Source: Syntrophobacteria bacterium (lineage in GTDB: Bacteria; Desulfobacterota; DSWW01). From it: DNA of 33,498 nt. Numbering within the stretch: position 1 is the stretch's first letter; each line of letters opens with the position of its first letter. Positions 1 to 33,498 of this stretch are shown here, in pieces. The stretch spans positions 1 through 33,498 of the forward strand of contig JAQYVQ010000188.1 of NCBI GenBank assembly GCA_030145435.1. The letters are read 5' to 3'. The notes beneath the pieces are model-generated. The model worked only from the letters and a program-made list of their open reading frames with translations, searched no databases and had not been told where the DNA came from. A program made the translations under genes and the position numbers.

Positions 1-45
1 GTCTTTGCCTACCTGCTCAATGATCCTATCGAGCTCTGAGGACAT
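1..45 (-). CDS. nusA: NusA transcription termination/antitermination factor, first 15 codons only (gene runs off the window)
   Basis: Reverse-strand ATG at 43-45 with GGAGG (complement of 54-58) 8 nt upstream. It translates MSSELDRIIEQVGKD, a typical NusA N-terminus. Its position directly downstream of rimP matches the conserved rimP-nusA order. Confidence 0.5.
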   Translation of the reverse strand, partial: MSSELDRIIEQVGKD

Positions 46-70
46 AGGAAAAACCTCCTCGCCTTTCCAT

Positions 71-568
71 TCACTCGCGGTCGCACCCCGTGGCGTTTCC
101 AATCTTGCCGCTGTACTCGAGTCGGGCTTTTTCGATCTCATGGAGGGGAAATTCGAACCGTTCCCCTTCGGTATCTTCCAGCTCGAGAACCCCCTGTTCA
201 CACCGGAGGATCCTACCCTTGAAATTCCTCCTTCCGGCCAGAGCCTCTCGCGTTTTGACTCTTGCCTTCTCCCCGCAGAATCGTTGAAAGTCGGATTCCT
301 TCTTCAGCACCCTGTCCAGACCTGGCGAGGAGACTTCCAGAAAGTACCTCTGTGGAATAACATCTTCCACCTCGATCAGATCTCCGATTTGATGGCTGAT
401 GAACGCACAATCATCCAGCTTCACACCTCCCGGCTTATCGATGAAAACTCGAAGCACCCACCGCCCGGCTTCCAGGCGGTACAAGACGTCAACGAGCTCC
501 ATCCGGTTCCGCTCGAGGATCGGACGAATCAAATCCTCTATGTCCCTCTGGACGATCTTGCGATCCAT
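71..568 (-). CDS. rimP: Ribosome maturation factor RimP
   Basis: ORF 71..697 trimmed to the ATG at 566-568 (MDRKIVQRDIEDLIRPILE...). The motifs LVDVLY...WVLRVFIDKPGGVKLDDC...S..I...LD and YFLEVSSPGLDR are characteristic of RimP/YhbC. The upstream part of the ORF is Arg/Gly-rich junk. Confidence 0.85.
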   Translation of the reverse strand: MDRKIVQRDIEDLIRPILERNRMELVDVLYRLEAGRWVLRVFIDKPGGVKLDDCAFISHQIGDLIEVEDVIPQRYFLEVSSPGLDRVLKKESDFQRFCGEKARVKTREALAGRRNFKGRILRCEQGVLELEDTEGERFEFPLHEIEKARLEYSGKIGNATGCDRE

Positions 569-651
569 GCTTGTCGTTCGCCTCGAGGCAAGATCACGCA
601 AGGGACCCCGGGCACCCCTTCTGCCGCCAAAACAGAGCACTCGCCTCATAC

Positions 652-673
652 AAAAAAAGCGGGCGGGGCCCAC
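652..673 (-). terminator. Intrinsic terminator-like hairpin plus T7 tract between the ftsB-like gene and rimP
   Basis: The minus strand reads GTGGGC-CCC-GCCCGC followed by TTTTTTT, a 6-bp stem with one G.U pair and a 3-nt loop. The stem is short, so it could also be an attenuator in the rimP-nusA leader. Confidence 0.4.
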
Positions 674-769
674 TTTCCAAGAAGCAGAAATAATCATCTT
701 ATTTTATAATGAGTTGAAAGAAAAAAAGCAAGTCGAGATTTTCTTCTCCCCCGGGACACCCTGCCTGGC

Positions 770-1186
770 TCAGGGAGGGGTGGGGACTTTCTCTCCGATT
801 TCCTCTTCTGTGGCCTTCTCGCCCGCAGCCGGATCGGCGTCTGAAAAGGTGTACACCTTCTCTCCTTCATGGGTGTAGCCGTACTCCTCTCGTGCGACTT
901 TCTCCATGTAGGCAGGGCTGTTGCGCAACAGGTAAACCTCTTTCTCCAAGGCCTGGTTCTGGAGTAGCAAACCCCTGTTCTCTGCCTCCAGTTGCCTCAG
1001 GGACCCCCGGAGTTTCAGGAACCCTACGGCCCCTTGAGGCCCGGAAAAGGCGCTCCACAAGAAGACGCAGGCGAGCCCCAGGAAAAGACTCCAGAGGACA
1101 TACTCGCCCCTGGGCGCTCTCCCGACAACCTGTCTCAGGGCCCTTGCCATCTCCTGGAAGCGGGTTTGGAGCCCCTCGCGCAGCAT
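770..1186 (-). CDS. Septum formation initiator family protein (FtsB/DivIC-like)
   Basis: C-terminal part of ORF 770..2170. It has one TM helix (YVLWSLFLGLACVFLWSAF), then a coiled coil (LRQLEAENRGLLLQNQALEKEV) and the family-typical tail SPAYMEKVAREEYGYTHEGEKVY. Candidate starts are the ATG at 1186 or 1150, and neither has a well-spaced SD. The remainder of the ORF overlaps hisS and is rejected. Confidence 0.7.
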   Translation of the reverse strand: MLREGLQTRFQEMARALRQVVGRAPRGEYVLWSLFLGLACVFLWSAFSGPQGAVGFLKLRGSLRQLEAENRGLLLQNQALEKEVYLLRNSPAYMEKVAREEYGYTHEGEKVYTFSDADPAAGEKATEEEIGEKVPTPP

Positions 1187-1209
1187 CCCTCTCAAAGCGG
1201 AAGCCCTTT

Positions 1210-2535
1210 CTACGTCCTCCGGGATGGACTGTTCGAATCGTCTTGCAGGAAACGCCCTGGGTCTGCCAGGAACCTCTCCTCCGGAATCCTCTCCTCCTGC
1301 CCGGACTCGAGGTCCCGCAGTACGAGAAGGCCTTGTTTCAACTCGTCGGGTAGCAGCAAGACGACCCTCTTCGCTCGCAGCCGGGCTCCCTCGCGCAGGG
1401 CGCCCTTCAGCTTCTTGGCGTTCAACACCAGGTCGCAGTAGAAGCCTTGCTTGCGCAACTGCTGAACGGTGCGAAATGCCTGCACCCTTTCCTCCTGCGA
1501 AAAGGGAACCAGAAAGAAGTCGATCCTCCTGGAAAGCCCGGGCAACAGTCCCTTTTCCTGGAGGATTTCTTGTATCACCACATCGCCGAACCCGAGCCCG
1601 GCGGACGGAAGCGGACCGGCCCCGAAGAGCTCCAGGAGGCTGTCGTAACGGCCGCCTCCGAAGACGGCTCGAAACGTCCCCTCCCGGTCGAAGCACTCGA
1701 AGACGATGCCGGTGTAGTAGGGCAAGCCCCGAACGATGGAGGGGGAAAATTCGCAGTAGTCCCGAACCCCATAGGCCTCCAGGTAGCCGAACAGCGTCCG
1801 CAGGTCCTCCACGGAGGCAGTCGGGAGGCCCTTCTGCTCGAGCAATTCGTAGAAAGGGTCGAACGTATTCTCGTCGAGCAGCGAGAAGAGGGCTCGGATG
1901 GTCGATTCCGGCACCCCCTGTGCCTCCATGAGCTTCCAGAGGGTCTCGTCCGGTTCCTTTCCACGTTTGTCGATGATGCCGAACACCCCGGTCCAACTCT
2001 CTTGCGCTATGTCCAAGCCCTCCAACACGGCCCCCATCAACCCGCGATGGCTGATTCGAACCACCACGTCCTTCGCTGAGAGCCCCAGCCCTCCCAACGC
2101 ATCCAGGGCGACCGCCAGGAGTTCCGCTTCCGCCGTTACCTCGGGAACACCGACAACGTCGAGGTTCCACTGGTAGTGCTCTCTCTTTCTTCCCTTGGAC
2201 ATACGCTCATACCGAAAGCATTGAGCGATGGAGAACCATTTCAACGGCTTGGCCAGGGCACCTCCTTTTGCGGCGATCATCCGTGCAAACGTGGGGGTCA
2301 TCTCCGGACGCAAGGCCATCCGACGGCCCCCTTTGTCCGTGAAGTTGAAGAGCTGGCTTACGATCTCCTCGCCCGATTTCAGGATAAAAAGCTCTTCCTG
2401 CTCGACGACTGAGCTGCTGTATTCCTCAAAGCCGTAGCGTGTCGCACTTTCACGCCAACGGGAGAAGAGCCAGTTCCTTGTCCGCATCTGGTCCGGGTAG
2501 AAATCCCGCATTCCACGTGGCGGTAATCCTTGCAT
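1210..2535 (-). CDS. hisS: Histidine--tRNA ligase
   Basis: 441 aa with an ATG start. Class II aaRS/HisRS motifs are present: GMRDFYP, LRPEMTPTFAR, FRYERMSKGRKREHYQ, GGGRYD, plus a C-terminal anticodon-binding domain. Confidence 0.95.
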   Translation of the reverse strand: MQGLPPRGMRDFYPDQMRTRNWLFSRWRESATRYGFEEYSSSVVEQEELFILKSGEEIVSQLFNFTDKGGRRMALRPEMTPTFARMIAAKGGALAKPLKWFSIAQCFRYERMSKGRKREHYQWNLDVVGVPEVTAEAELLAVALDALGGLGLSAKDVVVRISHRGLMGAVLEGLDIAQESWTGVFGIIDKRGKEPDETLWKLMEAQGVPESTIRALFSLLDENTFDPFYELLEQKGLPTASVEDLRTLFGYLEAYGVRDYCEFSPSIVRGLPYYTGIVFECFDREGTFRAVFGGGRYDSLLELFGAGPLPSAGLGFGDVVIQEILQEKGLLPGLSRRIDFFLVPFSQEERVQAFRTVQQLRKQGFYCDLVLNAKKLKGALREGARLRAKRVVLLLPDELKQGLLVLRDLESGQEERIPEERFLADPGRFLQDDSNSPSRRT

Positions 2536-2541
2536 CTCTTT

Positions 2542-3345
2542 CTATCCCCATCTTAGGAGGCTGTCCGGTGCATCTCTCTGCATTTCGTACAACTTCATGT
2601 ACTTGACCAGAACATAGAGGGAGGAGTACAGGCTCACGGCGAACCCGTAGAAGCCGTCCCGCCATCCCTTCTGGAAGAGATAGCTCTTCACGAAATAGCC
2701 TGCAGGCCGCAACAGGAACATGCTCGGCATGTTCCAGAACCGAACCCTCTTCCCCTCCTCCCGCAGTCGTCGCGCTTCCATGGAAGTGTACAGGTTGAAT
2801 TTCCGAAAATAATGCTCAATGTCATCGTAACTGTAGTGGATGATGTCGTTGCGCAAGGTCTCCGTCTTCCCATCCAGGATCAGTCGTTCATGCACCGGGA
2901 GGTCCCACCTGGCTCGGGTCTTGTCGAACACGCGGACCTGGTACATGGGATACCACCCGCACCCCCTGATCCATTTGCCCCGGAAGAAAGACCTCGTAGC
3001 CGCATAGTACCCATCCGCGCCGTCTTCCCGGGCCAGTGCCTCCCGGATCTCGCTTGCCAGGTCTTCGGAGATCACTTCGTCCGGGTCGACTTTCAGGACC
3101 CATCGGTTACGAGCCCGTTCGTTTCCCAGGTTTCGATTGTATGCAAAGCCCTTTCGGATGTCCCCCGTTTCGATCTTCTCTGTGTATTTCCTCACGAGCG
3201 TAAGGGTCTGGTCCGTGGACCCCGTGTCCACGATCACGATCTCATCGACCCAATGCAGCGACCCAAGGCATCGATCGATGTTCTTTTCTTCGTTCTTCGT
3301 CAAGAGAACGGCGGATATCTTTTTCATCGGAAGAGCGTCTCGCAT
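2542..3345 (-). CDS. Family 2 glycosyltransferase (LPS-core/KdtX-like)
   Basis: ISAVLLTKNEEKNIDRCLGSLHWVDEIVIVDTGSTDQT and the DPDE motif are typical of GT-A fold GT2 enzymes. An alternative ATG start lies at 3327 (MKKISAV...). The gene ends 6 nt before the hisS start. Confidence 0.85.
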   Translation of the reverse strand: MRDALPMKKISAVLLTKNEEKNIDRCLGSLHWVDEIVIVDTGSTDQTLTLVRKYTEKIETGDIRKGFAYNRNLGNERARNRWVLKVDPDEVISEDLASEIREALAREDGADGYYAATRSFFRGKWIRGCGWYPMYQVRVFDKTRARWDLPVHERLILDGKTETLRNDIIHYSYDDIEHYFRKFNLYTSMEARRLREEGKRVRFWNMPSMFLLRPAGYFVKSYLFQKGWRDGFYGFAVSLYSSLYVLVKYMKLYEMQRDAPDSLLRWG

Positions 3346-3580
3346 CGACGGAAGACAACTCAGGAACGGGCCGTTCCGGCAGGCAAAAACCCAGGCCCCG
3401 CGGGCTTCTTTTCCCCGGGGAACCGTAACAGGAAGAAAGAATCCATGTCAACTTCCCGCGGCCTCTCCCCCCAGATGCCCCACACACACCCCACGACCAG
3501 GGGGTGCCCGTTTGACTTCGTTTCCTGGGGTCCGATAAAAGGACTTGGGTGAAACGAAACAACACGCGACGCGGGACACC

Positions 3581-5146
3581 ATGAAAGAACATCGAGAAAC
3601 GTCTTCCCCGGCAGAACCTTCGATCACCCTTCGAATCGTCCTCCTCTGCGCTCTTTCGGCCGTCCTCTACGGACTCGCTTCTCCAAGGCCCAATCTCCAC
3701 TTCCTCTGTTGGGTGCTCTTGATCCCCCTGCTCGAAGCGTTGGACGGCCTTCGGCTGCGACGCGGTTTCCTGACGGGATGGTTGTGCGGCACGATGATGC
3801 ATCTGCTCTGCTTCTACTGGGTCATCGGAACGGTTCAACGGTACAGCAACCTTGACATCTGGCTGAGCATCCTGGTCTGGATCCTGTTCGCAATCTATTC
3901 GGGACTCGCCTTCGGTCTGATGGCTTCCCTCTTCCTCTTCCTCCGAACGGGACGATCCATTCCGGACGTCCTCCTCCTTCCCGTCTGCTACACGGCCATG
4001 GAATTCGCCTTCCCCTTCGTCTTCCCGTGGCACCTGGGAGGAGGCTTTTACCGCGTGGTGCCGGTCATCCAGATAGCCGACCTCGCCGGCGTGTACGGGG
4101 TCACCGCCCTCGTCGTCGCCGTCAATGCGGGTCTGTGGGAACTCCTCGGCTTCTTTCGCCGAAAGAGGGCCTTTCCGTGGTTCTCCTTTTCGACGGCCAC
4201 CGCCCTGGTTGCCGCCACCCTGTTTTACGGTTCCTGGCGAATCGCTGCTGTTGAACAGCAACGGCAAGCCGCCCCGGACCTGGATGTAGGGCTCGTTCAG
4301 GCCAATGTCCTCATCGAGGAAAGGCGCTCGCGCATCCAGCAGGAGGATATCTGGCGTCGCTACCGGCGCCTTTCGGATGAGGCAGTCCACCGGGGAGCGC
4401 AGTTGATCCTCTGGCCGGAGTCGGCCGTTCATTTCGCCTATCGTCCCGAGGCCGGAGCCTACTCGTCCAGCGGTTTTCTGAGGAAGTTCGTCCGTTCCCT
4501 GGACCGCCCGCTGCTCTTCGGCTCCTGGGCGGTCGAGCAGGGCAGCCCACGCAACCGGGCGTACCTGCTCGGGCCGGACGGGAGTCTCGCCGGACGGTAT
4601 GACAAGGTGAAACTGCTTGCCTTCGGCGAGTACATGCCCTTCTCCGACTGGATCCCTCAACTCAAGGGGTTGGTGAAAGGGGTCGGCGATTTCCGGCCCG
4701 GGGAGAAGATCGAGCCCCTGTGCTGGGAGAATAACTGTTTCGGGGTCCTGATCTGTTTCGAGGCGATCCTGAAGCCCATTTCAAGGGAATTTGTGGACAA
4801 GGGCGCGGAATTCCTCGTGAACATCACGAACGATGCCTGGTTCGGCGACACGAGTTGTCCGGAGCAGCACCTCATGCTCTCCGCATTCCGTGCCGTGGAG
4901 AATCGCACCTGGCTCGTGCGGGTGGCCAACACGGGAATCAGCGCCTTCGTCGACCCGGTGGGTCGTATTCTCCACCGAACGGCCGTCTTCGAACAAGCGG
5001 TCCGAGTCTGCCGCATCGACCGGATGAAGGGCTCCTCTTTCTACGGAAAATGGGGCGACTGGCTCCCCCTCTCCTGCCTGGCCCTTCTGGGTCTCCTGGG
5101 GGTGGGTCGTCTCGTACAGCGGGCAAGGGGTAGAGAGGTTCCCTGA
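3581..5146 (+). CDS. lnt: Apolipoprotein N-acyltransferase
   Basis: Multi-TM N-terminal half followed by a CN-hydrolase domain with the E-K-C triad contexts LILWPESA, KVKLLAFGEYMPF and VLICFEA. I chose the ATG at 3581; the ORF opens at a TTG at 3545. Confidence 0.9.
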   Translation: MKEHRETSSPAEPSITLRIVLLCALSAVLYGLASPRPNLHFLCWVLLIPLLEALDGLRLRRGFLTGWLCGTMMHLLCFYWVIGTVQRYSNLDIWLSILVWILFAIYSGLAFGLMASLFLFLRTGRSIPDVLLLPVCYTAMEFAFPFVFPWHLGGGFYRVVPVIQIADLAGVYGVTALVVAVNAGLWELLGFFRRKRAFPWFSFSTATALVAATLFYGSWRIAAVEQQRQAAPDLDVGLVQANVLIEERRSRIQQEDIWRRYRRLSDEAVHRGAQLILWPESAVHFAYRPEAGAYSSSGFLRKFVRSLDRPLLFGSWAVEQGSPRNRAYLLGPDGSLAGRYDKVKLLAFGEYMPFSDWIPQLKGLVKGVGDFRPGEKIEPLCWENNCFGVLICFEAILKPISREFVDKGAEFLVNITNDAWFGDTSCPEQHLMLSAFRAVENRTWLVRVANTGISAFVDPVGRILHRTAVFEQAVRVCRIDRMKGSSFYGKWGDWLPLSCLALLGLLGVGRLVQRARGREVP

Positions 5147-5158
5147 GTCCCTTTTCAC

Positions 5159-5326
5159 TCGTCCTCGTCCTCGTCCTCGTCCTCGAAATTGGGCACGGCG
5201 GCGCGGGGAGGCTACTCGCTGGCTGTTCGCCCATCCAGCAACACCCTGTCTTTCCATCAACTCATGTGCGTCAAGAAGGCGCGCCGGACATGATCGAGGA
5301 CGAGGACGAGGAGGAGGACGAGGACG
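5159..5326. repeat. Inverted pair of hexamer microsatellite modules: (TCGTCC)4-TCGAAATTGGGCACGG at 5159-5198 and (CGAGGA)-type tract at 5295-5326
   Basis: Direct reading. The reverse complement of 5295-5326 matches the left tract with one unit changed (TCCTCC). It fills the gap between the convergent lnt (stop 5146) and hydrolase (stop 5336) genes. The same module recurs in or next to the heptamer-arm elements. Confidence 0.85.
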
Positions 5327-5335
5327 ATATCCCCG

Positions 5336-5983
5336 TTACGGCGGCAGATGCCGCCCGAATCCATCCACCAGATACCCCGCGGCCTCTTTCTCACAGTTCC
5401 CGAAGAAGTGATCCGCCCCTTCCAGGATCTTCCAGTTCACTTCGTTCGGCAATTCCGAGCAGAGGGACTCTTTCCCCTCCGTCGGGCAGAACGCGTCCTG
5501 GCTTCCTGAAACGACGAACAGCGGCGCGCTGAGATCCTTGAGAAACGAGAAGGGGTACATGGCCACGGGGGGCGCGACGGCCCCCACGCAACGAACCCGG
5601 GCATCCCGGGTTGCGGCGCGAAGCCCCACCCATGCACCGAAAGAGTACCCGAGGACTCCCAGGCCGAAACCTTTCGTTTCGGGCAACGCCTCGAGCCAGT
5701 CGAGCACCCCCAGCACGTCCAGTATTTCCCCCTCCCCATCCTCGTGTCGCCCCCCGCTGGAGCCTACCCCACGGAAGTTGAAGGCCACCGCCACATAGCC
5801 GCGTTCCACAAAGGCATCGCAGAGGGCCCAAACCACATTGTTGTCCATCGACCCTCCGTATTGGGGGTGGGGGTGACAGATTACCACGCCCGGCCCGGTC
5901 GATGTCTGCTCGTCACAGCCCAGCTTCGCCTCAAGGGAAATCTCCCCCACCGGGATTTTCACATCTCTAACCTGAACCGTCAT
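5336..5983 (-). CDS. Alpha/beta hydrolase (COG2945-like)
   Basis: ORF 5336..6121 trimmed to the ATG at 5981-5983, which has GGAGAGG upstream. Motifs HPHPQYGGSMDNNVV, FNFRGVGSSGG, the nucleophile elbow GYSFGA and a C-terminal GADHFF are present. Confidence 0.8.
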   Translation of the reverse strand: MTVQVRDVKIPVGEISLEAKLGCDEQTSTGPGVVICHPHPQYGGSMDNNVVWALCDAFVERGYVAVAFNFRGVGSSGGRHEDGEGEILDVLGVLDWLEALPETKGFGLGVLGYSFGAWVGLRAATRDARVRCVGAVAPPVAMYPFSFLKDLSAPLFVVSGSQDAFCPTEGKESLCSELPNEVNWKILEGADHFFGNCEKEAAGYLVDGFGRHLPP

Positions 5984-6227
5984 ACCTCTCCACCTCTCCA
6001 ACGCTCTGAGTTCGTGTTCATACTCTCCTACCACAGTCCCTAATTTCCGGGCAACCGATGGAGAGTCCTTGCGAAAGGGGGCAAGTCTGTTGACCCCTTT
6101 CGCAGGCTGAAGCGGGCTCACGATCTTAAGCCAATGGCGGAGGAGCCCGCCACACGCACGGCCGCGGGTTTGACAGAATTCGATTCGCAGCAGATGATCG
6201 TCTTAGGGATGCTGGTTGTTGAAGGTT

Positions 6228-6373
6228 GGCTATTAGCTATTAGCTTTTAGCTGTTAGCACCCAACCACGCCCCCACCAGAACAATCAATCATCCTCGTCC
6301 TCGAACCCGGGCACGGGCATGCACGCGGGGTGGTGGCTGGACGCTAATAGCTAATGGCTAACGGCTAACAGCC
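6228..6373 (+). repeat. Mosaic palindromic intergenic element, copy E1 (heptamer arms plus C-box, TCGTCC/GGGCAC modules and G-box)
   Basis: Sequence reads GGC-TATTAGC-TATTAGC-TTTTAGC-TGTTAGC / ACCCAACCACGCCCCCACC / ...TCCTCGTCCTCGAACCCGGGCACGGGCA... / GGGGTGGTGGCTGG / GCTAATA-GCTAATG-GCTAACG-GCTAACA-GCC. It lies between the divergent hydrolase and moxR-like genes. Confidence 0.9.
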
Positions 6374-6426
6374 AATAGGCGTCTTGTTCAAAGCCCAGTA
6401 CAGCGTCAAGAAAAGGAATCCGCCGA

Positions 6427-7257
6427 ATGCCCGTACAAAGATCCTTTACCGTCGATGACGTCATTCTCCTGCTGCCCCCTCCAACCGAAATGGATGTCGA
6501 GTGGATCGGCCAGGAGGAGGTCATCCACCAGCTCCTGGCGGCCTGGATGGTTCTCGACGAGAAGGATCTTCCCCTGAACCCTCGGTTGGTGGGAAACCCG
6601 GGGATGGGGAAGACGACCTGCGCGTACGCTGCGGGCCTGCGAATCGAGAAGCCGATCTATCTATTTCAGGCCACCGTGGATACCCGGCCCGAGGATTTGA
6701 TCGTCATGCCCGTCCTCGGCCCAAAACAGGAGGTCCAGTACATGGCCTCCACGATCGTGGCGGCCACGGTCAACGGCGGCGTCTGCATTCTGGACGAGGG
6801 AAACCGGATGAACGAGAAGTCGTGGGCGTCCCTGGCCCCGCTGCTGGATCACCGCCGGTATCTGGAAAGCATGGTAACGGGCATCAAGATCCCTGCGCAC
6901 CCGGATTTCCGATTTGTCACGACCATGAACGAGGATGCCTCGACGTACGATCTGCCGGAATACATCCACTCCCGTCTGCAACCCCAGATCCACATAGACT
7001 TCCCGGAAGAGGACGAAGAGCGAGCCATCCTGAAGGCGAACATCCCGTTCGCAGAAGAAGAGATCCTGACCTATGTTCTCGCCTTCCTCGCCCGGGCCCA
7101 TCAAGCGGACGAGCGATACACCGTTCGTGACGGAATCAACATCGTCCGGTATGCAATGAAACTGCTTCATCGGGAAGAGGGAACCCCCAGCCAGATGTTC
7201 GAGAAGGCCCTTCGCCTGATCCTTGGCGAGGAGGCAATGCCCTATGTCGGTGTCTGA
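6427..7257 (+). CDS. AAA+ ATPase, MoxR class (CbbQ/NorQ-sized, AAA_5-like)
   Basis: 276 aa. It has Walker A GNPGMGKT, Walker B VCILDEGNR, the sensor region FRFVTTMNEDAS..YDLPEYIHSRL and the lid FPEEDEERAIL. An AAGGA SD lies upstream of the ATG. Confidence 0.85.
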   Translation: MPVQRSFTVDDVILLLPPPTEMDVEWIGQEEVIHQLLAAWMVLDEKDLPLNPRLVGNPGMGKTTCAYAAGLRIEKPIYLFQATVDTRPEDLIVMPVLGPKQEVQYMASTIVAATVNGGVCILDEGNRMNEKSWASLAPLLDHRRYLESMVTGIKIPAHPDFRFVTTMNEDASTYDLPEYIHSRLQPQIHIDFPEEDEERAILKANIPFAEEEILTYVLAFLARAHQADERYTVRDGINIVRYAMKLLHREEGTPSQMFEKALRLILGEEAMPYVGV

Positions 7258-9238
7258 CCCCTGGACGATTCCGTGGGGCAATCTCTCCTGCCTGCCCGTC
7301 TGCCACTACCGACTCGAGTTCGCCGAGTTGGTGCGCGCTCAATTCGCAGAGGACCCTCCCGACTGCCTTGCCCTCGAGTTGCCTTCCCATCTGGCAGACG
7401 CGTATAAGCGCGCGATCTCGCGCCTTCCGGAGGTATCGATTCTTCTGTTCGAAGACGCTTCCGGACAGACCGTCTACTTGCCCGTAGAACCCGTGGATCC
7501 CTTCGCAGAAGCTGCCCGATCCGCCCTGGAACTGGGGATCCCGGTGCATCTCGTGGACATCAACCTGGAAGAAGCCTACCCTCCCTTTCGCGACCCTGTT
7601 CCCGACCCGTATGCCCTCCACGAGATCGGTCCGAAGCTCTACTACGAGGCATTTCGAACCATCTGGCAGGAGAAGCTCAAGGACCACCCCCTGGACATCC
7701 GCAGAGAGCAGGGCATGGCCGCCCACCTGCAGGGCCTCCTCGGCAAGCATTCCAAGGTCCTCTTCGTCTGTGGAATGATCCATGCCGAAGGCGTGATCAA
7801 ACGACTCGACCAGCCCCAGGCGACGCCACTGCATCGGGTGCACTCACCGCCCTTTCAGGTCTTTCACCTGCACCCCTCCTGTCTCGACGAGGTGATGGCA
7901 ACCTTCCCCCTACTCAGCGCCCTTTACGAAACCCGAAGGAAGGGGCTTCCTCCCGAACCTGAAAGGGACCGTTTCACGCTGCGAAGGAGTTTCCGTATCG
8001 AATCCCGCCCATTCGCATTGTACGGGAAGGAGGACGCCGTTTACGACGAAAGGGCCGCTCTCGAAGGCTCCCTCGCATGGATTGCCCGCCGCGCAGGCCT
8101 TGGAGAGGAGAGTGACGACCCACCAGGGCCCATCGACCGGAACCGGGCACTCTATTTTCTCCTCGAAGAGGCGGGCAGACATTACAGAGACGAAACGGGA
8201 GAGCAGGTAAAGGGCTGGCAGAAGCGGGTTTTCTGGAAATTCGTGAGAAACTATGCGCTCGTGCACGGTCTCCTGCTGCCCGAATTCTACCACCTCCTCG
8301 TGGGTGCACGGTCCAGTGTGGATGACAACATGTGCTACAGTCTCTGGCGACTGGGTGGGTTCTACCCCTGGCAGGCGGAGTCCTCCAATGTGCCCACCTT
8401 GACGGTAAAGGGGGAGGAGGTCTGGCTCGGGACCCGCCGGATCCACGTCCGGAGGTGGCTGCCCAGAAAGAAACAGCGCCTGCAGGGCGTGCTGCGCAAA
8501 CATCGTAAGCGGGAGAGATATCCGGGGGAGTGGCTCGAGAGCTTTGACGGGAGCGCCCTTTGCTCCTACCCGCCCGAAGACCTCGTCGTGGAGGATTACG
8601 GTCGCTTCCTGCGAGAACAATGGCGACACATACTGAAGGACGAGCACAACCCGTCCGAGCCGTTTGTCACGTCTTTTCTCGACGGCATCGACATTCGAGA
8701 GACGATCAGGAAATGGCACGAAAAGCGCATCTATGTCAAGAATCGGGAGGCGTCAAGAGGGGGTTCGGGTGCGGTGGTCGTCATCTTCGATGAAGACGAA
8801 AAGGATGATCAATACCCCTACCGGATGACCTGGCTGGGAGAGCATGAACAGGAATCCGACATGGCATTCTATGCAACCTCTCCCGAGGAGAACATCGTGG
8901 GCCCGGGTATGTGTCGATGCGAGTATGGGGGATTCCTGATGACCTACCCGCCGCGCAGGCTCTACGATGTGTGGCAGGATCCTGACTACCGCTTCCTGCA
9001 ATCCAAGGCCGAGGTTCTCCTCGCGGCGGCCCTGGACTATTCTCTGGAGAGGCAGGTCGTCTACGTGGCTTCCCGTCCACCACGTTCCATCATGCGAACC
9101 CTTGCCGAGAGGCTTCGACGGCAAATCGTCTATATCCCGAAGGGCGCGCTCTCCCCATCCCGACTGAAGAGGACCCGCGTCTTCCACATCCTGAGCGGGC
9201 ATGACAAACGGGACGGGGCCAAAGACTTCATCGTCTGA
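7244..9238 (+). CDS. Large (664 aa) uncharacterised protein with an N-terminal TraB/PrgY/GumN (Tiki-superfamily)-like domain, partner of the MoxR-like ATPase
   Basis: The ATG at 7244 overlaps the ATPase stop by 14 nt. PVCHYRLEFAELVRAQFAEDPPDCLALELP resembles the TraB GTAHVS...PD.VaVEL pattern. AARSALELGIPVHLVDIN and REQGMAAHLQGLL....KVLFVCGMIHAEGV resemble ..A...g..v.liD and eRD..Ma..L....vvaVvGaGH..G. I recognise nothing in the C-terminal 450 aa, and no DxSxS MIDAS motif is visible. Confidence 0.7.
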   Translation: MSVSDPWTIPWGNLSCLPVCHYRLEFAELVRAQFAEDPPDCLALELPSHLADAYKRAISRLPEVSILLFEDASGQTVYLPVEPVDPFAEAARSALELGIPVHLVDINLEEAYPPFRDPVPDPYALHEIGPKLYYEAFRTIWQEKLKDHPLDIRREQGMAAHLQGLLGKHSKVLFVCGMIHAEGVIKRLDQPQATPLHRVHSPPFQVFHLHPSCLDEVMATFPLLSALYETRRKGLPPEPERDRFTLRRSFRIESRPFALYGKEDAVYDERAALEGSLAWIARRAGLGEESDDPPGPIDRNRALYFLLEEAGRHYRDETGEQVKGWQKRVFWKFVRNYALVHGLLLPEFYHLLVGARSSVDDNMCYSLWRLGGFYPWQAESSNVPTLTVKGEEVWLGTRRIHVRRWLPRKKQRLQGVLRKHRKRERYPGEWLESFDGSALCSYPPEDLVVEDYGRFLREQWRHILKDEHNPSEPFVTSFLDGIDIRETIRKWHEKRIYVKNREASRGGSGAVVVIFDEDEKDDQYPYRMTWLGEHEQESDMAFYATSPEENIVGPGMCRCEYGGFLMTYPPRRLYDVWQDPDYRFLQSKAEVLLAAALDYSLERQVVYVASRPPRSIMRTLAERLRRQIVYIPKGALSPSRLKRTRVFHILSGHDKRDGAKDFIV

Positions 9239-9250
9239 GGGGTCGACTTC

Positions 9251-11272
9251 CTACTTCTGTTCCTGTTCCTTCTCGTACTCGGCTACGATCGCCTTGTGTA
9301 CAAGCGGCGGCACGATGTCGTAGTGATCGAATTCCATCGTGTAGGAACCCTCTCCCCCGGTCATGGACTTCAGCCCGGCCTGGTAGTTCTGAACCTCTCC
9401 CAACGGGATCAGCGCCTGGACCACGGCCAGGTTGCCCTCGCTGCCGCTCGTGAGGATCCGCCCGCGCTTTCCGTTGAGATCCCCCATCACATCGCCCATG
9501 TTTGCCTGCGGGACGACAACTTCCAGTTTCACGATCGGCTCGAGGAGGACGGGATTGCATAGGAGCACCGCCTTCTTGAAGGCCTCCCGGCCTGCGATCT
9601 GGAAGGCGATGTCCTTCGAGTCCACCGGGTGTGTCTTGCCGTCCACGAGCGTGACCCGCACATCCACGACGGGATTGCCCGCGAGCACCCCCTCCGCCAT
9701 CTTGCTCTGAACGCCCTTGTCCACCGACGGGCGGAAGGTCTGGTCGATCACACCGCCGAAGATCTTGTCCGCGAACTCGTATCCGGCCCCTCGTTCCCGG
9801 GGCTCCAAATCGATGAAGACCCTCGCAAACTGCCCCGCGCCACCCGTCTGTTTCTTGTGCGTGTACTCCACGTACTTGGCGCTCTTTGTGATCGTCTCCA
9901 TGTAGGGGATCTTGGGGGGGGTTGTTTCAACCTCGACCTTTCGTCTCCTCTTGATCTTCTTCAACATCAACAAGAGGTGAACATCCGACATTCCGCTCAG
10001 AACGAGGTCGCCGGTCTGCGCGTCCGCCCGTACGGCAACCGTTCGGTCGTCCGCAACGAGTTCTTTCAGGGCCGTACTGATCTTCGTTTCGTCCCCTCGG
10101 CTCTTCGGCCGGACCGCCAGGGAACACATGGGCGTCGGAAACTTGATTTCCGGGAGCGTGATCTTCGTCTTGTCATCGGTCAGGGTATCCCCGGCCAGGA
10201 TGTCCTCCACCTTGGCCACGGCCACGATGTCTCCGCACACCCCCTGTTCGACCGGATTCTGTTCCTTCCCACAAATCTTCAACAACCCCCCTATTCGTTC
10301 ACTCTTTCCCGAGCGACGGTTCACGAAGGAGGTGTTGGAATCAAGGCTACCGGAAAGGACCCTCAGGTACGATATTCGGGTCACGAACTCGTCGGCAATG
10401 GTCCTGTATACGAAGCCCACGAACCCATTGTCCGGGTCCAGCACGACCTCTTCCTCCCCTGCCATCCCCTTCCGCTCGACCTCGTTCGGGTTCGGCGCAA
10501 AGGTCGCTAGAAAATCAAGCGTCTCCTCCAGCCCCACCTGTGGCTCCCCGGCGGCAACCAGCACAGGGAAAAGCACCCTCTTCAACATGGCCTTGGTGAA
10601 GGTGGACCGGAAGACCTCGTCGGAGATTTCCTCTCCTTCGAGGTACTTCTCCATCAACGCGTCGTCCGCTTCCACGACCGCCTCGCTCAGGCTCTCATTC
10701 AAGGAAGACACTTCCTCCGGCGCTCCGTCCGGAGGCTCCACCACGGAGAATACCTTGCTAAAAGAGGAGGCCGATCCATCCGGCCACAGGGCGGGGATGC
10801 AACGATCCCCGAAGAGTTCCTGGATCTCGGCAAGGGTCTTCGCGTAGTTTGTGTTCTCGGCGTCAAGCCTCGTAATCGCAAAGCAGCAGGGCAAACCGAG
10901 CTTCTCCGCTTCTTGCCAGATCTTGCGTGTGTTCACCTTGACTCCGCTCGTGGCATCCACGCAGATCAGGGCACACTCTACGGCACGAAGGGCAGTAAGC
11001 ATGTCGCCCACGCAGTCCGACGATCCGGGGACATCGAGGACATTGAAGGCCACGTCTTTGTAGGAGAAGGAGAGTGTTGAACAGGAGAAGGACTTCCCCC
11101 CTTCCCTCTCATCCTGATCAAAATCGCTCGCCGTATTGCCTTCCTTGATGGTTCCCATGCGTGTCAACACGCCCACCTTGTGCAGAAACGCTTCGACGAG
11201 TATCGTCTTTCCAGCACCTTCGTGGCCGACAAGGGCAATGTTCCGGATTTTGGTGGTTTCGATACGGGCCAT
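9251..11272 (-). CDS. Elongation factor G-like translational GTPase paralogue with degenerate G motifs
   Basis: 673 aa with the full five-domain EF-G layout, including the domain II barrel, domain IV and the C-terminal GEGSYTMEFDHY. The P-loop GHEGAGKT is intact. However, switch II reads DVPGSSD (not DxPGH), G4 reads TRLD (not NKxD) and switch I reads EREGGKSF (not ERGITI). Confidence 0.9.
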   Translation of the reverse strand: MARIETTKIRNIALVGHEGAGKTILVEAFLHKVGVLTRMGTIKEGNTASDFDQDEREGGKSFSCSTLSFSYKDVAFNVLDVPGSSDCVGDMLTALRAVECALICVDATSGVKVNTRKIWQEAEKLGLPCCFAITRLDAENTNYAKTLAEIQELFGDRCIPALWPDGSASSFSKVFSVVEPPDGAPEEVSSLNESLSEAVVEADDALMEKYLEGEEISDEVFRSTFTKAMLKRVLFPVLVAAGEPQVGLEETLDFLATFAPNPNEVERKGMAGEEEVVLDPDNGFVGFVYRTIADEFVTRISYLRVLSGSLDSNTSFVNRRSGKSERIGGLLKICGKEQNPVEQGVCGDIVAVAKVEDILAGDTLTDDKTKITLPEIKFPTPMCSLAVRPKSRGDETKISTALKELVADDRTVAVRADAQTGDLVLSGMSDVHLLLMLKKIKRRRKVEVETTPPKIPYMETITKSAKYVEYTHKKQTGGAGQFARVFIDLEPRERGAGYEFADKIFGGVIDQTFRPSVDKGVQSKMAEGVLAGNPVVDVRVTLVDGKTHPVDSKDIAFQIAGREAFKKAVLLCNPVLLEPIVKLEVVVPQANMGDVMGDLNGKRGRILTSGSEGNLAVVQALIPLGEVQNYQAGLKSMTGGEGSYTMEFDHYDIVPPLVHKAIVAEYEKEQEQK

Positions 11273-11354
11273 GAGAAAACCTCTTCGAACTGGGGTTGAA
11301 ATGGACGCCTAAAGCGCACGGTGAATCGACGAACTTCCGAAAAATAATCTTTTA

Positions 11355-11383
11355 TTATTAGCACACTTGCGGCGCACTGTAAA
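11355..11383 (-). promoter_or_regulatory. Putative sigma-70 promoter for the EF-G-like gene (TTTACA-17-TAATAA on the minus strand)
   Basis: The minus strand reads TTTACA (complement of 11378-11383), a 17-nt spacer, then TAATAA (complement of 11355-11360), about 80 nt upstream of the ATG at 11272. This is a sequence match only. Confidence 0.4.
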
Positions 11384-11440
11384 GTTAGCGCCCAATCGCT
11401 GTTTGAGTCTATCCGGTGGCCGTGCAAGAGAATAGCTCTT

Positions 11441-11570
11441 GGCTGTAAGCTGTTAGCTATTAGCCCACCCCGCCCCCATTTTGGGCGCGTCCTGTTGGGG
11501 CGTGTGGTTGGGAGCTAACAGCTAAAAGCTAACGGCTAACAGCCAGGTTCGACAGGACGAGGACGAGCGG
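11441..11570 (-). repeat. Mosaic palindromic intergenic element, copy E2 (inverted relative to E1), with a flanking TCGTCC module
   Basis: The hairpin at 11441-11544 reads GGC-TGTAAGC-TGTTAGC-TATTAGC / CCACCCCGCCCCCA...GGGGCGTGTGGTTGGGA / GCTAACA-GCTAAAA-GCTAACG-GCTAACA-GCC. It is followed by GACAGGACGAGGACGAGCGG at 11551-11570. It lies between the pcm stop (11577) and the EF-G-like promoter. Confidence 0.9.
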
Positions 11571-11576
11571 TCGAGC

Positions 11577-12317
11577 TTAATGCTCCCCAAGAAACGGCAC
11601 AAACCGAACCGGGAGAACCGCACGCTTGGAGATGGAACCGTCGCGGCCCTTCTCGATGAGCGTCAACTGCTGTACCTGATACCTCCCACCCACCGGAATG
11701 CACATCCTGCCGCCCGGCTTGAGTTGCTGCAGTAAGGGAGGGGGAATCTCGCGGGGAGCGGCTGTCACGATAATCGCGTCGAAGGGGGCATGTTCATTCC
11801 ATCCGAGATATCCGTCACCGCGCCTCACCCGGATGTTCTTGTATCCGAGTGACTTGAGCCGGGCGCCGGCCTCCTGCGCCAGAGCAGGGCTGATTTCCAC
11901 GGTGAACACTCGGCCGACGAGCCCTGCCAGTACGGCCGCCTGGTACCCGGACCCGGTCCCGATCTCGAGAACCCGATCCCCGGGCTTCAATTGCAGCAGT
12001 TCGGTCATCAGGGCCACGATGTAAGGCTGGGAGATCGTCTGCCCCTGCCCGATCGGAATCGGATGATCGTCGTATGCCTCGTCCCGATACTCACCGGGCA
12101 CGAAGCAGTGGCGGGCCACCCCCCGCATGGCCCGCAGCACGGAGCCGTCCTTGACCCCACGAGCCTGGATCTGCTCACGGACCATCTTCTCCCGTTCTTT
12201 GGCATATCGCTCCGGGCGGCAACCCGGAGTGTCTTCGGACGCAAACGCCTCCTTGGCGCAGAACCCCAGGACGAGGAACAGGCCTGCCCAAAGAATACGA
12301 AGCATCCGGGTGTTCAC
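11577..12317 (-). CDS. pcm: Protein-L-isoaspartate O-methyltransferase with an N-terminal signal peptide
   Basis: Motifs GQTISQPYIVALMTE, VLEIGTGSGYQAAVLA, APFDAIIVTAA and RFVPF are present. The N-terminus MNTRMLRILWAGLFLVLGFCAKEAFA/SEDT has n/h/c regions and an AXA cleavage site. I prefer the GTG at 12317, which has GGAGG 7 nt upstream; an alternative ATG lies at 12305. Confidence 0.85.
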   Translation of the reverse strand: MNTRMLRILWAGLFLVLGFCAKEAFASEDTPGCRPERYAKEREKMVREQIQARGVKDGSVLRAMRGVARHCFVPGEYRDEAYDDHPIPIGQGQTISQPYIVALMTELLQLKPGDRVLEIGTGSGYQAAVLAGLVGRVFTVEISPALAQEAGARLKSLGYKNIRVRRGDGYLGWNEHAPFDAIIVTAAPREIPPPLLQQLKPGGRMCIPVGGRYQVQQLTLIEKGRDGSISKRAVLPVRFVPFLGEH

Positions 12318-12339
12318 CCAGGCACCTCCTTCGCCGGAG

Positions 12340-12396
12340 TCCCACCGGGGGGGGAATGGCTGGGAGCTAATACCTAATAGCTAATACCTAACAGCC
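12340..12396 (-). repeat. Half-copy of the heptamer-arm element (E3) with a G8 tract
   Basis: The plus strand reads CCCACC-GGGGGGGG-AATGGCTGGGAGC-TAATACC-TAATAGC-TAATACC-TAACAGCC. The minus strand reads GGC-TGTTAGG-TATTAGC-TATTAGG-TATTAGC-TCCCAGCC. It has one arm only. It lies between the eno stop (12403) and the pcm start. Confidence 0.8.
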
Positions 12397-12402
12397 ATCT
12401 TT

Positions 12403-14516
<2,114 letters not shown>

Positions 14517-14535
14517 CCGGGTCCCCTTCTTCCTC

Positions 14536-15201
14536 TCAAGAATGCCTGCCAGACGGCTTCTCTTCCCATCCAAACGTCCCGATCAGGGGGACGAAGACGC
14601 AGCCGGTACCTTCCTCCCTTTGAATCTTGTTCCGCTCCTTCTTGACGGTGCATAGTGTCTGGTGGTGGGCGCTCCCGATCGGGATGACCAGCCTTCCCCC
14701 CTCTGCCAGCTGTTCCACCAAGGGGTCGGGGAGCTCCGGCGCCCCGGCCGTCACGATAATCGCGTCAAAAGGGGCTTTCTCGCGCCACCCTTCCGACCCA
14801 TCCCCCACCCGGATCGAAACATTCTCATACCCCAGGCGGGAGAGCAACCCCTCCGCCCTTTCCGCCAACTCCGGAATCCTCTCGAGGGAGTAGACCTCGC
14901 GGGCGAGTTCCGCAAGAATCGCTGTCTGATATCCGGAACCGGTTCCCACCTCCAGAACACGATCGTCCGGTTCCGGCGCCGCGCACTCGGTCATCAGAGC
15001 AACCATGTAGGGCTGGGATATGGTCTGCCCCTTGCCGATGGAAAGCGGGCTGTCTTCATAAGCGTGACCGTATGAGTCCTCCGGAACAAACCGGTGCCTG
15101 GGTATCTTCTCCATGGCGGCCAGAACCCGGTGGCTCCGAACCCCTCTCTTTAGAATCTGGCGTTCCACCATCCGCTGGCGCTGGCGCTCGTAATCGGTCA
15201 C
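14536..15201 (-). CDS. pcm: Protein-L-isoaspartate O-methyltransferase (cytoplasmic copy)
   Basis: Motifs GQTISQPYMVALMTE, VLEVGTGSGYQTAILA, APFDAIIVTAG and VFVPL are present, with no signal peptide. I prefer the GTG at 15201, with AGGAG overlapping the archease stop. The ORF extends to a GTG at 15234, and an ATG alternative lies at 15171. Confidence 0.85.
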   Translation of the reverse strand: MTDYERQRQRMVERQILKRGVRSHRVLAAMEKIPRHRFVPEDSYGHAYEDSPLSIGKGQTISQPYMVALMTECAAPEPDDRVLEVGTGSGYQTAILAELAREVYSLERIPELAERAEGLLSRLGYENVSIRVGDGSEGWREKAPFDAIIVTAGAPELPDPLVEQLAEGGRLVIPIGSAHHQTLCTVKKERNKIQREEGTGCVFVPLIGTFGWEEKPSGRHS

Positions 15202-15214
15202 GCAGCCGGTTCTC

Positions 15215-15676
15215 CTAGAGATCCATGACCACACGGGCGACCCATCCCCTCTTGGTCCTCCGAATCTGAACGTCGTGGTAGGTCACGGCCTTGATTTCAC
15301 GCTGCCCTGCCATTCGGTTGTCCGTAAGCATCTCCCAGCCACCACGCACAACCACCCTGCAACCTCCCGCCCCCTCTTCGTCTCGCAGGACGGACAGTTC
15401 CTGAAGGTCGAGCCGCCTTCTTTCTACGGTCGCCCTGTAAAGGAGTTCCCCGAGAAGCTCTACGAGGGCCTCCTCCGGATCCTGTCCTTTGATTTCCAGT
15501 CTTTCCCCAGGGGCGGTAGCTCTACGACCCGACACGGCCGGCAGTCCCATGAGCAGGTAGAGCGACTCCACGGCGTTTCGGAAAAGCTCCTTCTCATCCT
15601 TCCCCTGTATCTCCACGCGCAGATCGGCGGTGTGGTCGAGTTCTCTGAAAGGCACCTTCCGGCTTGATTCCTTCAC
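15215..15676 (-). CDS. Archease
   Basis: This is the C-terminal 153 codons of ORF 15215..15928. FRELDHTADLRVEIQG.DEKELFRNA, IKAVTYHDVQI and W.ARVVMDL match the archease family. I chose the GTG at 15676 because the acyP gene ends at 15697. The start is uncertain. Confidence 0.75.
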   Translation of the reverse strand: MKESSRKVPFRELDHTADLRVEIQGKDEKELFRNAVESLYLLMGLPAVSGRRATAPGERLEIKGQDPEEALVELLGELLYRATVERRRLDLQELSVLRDEEGAGGCRVVVRGGWEMLTDNRMAGQREIKAVTYHDVQIRRTKRGWVARVVMDL

Positions 15677-15696
15677 GGGGAAATCCGGCTTCCGTT

Positions 15697-15981
15697 TCAA
15701 TAGGTGATTTCGAAGGAAGGCAGTTTTTTCCCGTTCCCTGCTTCTTCGACCACCTCGACTTCCCGGACCCTCGCATGCGATGGGCCCTGTTGACACCAGG
15801 CCTCGAACGTCCCGACCCTGGCAGGATCCCCTTGGACCATCGCCTCGACGCGTCCGTCCGGCAGATTGCGAACCCACCCCCTCAGCCCCAGCCTGCGAGC
15901 TTCGTCTCGGGCGTAAACACGAAAACACACGCCCTGCACCCGGCCGGATATCAGCAGTCGAATCCGTCTCTCTTGCTTCAC
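15697..15981 (-). CDS. acyP: Acylphosphatase
   Basis: 94 aa. It contains ISGRVQGVCFR and GLRGWVRNLPDGRVEAMVQG. It has a GTG start with a purine-rich SD (GGGGAGGGGAGAGGG) upstream. Confidence 0.85.
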   Translation of the reverse strand: MKQERRIRLLISGRVQGVCFRVYARDEARRLGLRGWVRNLPDGRVEAMVQGDPARVGTFEAWCQQGPSHARVREVEVVEEAGNGKKLPSFEITY

Positions 15982-16105
15982 ACCCTCTCCCCTCCCCTAC
16001 CTTCCAGCAGCCTTCCGTGCCCTCTGGAGTGATGATAGAAGTACCACAATTGCCTTGGTTTTACCAACGGTCGTGCAGGGTGGCCAGGGCATTTGCCCTC
16101 ATTCG

Positions 16106-16151
16106 CTCGTCCTCGAATTCGGGCACGGGCACGCGCACGGGCACGGGCACG
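16106..16151 (+). repeat. Stand-alone TCGTCC/GGGCAC hexamer module (microsatellite-like)
   Basis: Sequence reads CTCGTCCTCGAATTC-GGGCAC-GGGCAC-GCGCAC-GGGCAC-GGGCAC-G. It is the same module found in the loop of E1 and next to E5. It lies in the divergent acyP / LolA-like intergenic region. Confidence 0.85.
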
Positions 16152-16183
16152 AAAAGAGGCATCTCTCCGCGAAATGCAGCCCC

Positions 16184-16212
16184 TTGACACCCTTTGCGAT
16201 CATGGGTTATCT
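16184..16212 (+). promoter_or_regulatory. Putative sigma-70 promoter for the LolA-like gene (TTGACA-17-TTATCT)
   Basis: TTGACA at 16184-16189, a 17-nt spacer, then TTATCT at 16207-16212, about 95 nt upstream of the TTG start at 16310. This is a sequence match only. Confidence 0.35.
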
Positions 16213-16309
16213 GACACGAGGGAAACAGGGACAAACTCCGGGCCTTTCCACTCGGCTCCTGAGGGAGCGGCACGTATCGAATCGCTCCCACAACCGAAAG
16301 GGGTTCATC

Positions 16310-17107
16310 TTGAAAACGACTCGATTCGTTCTGATCGGAACACTGGCGGCCTGCGGCATCCTGCTTGCTATCCCTGCCTTTTCTGCGGGGCCCGAGTCGG
16401 AAACCCTGTCCGCGAAAGAAATCATTACAACGGCTCGCGACAAGCAGTTCCCAAAGAATTCGGTGAGTGATCTCACCATGGTCCTGATCAACAAGAGAGG
16501 AAACGAGCGGGTCCGCAAGCTGCAGACCAAGAGGAAGGATTACGGAGACGGAGAAGCAAAGAGCGTGGCCTACTTCCTTGCGCCTGCCGACGTGAAGGGG
16601 ACGGCCTTTCTGGTCTGGGAACACGCCGACAAAGCCAATGACGTCTTCATCTACCTGCCGGCCCTGAAAAAGATAAGAAGGATCGCGTCCGAACAGAAAC
16701 AACAGAGTTTCATGGGGAGCGACTTCTCTTATGCGGACATGGAAAGCGACGACGTGGACGATGCGGAGCATCGCATCCTTTCCGAAGAGGACCTGGATGG
16801 CCGTCCGTGTTGGGTGATCGAATCGATCCCCAAACCGGACAGTGATTCCGAATACGGCAAGCTGACTTCGTGGGTGGGCAAGGTGGAGTTCATTCCGTAC
16901 AAGGTGGCGTTCGACGACAAGAAGGGCAGACCTTACAAGATAATGAACGTCCTGCGCACAGGGCCCGTGGGCGAGGACATCCTGCCCCTCCATTTCTCGA
17001 TGGAAAACGTTCAGAAGAATCACAAGACAGAGCTCTCTCTCGAGAAGATCGAAATCGACCAGGAGATCTCGGACAAGGAATTCACCCACCGGGCGATTCA
17101 GCGCTAA
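16310..17107 (+). CDS. Outer-membrane lipoprotein-sorting (LolA-like) family protein, secreted
   Basis: The TTG at 16310 has an AAGGGG SD upstream and begins LKTTRFVLIGTLAACGILLAIPAFSA, a signal peptide. The core AYFLAPADVKGTAFLVWEH....DVFIYLPALKKIRRIAS......FMGSDFSYADM is typical of the LolA_like family. The upstream part of ORF 16055.. runs through the hexamer repeat and is rejected. Confidence 0.75.
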   Translation: MKTTRFVLIGTLAACGILLAIPAFSAGPESETLSAKEIITTARDKQFPKNSVSDLTMVLINKRGNERVRKLQTKRKDYGDGEAKSVAYFLAPADVKGTAFLVWEHADKANDVFIYLPALKKIRRIASEQKQQSFMGSDFSYADMESDDVDDAEHRILSEEDLDGRPCWVIESIPKPDSDSEYGKLTSWVGKVEFIPYKVAFDDKKGRPYKIMNVLRTGPVGEDILPLHFSMENVQKNHKTELSLEKIEIDQEISDKEFTHRAIQR

Positions 17108-17150
17108 GCGGCAGCCGACAAACGACCCTCCGGTGCTGTACCTTATGCTT

Positions 17151-17239
17151 GGCTGTTAGCTGTTAGCTCCCAACCCCTCCCCCAATCGAGACGCACCTAT
17201 AGAAGGGCGGGGTGGGCTAAAAGCTAAGAGCTAACAGCC
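17151..17239 (+). repeat. Mosaic palindromic intergenic element, copy E4
   Basis: Sequence reads GGC-TGTTAGC-TGTTAGC / TCCCAACCCCTCCCCC...GGGCGGGGTGG / GCTAAAA-GCTAAGA-GCTAACA-GCC. It lies between the LolA-like stop (17107) and the queE start (17289). Confidence 0.9.
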
Positions 17240-17288
17240 CAAAGCCATATTCAGGCACAAACGCCACTTCTGGAACAGGGATAGAACC

Positions 17289-17930
17289 ATGGCCCTGGTC
17301 GTGAACGAAACTTTCTTCAGTATCCAGGGGGAATCCTCTTTCGCCGGATTGCCCTGCTTCTTCGTCCGGCTGACGGGGTGTAACCTTCGGTGCTCTTACT
17401 GTGACACCCGGTATGCCTATGAGGAAGGGAAGAGTATGTCGGTGGAGAATATCCTCTCGGCCATGCCTCCCGATTACACCGGGCTCGTGGAAGTGACCGG
17501 AGGCGAACCCCTCCTGCAGGATGAATGCCCCACACTCGTCGATCGGCTGGTACGGGAGGGCCATACCGTCCTGGTCGAAACCAACGGAAGCCTGGACATT
17601 CGATCCCTCCCCGAAGGGTCCGTTTGCATACTGGACATCAAGTGCCCGGACAGCGGGATGAGTGATCGAATGAACCTCGATAACCTTCGCCATCTCCGAT
17701 CCCGGGACGAAGTCAAGTTCGTGGTGCAGAGCCGTGCGGATTATCTCTGGGCAGGACATCTCCTGCGACAGAGCCCGCCACGTTCGCCCGAGAAGGTCCT
17801 TTTCAGCCCTGCCCACGGTACCTGCGAACCGAGGGAATTGGCCGAATGGCTCCTCGCCGACAGGCTCGAGGCCCGCATCCAACTCCCCCTGCACCGTCTC
17901 CTCTGGCCCGGCGTTGAGAGGGCAAAATAG
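17289..17930 (+). CDS. queE: 7-carboxy-7-deazaguanine synthase (radical SAM)
   Basis: 213 aa. It contains FSIQGESSFAGLPCFFVRLTGCNLRCSYCDT (CX3CX2C) and VEVTGGEPLLQ, and its length is typical of QueE. Confidence 0.9.
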   Translation: MALVVNETFFSIQGESSFAGLPCFFVRLTGCNLRCSYCDTRYAYEEGKSMSVENILSAMPPDYTGLVEVTGGEPLLQDECPTLVDRLVREGHTVLVETNGSLDIRSLPEGSVCILDIKCPDSGMSDRMNLDNLRHLRSRDEVKFVVQSRADYLWAGHLLRQSPPRSPEKVLFSPAHGTCEPRELAEWLLADRLEARIQLPLHRLLWPGVERAK

Positions 17931-18105
17931 CCCATTTTTGCAGCGAATCTTCCCTGAATCTTCCCTCCCGACATATTCAACGAAATCATTAAGGTTCCCT
18001 CTCCTCTTTGCCGATACAATACGAAAAAGAGAGAAGGCCGAGCGGGGACCAGGGTGTTCCGCTCATCAGCTCCAACACGTCCGACAGGGTGTCTGAGTAG
18101 GGAAT

Positions 18106-18546
18106 ATGCCGAACCTCGCGCACAACCCGCAGGAAGGTCCCCTCGCCAAGAGGATTCCAAACATGGGCCTTCCCGAAAAGATGCGGTTGGCTCAAACAGG
18201 GGACAGGGAGGCCAGGTCGCTGCTCGCAAGGGAAAGGAATAAGCAGATCCTCTTTTGCATTCTGCAGAATCCACGGATTTCGGACCAGGAGATCCTGAAT
18301 TTTGCCAAGGAAAGAACCTTGCCGGAGGAGATATTGTCCCTTCTCAGCAAACGGAAGGACTGGATGAAGAGGTATCCGGTTCGGCTTGCTCTGGCGCAGA
18401 ACCCAAAAGTACCATTGGCCCTTTCACTGAGGCTGATTCGCAACTTCCGGGACTGCGACCTTCGGAAGCTTGCAAAGAGCAAGGATGTTTCTGTTCATGT
18501 GGCGTCTGGGGCGAGGAAGATCCTGATGGCCCGGGGGCTCTTGTAG
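18106..18546 (+). CDS. Small alpha-helical repeat protein (leucine-rich-repeat-variant/HEAT-like), in the position of mglB
   Basis: 146 aa with three LA/LQ-NP-x-x-P/S repeats (LAHNPQEGPL, ILQNPRISDQEIL, LAQNPKVPLAL). The gene ends 34 nt before the mglA-like start. An alternative ATG at 18163 has a better SD (AAGAGGA). It shows no resemblance to Roadblock/LC7 MglB. Confidence 0.6.
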   Translation: MPNLAHNPQEGPLAKRIPNMGLPEKMRLAQTGDREARSLLARERNKQILFCILQNPRISDQEILNFAKERTLPEEILSLLSKRKDWMKRYPVRLALAQNPKVPLALSLRLIRNFRDCDLRKLAKSKDVSVHVASGARKILMARGLL

Positions 18547-18580
18547 CCGCAATGGCAACCCAGGAGGCAATGTACAAGCC

Positions 18581-19939
18581 ATGGCTCTATTGAATCACTC
18601 CAAAAAAGAATTGAGCGCAAAGATCGTCTACTACGGGCCCGGACTGTCCGGGAAAACCACGAACCTCGAGTGGATTCACCGGAAGCTGGCTCCCGACAAG
18701 CGGGGCAAGCTGATCTCCCTCGAGACCAAGACGGACCGTACGCTCTTCTTCGATTTTCTGCCCGTCCAGATCGGGGAAATATCCGGGTTTCGAACCCGCT
18801 TCAATGTCTACACCGTCCCCGGCCAGATCTTCTACAACGAAACACGAAGGATGGTACTGAAGGGTGTTGACGGAATCGTCTTCGTTGCGGACTCCCAGAA
18901 AGAGATGGCCAACGAAAACCTGGAAAACCTGAAGAACCTGGCCGAGAACCTTCGCTCCATCGGAAAGGAGCTCGCCAAGGTTCCCTTGGTGATTCAATTC
19001 AACAAGAGGGACCTGGCGAACATCCTGTCCGTGGAAGAGATGAATCGCCTCCTGAACGCACCCGGTCTCCCCTTCTTCGAGGCTGTCGCCGTCAAGGGAG
19101 AGGGTGTCCTCACAACCCTGACCCGGATCACGCGGGTCGTGGCGGATCACCTGCAACAGACCCTGTTCGCTTCCTCGGGAACCGGCGCTCCGGCCGGCCG
19201 GCCCGATCCCGTTCCACCTCCGGGGACCAGGAACGAGCCTCCTCGTGCGATTTTCGAATCAACAACTCGGCCCTCCGAGTCCGACACCCCTGCATTCCTG
19301 AGCAAGCAGCCTCAGACTGCACCGCCAAGCGGGATTCCGGAGCCTCATGTTTTTTCTCAAGATAAAGTTGTAACTCCCTCTTTTGGTGAATCTTTTGGAG
19401 GGGACAATACACCGAATACCCCCCGACCAAGCCTTGCTTCCGTCGGTTCTCCGGCTGCGCAGCCTCTCCCCTCAGACGACATCCCGAGTCTGGGAGACTT
19501 CGGTGAGCCTCCTCAAACCAAGCCGGATCTGGACACGATTCCAACCCTGGCTTCCCTTGAGACCACTCCAACCAGAGAGGTTGGCTCTCCAAAGGATACC
19601 GTAGTCCCCATGGACAGGGCAGCCCCCAGGGACAGGGTAATCCCCATGGAGAGGCCATCCGCCGCCGAAATGGCATCCGACCAACCAGCGCCTGCACCCG
19701 CGACCCCAGAGGCCCCCACGGGATCCTACTGGGTGGATCCTTCGATCGTGTCGGTCGCGGCCGAAAAGGTTTCCGCCCCCGAGTCTCAGCAAGGCGTAGC
19801 GCTCAGGTTTGGGGAGCCTGAAAGAGAGAGCGGAAATCAGGTGAGAATTCCCGTTGCTCTCCGGCTGGAAGCCACCAATGAGCTCATCTCTTTTCAGATG
19901 GTCATCCGGGTCGAGCAGGAACCAGGCGGATCCTCCTGA
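18581..19939 (+). CDS. mglA: MglA-family Ras-like GTPase with a ~260-aa Pro/Ser/Thr-rich C-terminal extension
   Basis: The first ~190 aa align by eye almost throughout with Myxococcus MglA as I recall it: KIVYYGPGLSGKTTNL, TDRTLFFDFLP, YTVPGQIFY, GVDGIVFVADSQ, QFNKRD. A low-complexity P/S/T-rich tail follows, ending in a ~60-aa beta-like segment (VALRFGEP...ISFQMVIRVEQ). Confidence 0.85.
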   Translation: MALLNHSKKELSAKIVYYGPGLSGKTTNLEWIHRKLAPDKRGKLISLETKTDRTLFFDFLPVQIGEISGFRTRFNVYTVPGQIFYNETRRMVLKGVDGIVFVADSQKEMANENLENLKNLAENLRSIGKELAKVPLVIQFNKRDLANILSVEEMNRLLNAPGLPFFEAVAVKGEGVLTTLTRITRVVADHLQQTLFASSGTGAPAGRPDPVPPPGTRNEPPRAIFESTTRPSESDTPAFLSKQPQTAPPSGIPEPHVFSQDKVVTPSFGESFGGDNTPNTPRPSLASVGSPAAQPLPSDDIPSLGDFGEPPQTKPDLDTIPTLASLETTPTREVGSPKDTVVPMDRAAPRDRVIPMERPSAAEMASDQPAPAPATPEAPTGSYWVDPSIVSVAAEKVSAPESQQGVALRFGEPERESGNQVRIPVALRLEATNELISFQMVIRVEQEPGGSS

Positions 19940-20147
19940 GACAAAAAGATTAGGGTTCGGGGATCAGGGGTCAGACCCACTCCCCCCCCCCCTTTTAACC
20001 GCGCACGGCACTGTACCCACTAACCACTTCCCACCATACAATCGACTGTTCCCTATTTTTTTCCCCAAGCAGCTGTCCCAATTATCCCTACGGAAGACCT
20101 CCTCAAAACGGAGCGGGAAGAGGGTGTCAGGAACCTTTTCTTCTCCT

Positions 20148-20245
20148 GGCCATTAGCGATTAGCTCCCCGCCCCCAACGGGATGCACACAAAATGGGGGT
20201 GGCGTGGGCTGATAGCTGATAGCCAAAAGCCGGGCACGGGCACGG
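20148..20245 (+). repeat. Mosaic palindromic intergenic element, copy E5, with a flanking GGGCAC module
   Basis: Sequence reads GGC-CATTAGC-GATTAGC / TCCCCGCCCCCAAC...AAAATGGGGGTGGCGTGG / GCTGATA-GCTGATA-GCC over 20148-20224, then AAAAGCC-GGGCAC-GGGCAC-GG to 20245. It lies between the convergent mglA-like (stop 19939) and CPBP (stop 20272) genes. Confidence 0.9.
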
Positions 20246-20271
20246 ATGGCGGGAGGACATCTGGGAATAGC

Positions 20272-20925
20272 TCAATGCAGCAACAGTACGGTCGCATTGC
20301 AGAGCGCATGGAAGGCCGTCGATGCCGCGACACTCCCCGTGCGATCCCTTAACCACCCGAACAAGAGCCCGGGGAAGAAGGTGGCCAGGGCTTCCGGGCG
20401 CAGGGATATGATGTAGTGGCCCAGGGCGAACAGGAGGGCTGTATACAACCAGCCGAAGCCCACCTTCGCGTAGAGGAGGTTCACGGTCCGGGGAAAGGCC
20501 CGGTTGAGACGTGACTGCACGTACCCGCGATAGAACACCTCCTCAGGCAGGGCAACGCACAGCAGGTGATACAGCAGCAGTAACAGCCAATCCTGGGGGA
20601 AGTCGATCCGCACGGGCAGGTGGAACCACCACGACCGGTAGAACCAGTAAAGAAGGGCAAAGGCAGGAAGAAACAGGACGGAGAAGCCCAAAAACATGTT
20701 CAGGGAGAGGAAGAACCGCCGGAGCGTGATGCCCCATTCCTCCGGACTCGTTCGGGTCCGGAAAAGGAGGAACAGCGGTACATACAGGAAGAGTGCCGCC
20801 GCCCAGACAGGCAGGGTCTGAGAGATGAACGGGACCGACCGGAAAGAATAGAGAATCTTGCAGATCCCGATGACGACTCCGAAGACAAGGGTGACCTCGA
20901 GCAATACTTTCACGGAATCGCGCAA
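20272..20925 (-). CDS. CPBP family intramembrane glutamic endopeptidase (CAAX protease/Abi-like)
   Basis: Polytopic membrane protein with the motifs EEVFYRGY, FALGHY and FHALCN. It has a TTG start at 20925, with an alternative GTG at 20913. Confidence 0.8.
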   Translation of the reverse strand: MRDSVKVLLEVTLVFGVVIGICKILYSFRSVPFISQTLPVWAAALFLYVPLFLLFRTRTSPEEWGITLRRFFLSLNMFLGFSVLFLPAFALLYWFYRSWWFHLPVRIDFPQDWLLLLLYHLLCVALPEEVFYRGYVQSRLNRAFPRTVNLLYAKVGFGWLYTALLFALGHYIISLRPEALATFFPGLLFGWLRDRTGSVAASTAFHALCNATVLLLH

Positions 20926-21036
20926 TGAGAGTCTTTCATTTGAACATCCACGCCTTTACGTGGATATCGGAAGAAGGTCATATTGGCAGGCCGGAGGCGG
21001 GGACCGACCCCTGAACCCTTGCGGCGCAAAGCCGCA

Positions 21037-22335
21037 TTAGGCATCCCTCTCTGTTGTCATCCTCTCGTAGCACGCCAGCACGGATTCGTATTCCATTTCC
21101 ATTGTGGCACCCGGCGCACAGGTCGAATCGCCCACCAGAAAGAGGCCCTCCACGTTCGGGACACGGTAGCCCGGTCTGTCTTTCCTGGTTTGATCCGACT
21201 GAATGGCAATGCTGTCCAGCATTCGAACCACATGGGAGCGCTTCCATTCGACCGCCATTTCCGCCCGCGGAAGGGCCTTCCGAAGGTTTTCTTCGATCTT
21301 CTTCTCCAGGGCCCTCACCACCTCCGGTTGTCGCACTTCTTCAGGGGAGCAAGGGCAGACGAACGTGGCGAGTTGTTTCCCCGCGGGGGCATGGCGATGA
21401 CACAGGTTCGACAAGAAGGTGCCATAGCTGGGTGGGTCCATGAAGAACCAGAGGCCCTTCTTGTGGAAGATGCGGTTCTTCAGGGCAAGGTCGACGATCA
21501 GTGCGGCGGAGGGTACCGCCTTCTCGCAGAGATTGACGAATTCTTTCGTCGTAGCCCCCTCGGGCAGGAGACTGACCAATTGCTGACAGGGCGCAGCGCA
21601 GACCACATGTGAGGCCTCCAGCGTCTCCCCCCCCACCCTGACACCCGTCACCTTGCCTTCCTTGATCTCGATCCTCTCGACCCTTGTCCGCCATCGGATT
21701 TCCCCGTGGTTCTCGATCTCCCGCTCGAGCCCTTCCAGAATCGGGATCCACCCCTCTCGCGGGTAAGCCAGGTAAGAGCGCAACCGGAAGGCCTTCTGGA
21801 AGCACCGCAAGGTCTCCCCCGCGGATATCTTCTCTGGGGCGGTACAGTGGGTCGATTCATAGGCAAGGACCTTCAAGTACTTCTGCAGGCTCCCGCGTAT
21901 ATTGTTGCGGACGAACCACTCCTCCAGGCTTTCCTCCTCCATATCCTCCAGCGTCTCTCCTTTCAGGCTACGGAGAAGCCTCAGGGCGAAAACCCAATCC
22001 CATTTGGAGAAGAAGTCAGCCCGAAGAATCCCGGGCTTTCCGATCGTAATCCGACGGACCTTCTGATCCGTATCGAGAACCCAGGCCTGGTTCAAGGGGA
22101 CGAGGAGCGGTTTCAAGCCGAGCTGCTTGCATATTCTGTAGAAAGGGCCCTTTTCTCCATAGCGGACCCGCGGAATCCCCGGCAGCGAGAGAAAGCCGTC
22201 CCGTTCCCAGGGTGCGGCTCTTCCCCCGGCGACCCTCTTCCTTTCCAGCATGAGAACCTTCCATCCCGCCCGGGCCAGCATGGCACCGAGGGTCATTCCA
22301 GGAAGGGTAGCGCCCAAAAGGATACAGTCATACAT
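21037..22335 (-). CDS. FAD/NAD(P)-dependent oxidoreductase (phytoene desaturase/CrtI-like family)
   Basis: 432 aa. The N-terminal dinucleotide-binding fold reads DCILLGATLPGMTLGAMLARAGWKVLMLERKRVAGGRA. The C-terminal GLFLVGDSTCPG-like motif reads GLFLVGDSTCAPGATME. Confidence 0.75.
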   Translation of the reverse strand: MYDCILLGATLPGMTLGAMLARAGWKVLMLERKRVAGGRAAPWERDGFLSLPGIPRVRYGEKGPFYRICKQLGLKPLLVPLNQAWVLDTDQKVRRITIGKPGILRADFFSKWDWVFALRLLRSLKGETLEDMEEESLEEWFVRNNIRGSLQKYLKVLAYESTHCTAPEKISAGETLRCFQKAFRLRSYLAYPREGWIPILEGLEREIENHGEIRWRTRVERIEIKEGKVTGVRVGGETLEASHVVCAAPCQQLVSLLPEGATTKEFVNLCEKAVPSAALIVDLALKNRIFHKKGLWFFMDPPSYGTFLSNLCHRHAPAGKQLATFVCPCSPEEVRQPEVVRALEKKIEENLRKALPRAEMAVEWKRSHVVRMLDSIAIQSDQTRKDRPGYRVPNVEGLFLVGDSTCAPGATMEMEYESVLACYERMTTERDA

Positions 22336-22348
22336 CGGAAAAGACCCC

Positions 22349-23710
22349 TCAAGCGGGCTCGAGACCCGGAGGATCGAAAGAATCCTCTATGCGGATGAAC
22401 AGGCTCTTATCGAGCGCCACCTCCAATCGATCGATCACGTCCAGGGCATGCCGCACATCACGCTCTCTCGCCTCGTGGGTGAGCATGATGATGTGCACGG
22501 GGCCTGCTTGCTGTCGCCCCTTCTGGATGACCGAATCTATGGAGATCCCGTGATCCCCCAGGATTCCCGAGATCTTCGAGAGAACCCCCGGCCGATCAAC
22601 GACGGGAAAGCGCATGTAGTATTTCGTGACGAGCTCCTCCATCGGTCGCAACCGCGCATCCTGGGGGAACTGGCCATAGAAACCCAGGGCAGGAATGTCG
22701 TGGGGCATGCCCGGGCGCATGTTCCGTGCCAGCGAGACGAGGTCGCTCACCACGGCGCTCCCGGTGGGCATCATGCCTGCCCCCTTCCCGTAGAACATGA
22801 CCGGCCCCGTTCCTCGTCCGGTGGCGTAGACTGCGTTGAAGGCATGGCCTACCGAGGCGAGAAGGTGCGATTCCGGGATCATGGTGGGATGCACGCGTGC
22901 CTCGAGTTCGCCGTCCAGGATCTTCGAAAGGGCCAACAGCTTGATCCGGTACCCCAATTCCCTCGCATAACGTATGTCCATGCCCGTCACGCGCTGTATT
23001 CCCTCCGTGAAGATATCCTCCGGGTGCACACTAACCCCGCAGGCCAACCCGATCAGAATCGCCAATTTGTGGGCCGTATCCTGCCCCTCGATATCGAGAC
23101 TCGGATCCGCCTCAGCATATCCCTTTTCTTGCGCCTCCTTCAGGCACTCGGGAAACTCCCTTCCCTGTTCCGTCATCGTGGAGAGGATGTAGTTCGCGGT
23201 GCCATTGATAATTCCGGCGATCGACAGAATCCGATCGGCGGCCAAACCCTCCCGCAAGCTTCGAACGATCGGAATGCCGCCCGCCACAGCGGCCTCGAAC
23301 CCGATCTGCACTCCCTTCGCCTCTGCGGCCTGGAACAGCTCCGTCCCGTGGGAGGCCAGCAATGCCTTGTTGGCCGTGACCACGTGCTTCCCCGCTGCAA
23401 TCGCATCGAGCACAAAGGACTTGGCCGGCTCGATCCCGCCCATCAGTTCGATCAGGACCCGGATCTCCGGGTCTTCGAGGATGTCTTCCACGCGGGTCGA
23501 GGTCTGGACCTTCTCCAGGGAGACCCCCCGATCCCGCTCGAGATCAAGGTCGGCGATTCGTTTCAGCCTTATCTGCCTTCCCGACCTTCTCTCCAGCCAG
23601 GCGGCTTCCTCCAGGAGAATCTTGGCCACTCCCGTTCCCACCGTACCGAATCCGGCCAGTCCTACCTGCAGCGCTTCCAAGGTCTCCCTCCTCCCAGTGG
23701 GGTGACTCAC
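22349..23710 (-). CDS. hom: Homoserine dehydrogenase
   Basis: It has the NAD-binding motif VGLAGFGTVGTGV, the catalytic region HVVTANKALLA and a C-terminal ACT domain (RFPVVDRPGVLSKISGILG). The ORF opens at a GTG at 23710. A TTG at 23680, preceded by GGGAGGAGGGAG, is a plausible true start. Confidence 0.9.
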   Translation of the reverse strand: MSHPTGRRETLEALQVGLAGFGTVGTGVAKILLEEAAWLERRSGRQIRLKRIADLDLERDRGVSLEKVQTSTRVEDILEDPEIRVLIELMGGIEPAKSFVLDAIAAGKHVVTANKALLASHGTELFQAAEAKGVQIGFEAAVAGGIPIVRSLREGLAADRILSIAGIINGTANYILSTMTEQGREFPECLKEAQEKGYAEADPSLDIEGQDTAHKLAILIGLACGVSVHPEDIFTEGIQRVTGMDIRYARELGYRIKLLALSKILDGELEARVHPTMIPESHLLASVGHAFNAVYATGRGTGPVMFYGKGAGMMPTGSAVVSDLVSLARNMRPGMPHDIPALGFYGQFPQDARLRPMEELVTKYYMRFPVVDRPGVLSKISGILGDHGISIDSVIQKGRQQAGPVHIIMLTHEARERDVRHALDVIDRLEVALDKSLFIRIEDSFDPPGLEPA

Positions 23711-23731
23711 AAGTTCTGTCGCAGAGGTCTT

Positions 23732-24937
23732 CTACAAGACCTGCCGTATGCCTCTGGCCGCCTGCTGGATCCTCTGCTCGTTCTCGACCAGAGCGAAGCG
23801 CACGTACCCCTCACCGAATTCCCCAAACCCGACGCCCGGCGAGACAGCCACCTTCGCCTCCTTGAGCAGGAGCTTGGTGAACTCCAGGGACCCCATTTTC
23901 TGAAAGGGCTCCGGGATCTTCGCCCAGACAAACATGGTCGCCTTCGGCTTCTCGATCTCCCATCCGGCCCGGCCCATCGCGTCGATCAATACGTCCCGTC
24001 TCTTCTGATACACATCCACGATGGATTGCACGCACTCCTGCGGGCCGTTCAAGGCAACGGTGGCGGCAATCTGGATCGGTTGAAAGATGCCGTAATCGAG
24101 ATAGCTCTTTATACGGGTCAGGGCCCCGATCATCTCCTTGTTGCCTACGACGAAGCCGATCCGCCAGCCCGGCATGTTGTAGCTCTTCGACATGGAGAAC
24201 ATCTCCACGCCCACGTCCCTGGCTTCCGGCACCTCGAACAGGCTGGGCGCCTGGTAGCCGTCGAAACAAAGATCCGAATAGGCAAAATCGTGGATGATCA
24301 GGATCTTGTTTTCCCTTGCGATGGAGACGATCTTCTCGAAGAAGCTCTTGTCCACCACGCGCGTCGTCGGGTTGTGGGGAAAGCTCAGGATCATCATGCT
24401 CGGACGCGGCCAGGTCCCCTTTATGGCCCGGGTAAGGTCCTCGAAGAAGTCCCGATCCGGGCTGATGGGAACACTGTGCACGTCCGCCCCGGCGATCATG
24501 ACCGAATACATGTGGATCGGGTAGGTCGGATTCGGAACGAGCACGATGTTTCCCGGCCCCAGGGTCGCCAGGGCAAGGTGAGCCAGCCCTTCCTTTGCGC
24601 CTATCGTCGCAATTGCCTCCGAATCCGGATCGAACTCCACCCCGTATCGCCTGCGGTACCAATCCACGATGGCCAGCCGAAGCTTGTAAATCCCTCTCGA
24701 GACGGAATACCGATGATTCCGCGGGTTCTGGATCGCCTCGGTGATCTTGTCCACGATGTGGGGAGGGGCCCCGTGATCCGGGTTCCCCATCCCGAGGTCG
24801 ATGATGTCCTCGCCGGCCCTCCGCGCCTCCATCTTCATCGCATCCACCGTACTGAACACGTAAGGAGGAAGCCTCTTCATCCTCGCAAACTCGAGGTCCA
24901 GCCCCTTCCGCTCCTCCTGCGTCTCGATAACCGACAC
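23732..24937 (-). CDS. Class I/II PLP-dependent aminotransferase (alanine/aspartate aminotransferase, AlaC-like)
   Basis: 401 aa. It contains DLGMGNPD, the NPTYP-type region VPNPTYPIH, and the PLP-lysine context [15 protein letters not shown]. It has a GTG start with AAGGAGGA 5 nt upstream. Confidence 0.9.
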
Positions 24938-24995
24938 GGTTTTCCTCCTTCTTAAGTTTTCATTCCTCCCCGAGGAGGCTGTCTTGGCAAGCCCC

Positions 24996-25571
24996 CTACC
25001 GGGGGGCGTATGCTTCCAGGAAGTTCTTCAAGAGAGTCTTCCCGCTCGTTGTCAAGATGGATTCCGGGTGGAACTGGACGCCTTCGATCGCAAGCCTCTT
25101 GTGCCTGACACCCATGATCTCACCGTCTTCTGATGTGGCCGTCACCTTCAGGCAGGACGGCAACCCCTTCCGCCGAATCGCGAGTGAGTGGTACCGCGTG
25201 GCGGTGAAAGGGTTTTCCAGCCCCTGGTAGATCCTTCTTCCGTCATGTCGGACGCGGGACACCTTGCCGTGCATCAGCCTCGCGGCCGAGTCGATCCGCG
25301 CGCCAAAGGCGAAACCGATCGCCTGATGGCCCAGGCAGACCCCGAGGATCGGCAGCCTCCCCGCGAGGGTGCGGACGGCTTCAACCGAGATTCCCGCGTT
25401 CTGAGGCACCCCCGGACCGGGAGAAATGATCAGATAGTCCGGCCTCGCCCTCTCGATCTCTTTCGTGGAGACCGCATCGTTACGACGAACCAGGACCTTG
25501 TTCCCCATTTCCTGGAAGTACTGAACCAGGTTGTAGGTAAAGGAATCGTAGTTGTCAATCATGAAGATCAT
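24996..25571 (-). CDS. trpG: Anthranilate synthase component II (glutamine amidotransferase, TrpG/PabA type)
   Basis: [31 protein letters not shown] and GVQFHPES are present. The ATG at 25571 overlaps the trpE stop by 17 nt. Confidence 0.9.
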
Positions 25572-27087
25572 ACACGACACCCTCTTCCCAGTCCTCGGCA
25601 AGGGAGAAACCCTGTCTTGCCCACTGGATCGCCTTGATCATGGCCCGTGCCTTATTGAGGCACTCCTGGTATTCACGCGCCGGCTTGGAGTCCGCCACGA
25701 TGCCCGCTCCGGTCTGCAAGTACAATCGATCACGCATGGCGAGGATCGTGCGAATCACGATCGCCATGTCCATGTTCCCTGAAAAACTGAAGTAGCCCAC
25801 GGCCCCGCCGTAGGGGCCTCGCCGATGGGGCTCCAGCTCCTCGATGATCTCCATGGCCCGTATCTTCGGTGCTCCCGAAAGGGTGCCCGCAGGGAAGCAG
25901 GCCCGAAACGCGTCAAAACAATCCTTCCCCCTTCCCAAACGCCCCTTCACGTGCGAGACGAGGTGCATGACGTGTGAATACCGTTCACAGACCATCAGGT
26001 CTTCCACTTCCACGGTCCCCGGGGCCGAGACTCTCCCCACATCGTTCCGTCCCAGGTCGACGAGCATGATGTGTTCTGCGAGTTCCTTCTCATCCCGCCT
26101 CAGTTCCGCGGCGAGCTTCTCATCCGCCCGAGGGGTTCCCCCCCGGGGACGGGTGCCCGCGATCGGGCGAACTTCCACCGAAGTCCCTTCGACGCGCACC
26201 AGCACTTCCGGTGAAGATCCCACCAACGCGTAGTGAGGGTACTGCAGGAAGAACATGTAGGGGGAAGGGTTCACGAGTCGCAACGACCGGTAGAGCGAGA
26301 ACGGATCGACAGCCTCCTGGACCTCCAGTCTCTGAGAAATGACCGCCTGGATGATGTCCCCGCTTCTGACATAGGCCTTCGTCTTCTTCACGGCTTCCAG
26401 GTACTCTTTTCTCCTCATGTTCGCCTTCACACGCAGTTTCCCGCCCGTCTTTTGCGGCGCCTTCGGACGCAAAGGGGCCCGCAGCCGTTGAACGGTCTTC
26501 TCGATCCTCTCCACCGTTGCCTGATAGGCCTCTTTCGGGTTCGCGTGGTCCGGCAGGTAGCAGCAGGAGACCACGCGGATCGTGTGGCTGATGTTGTCGA
26601 AGATGAGCAGGCATTCGGGGATGACCATGTAGATGTCCCATACGTCGAGGACCTGCTCCGCCCGTTCCGGGAGGCGCTCGAAGAACCGGACGGTGTCGTA
26701 CCCCAAATACCCCACGGCGCCTCCGTAGAACCGGGGCATATCGGCGCTGGACACGGGCCGGTATCGCCTCATGAAATCCCGAAAGGCAAAGAACGGGTCT
26801 TCCACCTCCTCGCGGCGTCGCCTTCCCCCTTTCTCCACCACCTCGATTTGACGGCCCCTGCACCGGAACACCGACGCAGCGCCCGTGCCCAGAAAGCTGA
26901 ACCGTGCCCATCTCTCCCCCCCTTCGACGCTCTCCAACAGAAAGCCGTGAGTCCCCGGGTTGAGCTTCAGGTAGGCGGAGACCGGCGTATCCTGATCGGC
27001 CAGGATCTCGCACGATACGGGCACCAGGTTGCCCTTTCGTAGGAGAGCGCTGAACTCCGAAAAGGACGGGCGTATGGAGAGGTTCAT
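25555..27087 (-). CDS. trpE: Anthranilate synthase component I
   Basis: 510 aa. It contains LLESVEGGERWARFSF, GAVGYLGYD, RGPYGGAVGYFS and GAGIVADS. A strong SD (AGGAGGAG) lies 5 nt upstream of the ATG. Confidence 0.95.
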   Translation of the reverse strand: MNLSIRPSFSEFSALLRKGNLVPVSCEILADQDTPVSAYLKLNPGTHGFLLESVEGGERWARFSFLGTGAASVFRCRGRQIEVVEKGGRRRREEVEDPFFAFRDFMRRYRPVSSADMPRFYGGAVGYLGYDTVRFFERLPERAEQVLDVWDIYMVIPECLLIFDNISHTIRVVSCCYLPDHANPKEAYQATVERIEKTVQRLRAPLRPKAPQKTGGKLRVKANMRRKEYLEAVKKTKAYVRSGDIIQAVISQRLEVQEAVDPFSLYRSLRLVNPSPYMFFLQYPHYALVGSSPEVLVRVEGTSVEVRPIAGTRPRGGTPRADEKLAAELRRDEKELAEHIMLVDLGRNDVGRVSAPGTVEVEDLMVCERYSHVMHLVSHVKGRLGRGKDCFDAFRACFPAGTLSGAPKIRAMEIIEELEPHRRGPYGGAVGYFSFSGNMDMAIVIRTILAMRDRLYLQTGAGIVADSKPAREYQECLNKARAMIKAIQWARQGFSLAEDWEEGVVYDLHD

Positions 27088-27701
27088 AAGTTCTCCTCCT
27101 TCTTCCCCACGGGTCGGATCAGGATATCCTTGTACCCCTCCCTCTGTTCGAGACGTTCTTTGACCTCCGCGGCCATCTCCGCACTCGGTAACGGTCCCAC
27201 AAAGACCCTCGAATACCCGCCATCCGCCCCGGAGGGATCGGACGCACGGAGGAAACAGCGGTATCCTTTCTTCCGCAGTTCCCGTACGAGATGTTCCGCA
27301 CGCTCCGGTTCACGGAAAGAGGCGATCTGAAGCACCGCGACTCCGGCTTGCCCGTCCTCGGCGGACGGCTTCGACAGCGCCTCCGTCGGGCGGGCCTTCG
27401 GGGCGACGGACGGGCGCCCCACACCTACTTCCTCATCAGGGGCCGTCAGGGACTCCTCGAAGGAAAGAACCGGGAGTTCTTCCTCGGCCACGACACTTTC
27501 GTCGGCCCTGTATACTCTCCGAATCTCCCGCATCTGCTCCGTGCGTCCCACCAGGATGCCCACATAGAATGCCAGGCCTGAAACGCCAACCCAGATGAAG
27601 AACAGGCAGAGGAGTGAAAGGGGAGAAAAACGGATCTCTGTAGGACGCCTTTTGGTCGCCTTCCCCATCTCGTGGCCCCGCCAGAGTGTACCCTCATCCA
27701 T
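27084..27701 (-). CDS. SPOR domain-containing membrane protein
   Basis: It has an N-terminal TM helix (LSLLCLFFIWVGVSGLAFYVGILVG), a low-complexity linker and a C-terminal SPOR-like domain (VAVLQIASFREPERAEHLVRELRKKGY...YSRVFVGPL.S...A). The stop overlaps the trpE ATG (ATGA). An alternative start lies at 27668. Confidence 0.75.
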   Translation of the reverse strand: MDEGTLWRGHEMGKATKRRPTEIRFSPLSLLCLFFIWVGVSGLAFYVGILVGRTEQMREIRRVYRADESVVAEEELPVLSFEESLTAPDEEVGVGRPSVAPKARPTEALSKPSAEDGQAGVAVLQIASFREPERAEHLVRELRKKGYRCFLRASDPSGADGGYSRVFVGPLPSAEMAAEVKERLEQREGYKDILIRPVGKKEENL

Positions 27702-27708
27702 CTCTCAA

Positions 27709-27723
27709 AATCCGAGTCGGATT
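27709..27723. promoter_or_regulatory. Perfect 7-1-7 palindrome AATCCGA-G-TCGGATT immediately upstream of the SPOR-trpEG operon
   Basis: Direct reading. It lies 8 nt upstream of the ATG at 27701 on the minus strand. It could be an operator or an RBS-proximal hairpin; its function is unknown. Confidence 0.25.
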
Positions 27724-27805
27724 GTATCCCAACATTCCGACCCGGTCAATTTTGGCATCCATGTGCACACCCTTCGCTGGCTGGACCCAATCATGCCATT
27801 GTGTT

Positions 27806-27935
27806 GGCTATTCGGCTATTAGCCATTAGCTGTTAGCTCCCAACCACACCCCACCAGGACTGTCGGTCGTCCTCCTCCTCGTCCTCGTCGAACGGAAGGG
27901 GTGGGCTAATTGCTAAAAGCTAATGGCCAACAGCC
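27806..27935 (+). repeat. Mosaic palindromic intergenic element, copy E6 (with a TCCTCG-type module in the loop)
   Basis: Sequence reads GGC-TATTC-GGC-TATTAGC-CATTAGC-TGTTAGC / TCCCAACCACACCCCACCAGGAC / ...TCGTCCTCCTCCTCGTCCTCGTCGAA... / GGAAGGGGTGG / GCTAATT-GCTAAAA-GCTAATG-GCCAACA-GCC. It lies between the divergent SPOR and M48 genes. Confidence 0.9.
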
Positions 27936-28023
27936 ATCCTACTCGCTTTCCGTCCCCCCTTGTGTCATTCTGGGGGCGTCTAGAGACGCCTGGCAGAAAT
28001 GCCTACAAGTGGATCCTTCAGAG

Positions 28024-29454
28024 ATGTTCACCCATGACCGAGGCAGCCAGGTCTTCTCCCAACCTCCTCCGGAGGCGGTGACTTGGTTCACCCTCCTGCT
28101 TGTCTTCGTTGTCCTCACGCTCGTGTTCCCTTTCGCGTCCCCATCTTCAACCATCGCGGAAGAGGCATCCCCGGATCGGTCCACTGTGGAGGCATGCCCG
28201 GGAGATCCGTCAGACCCCTTGACCTTTTTCACCGAAGAAGACATCGCAACCTGGAAGCAGTACCAACGACGGAAGATGTGGACCCATCTGATCGGGCTGG
28301 GTTCGATGCTCACCTTCTACCTGGTCCTGATCATCACCGGCCTCAACAGGGCCCTGAAGGGGATCGCGGAACGTTCAGCCGCCTGGTGTTACAAGAACCC
28401 GTCCCTGATCCGAATCGGACGACGATGGCCCCTGCTCGCGAGAATCGTCAAGATTCCTGAACATCTTTTCGGGGGAAGGCAGTGGCTCGAGGTTCTTCTC
28501 TACTGCGTGTTCTTCCTGTTTCTGATTCGCCTGTTCTTCTTCCCCCAGGACTTCTACCGCACCTACTGGTACGACCTCCGGCACGGCCTCTCCAACTACA
28601 CCCTGAGTCTCTGGCTCCTCGACTATGCCAAGGGGCTCTGCCTGGGCACCCTCTTGTTCGCCCTGATGGTTTTCGGGATCTACGGGCTCATGGCCCGCGT
28701 AGGTTCGCGATGGTGGCTTCTACTGTGGGCGGGTGTGTCGGTTGCCATCGTCGGCTATGTGGTGATCGCCCCGTACGGATCGCACATCTACAGTGACTTT
28801 CGCCCCCTCGAAAGCGGGGAACTCCGTGATCGGCTGAAGGGGCTGGCCACACGAACCGGGCTTCAGTTGGAGGATGTTCTGGTCGTCGACGCGAGCCGAA
28901 GGACCAAGAAGGTAAATGCCTACTTGAGCGGATCCGGCCCCTCCGAACGCATCGTGCTCTACGACACCCTCCTCGAGAGTTTCACGCCCCGAGAGATCAC
29001 GATGATCATGGCCCACGAACTGGCACACTGGAAGGAGCCGGATGAGCGACGCTCCTACGCGGTCTTCTCGCTGACCGTCTTCTTCGTGCTCGCCCTCGCC
29101 AATTTTATCCTGAAACGTGGCACCCGATTCCGCCGGCTCCACTATTCCTCCCCAAAAGACGTGGCAGGCCTCCCGGTTCTCTTCTTGACCTTCTTCGTCG
29201 CCTTCCAGGTCCTGCGCCCCGCCAACCTCACCTGGAAACGGGCGAGGGAGATCGCGGCAGACAGGATGTCTCTCGAACTCGTTTGCGACCCGGAGGCCTT
29301 CATCACGACCCATGTCAAGCTGGCACGGCTCAATTACGCGGATGTCGACCCCCATCCTCTTGAAGTCATCTTCTTCGCTTCCCACCCCCCCTTCCGCGAG
29401 AGGGTCGAAGCAGCCCTTGCGGCGGACTGCGAAGTGGCCGCTGGCTCACATTAG
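28024..29454 (+). CDS. M48 family zinc metalloprotease (Ste24/HtpX-like, polytopic membrane protein)
   Basis: It has multiple TM helices, the HEXXH motif MAHELAHW and a downstream ...FFASHPPFRERV. I chose the ATG at 28024 because the ORF's earlier TTG (27910) lies inside repeat E6. Confidence 0.8.
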   Translation: MFTHDRGSQVFSQPPPEAVTWFTLLLVFVVLTLVFPFASPSSTIAEEASPDRSTVEACPGDPSDPLTFFTEEDIATWKQYQRRKMWTHLIGLGSMLTFYLVLIITGLNRALKGIAERSAAWCYKNPSLIRIGRRWPLLARIVKIPEHLFGGRQWLEVLLYCVFFLFLIRLFFFPQDFYRTYWYDLRHGLSNYTLSLWLLDYAKGLCLGTLLFALMVFGIYGLMARVGSRWWLLLWAGVSVAIVGYVVIAPYGSHIYSDFRPLESGELRDRLKGLATRTGLQLEDVLVVDASRRTKKVNAYLSGSGPSERIVLYDTLLESFTPREITMIMAHELAHWKEPDERRSYAVFSLTVFFVLALANFILKRGTRFRRLHYSSPKDVAGLPVLFLTFFVAFQVLRPANLTWKRAREIAADRMSLELVCDPEAFITTHVKLARLNYADVDPHPLEVIFFASHPPFRERVEAALAADCEVAAGSH

Positions 29455-29496
29455 CAGTTAGGTCATTCGCTCCCATCCTGACCCCTTTACCTCTGC

Positions 29497-29525
29497 CCTT
29501 GCATTCCCCCACCAAAAATCCTAGC
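29497..29525 (+). promoter_or_regulatory. Putative sigma-70 promoter for rpoH (TTGCAT-17-TAGCAT)
   Basis: TTGCAT at 29497-29502, a 17-nt spacer, then TAGCAT at 29520-29525, about 45 nt upstream of the ATG at 29572. This is a sequence match only. Confidence 0.3.
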
Positions 29526-29571
29526 ATAGAACAAATCGTTCGACGGAAGAGAAACAACACACAGAAGCCCG

Positions 29572-30585
29572 ATGGAATCGACCAAAGACAAAAGGGAACC
29601 GGATGAACCGGAGCCCGAAGGAACACTGCCCGAGTTGGTTGACGAGTCATCGCCGCCGAAGCAGAAGGCTAAGCCTGGCAAGTCCTCTGACGCCCCCGAG
29701 ACCGCCCTCGTACGCCCCTCTGCGCTCCAACTCTATCTGTCCAAGCTAGGCAAATACCCGATTCTCTCGCCGGAGGAAGAACACAAGCTGGCGGTCGCCT
29801 ACCTCGAGGAAGACGACCGCGAGGCTGCCTACCAGCTTGTCACCTCGAACCTCCGCTTGGTCGTGAAAATCGCCCTCGAGTTTCAGAGAACCTGGATGAA
29901 CAATCTCCTGGATCTCATCCAGGAGGGCAACATCGGCCTGATGCAGGCCGTAAAGAAATTCGACCCCTACCGAGGGATCCGTCTCAGCTCCTACGCCTCT
30001 TTCTGGATCAAGGCCTACATCCTCAAGTTCATCCTCGACAACTGGAGGCTCGTAAAGATCGGCAAGACGCAGGCAGAGAGGAAGCTCTTCTACAACCTCT
30101 ACAAGGAGAAAGAGCGCCTCCATCAACTCGGTTACGACCCCGGCCCCAAGTTGATCGCGCAGCGACTGAACGTCAAAGAGGAAGATGTCATCAAGATGGA
30201 CCAGCGGCTTGGGTCCTGGGAGGTCTCCCTCGAAAAGCCGATCAACGACGACTCCTCGTCCAGGTCCGTCAAGGATTTACTGCCAGGGCCTACCAAGCCG
30301 GCAGACGAGAGGCTGGGGGATAATCAGCTTCGGAGCTTGATCGGGGAAAAGCTTCAGGCCTTCCGCGACACCCTCGAGGGGAGAGAACGGGAGATCTTCG
30401 ACGAACGCCTCATGGCACAGAAACCGCTCACCCTCAAAGAGCTGGGGGATCGTTACGGGATCACGAAGGAGAGGACTCGACAGCTCGAGGCCCGCCTTCT
30501 GGAGAAGATCCGGGACCACCTCGTCCGGGAAATTCCGGACGCGGAAGAGATCATCCCCGAGTTCTTGACCAGCATCTCCTCGTAA
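29572..30585 (+). CDS. rpoH: RNA polymerase sigma factor RpoH (sigma-32 type) with an acidic/Pro-rich N-terminal extension
   Basis: Sigma-70 regions 2-4 are present (NLRLVVKIALEF, DLIQEGNIGLMQAVKKFDP, LSSYASFWIKAYI), together with an RpoH-box-like QAERKLFYNLYKEK. The C-terminal HTH reads LGDRYGITKERTRQLEARLLEKIR. Confidence 0.85.
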   Translation: MESTKDKREPDEPEPEGTLPELVDESSPPKQKAKPGKSSDAPETALVRPSALQLYLSKLGKYPILSPEEEHKLAVAYLEEDDREAAYQLVTSNLRLVVKIALEFQRTWMNNLLDLIQEGNIGLMQAVKKFDPYRGIRLSSYASFWIKAYILKFILDNWRLVKIGKTQAERKLFYNLYKEKERLHQLGYDPGPKLIAQRLNVKEEDVIKMDQRLGSWEVSLEKPINDDSSSRSVKDLLPGPTKPADERLGDNQLRSLIGEKLQAFRDTLEGREREIFDERLMAQKPLTLKELGDRYGITKERTRQLEARLLEKIRDHLVREIPDAEEIIPEFLTSISS

Positions 30586-30599
30586 ACGAGCCTTCGGGT

Positions 30600-31538
30600 C
30601 TACCCCTCGGAAGGAATCTCCTCCTCAAAATACCCCTCCTGGATCTCCACGTTCGCCTGCTCCCGAAGTTCCTCAGCGAGAGTTTGACGAACCTCCCGTC
30701 GCCTCGCCGATTCGAGCTGGCGGACAATCCGGTCCTTCACTTCCTCCAGAGAGAGTTCCTGGGCCGGCTGACGCCCCGTCAGCTCGATAATGTGAAACCC
30801 GAACTTGGTCCGCACGAGATCACTTTCGTCCCCCACGTCCTTCAAGGAGAAGGCGATCTCTTCGAACTCGGGAACCATTCTGCCCCGGGAGAAATACCCC
30901 AGGTCCCCTCCTCTGCTGGCGGCCGGTCCTTCGGAATACTCCTTGGCAAGAACGGCGAAGTCCTCCCCGGCCTTTACCCGGTTCAGGGCCTCTTGAGCCT
31001 TCTGTTTCGCCGCCGCCTCCTTCTCCGGGCCAGCGTTCGGAGGCAACAGAATCAGTATCTGACTGGCCCGGATGCGCTCCTTCTGCTGAAACCGGTCCTT
31101 GTGTTCCTGATAGTAGGCCAGGATCTCCTCGTCCCCAACCTTGGACCTCTCACTGGCGATCTCCCGGTACAGCTTCTCCGTTATCAGACGATTCCTGTAC
31201 CGATCGACCTTTGCCTGTATCTCTTCGTCCTGGTCCAGTTTTCTCTTTTCAGCCTCCTGAAGGAGGAGGACTTCGTCGATCATCTTTTCCAAGTGCTTCT
31301 GCTTCTGCTCCGTCGTGTTCATTCGTTTCTGCGTATACTCGGGCAAAGAGGTGAGCTCGCTTTCGAAATCATCCACCGTGATGATCTCTCCCCCCACCTT
31401 TGCCAACACGGGACCCTCCTTCTTGGCGACATCCTTGGCGGGTGAACTCCCGGGGGACACCGGCGTCTCAGACTTGCACGAAGACAGCACACACACCCAG
31501 GCCATCAAGCAAAGAAATACCGTTTTTCTTCCGAGCAT
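30600..31538 (-). CDS. Parvulin-type peptidyl-prolyl cis-trans isomerase lipoprotein (PrsA/SurA-like)
   Basis: The ATG at 31536-31538 begins MLGRKTVFLCLMAWVCVLSSC, which contains a lipobox. A SurA-N-like helical region follows, then the PpiC domain (ASQILIL...GGDLGYFSRGRMVPEFEE.AF......TKFGFHIIE). The upstream 110 codons of the ORF are rejected. Confidence 0.8.
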   Translation of the reverse strand: MLGRKTVFLCLMAWVCVLSSCKSETPVSPGSSPAKDVAKKEGPVLAKVGGEIITVDDFESELTSLPEYTQKRMNTTEQKQKHLEKMIDEVLLLQEAEKRKLDQDEEIQAKVDRYRNRLITEKLYREIASERSKVGDEEILAYYQEHKDRFQQKERIRASQILILLPPNAGPEKEAAAKQKAQEALNRVKAGEDFAVLAKEYSEGPAASRGGDLGYFSRGRMVPEFEEIAFSLKDVGDESDLVRTKFGFHIIELTGRQPAQELSLEEVKDRIVRQLESARRREVRQTLAEELREQANVEIQEGYFEEEIPSEG

Positions 31539-31706
31539 CTTCAGGTTCTCCCTTCTTTTTCGGTGGGATCCATGGGGAAGGCTCGACAAACAAGAGAGGG
31601 CCTCGGACCCGAGGCCCGGCAGCCGAACCTCCTTCTCTGTAGCACAGGACCCCGGCGAAAGGCAATCAGGGCGCGCCGGCGAGTCCCGTCTCGTCCCCGT
31701 CCTCCT

Positions 31707-31738
31707 CCCTTGAAACCGAAACTGAAAATGCTTAGAGT
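31707..31738 (+). promoter_or_regulatory. Possible sigma-32-type promoter upstream of the J-protein pair (-35 CCCTTGAAA)
   Basis: CCCTTGAAA at 31707-31715 matches the sigma-32 -35 consensus (CCCTTGAA). The candidate -10 region, GCTTAGAGT at 31730-31738, only partly matches CCCCATNT / CYTATNT. It lies ~45-75 nt upstream of the ATG at 31784. Confidence 0.3.
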
Positions 31739-31783
31739 AAACGAAACAAGGGATGTTCGCTTCTCGCAAGCCGGAAAGACGCC

Positions 31784-32617
31784 ATGATTCGTGACCTATA
31801 TCGAACGCTCGAGGTTTCCCCGGAAGCAAATGAGGAGGAAGTGAAACGATCCTACCGGCGCCTCGCACTCCTCTATCACCCGGACAGAAACCAGGCCGGA
31901 GTGGAAGCGGAGGACCGATTCAAAGAGGCCGCCTATGCGTACTCGATCCTCGGCGACAGAGACAAGAGAAAGCGATACGACCTGTATCGGGAATTCATGA
32001 AGCAGTCGGCCCGGTGGGGCATACCCCCCTCCCCTTCCCAAGAGAGAATCCTGAACGACCTCTTTCTGGACCCGAAGCTTCCCGGCCTGGGAAGGTGGCT
32101 CGAGGAAATCCTCAGCACCAAGGAGATCTCAGGCAACGGCCGAACTTTCTGGACCCTTTCCAGAGCAACCCTCCAGCTCCTCCGTGAGCTCTATCAAGAA
32201 GAGAAGAAAAGAAGTGACCCCTCGAAGAAGAGGCAGCGCCCCCGGGTCGTCTCCTACCCGAAAACCTTACTGAAGAAGGTCGGGAGCGTCTTCATCCCCC
32301 TCGGGAGCGATCGCCGTAGAGTCGACAGGAGCGAGAAGGGCCCTCCTTCCGGGACCACGGGCCCCTCCGGCCCGGGCAGAGCCGGAACGAATCAGGGAGC
32401 TGACATCGAATGGACGCTCCCCTTGACGCGGGAAGAAGCTGCGCGCGGCACCCGTATGACCCTGTCCTTCTTTCGCGATTCCCACTGGGATCGACTCTCC
32501 CTGCACGTTCCTCCTGACACGCGCGATGGGGTTCAACTTCGGGTTCGGAACAAGGGAAACCGCATCGCCTCCTCCGGCGGGACAGGCGACCTCTACCTGC
32601 GTGTGATGATTCGATAG
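31784..32617 (+). CDS. J-domain protein with a single DnaJ C-terminal-like beta domain (truncated DnaJ/CbpA architecture)
   Basis: The J domain reads [33 protein letters not shown]...KRKRYD. A charged linker follows. The C-terminus [25 protein letters not shown]....[20 protein letters not shown]....[12 protein letters not shown] matches only CTD-I of DnaJ. Confidence 0.8.
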
Positions 32618-32630
32618 AAGGGGATCTGCC

Positions 32631-33498
32631 ATGGCAGCTGAAAAGGACTACTACAGCATTCTCGGCGTCGCCAAGAACGCAACGCCGGCCGTGATCAAGA
32701 AGCAGTACCGGAAACTCGCCATGGAATACCACCCGGACCGGAACAAAGACGACAAACAGGCAGAGGAAAAGTTCAAGGCCATCAATGAGGCCTATGCCGT
32801 CCTCTCCGACCCGAAGAAGAGGAAGCAGTACGACACATTCGGTTCCGCCAGGTTCCACCAACGCTTCAGTCAGGAAGACATCTTCCAGGGCTTCGACATC
32901 GGCGACATTCTGAAGGATTTCGGTTTCACAACCGACGACGTCTTCGGCAGCATGTTCGGCAGGGGAAGAACGGGCGGCGGGAGGACGGGCAGACGGCAAC
33001 GCAGCCCTTTCGGCGCCGGCCAGGGATTCGATTTTCAGGACATCTTCAGCCAGACCGGCCGCCAAGGGTTCGGCGCTCAACAACCTGCCAAGGGTCCCGA
33101 CCGGACGACAGACCTGAAGGTTACCCTGGAAGAGGCCGGCGGCGGAGCCAAGAAGAGCGTCACCCTTTCAACCGCAGGAAAGAGGCAAGCCCTCACCGTG
33201 AAGATACCGGCCGGCATCCGTGACGGAAACAAGCTTCGTCTGGCCGGAAAGGGCGACCCCGGGCACCCGGGTACCCCTCCGGGCGACCTGTATCTCGTCG
33301 TGCGTGTGCAGCCGCACCCTGTCTTCCGGAGGGAGGACAATCACCTGCATCTCGAAAAAGAAATCAAACTCTCGGAAGCGCTTCTCGGCACGACCATCGA
33401 GGTGCCGACCCTCCTGGAAAAGCCCCGGAAGGTCAAGATCCCGCCCGGAACCCAGCCGGGCGCCAAGATCCGCCTGCCGGGCCTGGGCATGCCGGGCG
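32631..33498 (+). CDS. cbpA: CbpA-type DnaJ-class chaperone (J domain, G/F-rich region, CTD; no Zn finger), 3'-truncated by the window end
   Basis: The ATG at 32631 begins [41 protein letters not shown]...KKRKQYD. A G/F-rich linker follows, then [19 protein letters not shown]....[19 protein letters not shown]......[20 protein letters not shown]. No CxxCxGxG repeats are present. The reading frame is open to the end of the window. Confidence 0.85.

Follow-up and report, generated by a model that had tools for sequence, protein, structure and literature searches.

The window, i.e., the whole 33,498-nt stretch analyzed here, harbors five full hairpins and one half element with arms of tandem heptanucleotides (el1-el6), together with two sites of hexamer repeats (Table 1). 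An earlier note, made from the letters alone, had described these sites, and its description of their sequence agrees with what is found there. The first element, el1, is located about 30 nt downstream of a promoter-like site (6170-6198) that is conserved in relatives and is therefore assigned to a 5' UTR; its spacer is divergent, as is that of el6. Element el2 occupies the region between the PCMT stop codon (11577) and a promoter-like site of the EF-G gene (11383-11354), while el3 lies in an 85-nt spacer between co-directional genes, beginning 7 nt past the enolase stop and ending just upstream of the PCMT ribosome-binding site. The spacer of el4 (181 nt, co-directional) extends from the stop of a TP_0789-like gene (17107) to the start of a radical-SAM gene (17289, placed by synteny), and el5 is found in a convergent spacer, with the GTPase stop at 19939 and the Rce1-like stop at 20272. 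The hexamer-armed inverted repeat likewise lies between convergent genes (LNT stop 5146, hydrolase stop 5336), and its interior retains one GGGCAC unit and a decayed GGCTGTT-like stretch. The suggestion that the elements mark operon boundaries is thus borne out in part, el1 being located in a 5' UTR and el3 and el4 between co-directional genes.

Table 1. Coordinates of the heptamer hairpins and hexamer modules of the window.
Feature	Position	Strand	Arms	Inner and adjacent parts
el1, full hairpin	6226..6375	+	left 6226-6258 (5 units); right 6343-6375	C-box 6259-6277; nested hexamer module 6292-6319; G-box 6325-6342
el2, full hairpin	11432..11546	- (core on minus strand)	11432-11464; 11514-11546	boxes 11465-11477 and 11497-11513; flanking (GGACGA)2 at 11555-11567
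el3, half element	12345..12397	-	one arm, 12366-12397 (4 units)	box 12345-12365
el4, full hairpin	17149..17239	+	left 17149-17167; right 17216-17239	C-box 17168-17183; G-box 17205-17215
el5, short hairpin	20147..20226	+	left 20147-20164 (2 units); right, degenerate (GCTGATA)2, 20208-20226	C-box 20165-20175; consensus loop AACGGGATGCACACAAAAT; G-box 20195-20207; adjacent (GGGCAC)2 at 20231-20245
el6, full hairpin	27804..27936	+	left 27804-27837; right 27905-27936	C-box 27838-27855; loop hexamer array 27865-27892; G-box 27894-27904
Stand-alone hexamer module	16105..16151	+	(TCGTCC)2; (GGCACG)5	TCGAATTCG
Hexamer-armed inverted repeat	5158..5327	.	(CTCGTC)4.7 at 5158-5185; (CGAGGA)5.5 at 5295-5327	

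The analyses confirmed the family as real: it is a high-copy set of intergenic hairpin repeats, its stems consist of tandem 7-base units, and six copies lie in the window. On both strands of the window, 18 matches to TTAGCNNTTAGC were detected, compared with 0.00 expected from 100 dinucleotide-preserving shuffles, and all 18 are located inside the five full hairpins and the half element, all of them intergenic. Period-7 arrays reported by TRF are confined to the listed sites, save one 2-copy TTCTTCG array, and a profile built from 32 family members matches exactly the six heptamer sites of the window and no others. The best profile match of the window is el2 (E-value, 1e-18), whereas el3 matches profile positions 1-54 only. 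Each full copy lies at a gene boundary and is predicted to form an RNA stem-loop of -44 to -72 kcal/mol, with folding z-scores of -5.0 to -7.3 at the five full sites (el1, -7.3 with a fold of -71.6 kcal/mol; el2, -5.0; el4, -5.7; el5, -5.2; el6, -5.5). When folded as DNA, the full sites reach z-scores of -3.5 to -5.5, with the exception of el5 (z, -1.6). Over positions 12336-12398, el3 does not fold on its own (z, -0.7), in keeping with its earlier description as one arm only, to which a G-box can be added.

Based on the family consensus, a copy consists of (NTTAGCT)2-9, the C-box TCCCAACCACTCCCCC, a loop of about 20 nt (AACGGGATGCACGCAAAAT), the G-box GGGGGCGGGGTGG, and (GCTAANA)2-9; that is, an asymmetric core of about 50 nt is flanked by two inverted arrays of the heptanucleotide GCTNTTA. 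A subset of copies is extended by the termini CCGaTTCTTGGCT / AGCCAAGAAtCGG. Of the two nucleotides per unit that had been proposed as variable, one is indeed free, while the outer one is mostly T in the left arm (84%) and A in the right arm (79%). Because the unit has only a single free position, the stem is made of 6-bp blocks split by one 1x1 mismatch per unit. Within the heptad, six positions are conserved over hundreds of units and the seventh drifts, and the composition of the units is strand-symmetric between the two arms. Instead of the terminal GGC...GCC initially described, the arms end in a degenerate last unit, TTGGC...GCCAA. With at least three units per arm, TAG/TAA stop codons are present in all six frames; since the arms read the same on both strands, the stem-loop and stop effects are independent of orientation.

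The hexamer modules proved to be hairpins themselves: the two sides of the stem are (CGTCCT)n and (GGCACG)n, and each unit contains a single CxC mismatch. The stand-alone module at 16105..16151 folds as such a stem, with a z-score (-1.1) that is not significant alone. Across the family, the same module either flanks heptamer hairpins or fills their loops, so the modular, nested layout recognized in the earlier note is retained, and the loop and flanks of the unit are nested with a second, hexamer-armed module.

A metagenome scan with TTAGCNNTTAGCTCCCAACC yielded 45 loci with 42 hairpins and a GC content of 0.58-0.62, similar to that of the window. These copies, located on contigs of the same lineage, have the family core and share 78-85% identity with the window elements, so that the family is dense, as had been supposed: about one copy per 5-10 kb in the window and the long metagenome loci, and six copies in the 33 kb of the window. 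Every copy is non-coding, and none lies inside an ORF, either in the window or in the metagenome loci, in line with the strictly intergenic placement reported before. Of 41 copies, 18 lie between tandem genes, 16 between convergent and 7 between divergent ones. Comparison with the flanking genes, as recommended in the earlier note, revealed copies in either orientation, and the counts in co-directional contexts after manual correction (9 same, 5 opposite) do not differ significantly.

Comparison with relatives demonstrated that both the copies and their arms are unstable. One relative locus (L504) is 98.8% identical to the window over 8.7 kb, and 42 of the 103 differences fall within positions 27800-28000. 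Here, the two loci differ in el6 by 14 nt (an indel of 2 units) in the left arm, a 6-nt indel in the box, and one unit of the right arm. The orthologue of el4 in L496 has one extra left unit, and the half element el3, which is identical in L001, has 4 units in the window and L538 and 2 units in L540/L541. In L538-L541, whose enolases are 94-96% identical to that of the window, orthologous copies are present or absent: copies of el1 with different loops are found in L540 and L539, and the el2 site is filled in the window and L539 and empty in L540, where only the hexamer module remains. Judging from a syntenic MAG with an enolase 88% identical to the window's, the lineage is probably an uncultured Thermodesulfobacteriota; an exact match to the window's enolase occurs only on a metagenome contig of 2.5 kb. 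The loci L127/L128 and L122-L126 are without any of the elements, from which a recent gain in the window lineage had been deduced; that interpretation was dropped because of the orthologous copies in L538-L541. A truncated copy is present in L087, and the family is therefore older than these lineages. At the one filled/empty pair (el2 compared with L540), no target-site duplication was readable, the flanks being too diverged; likewise, the spacers of the 95% relatives are too diverged to align, leaving the insertion junctions unreadable.

Searches for known families support the earlier statement that the repeats belong to no named one. Rfam gave zero matches to the hairpins of the window and to those of 12 other loci at the gathering score, and zero matches at E ≤ 1 over positions 5100-6450; no match for TTAGC-heptamer strings was found in the literature searched. 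The absence of a transposase or RAYT-like gene from the window also stands: no transposase is encoded according to Pfam, and a regular expression for the RAYT motif HUH...Y...NP[LV][RK]xG had 0 matches in all loci examined, a weak negative that is limited to these loci. The ORFs located between left and right arrays 400-3500 nt apart are ordinary and unrelated (sensor kinase, sigma factor, phage structural genes), and no protein recurs among them as expected of an autonomous copy.

Taken together, these data show that copying has placed the unit, in one orientation or the other, at many sites between genes, that close relatives differ by its gain or loss, and that its arms gain and lose whole units of 7 nt, like simple-sequence repeats via replication slippage. 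We favor the reading, to which we give about an even chance, that the window elements are copies of a lineage-specific, high-copy, non-autonomous REP/MITE-like dispersed repeat, the arms of which are heptanucleotide repeats evolving by slippage. Since neither the element nor the window encodes an enzyme for this, dispersal would depend on a trans-acting enzyme encoded elsewhere in the genome. Counted against this reading is that no transposase, autonomous copy or motif of the RAYT type was found in the loci examined. If a selfish repeat were decaying neutrally, six out of seven unit positions would not be expected to stay conserved; this conservation points to sequence-specific recognition of the arms or selection on them.

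Like the window family, bacterial MITEs (PMC3184786) are 80-150 bp long, have terminal inverted repeats (here, the heptamer arms) around a short sequence that encodes no protein, are dispersed over intergenic sites, are present in some relatives and absent from others, and show nested insertions. Unlike in MITEs, the inverted repeats of the window family are arrays of 7-bp units, the number of which varies by copy and by strain; no parent insertion sequence with the same ends was found, and no target-site duplication was readable at the single filled/empty pair. REP, BIME and REPIN elements likewise have several traits in common with the window family: they are high-copy intergenic palindromic repeats of lineage-specific sequence, occur in mosaics of modules, combine inverted halves into a larger hairpin, and are found preferentially in co-directional and convergent spacers (PMC2817692, PMC3116915, PMC3733652). 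It is nevertheless highly improbable that the window elements are a REP/BIME (REPIN) family moved by a RAYT tyrosine transposase, with TTAGC in place of the similar GTAG head. REPs are defined as imperfect palindromes of 20-40 bp whose terminal GT(A/G)G or CGTC tag is left unpaired (PMC2817692, PMC3733652), whereas the halves of the window family are not such palindromes (neither the C-box nor the G-box half is self-complementary), no unpaired tag is found beside a small stem-loop in the family copies, and the would-be head is a tandem array, so that the stems are of variable-number heptamers; the blank RAYT search counts in the same direction, within its limits.

The covariation check advised in the earlier note gave no support for a conserved RNA fold: at 13 predicted pairs, 0 double (compensatory) changes were detected over 32 copies, with a covariation term of 0.01. 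The free position of the unit is paired in 26 of 110 cases, i.e., at the chance rate (30% expected), and sense-strand G-U is not above A-C (21/22, 21/22 and 5/17). Together, the absent covariation and the chance pairing give no indication that an RNA structure is under selection. None of the window elements is followed by a T-run, and a terminator scan found only trivial 5-bp sub-hairpins in two arms, with the total number of sites below the shuffle mean.

Phage contigs and at least 10 phyla were found to contain hairpins of the form (NNTTAGC)n...(GCTAANN)n with unrelated cores, a distribution that makes the element less strange and its scope wider. The converging arm order TTAGC...GCTAA prevails over the diverging one by 46:8 in genomes and 45:16 in viral contigs, and 117 solo TTAGC arrays without a partner arm occur beside 46 pairs. 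In co-directional contexts, the hairpins are usually found just past stop codons (median distance from the upstream stop: genomes, 8-10 nt; viral contigs, 5 nt), compared with 22-45 nt to the next start. In prophage L197, four consecutive small ORFs each end on the TAG of a left arm, and the next ORF starts about 11 nt past the right arm, behind a GGAGG (Shine-Dalgarno) sequence; in phage L155, the spacers between structural genes are filled by the hairpins. No blastn match to the L197 cassette region was obtained in cultured phages. Arrays with the AACTG core are also present as inverted pairs in viral contigs, in the order CAGTT...AACTG. The sharing of arms by unrelated cores, the 46:8 order bias and the placement after stop codons suggest that the arms have a role of their own.

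Such a role might be that of an intercistronic RNA element. The transcribed arms would form a long A-form stem serving for RNase III cutting, as a block to 3'-to-5' exonucleases, or for polymerase pausing or termination, and ribosomes in any frame would meet UAG/UAA stops on both sides of the stem; being palindromic, the arms would act whichever way the element points and would serve both members of a convergent gene pair. The stop-proximal placement, the arrangement in the L197 prophage and L155 phage, the over-representation of convergent spacers in the window's family (16/41) and the stability of the folds (z of -5 to -7) argue for this explanation. Precedents are the intercistronic RNase III sites of T7 and the REP hairpins that stabilize mRNA 3' ends. 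The zero covariation, the level of G-U relative to A-C, the stems without a U-tract, the two of six window copies in divergent spacers and the many solo TTAGC arrays elsewhere speak against it, and, on balance, we consider it an unlikely explanation. A six-frame stop combined with a terminator, as the sole function, was rejected based on the two divergent copies, the missing U-tract, and the AACTG type, which has stops in the 3' arm only.

The strand symmetry of the units and the lack of an RNA-type asymmetry between G-U and A-C are more in line with recognition at the DNA level, where each 7-bp unit would be one putative site of a small DNA-binding protein and converging runs would allow cooperative binding (operators, roadblocks or nucleoid-organizing sites). 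The omega repressor of pSM19035 reportedly binds contiguous WATCACW heptads, direct and inverted, with one dimer per heptad. These operators resemble the TTAGC arms in their contiguous 7-bp units, conserved 5-bp core, direct or converging runs and dependence on run orientation; they differ in being a few promoter-proximal plasmid arrays with a known protein, as opposed to hundreds of chromosomal sites with a shared core. Another precedent is provided by the mycobacteriophage "stoperators", which are dispersed intergenic repressor sites. The build of the unit (a conserved core of 5-6 bp plus 1-2 free positions), the preferred converging order in genomes and viral contigs alike, and the existence of solo direct arrays would all suit putative operators of this kind. 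We nevertheless hold this explanation to be improbable: no candidate protein emerged from the analysis, hundreds of sites per genome in all kinds of spacers and in many phyla would require a very widespread or repeatedly evolved binder, and the core that always accompanies the arms in the window family is superfluous in a pure operator model.

The carrier loci examined contain 140 period-7 arrays, far above the 1, 6, 3 and 1 arrays of periods 5, 6, 8 and 9, and the heptamer arrays of carrier genomes are of many different sequences; even control cores have tens of 4-unit arrays in viral contigs, with almost none expected by chance. These data, together with the whole-unit indels between near-identical strains, would be expected if the repeats had arisen in place by slippage from short palindromic seeds, with neither copying nor function. 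For the window's family, such an origin is decidedly improbable, because an asymmetric core of about 50 nt, common to dozens of copies at unrelated loci, is beyond the reach of local slippage; moreover, the heptamer arrays of the window are all of one type, and the core positions of the unit are conserved over hundreds of units.

The simple-sequence character of the arms nevertheless connects the window family to a known kind of repeat. The earlier note named the cyanobacterial STRR heptamers as the closest analogue, and this is the right comparison, the kind being that of heptanucleotide simple-sequence repeats (PMC4679880). According to PMC4679880, which summarizes Mrazek 2007, no other long simple-sequence repeat is as common in bacteria as the heptanucleotide type, and slippage of the polymerase is given as its source. 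The window family exhibits head-to-tail 7-nt intergenic units above chance as well as variation in unit number between strains (el6, el4, el3). TAACTGA repeats are found in Beggiatoaceae, Cyanobacteria and Bacteroidetes (MacGregor 2015, PMC4679880), and the GCTNTTA unit is not mentioned in that paper. STRR/TAACTGA repeats and the window family share tandem 7-nt units in variable number, strictly intergenic location, stops in all frames, dominance of one heptamer type in a genome, and a patchy distribution over phyla. In the window family, the unit is different (GCTNTTA), and inverted pairs converge around a conserved core to form a hairpin, unlike the TAACTGA sets, only 1 of 170 of which is inverted in the BOGUAY genome (PMC4679880). 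Furthermore, TAACTGA arrays are located just upstream of start codons, whereas hairpins with TTAGC arms mostly follow stop codons. With its TTAGC core, the unit is not TAACTGA and is not known to match STRR1-3. The window family is thus an undescribed variant of two known repeat kinds, heptanucleotide simple-sequence repeats and REP/MITE-like hairpins.

Bacteria have been known to carry heptanucleotide repeats for over 30 years; to our knowledge, these repeats have no accepted function or means of spread. The family described here connects them with a hairpin element that is defined, can be copied and has a recognizable core, and its orthologous sites over graded relatives allow whole-unit arm changes, nested insertion and loss to be followed. 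The cross-phylum data add a rule of arm order (TTAGC...GCTAA and, as a second type, CAGTT...AACTG) and a placement tight to stop codons, in phages with the stop in the left arm and the ribosome-binding site past the right arm. A broader proposal, which we advance tentatively and think rather unlikely, is that the (NNTTAGC)n...(GCTAANN)n hairpins serve as a cassette at gene boundaries that is widespread among bacteria and phages, with a heptad read by a conserved factor (a heptad-binding protein or RNase III-type processing). Its tasks would be to close the upstream frame, to insulate or process the transcript and to offer the next ribosome-binding site; the cores would have been added in individual lineages, and CAGTT...AACTG would be a sister type. 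If a conserved factor does read the arms, they would represent a new general class of intergenic punctuation; if there is no such factor, the dispersed-repeat family would be one more of the REP/MITE-like kind, mainly of use as a strain marker and of note as a cause of assembly breaks. These features make the hypotheses testable in culturable carriers. Among the organisms with such arms, Cnuella takakiae RG1-1 (L021) and Emticicia sp. SJ17W-69 (L089) are culturable.

Bioinformatics analysis revealed six hairpin elements (el1–el6) in the window, and the earlier note's description of tandem-heptamer palindromes at 6228–6373 and elsewhere was borne out on rereading. The motif TTAGCNNTTAGC has 18 matches on the two strands (0.00 expected from 100 dinucleotide-preserving shuffles), all inside the elements, and Tandem Repeats Finder located period-7 arrays at the element sites only, plus one 2-copy TTCTTCG. 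Five sites form long predicted stem-loops (RNA, −44 to −72 kcal/mol, z −5.0 to −7.3; DNA, z −3.5 to −5.5, with the exception of el5, z −1.6), while el3, previously reported as one-armed (12340–12396), is indeed an arm plus box with no fold alone (z −0.7). The predicted stem consists of 6-bp blocks (UUAGCU:AGCUAA) with one 1 × 1 mismatch between blocks per heptamer. Two nucleotides per unit had been described as variable; the inner one is free, but the outer one is T in 84% of cases in the left arm and A in 79% in the right arm, and the heptamer unit is therefore GCTNTTA.

Features of the window; the strand of el1–el6 is the core orientation by profile.
Feature	Position	Strand	Context
Composite region	5158–5327		Convergent LNT/hydrolase spacer
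Hexamer module	5158–5198
Promoter-like site	6170–6198		TTGACA, 17-nt spacer, GATGAT
el1	6226–6375	plus	About 30 nt downstream of promoter-like site
el2	11432–11546	minus	Between PCMT stop and promoter-like site of EF-G
Hexamer module	11555–11567
PCMT paralogue	11577–12317		Flanks enolase
el3 (half element)	12345–12397	minus	85-nt enolase–PCMT spacer
PCMT paralogue	14536–15234		Flanks enolase
Hexamer module	16105–16151		Hairpin seen directly
el4	17149–17239	plus	181-nt spacer, co-directional genes either side
Ras-like GTPase gene	18581–19939
18-nt unit GTAGTCCCCATGGACAGG, three copies	19601–19654		Inside Ras-like GTPase gene
el5	20147–20226	plus	Convergent spacer
Hexamer module	20231–20245
ORF, 901 aa (rejected)	22250–24955	plus	No Pfam match
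el6	27804–27936	plus	Divergent spacer

The gene map, taken from syntenic contigs, includes alpha/beta hydrolase, AAA_5 ATPase, EF-G, two protein-L-isoaspartate methyltransferase (PCMT) paralogues, enolase, Ras-like GTPase, TrpE/TrpG, M48 peptidase, sigma factor, SurA and DnaJ. As stated earlier, no transposase gene is encoded in the window, which holds ordinary housekeeping genes. The promoter-like site is conserved in relatives; el1, lying downstream of it, is placed within the AAA_5 operon's 5′ UTR. The 901-aa ORF was ruled out by synteny, which puts three minus-strand genes in its place (amine oxidase, homoserine dehydrogenase and aminotransferase). The EF-G-adjacent PCMT is missing in the related locus L539, and an extra gene (~815 aa) lies between PCMT and EF-G in L125/L126; the gene neighbourhood is rearranging around repeat-bearing spacers. 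The 18-nt repeat would be an in-frame 6-residue repeat.

With TTAGCNNTTAGCTCCCAACC as the pattern, a single scan of metagenomes yielded 45 loci, of which those at GC 0.58–0.62 hold 42 hairpins in converging order (left arm, then right arm) with a common core, in agreement with the dense repeat family proposed earlier. Aligned copies give a clear asymmetric consensus: left arm (NTTAGCT)2–9, C-box TCCCAACCACTCCCCC, loop AACGGGATGCACGCAAAAT, G-box GGGGGCGGGGTGG and right arm (GCTAANA)2–9, with outer termini CCGaTTCTTGGCT / AGCCAAGAAtCGG in a subset. A profile of 32 copies matches el1–el6 and no other site in the window. Long loci carry 2–3 copies per 10–14 kb, as in the window, from which several hundred copies per genome are extrapolated. 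The only record of the exact window enolase is a 2.5-kb JGI contig, 99.85% identical to the window; relatives at 78–96% enolase identity are all uncultured, and one at 88% (CAYLMK01, Thermodesulfobacteriota) is syntenic over 20 kb.

Comparison with relatives revealed change at the elements. Contig L504 (RCNG010000324.1) is 98.8% identical to window positions 24818–33498, and 42 of the 103 differences fall within 27800–28000, i.e., in el6, including a 14-nt (two-unit) left-arm indel, a 6-nt G-box indel and one right unit fewer. The el4 ortholog in L496 has one left unit more than the window. At 94–96% enolase identity, the el1 site is a plain copy in L540, has a small hexamer module in its loop in the window, a ~210-nt loop full of hexamer arrays in L539, and hexamers only in L127. 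Both the window and L539 carry el2; L540 lacks it, its site being a bare hexamer module, GTGCC-AAAGATCGA-(GGACGA)n. The half element el3 is kept in three lineages (4, 4 and 2 units). No element copy was found in the syntenic region of L127/L128 (95%) or L122–L126 (88–89%); one truncated copy occurs in L087, of the 88% lineage, and the family is thus older than the splits of these lineages. These unit-number and presence/absence differences indicate that the arms behave like hypermutable simple-sequence repeats and that whole copies are gained and lost.

The hexamer module, (TCGTCC)n, TCGAATTCG, (GGCACG)n, forms its own hairpin (CGTCCT:GGCACG) with one C × C mismatch per 6-nt unit; one mismatch per repeat unit is a design common to both stem types. 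Of 41 family copies, about half have the module either bracketing the heptamer hairpin, in consistent order (a...b or b′...a′), or occupying its loop. As a description, the earlier likening of the layout to BIME-type elements is apt. Hexamer modules are also found in relatives without heptamer hairpins (L127, L128, L125). The composite region of the window contains inverted arrays, (CTCGTC)4.7 and (CGAGGA)5.5, ~110 nt apart, with one GGGCAC unit and a GGCTGTT-like stretch between them, and may be a decayed composite element.

The comparisons show that a core-containing unit has been copied, in one orientation or the other, into numerous intergenic sites, with whole-unit arm-length changes, nesting and turnover of copies. 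With roughly even confidence, we read the window elements as a dispersed, non-autonomous repeat of REP/MITE type that has heptanucleotide simple-sequence repeats as its terminal inverted repeats and is presumably mobilised by a trans-acting enzyme whose gene lies elsewhere. Inverted ends, small size and presence/absence among relatives are as described for MITEs, whereas target duplication and a parent element are not demonstrable. The arms have the features of heptanucleotide simple-sequence repeats, the unit sequence matching no named type; heptamer repeats born in place are an improbable account of the elements. A true REP/RAYT system is the least probable origin considered: the elements lack the small tagged palindrome that defines REPs. 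By virtue of its sequence, each copy of the dispersed repeat sets a strong hairpin, along with stop codons in all six frames, at the boundary between genes in either orientation. As a lineage-specific repeat alone, the window family is ordinary; the same arms across phyla and phages, the order rule and the placement against stop codons appear to be undescribed, and are testable.

A scan of genome collections (596 Gb) was performed with three TTAGC units. Since 15 fixed bases give ~1,100 chance matches in this volume, single matches mean little; nearly all of the matches listed are true arrays of 3–20 units. Among them, 46 pairs of arms ≤300 nt apart are in converging order vs. 8 in the reverse order. 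The listed carriers belong to Acidobacteriota, Planctomycetota, Desulfobacterota, Bacteroidota, Bacillota, Gammaproteobacteria, Chloroflexota, Saccharibacteria, Cyanobacteriota and Actinomycetota, and include cultured isolates (Cnuella, Emticicia). Hairpin cores are unrelated across lineages but common to the copies of one genome (L060, L063, L028). Among the matches listed, no pair lies inside an ORF; tandem contexts (25) outnumber divergent (8) and convergent (6) ones, and elements in the tandem class begin at a median of 10 nt past the upstream stop. The same loci contain 52 heptamer arrays of other sequence, and their period-7 arrays (140) far outnumber those of periods 5, 6, 8 and 9, which fits a published account that ranks heptanucleotide repeats as the most frequent among long simple-sequence repeats (PMC4679880). 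The main fact left unexplained is that six of seven unit positions are conserved over hundreds of units and many phyla and one drifts freely.

TTAGC hairpins with their own GC-rich core TTTGCGCGCTGCGGCGCGCGAGTAACTTTA occur in viral contigs L197 (seven; encodes an integrase) and L155 (five; minor head protein and Dit). In L197 (8700–10900), four consecutive small ORFs terminate on the left-arm TAG, and the next ORF begins ~11 nt past the right arm, behind GGAGG. In L155 (3900–10500), the spacers that separate structural genes, tandem and convergent alike, are taken up by hairpins. In compact genomes the cassette is thus the whole intercistronic region, and mainly for this reason an RNA-level or protein-binding function is kept open. 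We consider it unlikely that the hairpins act as an intercistronic RNA element, although an RNA role is possible for a stem tolerating periodic mismatch. The tests gave no positive support: double changes were found in 0 of 13 pairs (covariation term, 0.01); the free unit position was Watson–Crick in 26 of 110 cases vs. 30% expected, the chance rate; sense-strand G–U showed no excess over A–C (21/22, 21/22, 5/17); core orientation in co-directional contexts was 9 same and 5 opposite, including manual correction of four calls; no U-tract, the defining feature of intrinsic terminators, follows the stems; and no Rfam match was found for the hairpins. Heptad operator arrays, i.e., sites for a DNA-binding protein, are less probable still. 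Both proposals concern function and are compatible with the mobile origin preferred here.

Viral contigs were also scanned for four-unit arrays of individual cores, with pair counts for TTAGC and AACTG taken among the matches listed. At least 120 loci were found for TTAGC (close inverted pairs, 45 vs. 16) and at least 120 for AACTG (35 vs. 2, in the order CAGTT...AACTG), the T-rich arm being 5′ and the A-rich arm 3′ in both types. Close inverted pairs are rare for ATCGT (82 loci; 5 vs. 3) and absent for TGTAC (43 loci). The second hairpin type, (NNCAGTT)n...(AACTGNN)n, has short loops (L376, L390, L420, L422, L426, L435, L437, L441 and others), and in L435 AGGAGG comes immediately after it. 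The type has relatives in the published direct repeats of TAACTGA; its arrangement as inverted pairs, however, seems to be undescribed. Inverted heptamer pairs of other sequence were observed in a Pyrinomonadaceae MAG (L058, 3567–3649; GAGTGAT...ATCACTC) and a Thermoanaerobaculia MAG (L105, 134–246 and 7001–7241; CGAGCCT / AGGCTCG); thus, the armed-hairpin design is not limited to TTAGC and AACTG cores.

Follow-up and report, generated by a model that had tools for sequence, protein, structure and literature searches.

The window, a stretch of 33,498 nucleotides from a Syntrophobacteria bacterium, carries a two-gene operon that consists of a minimal MoxR-class AAA+ ATPase and a 664-aa cytoplasmic partner protein built of three parts. 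By profile comparison and structural modelling, the first part of the partner has the fold of the Tiki/TraB superfamily. MoxR ATPases are very widespread and poorly understood AAA+ proteins. The working paradigm for their function is "MoxR plus VWA adaptor", and NorQ remodels a partner that it engages by means of a finger located in its central pore (PMC13036017). In a literature search no paper pairing MoxR with TraB or Tiki was found. We favor, at a probability of roughly one half, the reading that the ATPase acts as a MoxR remodeller and that its adaptor doubles as a Tiki-fold hydrolase.

Operon layout and the ATPase

The ATPase gene (6427..7257, forward strand) starts with ATG and encodes 276 aa. 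The partner frame on the same strand (7223..9238) would yield 671 aa if begun at TTG, while the in-frame ATG at 7244 yields the 664-aa protein (7244..9238), whose N-terminus then agrees with those of its homologues. At the gene junction (7228..7257, forward strand) a GAGGAGG Shine-Dalgarno sequence (7228-7234) lies 9 nt 5' of the partner ATG (7244-7246), and the ATPase stop codon TGA follows at 7255-7257. The two genes overlap by 14 nt, just as the earlier note had read from the sequence. The identical overlap occurs in four related loci (L001, L005, L064 and L070), and in most other loci the two genes overlap, or are separated, by only a few nt. This geometry is consistent with translational coupling of the ATPase and its partner. 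Upstream of the operon, a consensus scan located a promoter-like site (TTGACA, a 17 nt spacer and GATGAT; 6170..6198, forward strand), which is weak taken alone, with one site found and 0.9 expected. A near-identical TTGACAGAAnTC...GCAGATnATCGT string lies directly 5' of the ATPase gene in the relative L001 (84% identical).

The ATPase matches Pfam AAA_5 (E=9.8e-14, 52 bits against a cutoff of 22) and its best sequence matches in the PDB are CbbQ (5c3c, 1.2e-9; 6l1q), the midasin AAA domains and NorQ (9qh4, 3e-7), in line with its earlier assignment to the MoxR class. It comprises an AAA+ core and lid only, which places it in the CbbQ/NorQ/GvpN size class, and its nucleotide-binding motifs are intact. 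Walker A (GNPGMGKT, aa 56-63, 6592..6615) and Walker B (VCILDE, aa 119-124, 6781..6798, within a conserved LDEGNR context) can be read directly on the forward strand. Homologues across 70 related loci are 57-89% identical, and G.PG.GKT is kept in at least 98% of 68 homologues, as is each of GNPGMGKT, ILDE, T.N.D, HSRLQP and RDGIN. Further conserved motifs are SLAPLLDxRR, T.N.D, LPEYIHSRLQP and RDGIN. Roles other than those of Walker A and B were taken from CbbQ, and by this analogy T.N.D would be the sensor 1 region, LPEYIHSRLQP a candidate Arg finger and RDGIN a candidate sensor 2.

In size and architecture the ATPase resembles CbbQ and NorQ, its closest solved sequences, and the CbbQ/CbbO and NorQ/NorD systems are likewise two-gene operons of an ATPase and a large partner. 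It is nevertheless no orthologue of CbbQ or NorQ (E about 1e-9): in the NCBIfam scan neither a CbbQ nor a NorQ model was reached and no equivalog passed. Its lid region weakly matches the GvpN equivalog TIGR02640 (E=2e-6), although at 27.5 bits against a cutoff of 266.8, and gas-vesicle genes are not found near the pair. By these sequence comparisons the ATPase is related to the CGN subfamily (CbbQ/GvpN/NorQ), yet it falls into none of its three groups. That a CGN-type MoxR-class ATPase can do without a VWA protein is known from GvpN. The second difference from CbbQ/CbbO and NorQ/NorD lies in the partner, which has no VWA/MIDAS domain and a Tiki-fold domain instead.

Architecture of the partner protein

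The partner is labelled "hypothetical" in all annotation sources and, with a maximum Kyte-Doolittle(19) score of 1.19, lacks any hydrophobic segment. Its family is large: one search collected more than 1000 homologues at E<=1e-3, and a search begun from a chlamydial sequence more than 4600. The module occurs in at least 545 species-representative genomes, with thousands of proteins and 568 cluster representatives at 50% identity. A Pfam scan of the whole protein gave DUF5682 at 0.07 as the sole match, an NCBIfam scan gave nothing, and neither the full-length nor the C-terminal profile found anything meaningful among PDB sequences. The Pfam signal emerged only after many family members had been scanned domain by domain. 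For structural comparison, a first AF2 model was built on 31 sequences and left the C-terminal half below 50 pLDDT; in a second model, on 126 aligned sequences with the chlamydial branch among them, this half was resolved at higher pLDDT and the mean reached 83. An internal duplication was considered and rejected after the N-terminal, middle and C-terminal regions had been compared.

The N-terminal domain (aa ~14-190; 7283..7813, forward strand) is assigned to the TraB/Tiki superfamily, DUF5682 type, by Pfam, hhalign, Foldseek and its residue pattern. DUF5682 was matched by the N-termini of 66 of 82 members (best 2.6e-10) and TraB_PrgY_gumN at sub-threshold level by 33 of 82 (best 4.5e-4), with Cofac_haem_bdg in 2, DUF5694 in 3 and every other family in at most 3 members. 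The window partner itself scores 16 bits against DUF5682 (PF18934, cutoff 26), some relatives reach 27-32 bits on this domain alone, and only positions ~1-210 of the ~727-position profile are matched by the family. An alignment with the YehM family by hhalign (E=1.7e-5, prob 78%) covers aa 14-186 only. No member reaches the 26.8-bit cutoff of TraB_PrgY_gumN (PF01963), the members shown scoring 13.1-16.9 bits, and the window partner has no match to it.

The fold searches point in the same direction. In BFVD, Foldseek matched a Marseillevirus TraB family protein over the whole 220-aa target (E=1.2e-4, prob 1.00); the query region is not reported by Foldseek, and the match was assigned to the N-terminal domain because Pfam TraB matches fall only there. 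In the PDB, the top match of both models was a 383-384-aa Tetrahymena complex IV subunit, consistent with COXTT5 and described as "TraB family protein", which made up the whole top three for the first model and ranks 1, 2 and 12 for the second. At E about 0.1 these matches are not significant alone.

Eleven residues of the domain are invariant (H21, E25, E45, R60, E89, R92, D105, R154, E155, G177 and H180). The residues picked out in the earlier note (H21, E45, R154-E155, G177 and H180) do not vary in the 126-sequence alignment, and all motifs it had quoted were recovered in the translations (GNPGMGKT and ILDEGNR; PVCHY, PPDCLALELP, LELGIPVHLVDIN, REQGMAAHLQ and VLFVCGMIHAEG). H21 (in a PxxH motif), E25/E45/E89, R154-E155 and G177xxH180 align with GxRH, IEGP, RE and GGxH of YehM. 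The active site of TIKI enzymes consists of 2His/2Glu and a conserved basic residue (PMC6254334). As in TraB/PrgY/GumN, Tiki and RRSP proteins, the H...E...R-E...GxxH pattern of the partner corresponds to a 2His/2Glu/Arg site (PMC6254334), and this fit would suggest a putative hydrolase. The partner differs from the superfamily in its first His motif, which is PxxH rather than GxxH, in its scores below the Pfam TraB gathering threshold, and in fusing the domain to ~460 residues of unmatched fold in a cytoplasmic protein that is encoded with an AAA+ ATPase. The original reading of the first ~190 aa as TraB/Tiki-like thus stands on recurrent Pfam matches, fold and active-site pattern, and its caveat that an existing DUF family might be involved proved apt, since the domain falls into DUF5682. 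A single-sequence probe with E. coli YbaP, a TraB family protein, gave no hhalign signal to either family and no PDB match; this protein is too divergent.

Past the first ~190 aa nothing had been recognised before, and here too neither sequence nor fold comparison related the remaining ~460 residues to any entry of Pfam, NCBIfam or the PDB. The middle region (aa ~205-400; 7856..8443, forward strand) is predicted to be helical, with pLDDT mostly 83-97. It contains the conserved motifs DRQR, ETGE..WQKR.F.RF.RNYA and CVDDNF, and gave no recurrent Pfam match and no PDB sequence match. The C-terminal alpha/beta domain (aa ~425-664; 8516..9235, forward strand) is, by its invariant columns, the best conserved part of the partner and stands at the extreme C-terminus in all full-length members of the 568 cluster representatives. 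Its motifs are CSYPPED, DGIDxRET, VVVIFDED, TWLGEHxQESDMAFYAT, VGPGxxRCEYGGF, PPRS and RVFHIL.G.DKR, and a long beta-hairpin is predicted at aa 551-567. Foldseek with the second model gave no PDB match for either region, and the C-terminal domain may represent a new fold or family and merits a profile of its own. Recurrent sub-cutoff matches to Mor (PF08765) in the last ~55 residues only, which would presumably span just part of the Mor-fold helix-turn-helix, were treated as not meaningful.

Conservation of the pair and comparison with YehL-YehM

In 69 of 83 assessable loci (83%) the ATPase gene immediately precedes the partner gene on the same strand, and in 5 further ones it lies within 1-5 kb. 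These pairs occur in at least six phyla, with loci in Thermodesulfobacteriota, Geobacteraceae, Acidobacteriota, Nitrospirota, one Acidimicrobiia genome and Chlamydiota, and persist down to 36% partner identity in Neochlamydia. The pair is conserved across phyla; the earlier note had named a canonical VWA domain without a Tiki fold, or a pair unique to this genome, as outcomes that would speak against its reading, and neither was found. Nine loci, eight of them distinct (L002 and L003 are one species), have a partner without a nearby ATPase. As several genomes, Geobacter sulfurreducens among them, encode no ATPase within 5-8 kb, the partner may act alone there or with an ATPase encoded elsewhere. 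All-against-all clustering of ORFs from 85 loci recovered only the pair and shadow ORFs, and no third conserved gene.

A comparable arrangement exists in E. coli, where the AAA_5 MoxR ATPase YehL is followed by the DUF5682 protein YehM, with YehI, the VWA protein YehP and YehQ in the same cluster. DUF5682/YehM proteins also lie directly downstream of an AAA_5 ATPase in Serratia, Variovorax, Iodobacter and one Rhodanobacteraceae genome. No paper on DUF5682 was found, and YehM, YehP and YehQ appeared in incidental gene-list mentions only. Both systems place an AAA_5 gene directly upstream of the gene for a large protein, and these large proteins are homologous over their first ~200 residues, where the H, E, RE and GxxH positions coincide. 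Only this domain is common to the two partners, however; the other ~460-550 residues are without similarity, and hhalign detected none between the middle and C-terminal regions and the rest of YehM, YehP, YehQ or YehI. The ATPases differ as well: YehL has 362 aa compared to 276 aa in the window, and the two align in the AAA core only (hhalign E=0.0046). Finally, DUF4132/WGR, VWA_CoxE and SWIM-type proteins accompany DUF5682 in all five loci examined, whereas none of their genes flanks the pair in the 85 loci of the window family. Judged by these sequence comparisons, the DUF5682/YehM family is a second, independent case of this N-terminal domain behind an AAA_5 ATPase.

Possible function of the pair

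According to the favored reading, the ATPase would assemble into a hexameric ring like those of CbbQ and NorQ, and the large partner would replace the VWA adaptor and dock onto this ring. The C-terminal domain with its predicted hairpin would be the candidate docking element, purely on the model of NorD, whose finger reaches into the NorQ pore. Remodelling powered by ATP would then be linked to a putative hydrolytic activity (peptidase or esterase) in the Tiki-type domain: the ATPase might activate this domain or hand it a protein or peptide substrate. The hydrolase activity is read from the conserved residues only, and the Tiki superfamily also contains non-catalytic binders such as ChaN and, according to PMC6254334, PMT C1/C2. 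The core-genome surroundings of the pair suggest a housekeeping task in maturation or quality control, not defence.

Alternatively, the pair could be a chaperone for cofactor or metal insertion like NorQ/NorD, CoxD/CoxE or CobS/CobT, with the Tiki-like domain binding a metal or tetrapyrrole without hydrolysis, in the manner of ChaN, and the ATPase remodelling the target, which we consider a tentative possibility. CbbQ and NorQ, which stand closest to the ATPase among solved structures, are maturation or activation factors (PMC13036017). Cofac_haem_bdg, which Pfam describes as a haem-binding family of the Tiki superfamily, is touched by 2 of the 82 N-termini. In Geobacter metallireducens the pair directly follows ferrochelatase with URO-D nearby, and a cluster of ~319-aa ORFs in 6 Geobacteraceae loci may represent the same gene. 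This synteny is nevertheless limited to one clade and missing in the window, in Acidobacteriota and in Neochlamydia, no target enzyme co-occurs with the pair, and the full 2His/2Glu/Arg set in 126 sequences fits catalysis better than mere ligand binding.

Going beyond the favored reading, the pair might constitute a new two-component, ATP-dependent processing machine, in which the MoxR hexamer unfolds specific protein substrates or presents them to a Tiki-fold peptidase built into the adaptor. This proposal is doubtful. If true, it would be a new AAA+ protease architecture, not related to Clp, Lon, FtsH or HslUV and widespread in anaerobic Thermodesulfobacteriota, Geobacter, Acidobacteriota and environmental Chlamydiae, and it would provide the first mechanistic model for E. 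coli YehLM.

A role in conflict or defence, akin to MoxR-VWA systems and YehI-L-M-P-Q, would have the ATPase free a Tiki-type protease effector upon invasion. The five-gene cluster of the DUF5682 relatives, with its WGR/DUF4132 and SWIM proteins, does resemble a sensor-effector system, and in Neochlamydia the copy is carried by a plasmid of 231 kb, with a group II intron, a recombinase and a toxin-antitoxin gene in its vicinity. We regard this role as improbable: no sensor-like third gene accompanies the pair, only one match was found among 72,556 plasmids, and PADLOC returned a weak match to TRIP13 as its sole match for the ATPase (2.9e-5) and none for the partner. Moreover, the window and L001 share a housekeeping synteny (lnt, a hydrolase, the pair, an EF-G-like gene and enolase).

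Very improbable is a MoxR-VWA pair in disguise, working like NorQD or CbbQO, in which the C-terminal domain would be a CoxE-type VWA with a decayed MIDAS (DxSxS to DEDxx). A collinear hhalign alignment with the single E. coli YehP sequence, placing VVVIFDED on LVLLVDQSGSM, VGPG..R on LGGGTNI and DGIDxRET on FDFKSTLR, could be read in this way; at prob 2.5% it lacks significance, and once YehP was represented by a profile of 5 sequences it fell to prob 0.3% over 53 columns. No DxSxS motif exists in the partner, where the candidate strand reads FDEDE. None of the 82 members matches a VWA family in Pfam at E<=1, the PDB sequence search with the partner found no VWA, and none is present among the best 50 of 311 Foldseek PDB matches, none of which is significant, with the C-terminal domain modelled at pLDDT 80-92. 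In the model, the strand with VVVIFD leads into four more strands, without the helix that follows beta1 of a VWA, a predicted strand order that is incompatible with this fold. On the profile, Pfam and fold evidence a VWA identity was rejected. The absence of a DxSxS MIDAS had been claimed correctly, while AVVVIFDEDEKDD, found in the partner translation at about nt 8771-8809, gained no support as a vestigial VWA beta1 strand (VVVIFDEDE).

That the two proteins are mere neighbors with unrelated functions is hardly credible, as the loci with no ATPase near the partner are outweighed by same-strand adjacency with overlapping or abutting codons in 83% of assessable loci, in several phyla and with all other neighbors changing.

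The module keeps the MoxR motor and swaps the VWA adaptor for a protein with an apparently active Tiki/TraB hydrolase site, and the pair looks like a new way of coupling a CbbQ/NorQ-like motor to an enzyme. If the two proteins cooperate, the partner range of MoxR ATPases would exceed the present paradigm and the Tiki protease superfamily would be tied to ATP-driven remodelling. In that case, the genetically accessible Geobacter metallireducens would offer a tractable two-gene entry point to such systems, and also to the orphan YehL/YehM of E. coli.

Gene pair, junction and distribution

Both the ATPase gene and the partner gene are real. On the forward strand, the ORF listing places the ATPase (276 aa) at 6427-7257 and the longest frame of the partner at 7223-9238 (671 aa from TTG), and alignment puts the partner start at the in-frame ATG at 7244, which gives 664 aa and an N-terminus in agreement with all homologues. 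A well-matching Shine-Dalgarno sequence (GAGGAGG, 7228-7234) lies 9 nt 5' of this ATG, and the ATPase stop codon (7255-7257) closes an overlap of 14 nt with the partner gene. The two same-strand ORFs of 276 and 664 aa with a 14-nt overlap described in the earlier note are borne out by the ORF listing and the junction sequence, and every motif quoted there was found. As read from the junction, the overlap and the Shine-Dalgarno sequence are consistent with translational coupling of the two genes.

With each GTDB species represented by a single genome, relatives of the partner were found in at least 545 genomes. Homologues numbered more than 1000 in one search, and a search seeded with a chlamydial member gave more than 4600. 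The C-terminal domain alone matched 568 of 1.84 billion representatives of clusters formed at 50% identity. Loci (80 from the GTDB species scan and five others) were examined by tblastn and ORF clustering, and two further annotated loci were added; 83 were assessable for the position of the ATPase. Conservation of the pair beyond its source genome, on which the reading of the earlier note turned, was found: the ATPase lies directly upstream of the partner on the same strand at 69 of the 83 loci, in most cases overlapping it by 4-35 nt or separated from it by a few nt. It lies 1-5 kb upstream at five more and was not found within the locus at nine (eight distinct), G. sulfurreducens among them. 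In a Fimbriimonadaceae genome the partner is present and no ATPase was found in the locus. ORF clustering of the loci revealed no third conserved gene.

The taxa concerned include Thermodesulfobacteriota, Desulfobacterales, Desulfarculaceae, Geobacteraceae and Desulfuromonadaceae, as well as Acidobacteriota (Bryobacterales, Terriglobia, Blastocatellia), one Nitrospirota and one Acidimicrobiia genome, and the Parachlamydiaceae and Waddliaceae. The chlamydial branch is very large (more than 4600 matches in 8000 candidates scored). The Neochlamydia copy is 36% identical, has 5 nt between the genes of the pair and is carried on a 231-kb plasmid (Neochlamydia sp. S13 pS13, 139011-140864), the sole plasmid match among 72,556 PLSDB records; there the pair is flanked by ttcA and surE, and a recombinase, a group II intron and an AbiEi antitoxin gene are found nearby. 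In Geobacter metallireducens the order is ferrochelatase, small ORF, AAA_5 gene, partner and HAMP/PAS protein. In G. sulfurreducens (loci L002 and L003) the partner is still followed by the HAMP/PAS protein, but the genes upstream of it are a lytic transglycosylase and a sigma-54 regulator, and the ATPase is absent within 8 kb of the partner. Synteny between the two species is kept downstream of the partner, whereas the upstream region differs.

The genes flanking the pair are housekeeping genes that differ between loci. Those of the window (lnt, an alpha/beta hydrolase, an EF-G-like GTPase, pcm and eno) are arranged in synteny with the locus of a relative with 84% identity (L001). The hydrolase gene (5336-6121, reverse strand) is divergent from the operon and, although syntenic in L001 (where it is Abhydrolase_1/Peptidase_S15-like), is not conserved in other lineages. 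The EF-G-like GTPase (673 aa, 9251-11272, reverse strand) is convergent with the partner and ends 13 nt from its stop; its L001 counterpart has a complete EF-G domain set, and the gene appears to be a second EF-G paralogue of non-canonical type, as opposed to fusA in its normal str-operon setting. The window also holds an intergenic palindromic family of tandem heptads, (GCTAAYA)n opposite (TRTTAGC)n, at 6226-6378, 11446-11539, 12366-12391, 17149-17234, 20146-20226 and 27812-27930; a 19-nt pattern was matched 18 times, where 0 matches would be expected. The element 5' of the ATPase gene has arms of 30-35 nt about 85 nt apart (-76.7 kcal/mol, z=-4.5) and lies with a promoter-like site on one side and the start codon on the other. 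It is missing from the matching spacer of L001, which suggests that a REP/MITE-like element was inserted into the operon leader.

Domains of the ATPase and its partner

The ATPase belongs to Pfam AAA_5 (52 bits against a cutoff of 22), with AAA_3 weaker, and its nearest solved structures are CbbQ (5c3c, 1.2e-9; 6l1q), the AAA modules of midasin and NorQ (9qh4, 3e-7). In an alignment of 68 orthologues, Walker A (G.PG.GKT) and Walker B (LDEGNR) are at least 98% conserved, as are SLAPLLDxRR, T.N.D, LPEYIHSRLQP and RDGIN. These features argue for a minimal MoxR-class enzyme that is probably active. Among NCBIfam models the lid matches GvpN only, far below threshold, and sequence comparison places the ATPase near the CbbQ/GvpN/NorQ group as an orthologue of none of the three.

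In Pfam, the whole 664-aa partner gave a single weak match, DUF5682 at 0.07. When 82 family members were rescanned one by one over residues 1-220, DUF5682 was matched by 66 (best E 2.6e-10), TraB_PrgY_gumN by 33 (best E 4.5e-4), DUF5694 by three and Cofac_haem_bdg ("Tiki superfamily, ChaN") by two; the unrelated families DUF728 and Gp7_helical reached three each, and no other unrelated family exceeded three. E. coli YehM, itself a clear member of DUF5682 (E=2.4e-98), aligned at residues 7-222 with partner residues 14-186 in a profile-profile comparison of the two families (E=1.7e-5, probability 78%), with the motifs PVxH/GxRH, ELP/IEGP, RRE/ARE and CGMxH/CGGxH superposed. The AlphaFold2 model built from 126 sequences (mean pLDDT 83, N-domain largely above 90) matched a Marseillevirus "TraB family protein" in BFVD over the entire 220-residue target (E=1.2e-4, probability 1.00). 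The best PDB fold match of this model and of one built from 31 sequences was a 383-384-residue Tetrahymena complex IV subunit (E about 0.1), which took all top three ranks with the 31-sequence model and ranks 1, 2 and 12 with the other; this chain would be consistent with COXTT5, which has 385 aa and is named a "TraB family protein" (PMC10060162 supplement). Invariant in the 126 sequences are H21, E25, E45, R60, E89, R92, D105, R154, E155, G177 and H180, a set that fits the active site of TIKI-family enzymes, composed of two His, two Glu and a conserved basic residue (PMC6254334). The N-domain does not attain the Pfam TraB cutoff, and its first motif is PxxH, not GxxH. Sequence, fold and active-site pattern agree, and thus support the proposal of the earlier note that the N-terminus is a TraB/Tiki domain.

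The remaining roughly 460 residues form, in the 126-sequence model, a helical middle region (about 205-400) and a C-terminal domain (about 425-664) that opens with a long helix, passes into a largely beta segment with a long hairpin (551-567) and closes with a beta-alpha-beta-alpha-beta-alpha unit. The C-domain is the best conserved stretch of the partner, with dozens of invariant polar residues and the motifs CSYPPED, DGIDxRET, VVVIFDED, TWLGEHxQESDMAFYAT, VGPGxxRCEYGGF, PPRS and RVFHIL.G.DKR. It always stands at the extreme C-terminus in full-length representatives, and no other architecture containing it occurs among the best 150. It matched nothing in a PDB sequence search and nothing significantly in Foldseek. 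Comparison of the partner's own regions rejected a repeat of the N-domain, and profile comparisons rejected kinship with YehP, YehQ and YehI and with the remainder of YehM. The only Pfam family recurring in the C-domains of the 82 members is the Mor transcription activator family, sub-threshold in 22 (best 0.0035) and limited to the final 55 or so residues (in one member with coordinates, IVYIP.G.LSP..LK.IRVFHIL.G.DKR.IAKDYI; window 9070-9235). The matched segment would correspond to just part of the Mor fold's helix-turn-helix, and the match is probably a chance pattern similarity.

The absence of a VWA domain, as claimed earlier, withstood four separate tests. No VWA family appeared at E<=1 in Pfam in any of the 82 members, and no VWA structure was among the best 50 of 311 Foldseek matches, none of them significant (C-domain pLDDT 80-92). 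In the model, four strands come after the strand VVVIFD, where a VWA domain would have a helix after beta1. The earlier suggestion that VVVIFDED is a vestigial VWA strand found an echo in an hhalign alignment with a single YehP, collinear and insignificant (probability 2.5%), which placed this motif on the MIDAS strand, but was lost against a five-sequence YehP profile (0.3%, 53 columns). We therefore conclude that the partner has no VWA/MIDAS domain, with a slight probability to the contrary left by the limits of the methods used.

Precedents and a possible mechanism

Among known systems, the yehI-L-M-P-Q cluster of E. coli comes closest, and its order (DUF4132/WGR, AAA_5, DUF5682, VWA_CoxE, SWIM-type) is constant in five diverse Proteobacteria (E. 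coli K-12, 2198000-2222000; Serratia fonticola; Variovorax; Iodobacter; a Rhodanobacteraceae MAG). The likeness consists of two features only, an AAA_5 ATPase and, after it, a protein opening with the same Tiki-type domain. The window module differs in having no DUF4132/WGR, VWA_CoxE or SWIM-type genes, its ATPase lies on another branch than the merely distantly related YehL, and the remainder of its partner is unrelated to that of YehM. In a literature search, DUF5682 appeared in no paper found, YehM, YehP and YehQ were merely gene-listed, no functional literature on the five-gene system was apparent, and no paper found mentioned MoxR together with TraB or Tiki; YehL is cited just as the name of a MoxR subfamily (PMC3893208).

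MoxR ATPases are currently understood to cooperate with a VWA protein, and in NorQD a finger of the VWA domain is inserted in the hexamer pore and a NorD linker is remodelled by the ATPase (PMC13036017). The anatomy of the window module, the conserved catalytic-type residues in both proteins and their tight genetic linkage are direct observations, and we are highly confident of the identity of the parts. In the general model, to which we give a probability of about one half, the ATPase would assemble as a ring and the partner would stand in for the VWA adaptor by docking on it, with the hyper-conserved C-domain and its hairpin as docking candidates. ATP-driven remodelling would be tied to the Tiki-type hydrolytic site, either activating it or supplying it with a protein or peptide substrate; this coupling is proposed tentatively. 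The interpretation of the earlier note, a MoxR-class ATPase with a TraB/Tiki-like partner in place of a VWA protein, holds, and the ATPase may remodel or activate a TraB/Tiki-type enzyme, as that note proposed.

Alternatively, the module could be a cofactor- or metal-insertion chaperone whose Tiki-type domain is a non-catalytic, ChaN-like binding domain. This would match how CbbQ/NorQ relatives behave and the synteny with ferrochelatase and URO-D, but that synteny is confined to Geobacter, and we regard this explanation as rather unlikely. A role as a conflict system, to which the Yeh-like cluster context and the plasmid-borne Neochlamydia copy would point, appears improbable, and descent from a decayed VWA pair, for which the single-sequence YehP alignment would speak, slightly more so. 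Adjacency by chance, despite the nine loci in which the ATPase is missing, is hardly credible.

The ATPase and its partner are not categorically new, because both recognisable parts fall in known superfamilies and because the MoxR-DUF5682 gene pairing, although unstudied, is already in databases. They constitute a very widespread, unannotated two-gene module, in which the adaptor would be a Tiki/TraB-fold protein with two more domains of unknown fold.

Follow-up and report, generated by a model that had tools for sequence, protein, structure and literature searches.

Members of the EFG II class of elongation factor G (EF-G) paralogues have lost the motif RGITI, which is relaxed to xxxSx with the Ser retained, and carry Gly16 and Leu25 as signature positions (PMC3150367); in their P-loop a Gly occupies the position of the Asp that binds a monovalent cation (PMC4342817). 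Three EF-G2s have been characterised, from B. thetaiotaomicron, T. thermophilus and M. smegmatis, and the gene described here, which lies in a window of 33.5 kb (the whole stretch of DNA that was analysed), probably encodes a further protein of this class, although its identity to these three is only 32-35%.

The EF-G2 of B. thetaiotaomicron (FusA2, BT2167; 7UVP, 8DMF) supports GTP-independent translation with slow translocation (PMC10294740, PMC12775393) and is induced by carbon limitation (PMC6989115). It resembles our paralogue in having a Ser in place of the catalytic His (DCPGSDD compared with DVPGSSD), in the replacement of RGITI with the Ser retained (YGYSV compared with GGKSF) and in a Gly-rich P-loop without the Asp, and the predicted structure of the paralogue superposes on its ribosome-bound form with a TM-score of 0.91. 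In contrast, the two proteins share only 32% identity and differ in G1 (GSSGSGKT against GHEGAGKT) and G4 (NQLD against TRLD). The B. thetaiotaomicron protein is also larger (718 aa), with a longer G' subdomain and, judging by where the 7uvp alignment splits (chain residues 515/536), about 25-30 extra residues in domain IV that are absent from the paralogue. A 26-residue EF-G2-specific region is said to have been found essential for the behaviour of the B. thetaiotaomicron protein by Han and colleagues. If this region is essential, the B. thetaiotaomicron mechanism may not be directly transferable to our protein.

The EF-G-2 of T. thermophilus (1WDT, 2DY1) is similar to the paralogue in size (665 aa), P-loop (GHAGSGKT), G4 (TKLD) and absence of the catalytic His (DAPGYGD), with a TM-score of 0.86 and 35% identity, but it has Tyr rather than Ser at this position and is reported to show intrinsic and ribosome-dependent GTPase activity as well as translocation. 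The EF-G2 of M. smegmatis (MSMEG_6535; 9K0Z, 9K10) likewise has no catalytic His (Y98) and possesses a G4 of TKLD and a G2 of the form xxRSV; it differs from the paralogue in the Tyr (DTPGYAD), the P-loop GPSGGGKT and its length of 709 aa. Its GTPase activity is minimal, and the substitution H88Y nearly abolishes the GTPase of the EF-G1 of the same species (bioRxiv 10.64898/2026.05.25.727771). It is reported to be non-essential, to bind ribosomes in the non-rotated state, its domain I moved away from the sarcin-ricin loop, and not to recycle them, and it has been described as a stress regulator and not a translocase. The canonical EF-G (EFG I, FusA) has the same five domains as the paralogue, and the loop HKKQTGGxGQF is common to M. 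tuberculosis EF-G and the paralogue; unlike the latter, it has all five canonical G motifs.

Domain organisation, GTPase motifs and conservation

The ORF is intact and encodes a five-domain EF-G homologue of 673 aa, as the earlier note had read it from the sequence. On this protein Pfam detected GTP_EFTU, D2, EFG_III, EFG_IV and EFG_C, corresponding to the five EF-G domains. The AF2 model of the paralogue was confident (pLDDT 89.4, pTM 0.82), and a Foldseek search with this model gave the top TM-score of 0.91 to the ribosome-bound B. thetaiotaomicron EF-G2 (8dmf) and to ribosome-bound E. coli EF-G, with T. thermophilus EF-G-2 (1wdt) at rank 2. The results of Pfam, AF2 and Foldseek showed the full five-domain EF-G layout including G', as found in EFG II. 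The coordinates of all features are presented in Table 1.

Table 1. Features of the EF-G paralogue gene and its upstream region (positions in the window)
Feature	Positions	Strand	Basis
Probable EF-G2-type (EFG II) paralogue CDS, 673 aa + stop codon (9251-9253)	9251..11272	-	ORF call, Pfam, NCBIfam NF009381
G-domain core, residues 1-160	10793..11272	-	phmmer alignments
G1/P-loop GHEGAGKT (canonical AHIDAGKT); GKT retained, monovalent-cation-binding Asp replaced by Gly	11204..11227	-	Alignment, translation; PMC4342817
G2/switch I GGKSF (canonical RGITI); Mg-coordinating Thr replaced by Ser61	11087..11101	-	Alignment; EFG II consensus xxxSx, PMC3150367
G3/switch II DVPGSSD (canonical DTPGHVD); Ser84 at catalytic His position	11015..11035	-	Alignment, translation
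G4 TRLD (canonical NKMD); Asp137 retained	10862..10873	-	Alignment, translation
G' subdomain, residues 161-265, with acidic helix EADDALMEKYLEGEE at 10672-10628	10478..10792	-	phmmer alignment
Domain II, residues 266-377	10142..10477	-	Pfam EF-G_D2 / GTP_EFTU_D2
Domain III, residues 378-452	9917..10141	-	Pfam EFG_III
Domain IV, residues 453-572; tip loops HKKQTGGAGQ (9859-9830) and GKTHPVDS (9640-9617)	9557..9916	-	Pfam EFG_IV
Domain V + C-terminal helix, residues 573-673	9254..9556	-	Pfam EFG_C; helix 656-672 in AF2 model
Candidate sigma-70-type promoter: -35 TTTACA (11383-11378), TG (11363-11362), -10 TAATAA (11360-11355)	11355..11383	-	Consensus scan; putative function
Putative Shine-Dalgarno AAGAGG, 7 nt 5' of ATG at 11272	11280..11285	-	AAGAGGTTT invariant in six loci

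The register of the GTPase motifs was set by phmmer alignments to solved EF-Gs and by direct translation. Both showed that the altered motifs noticed earlier, GHEGAGKT, GGKSF, DVPGSSD (with His replaced by Ser) and TRLD, are real, and in the alignment G5 is AAG where canonical EF-G has SAL. The canonical EF-G motif set (the His of DxPGH, RGITI, NKxD and AHxDxGKT) was not found in the paralogue. The positions first given for two of these motifs were one codon off: the range 11012-11032 assigned to DVPGSSD translates to VPGSSDC and the range 10865-10876 assigned to TRLD would read ITRL, the correct codons being 11035-11015 and 10873-10862, respectively. The changes follow the published EFG II traits: RGITI is absent and GGKSF fits xxxSx, with Ser or Thr as the fourth residue; Gly16, with which G1 begins and where EFG I has Ala, and Leu25 are both present, the latter being invariant among the relatives; and a Gly stands for the cation-binding Asp of the P-loop (GHEG against AHID). 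Since the lost His and the altered motifs are the normal signature of EFG II, we concluded that the protein belongs to a known family, as a further member, and does not represent a new kind.

The residues predicted to bind Mg-GTP are retained, namely K22 and T23 in G1, S61, D80 and G83 in G3, and D137 in G4. In the alignment of relatives G21, T23, L25, D80, G83 and D137 are invariant and S61 is at least 90% conserved; K22 is present in the paralogue itself. The G core (residues 1-160) is under strong purifying selection, with dN/dS values of 0.05-0.07 against the related loci L001-L003; values against locus L081 beyond the G core were left out because indels break the ungapped codon alignment. 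In the acidic helix of G', E197, D203 and Y210 are invariant and E208, L211 and E212 are at least 90% conserved. Among the domains, conservation is highest in domain IV (mean identity 80%, entropy 0.70 bits), whose invariant residues are H472, K473, K474, Q475, G477, G478, G480, Q481, G545, H548, V550 and S552, so that only T476 and A479 are exceptions to invariance within the tip loop H472-Q481.

Family placement and the replaced histidine

The paralogue scored 786.8 bits against NCBIfam NF009381 (PRK12740.1-5, an 'elongation factor G' subfamily; cut-off 583), a model also matched by all 43 aligned relatives, and it passed NF009891 as well (638 bits, cut-off 597). It failed the Bacteroidota EF-G2 model NF058620 (531.9 bits, cut-off 1000), where the alignment is interrupted within domain IV near model position 511, and the actinobacterial EF-G2 model NF009377 (545 bits, cut-off 890). 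The equivalog model of canonical EF-G, TIGR00484, was failed too (528.8 bits, cut-off 659.4) and the gene does not adjoin rpsL or rpsG, which supports the earlier view of a diverged EF-G paralogue rather than the housekeeping factor.

With phmmer the G domain gave its best scores to M. smegmatis EF-G2 (9k0z, 163 bits), B. thetaiotaomicron EF-G2 (7uvp, 149 bits) and T. thermophilus EF-G-2 (1wdt, 144 bits), compared with at most 115 bits for canonical EF-Gs. Domains II-V scored 347 and 323 bits against canonical EF-G and 255-264 bits against the solved EF-G2s. The paralogue failed the Tet, BipA and LepA models and grouped with the EF-G2s in a neighbour-joining tree. This tree, a distance tree of the G domain only, contained the EF-G2s of T. 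thermophilus, B. thetaiotaomicron and M. smegmatis as references and no spdEFG; in 198 of 200 bootstraps it split canonical EF-G from the paralogue and these three references.

The catalytic His is missing from every one of the 115 closest homologues. Among 149 family representatives (clusters at 50% identity) 5 have one and 144 do not, the position being occupied by Tyr in 81, Phe in 21, Ala in 10, Asp in 8, Ser in 6 and Leu in 6. At the level of genome loci, all relatives with at least 36% identity are without the His, and all matches at 32-34% identity are canonical. This means that the catalytic His is missing from about 97% of the EFG II cluster representatives nearest to the paralogue (149 in all), a figure that we did not meet in the EFG II papers we read. 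The earlier note could not say whether the combination of motif changes is typical; it is not unusual, because the His is missing from all 115 close homologues and from all but 5 of the 149 representatives, and the loss of RGITI and the P-loop Gly have already been published for EFG II.

The branch marked by GHEGxGKT, DVPGS(S/P)D and TRLD is found in metagenome-assembled genomes (MAGs) of Thermodesulfobacteriota, Nitrospinota, Zetaproteobacteria and Planctomycetota. Orthologues are carried by the MAGs CAYZMM01, CAYLMK01, WFRX01 and JANQFG01. A search with the exact protein sequence found no record, and relatives at 85-90% identity assign the gene to an uncultured member of the Thermodesulfobacteriota. 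The P-loop Lys is lost (GET) in 29 of the 115 close homologues, which belong to related clades. In at least two related sequence groups the P-loop Lys is replaced by Glu (DHEGAGET, GHEGSGET) and the tip loops HKKQ(S/T)GGAGQ and GKTH.VDS are retained.

Genomic context and expression signals

The gene is surrounded by pcm, eno, a BFN-PDZ gene, an AAA_5 gene and ORF671, with no rpsL or rpsG; like other EFG II genes it lies outside the str operon (rpsL-rpsG-fusA-tufA), and no second EF-G was found within the window. The upstream cluster on the same strand contains two PCMT protein-repair genes. As the earlier note said, 12 nt separate the gene from the convergent ORF (9239-9250). The label 'TraB-like' for ORF671 was not borne out, since no Pfam or NCBIfam family matched above threshold and only a weak match to DUF5682 was seen (E 0.076). 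The AAA_5/ORF671 pair cannot be co-transcribed with the EF-G paralogue because the genes converge. This pair is present in relatives at 70-90% identity and lost at 61% and 58%, so there is no sign of a functional link, and such a link was rejected with the pair confined to close relatives. A scan for a terminator between the convergent genes found none.

Upstream of the gene, TTTACA and TG.TA are invariant across six orthologous upstream regions, and the paralogue appears from these conserved sequences to have its own promoter and ribosome-binding site. The upstream intergenic region also contains a hairpin (fold z = -2.7); no RNA element was found when the whole window was searched against Rfam.

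Proposed function and alternative readings

We consider it probable that the gene codes for an EF-G paralogue of the EFG II class (EF-G2-type) and that this protein serves as an alternative translocase which hydrolyses little or no GTP. In canonical EF-G the acidic helix of G' contacts L7/L12 (Margus 2011, PMC3150367), and the corresponding helix probably recruits the paralogue, which would bind at the ribosomal factor site. GTP binding would likely act as a conformational switch rather than as fuel. Domain IV, whose tip loops in EF-G reach the 30S decoding centre, would then enter the A site and bring about slow tRNA-mRNA translocation with ribosome-stimulated GTP hydrolysis that is nil or very little; the model for such slow translocation is B. 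thetaiotaomicron EF-G2, in which the His is also replaced by Ser. In starving or stationary-phase cells the paralogue would be an alternative, energy-saving elongation factor, with the housekeeping left to a canonical fusA at another place in the genome. Taken as a whole, this mechanism, from recruitment and GTP switch to slow hydrolysis-independent translocation and a role in starvation, is drawn by analogy, and we hold its chances to be even or slightly better.

The protein had been proposed to be GTPase-dead or slow. Loss or strong reduction of hydrolysis is plausible in view of the Ser of B. thetaiotaomicron EF-G2, the Tyr of M. smegmatis EF-G2 and the H88Y mutant, but the missing His does not by itself prove it, since T. 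thermophilus EF-G-2 with Tyr in place of His is reported to be GTPase-active. The further suggestion of an altered nucleotide specificity fared less well: a base specificity for ATP or XTP is unlikely because Asp137 of G4 is invariant. G4 motifs of the T-x-x-D type occur in genuine guanine-nucleotide binders, e.g. dynamin (TKxD).

As the main alternative, the paralogue may bind ribosomes as a stress-specific regulator or in the manner of a hibernation factor, a role like that proposed for M. smegmatis EF-G2: it would sit in the factor site of idle 70S or 50S particles and catalyse neither translocation nor recycling. The M. smegmatis protein has the closest solved G domain, shows neither GTPase nor recycling activity and binds 70S in the non-rotated state and 50S from stationary phase; the loss of the P-loop Lys in related clades would be compatible with a role in binding only, and the two upstream PCMT genes give a weak hint of a stationary-phase setting. 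However, the constraint on domain IV and its invariant tip-loop residues fit the decoding-centre and tRNA contacts made in translocation, domains II-V are nearer to canonical EF-G than to the solved EF-G2s, and translocation does occur with B. thetaiotaomicron EF-G2, which has Ser at this position too. Regulation, protection or hibernation in place of translocation, as put forward earlier, is therefore not favoured, and we give the regulator roughly one chance in a handful. A Tet(M)/Tet(O)-like ribosomal protection protein or a factor of the RF3, BipA or LepA type shares the overall fold and gives weak HMM matches, but the scores are far under every cut-off (NF012153, tet_protect, 275.3 bits, cut-off 775; RF3 163, cut-off 473; BipA 128, cut-off 757; LepA 80, cut-off 534) and models of the EF-G type give two to three times as many bits. 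The protein also has a full EF-G domain IV, in which the HKKQTGGAGQ loop matches the canonical pattern exactly. The model scores effectively refute this reading.

A fully active GTPase translocase is improbable, somewhat more so than the regulator. The paralogue would then be a second working EF-G like T. thermophilus EF-G-2, in which another residue or the ribosome activates the water; the activities reported for the latter protein (DAPGYGD, TKLD), the conserved GTP-binding residues and G' acidic helix of the paralogue and the strong purifying selection on its G core all speak for this. Against it, Ser at the His position, unlike His itself, has no known precedent as a catalytic residue, and the sole characterised protein with this Ser, B. 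thetaiotaomicron EF-G2, is without GTPase according to the title of Han et al. 2023 as given in citing papers. In addition, H88Y nearly abolishes the GTPase of M. smegmatis EF-G1. Since related clades tolerate the change of the P-loop Lys to Glu, the function of the subfamily probably does not hinge on hydrolysis. We also entertain, as a speculative and rather unlikely reading, that the branch is heading towards a nucleotide-independent ribosome factor, with our protein as a GTP-binding, non-hydrolysing intermediate and with nucleotide-free translocation or A-site occupancy as the common function; if true, this would be a step beyond what has been described for B. thetaiotaomicron EF-G2.

Proteins of this kind carry the database label 'elongation factor G'; they are correctly EF-G2-type paralogues and almost certainly not the housekeeping GTPase. 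The relatives without the P-loop Lys would be natural test cases for the need for a nucleotide in translocation. If the B. thetaiotaomicron mechanism is general, hydrolysis-free, energy-saving translocation would extend to anaerobic sulfate-reducer-related lineages.

Motifs and family membership

The ORF of the EF-G-like protein is intact, as the earlier note had stated, and every EF-G domain was found in its product by Pfam (GTP_EFTU at residues 8-260, domain 2, EFG_III, EFG_IV and EFG_C). The motif register was verified by residue-level phmmer alignments to solved EF-Gs and by translation of the exact codons. Since it held in both, the description of GHEGAGKT, DVPGSSD, TRLD and an altered switch I is right and all these motifs are real; only the two codon ranges quoted were each off by one codon, 11012-11032 encoding VPGSSDC.

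Features of the EF-G2 gene and of its surroundings
Feature	Position	Strand	Remark
AAA_5 (MoxR-like) ATPase	6427-7257	+	Pfam
671-aa ORF	7223-9238	+	best match DUF5682, E 0.076
EF-G2 gene	9251-11272	-	673 aa
G4 TRLD	10873-10862	-	canonical NKMD
G5 AAG			canonical SAL
G3 DVPGSSD	11035-11015	-	canonical DTPGHVD; His to Ser84
G2 GGKSF	11101-11087	-	canonical RGITI; Thr to Ser
G1 GHEGAGKT	11227-11204	-	canonical AHIDAGKT
Long inverted repeat	11440-11550	-	between pcm and EF-G2 promoter
PCMT, second paralogue (pcm)	11577-12317	-	same-strand cluster, directly upstream of EF-G2 gene
Enolase	12403-13695	-	same-strand cluster
BFN-PDZ (bifunctional-nuclease+PDZ) protein	13731-14573	-	same-strand cluster
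PCMT (protein-L-isoaspartate O-methyltransferase) paralogue	14536-15234	-	same-strand cluster
Archease	15215-15928	-	same-strand cluster, upstream of EF-G2 gene
452-aa protein	18581-19939	+	N-terminal Arf/Ras-like domain
Predicted 901-aa ORF	22250-24955	+

The protein exceeded the cut-offs of the NCBIfam models NF009381 (787 bits, cut-off 583) and NF009891 (638 bits, cut-off 597), and fell below those of the canonical EF-G equivalog TIGR00484 (529 bits, cut-off 659), the actinobacterial EF-G2 (545, 890), the Bacteroidota EF-G2 (532, 1000) and the Tet protection protein models (275, 775). When the G domain was searched alone, its top three solved relatives were the three structurally characterised EFG II / EF-G2 proteins, from M. 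smegmatis (9k0z, 163 bits), B. thetaiotaomicron (7uvp, 149 bits) and T. thermophilus (1wdt, 144 bits), and canonical EF-Gs scored at most 115 bits. A neighbour-joining G-domain tree set canonical EF-G apart from all others, including our protein and the three EF-G2 references, in 198 of 200 bootstraps. For domains II-V, canonical EF-G gave higher scores (347 and 323 bits) than did the solved EF-G2s (255-264 bits). AlphaFold2 yielded a confident model (pLDDT 89.4, pTM 0.82), whose best superpositions (TM 0.91) were with B. thetaiotaomicron EF-G2 (8dmf) and E. coli EF-G, both in the ribosome-bound form; 1wdt ranked second in Foldseek. It is almost certain that the protein belongs to the EFG II / EF-G2 class, and its earlier description as a diverged EF-G paralogue agrees with scores above NF009381 and below TIGR00484 and with a G domain nearest to EF-G2 proteins. 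It adds one protein to this known class and is no new kind of protein.

How common the motif changes are among homologues, a point raised by the earlier note, was surveyed in three sets. At the switch II position, the 115 full-length homologues nearest to our protein (90% clusters) carry S, Y, A, G or T and in no case His; TRLD is their most frequent G4 (60/115). The wider set comprised the best 150 representatives of 50% clusters in an exhaustive HMMER scan; in these approximately 150 proteins the same site is occupied by Tyr (81), Phe (21), Ala (10), Asp (8), Ser (6), Leu (6) or His (5, one of them an ordinary canonical EF-G). At the fourth position of G2, 123 have Ser and 25 have Thr, and the commonest G4 is still NKxD. 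At 80 genome loci, all relatives of at least 36% identity lack the catalytic His and all matches at 32-34% are canonical (AHIDAGKT, RGITI, DTPGH, NKxD, GSAL). A Ser in place of the His and a G4 of the form T-R-x-D are variants that a minority of the family shows, at the level of lineages, and neither departs from the family. The definition of EFG II rests on poor conservation of domains I-III and on a lost RGITI that leaves an xxxSx remnant, with Gly16 and Leu25 as subfamily positions (Margus et al. 2011, PMC3150367), and the P-loop Asp that binds a monovalent cation is Gly in EFGII (Atkinson 2015, PMC4342817). Our protein has Gly16, Leu25 and the P-loop Gly; these traits, like its loss of RGITI, are already in the literature.

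Gene neighbourhood and candidate expression signals

Uncultured Thermodesulfobacteriota MAGs are the closest genomes, at 85-90% aa identity. PCMT copy number and position differ among relatives. No second EF-G was found within the window, and neither rpsL nor rpsG is among the neighbours of the EF-G2 gene. The 12-nt gap to the convergent gene pair was confirmed. Of the label "MoxR/TraB-like" given to this pair, the MoxR-like part stands, and the TraB-like part has no support, the 671-aa ORF matching no Pfam or NCBIfam family; the two genes overlap by 35 nt. Because relatives keep the convergent arrangement as far as about 70% EF-G2 identity and have lost it at 61% and 58%, we ascribe it to shared ancestry, and functional coupling with the EF-G2 gene is unsupported.

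Upstream of the EF-G2 gene, six orthologous loci share a candidate -35 (TTTACA), a TG-extended -10 and a Shine-Dalgarno sequence (AAGAGG) in an otherwise variable spacer, which suggests that the gene is transcribed independently. The inverted repeat, AGCTGTTAGCT ... AGCTAACAGCT, is predicted to fold into a stable hairpin, and the 304-nt spacer has a fold z of -2.7. The hairpin may be a pcm terminator or a regulatory element; an Rfam scan of the whole window, hairpin included, matched no family.

Elsewhere, the 452-aa protein carries a small-GTPase domain (Pfam Arf E 1.4e-8, Ras E 3.5e-6), with no family assigned to its C-terminal half, and its gene also lies near the EF-G2 orthologue of another genome locus (L081). 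For the 901-aa ORF, Pfam gave nothing even at a threshold of E = 1.

Conservation and possible mechanism

No decay of the G domain was seen: against three orthologues, the G core had a dN/dS of 0.05-0.07, compared with 0.075-0.096 overall, and nucleotide-site residues are kept. A 43-sequence alignment shows no variation at G21, T23, L25, D80, G83 and D137 and almost none at S61. This low dN/dS and invariance indicate that the protein has probably kept Mg-GTP binding and its switch mechanism, and the invariance of the Asp in G4 speaks against a changed base specificity, so the altered nucleotide specificity entertained previously is disfavoured. Domain IV is the most conserved (mean identity 80%, entropy 0.70 bits), its two tip loops containing invariant H472, K473, K474, Q475, G477, G478, G480, Q481, G545, H548, V550 and S552. 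The acidic G' helix is also conserved; the negatively charged G' region touches the L7/L12 stalk (Margus et al. 2011, PMC3150367).

By analogy with characterised EF-G2 proteins, we lean somewhat towards an alternative elongation factor that translocates independently of hydrolysis. It would bind the ribosome in the EF-G manner, put domain IV into the decoding centre and drive translocation while hydrolysing little or no GTP. As its nearest precedent we take B. thetaiotaomicron EF-G2, which is strongly induced under carbon limitation (PMC6989115) and is described as allowing GTP-independent translation, with translocation without hydrolysis (PMC10294740; PMC12775393). The two proteins share the His-to-Ser change (DCPGSDD in Bacteroides), but G4 is NQLD there and TRLD here, and, by alignment coordinates, the Bacteroides protein has some 25-30 additional residues in domain IV that ours lacks.

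The EF-G2 proteins of M. smegmatis (DTPGYAD) and T. thermophilus (DAPGYGD) also lack the catalytic His and have TKLD as G4. The former behaves as a stress-specific binder of non-rotated ribosomes and not as a translocase (bioRxiv 10.64898/2026.05.25.727771); on this behaviour our protein could likewise be a stress-specific ribosome binder, which we think unlikely. That it is an active GTPase seems more doubtful still: T. thermophilus EF-G-2 is reported to be GTPase-active with Tyr at the His position (PMC3150367; bioRxiv 10.64898/2026.05.25.727771), yet His-to-Tyr in M. smegmatis EF-G1 leaves the GTPase nearly gone (bioRxiv 10.64898/2026.05.25.727771). The loss or reduction of hydrolysis proposed in the earlier note is plausible, and its non-translocating role is less favoured than a translocase. 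EFG I is indispensable, and no other subfamily replaces it alone (Margus et al. 2011, PMC3150367).

Glu takes the place of the P-loop Lys (DHEGAGET, GHEGSGET, GHEGAGET) in 29 of the 115 closest clusters of homologues, and these 29 share 52-60% identity with our protein; they include homologues P0044, P0048, P0054, P0058, P0065 (Mariprofundus ferrinatatus), P0079 (M. micogutta) and P0089-P0095. Because Glu occurs in two different motif contexts, Lys seems to have been lost independently at least twice, which by sequence would probably abolish nucleotide binding. In all six such proteins examined the tip loops of domain IV, HKKQ(S/T)GGAGQ and GKTH.VDS, are still present, and this retention despite the lost Lys hints at a nucleotide-independent function in this branch of EFG II.
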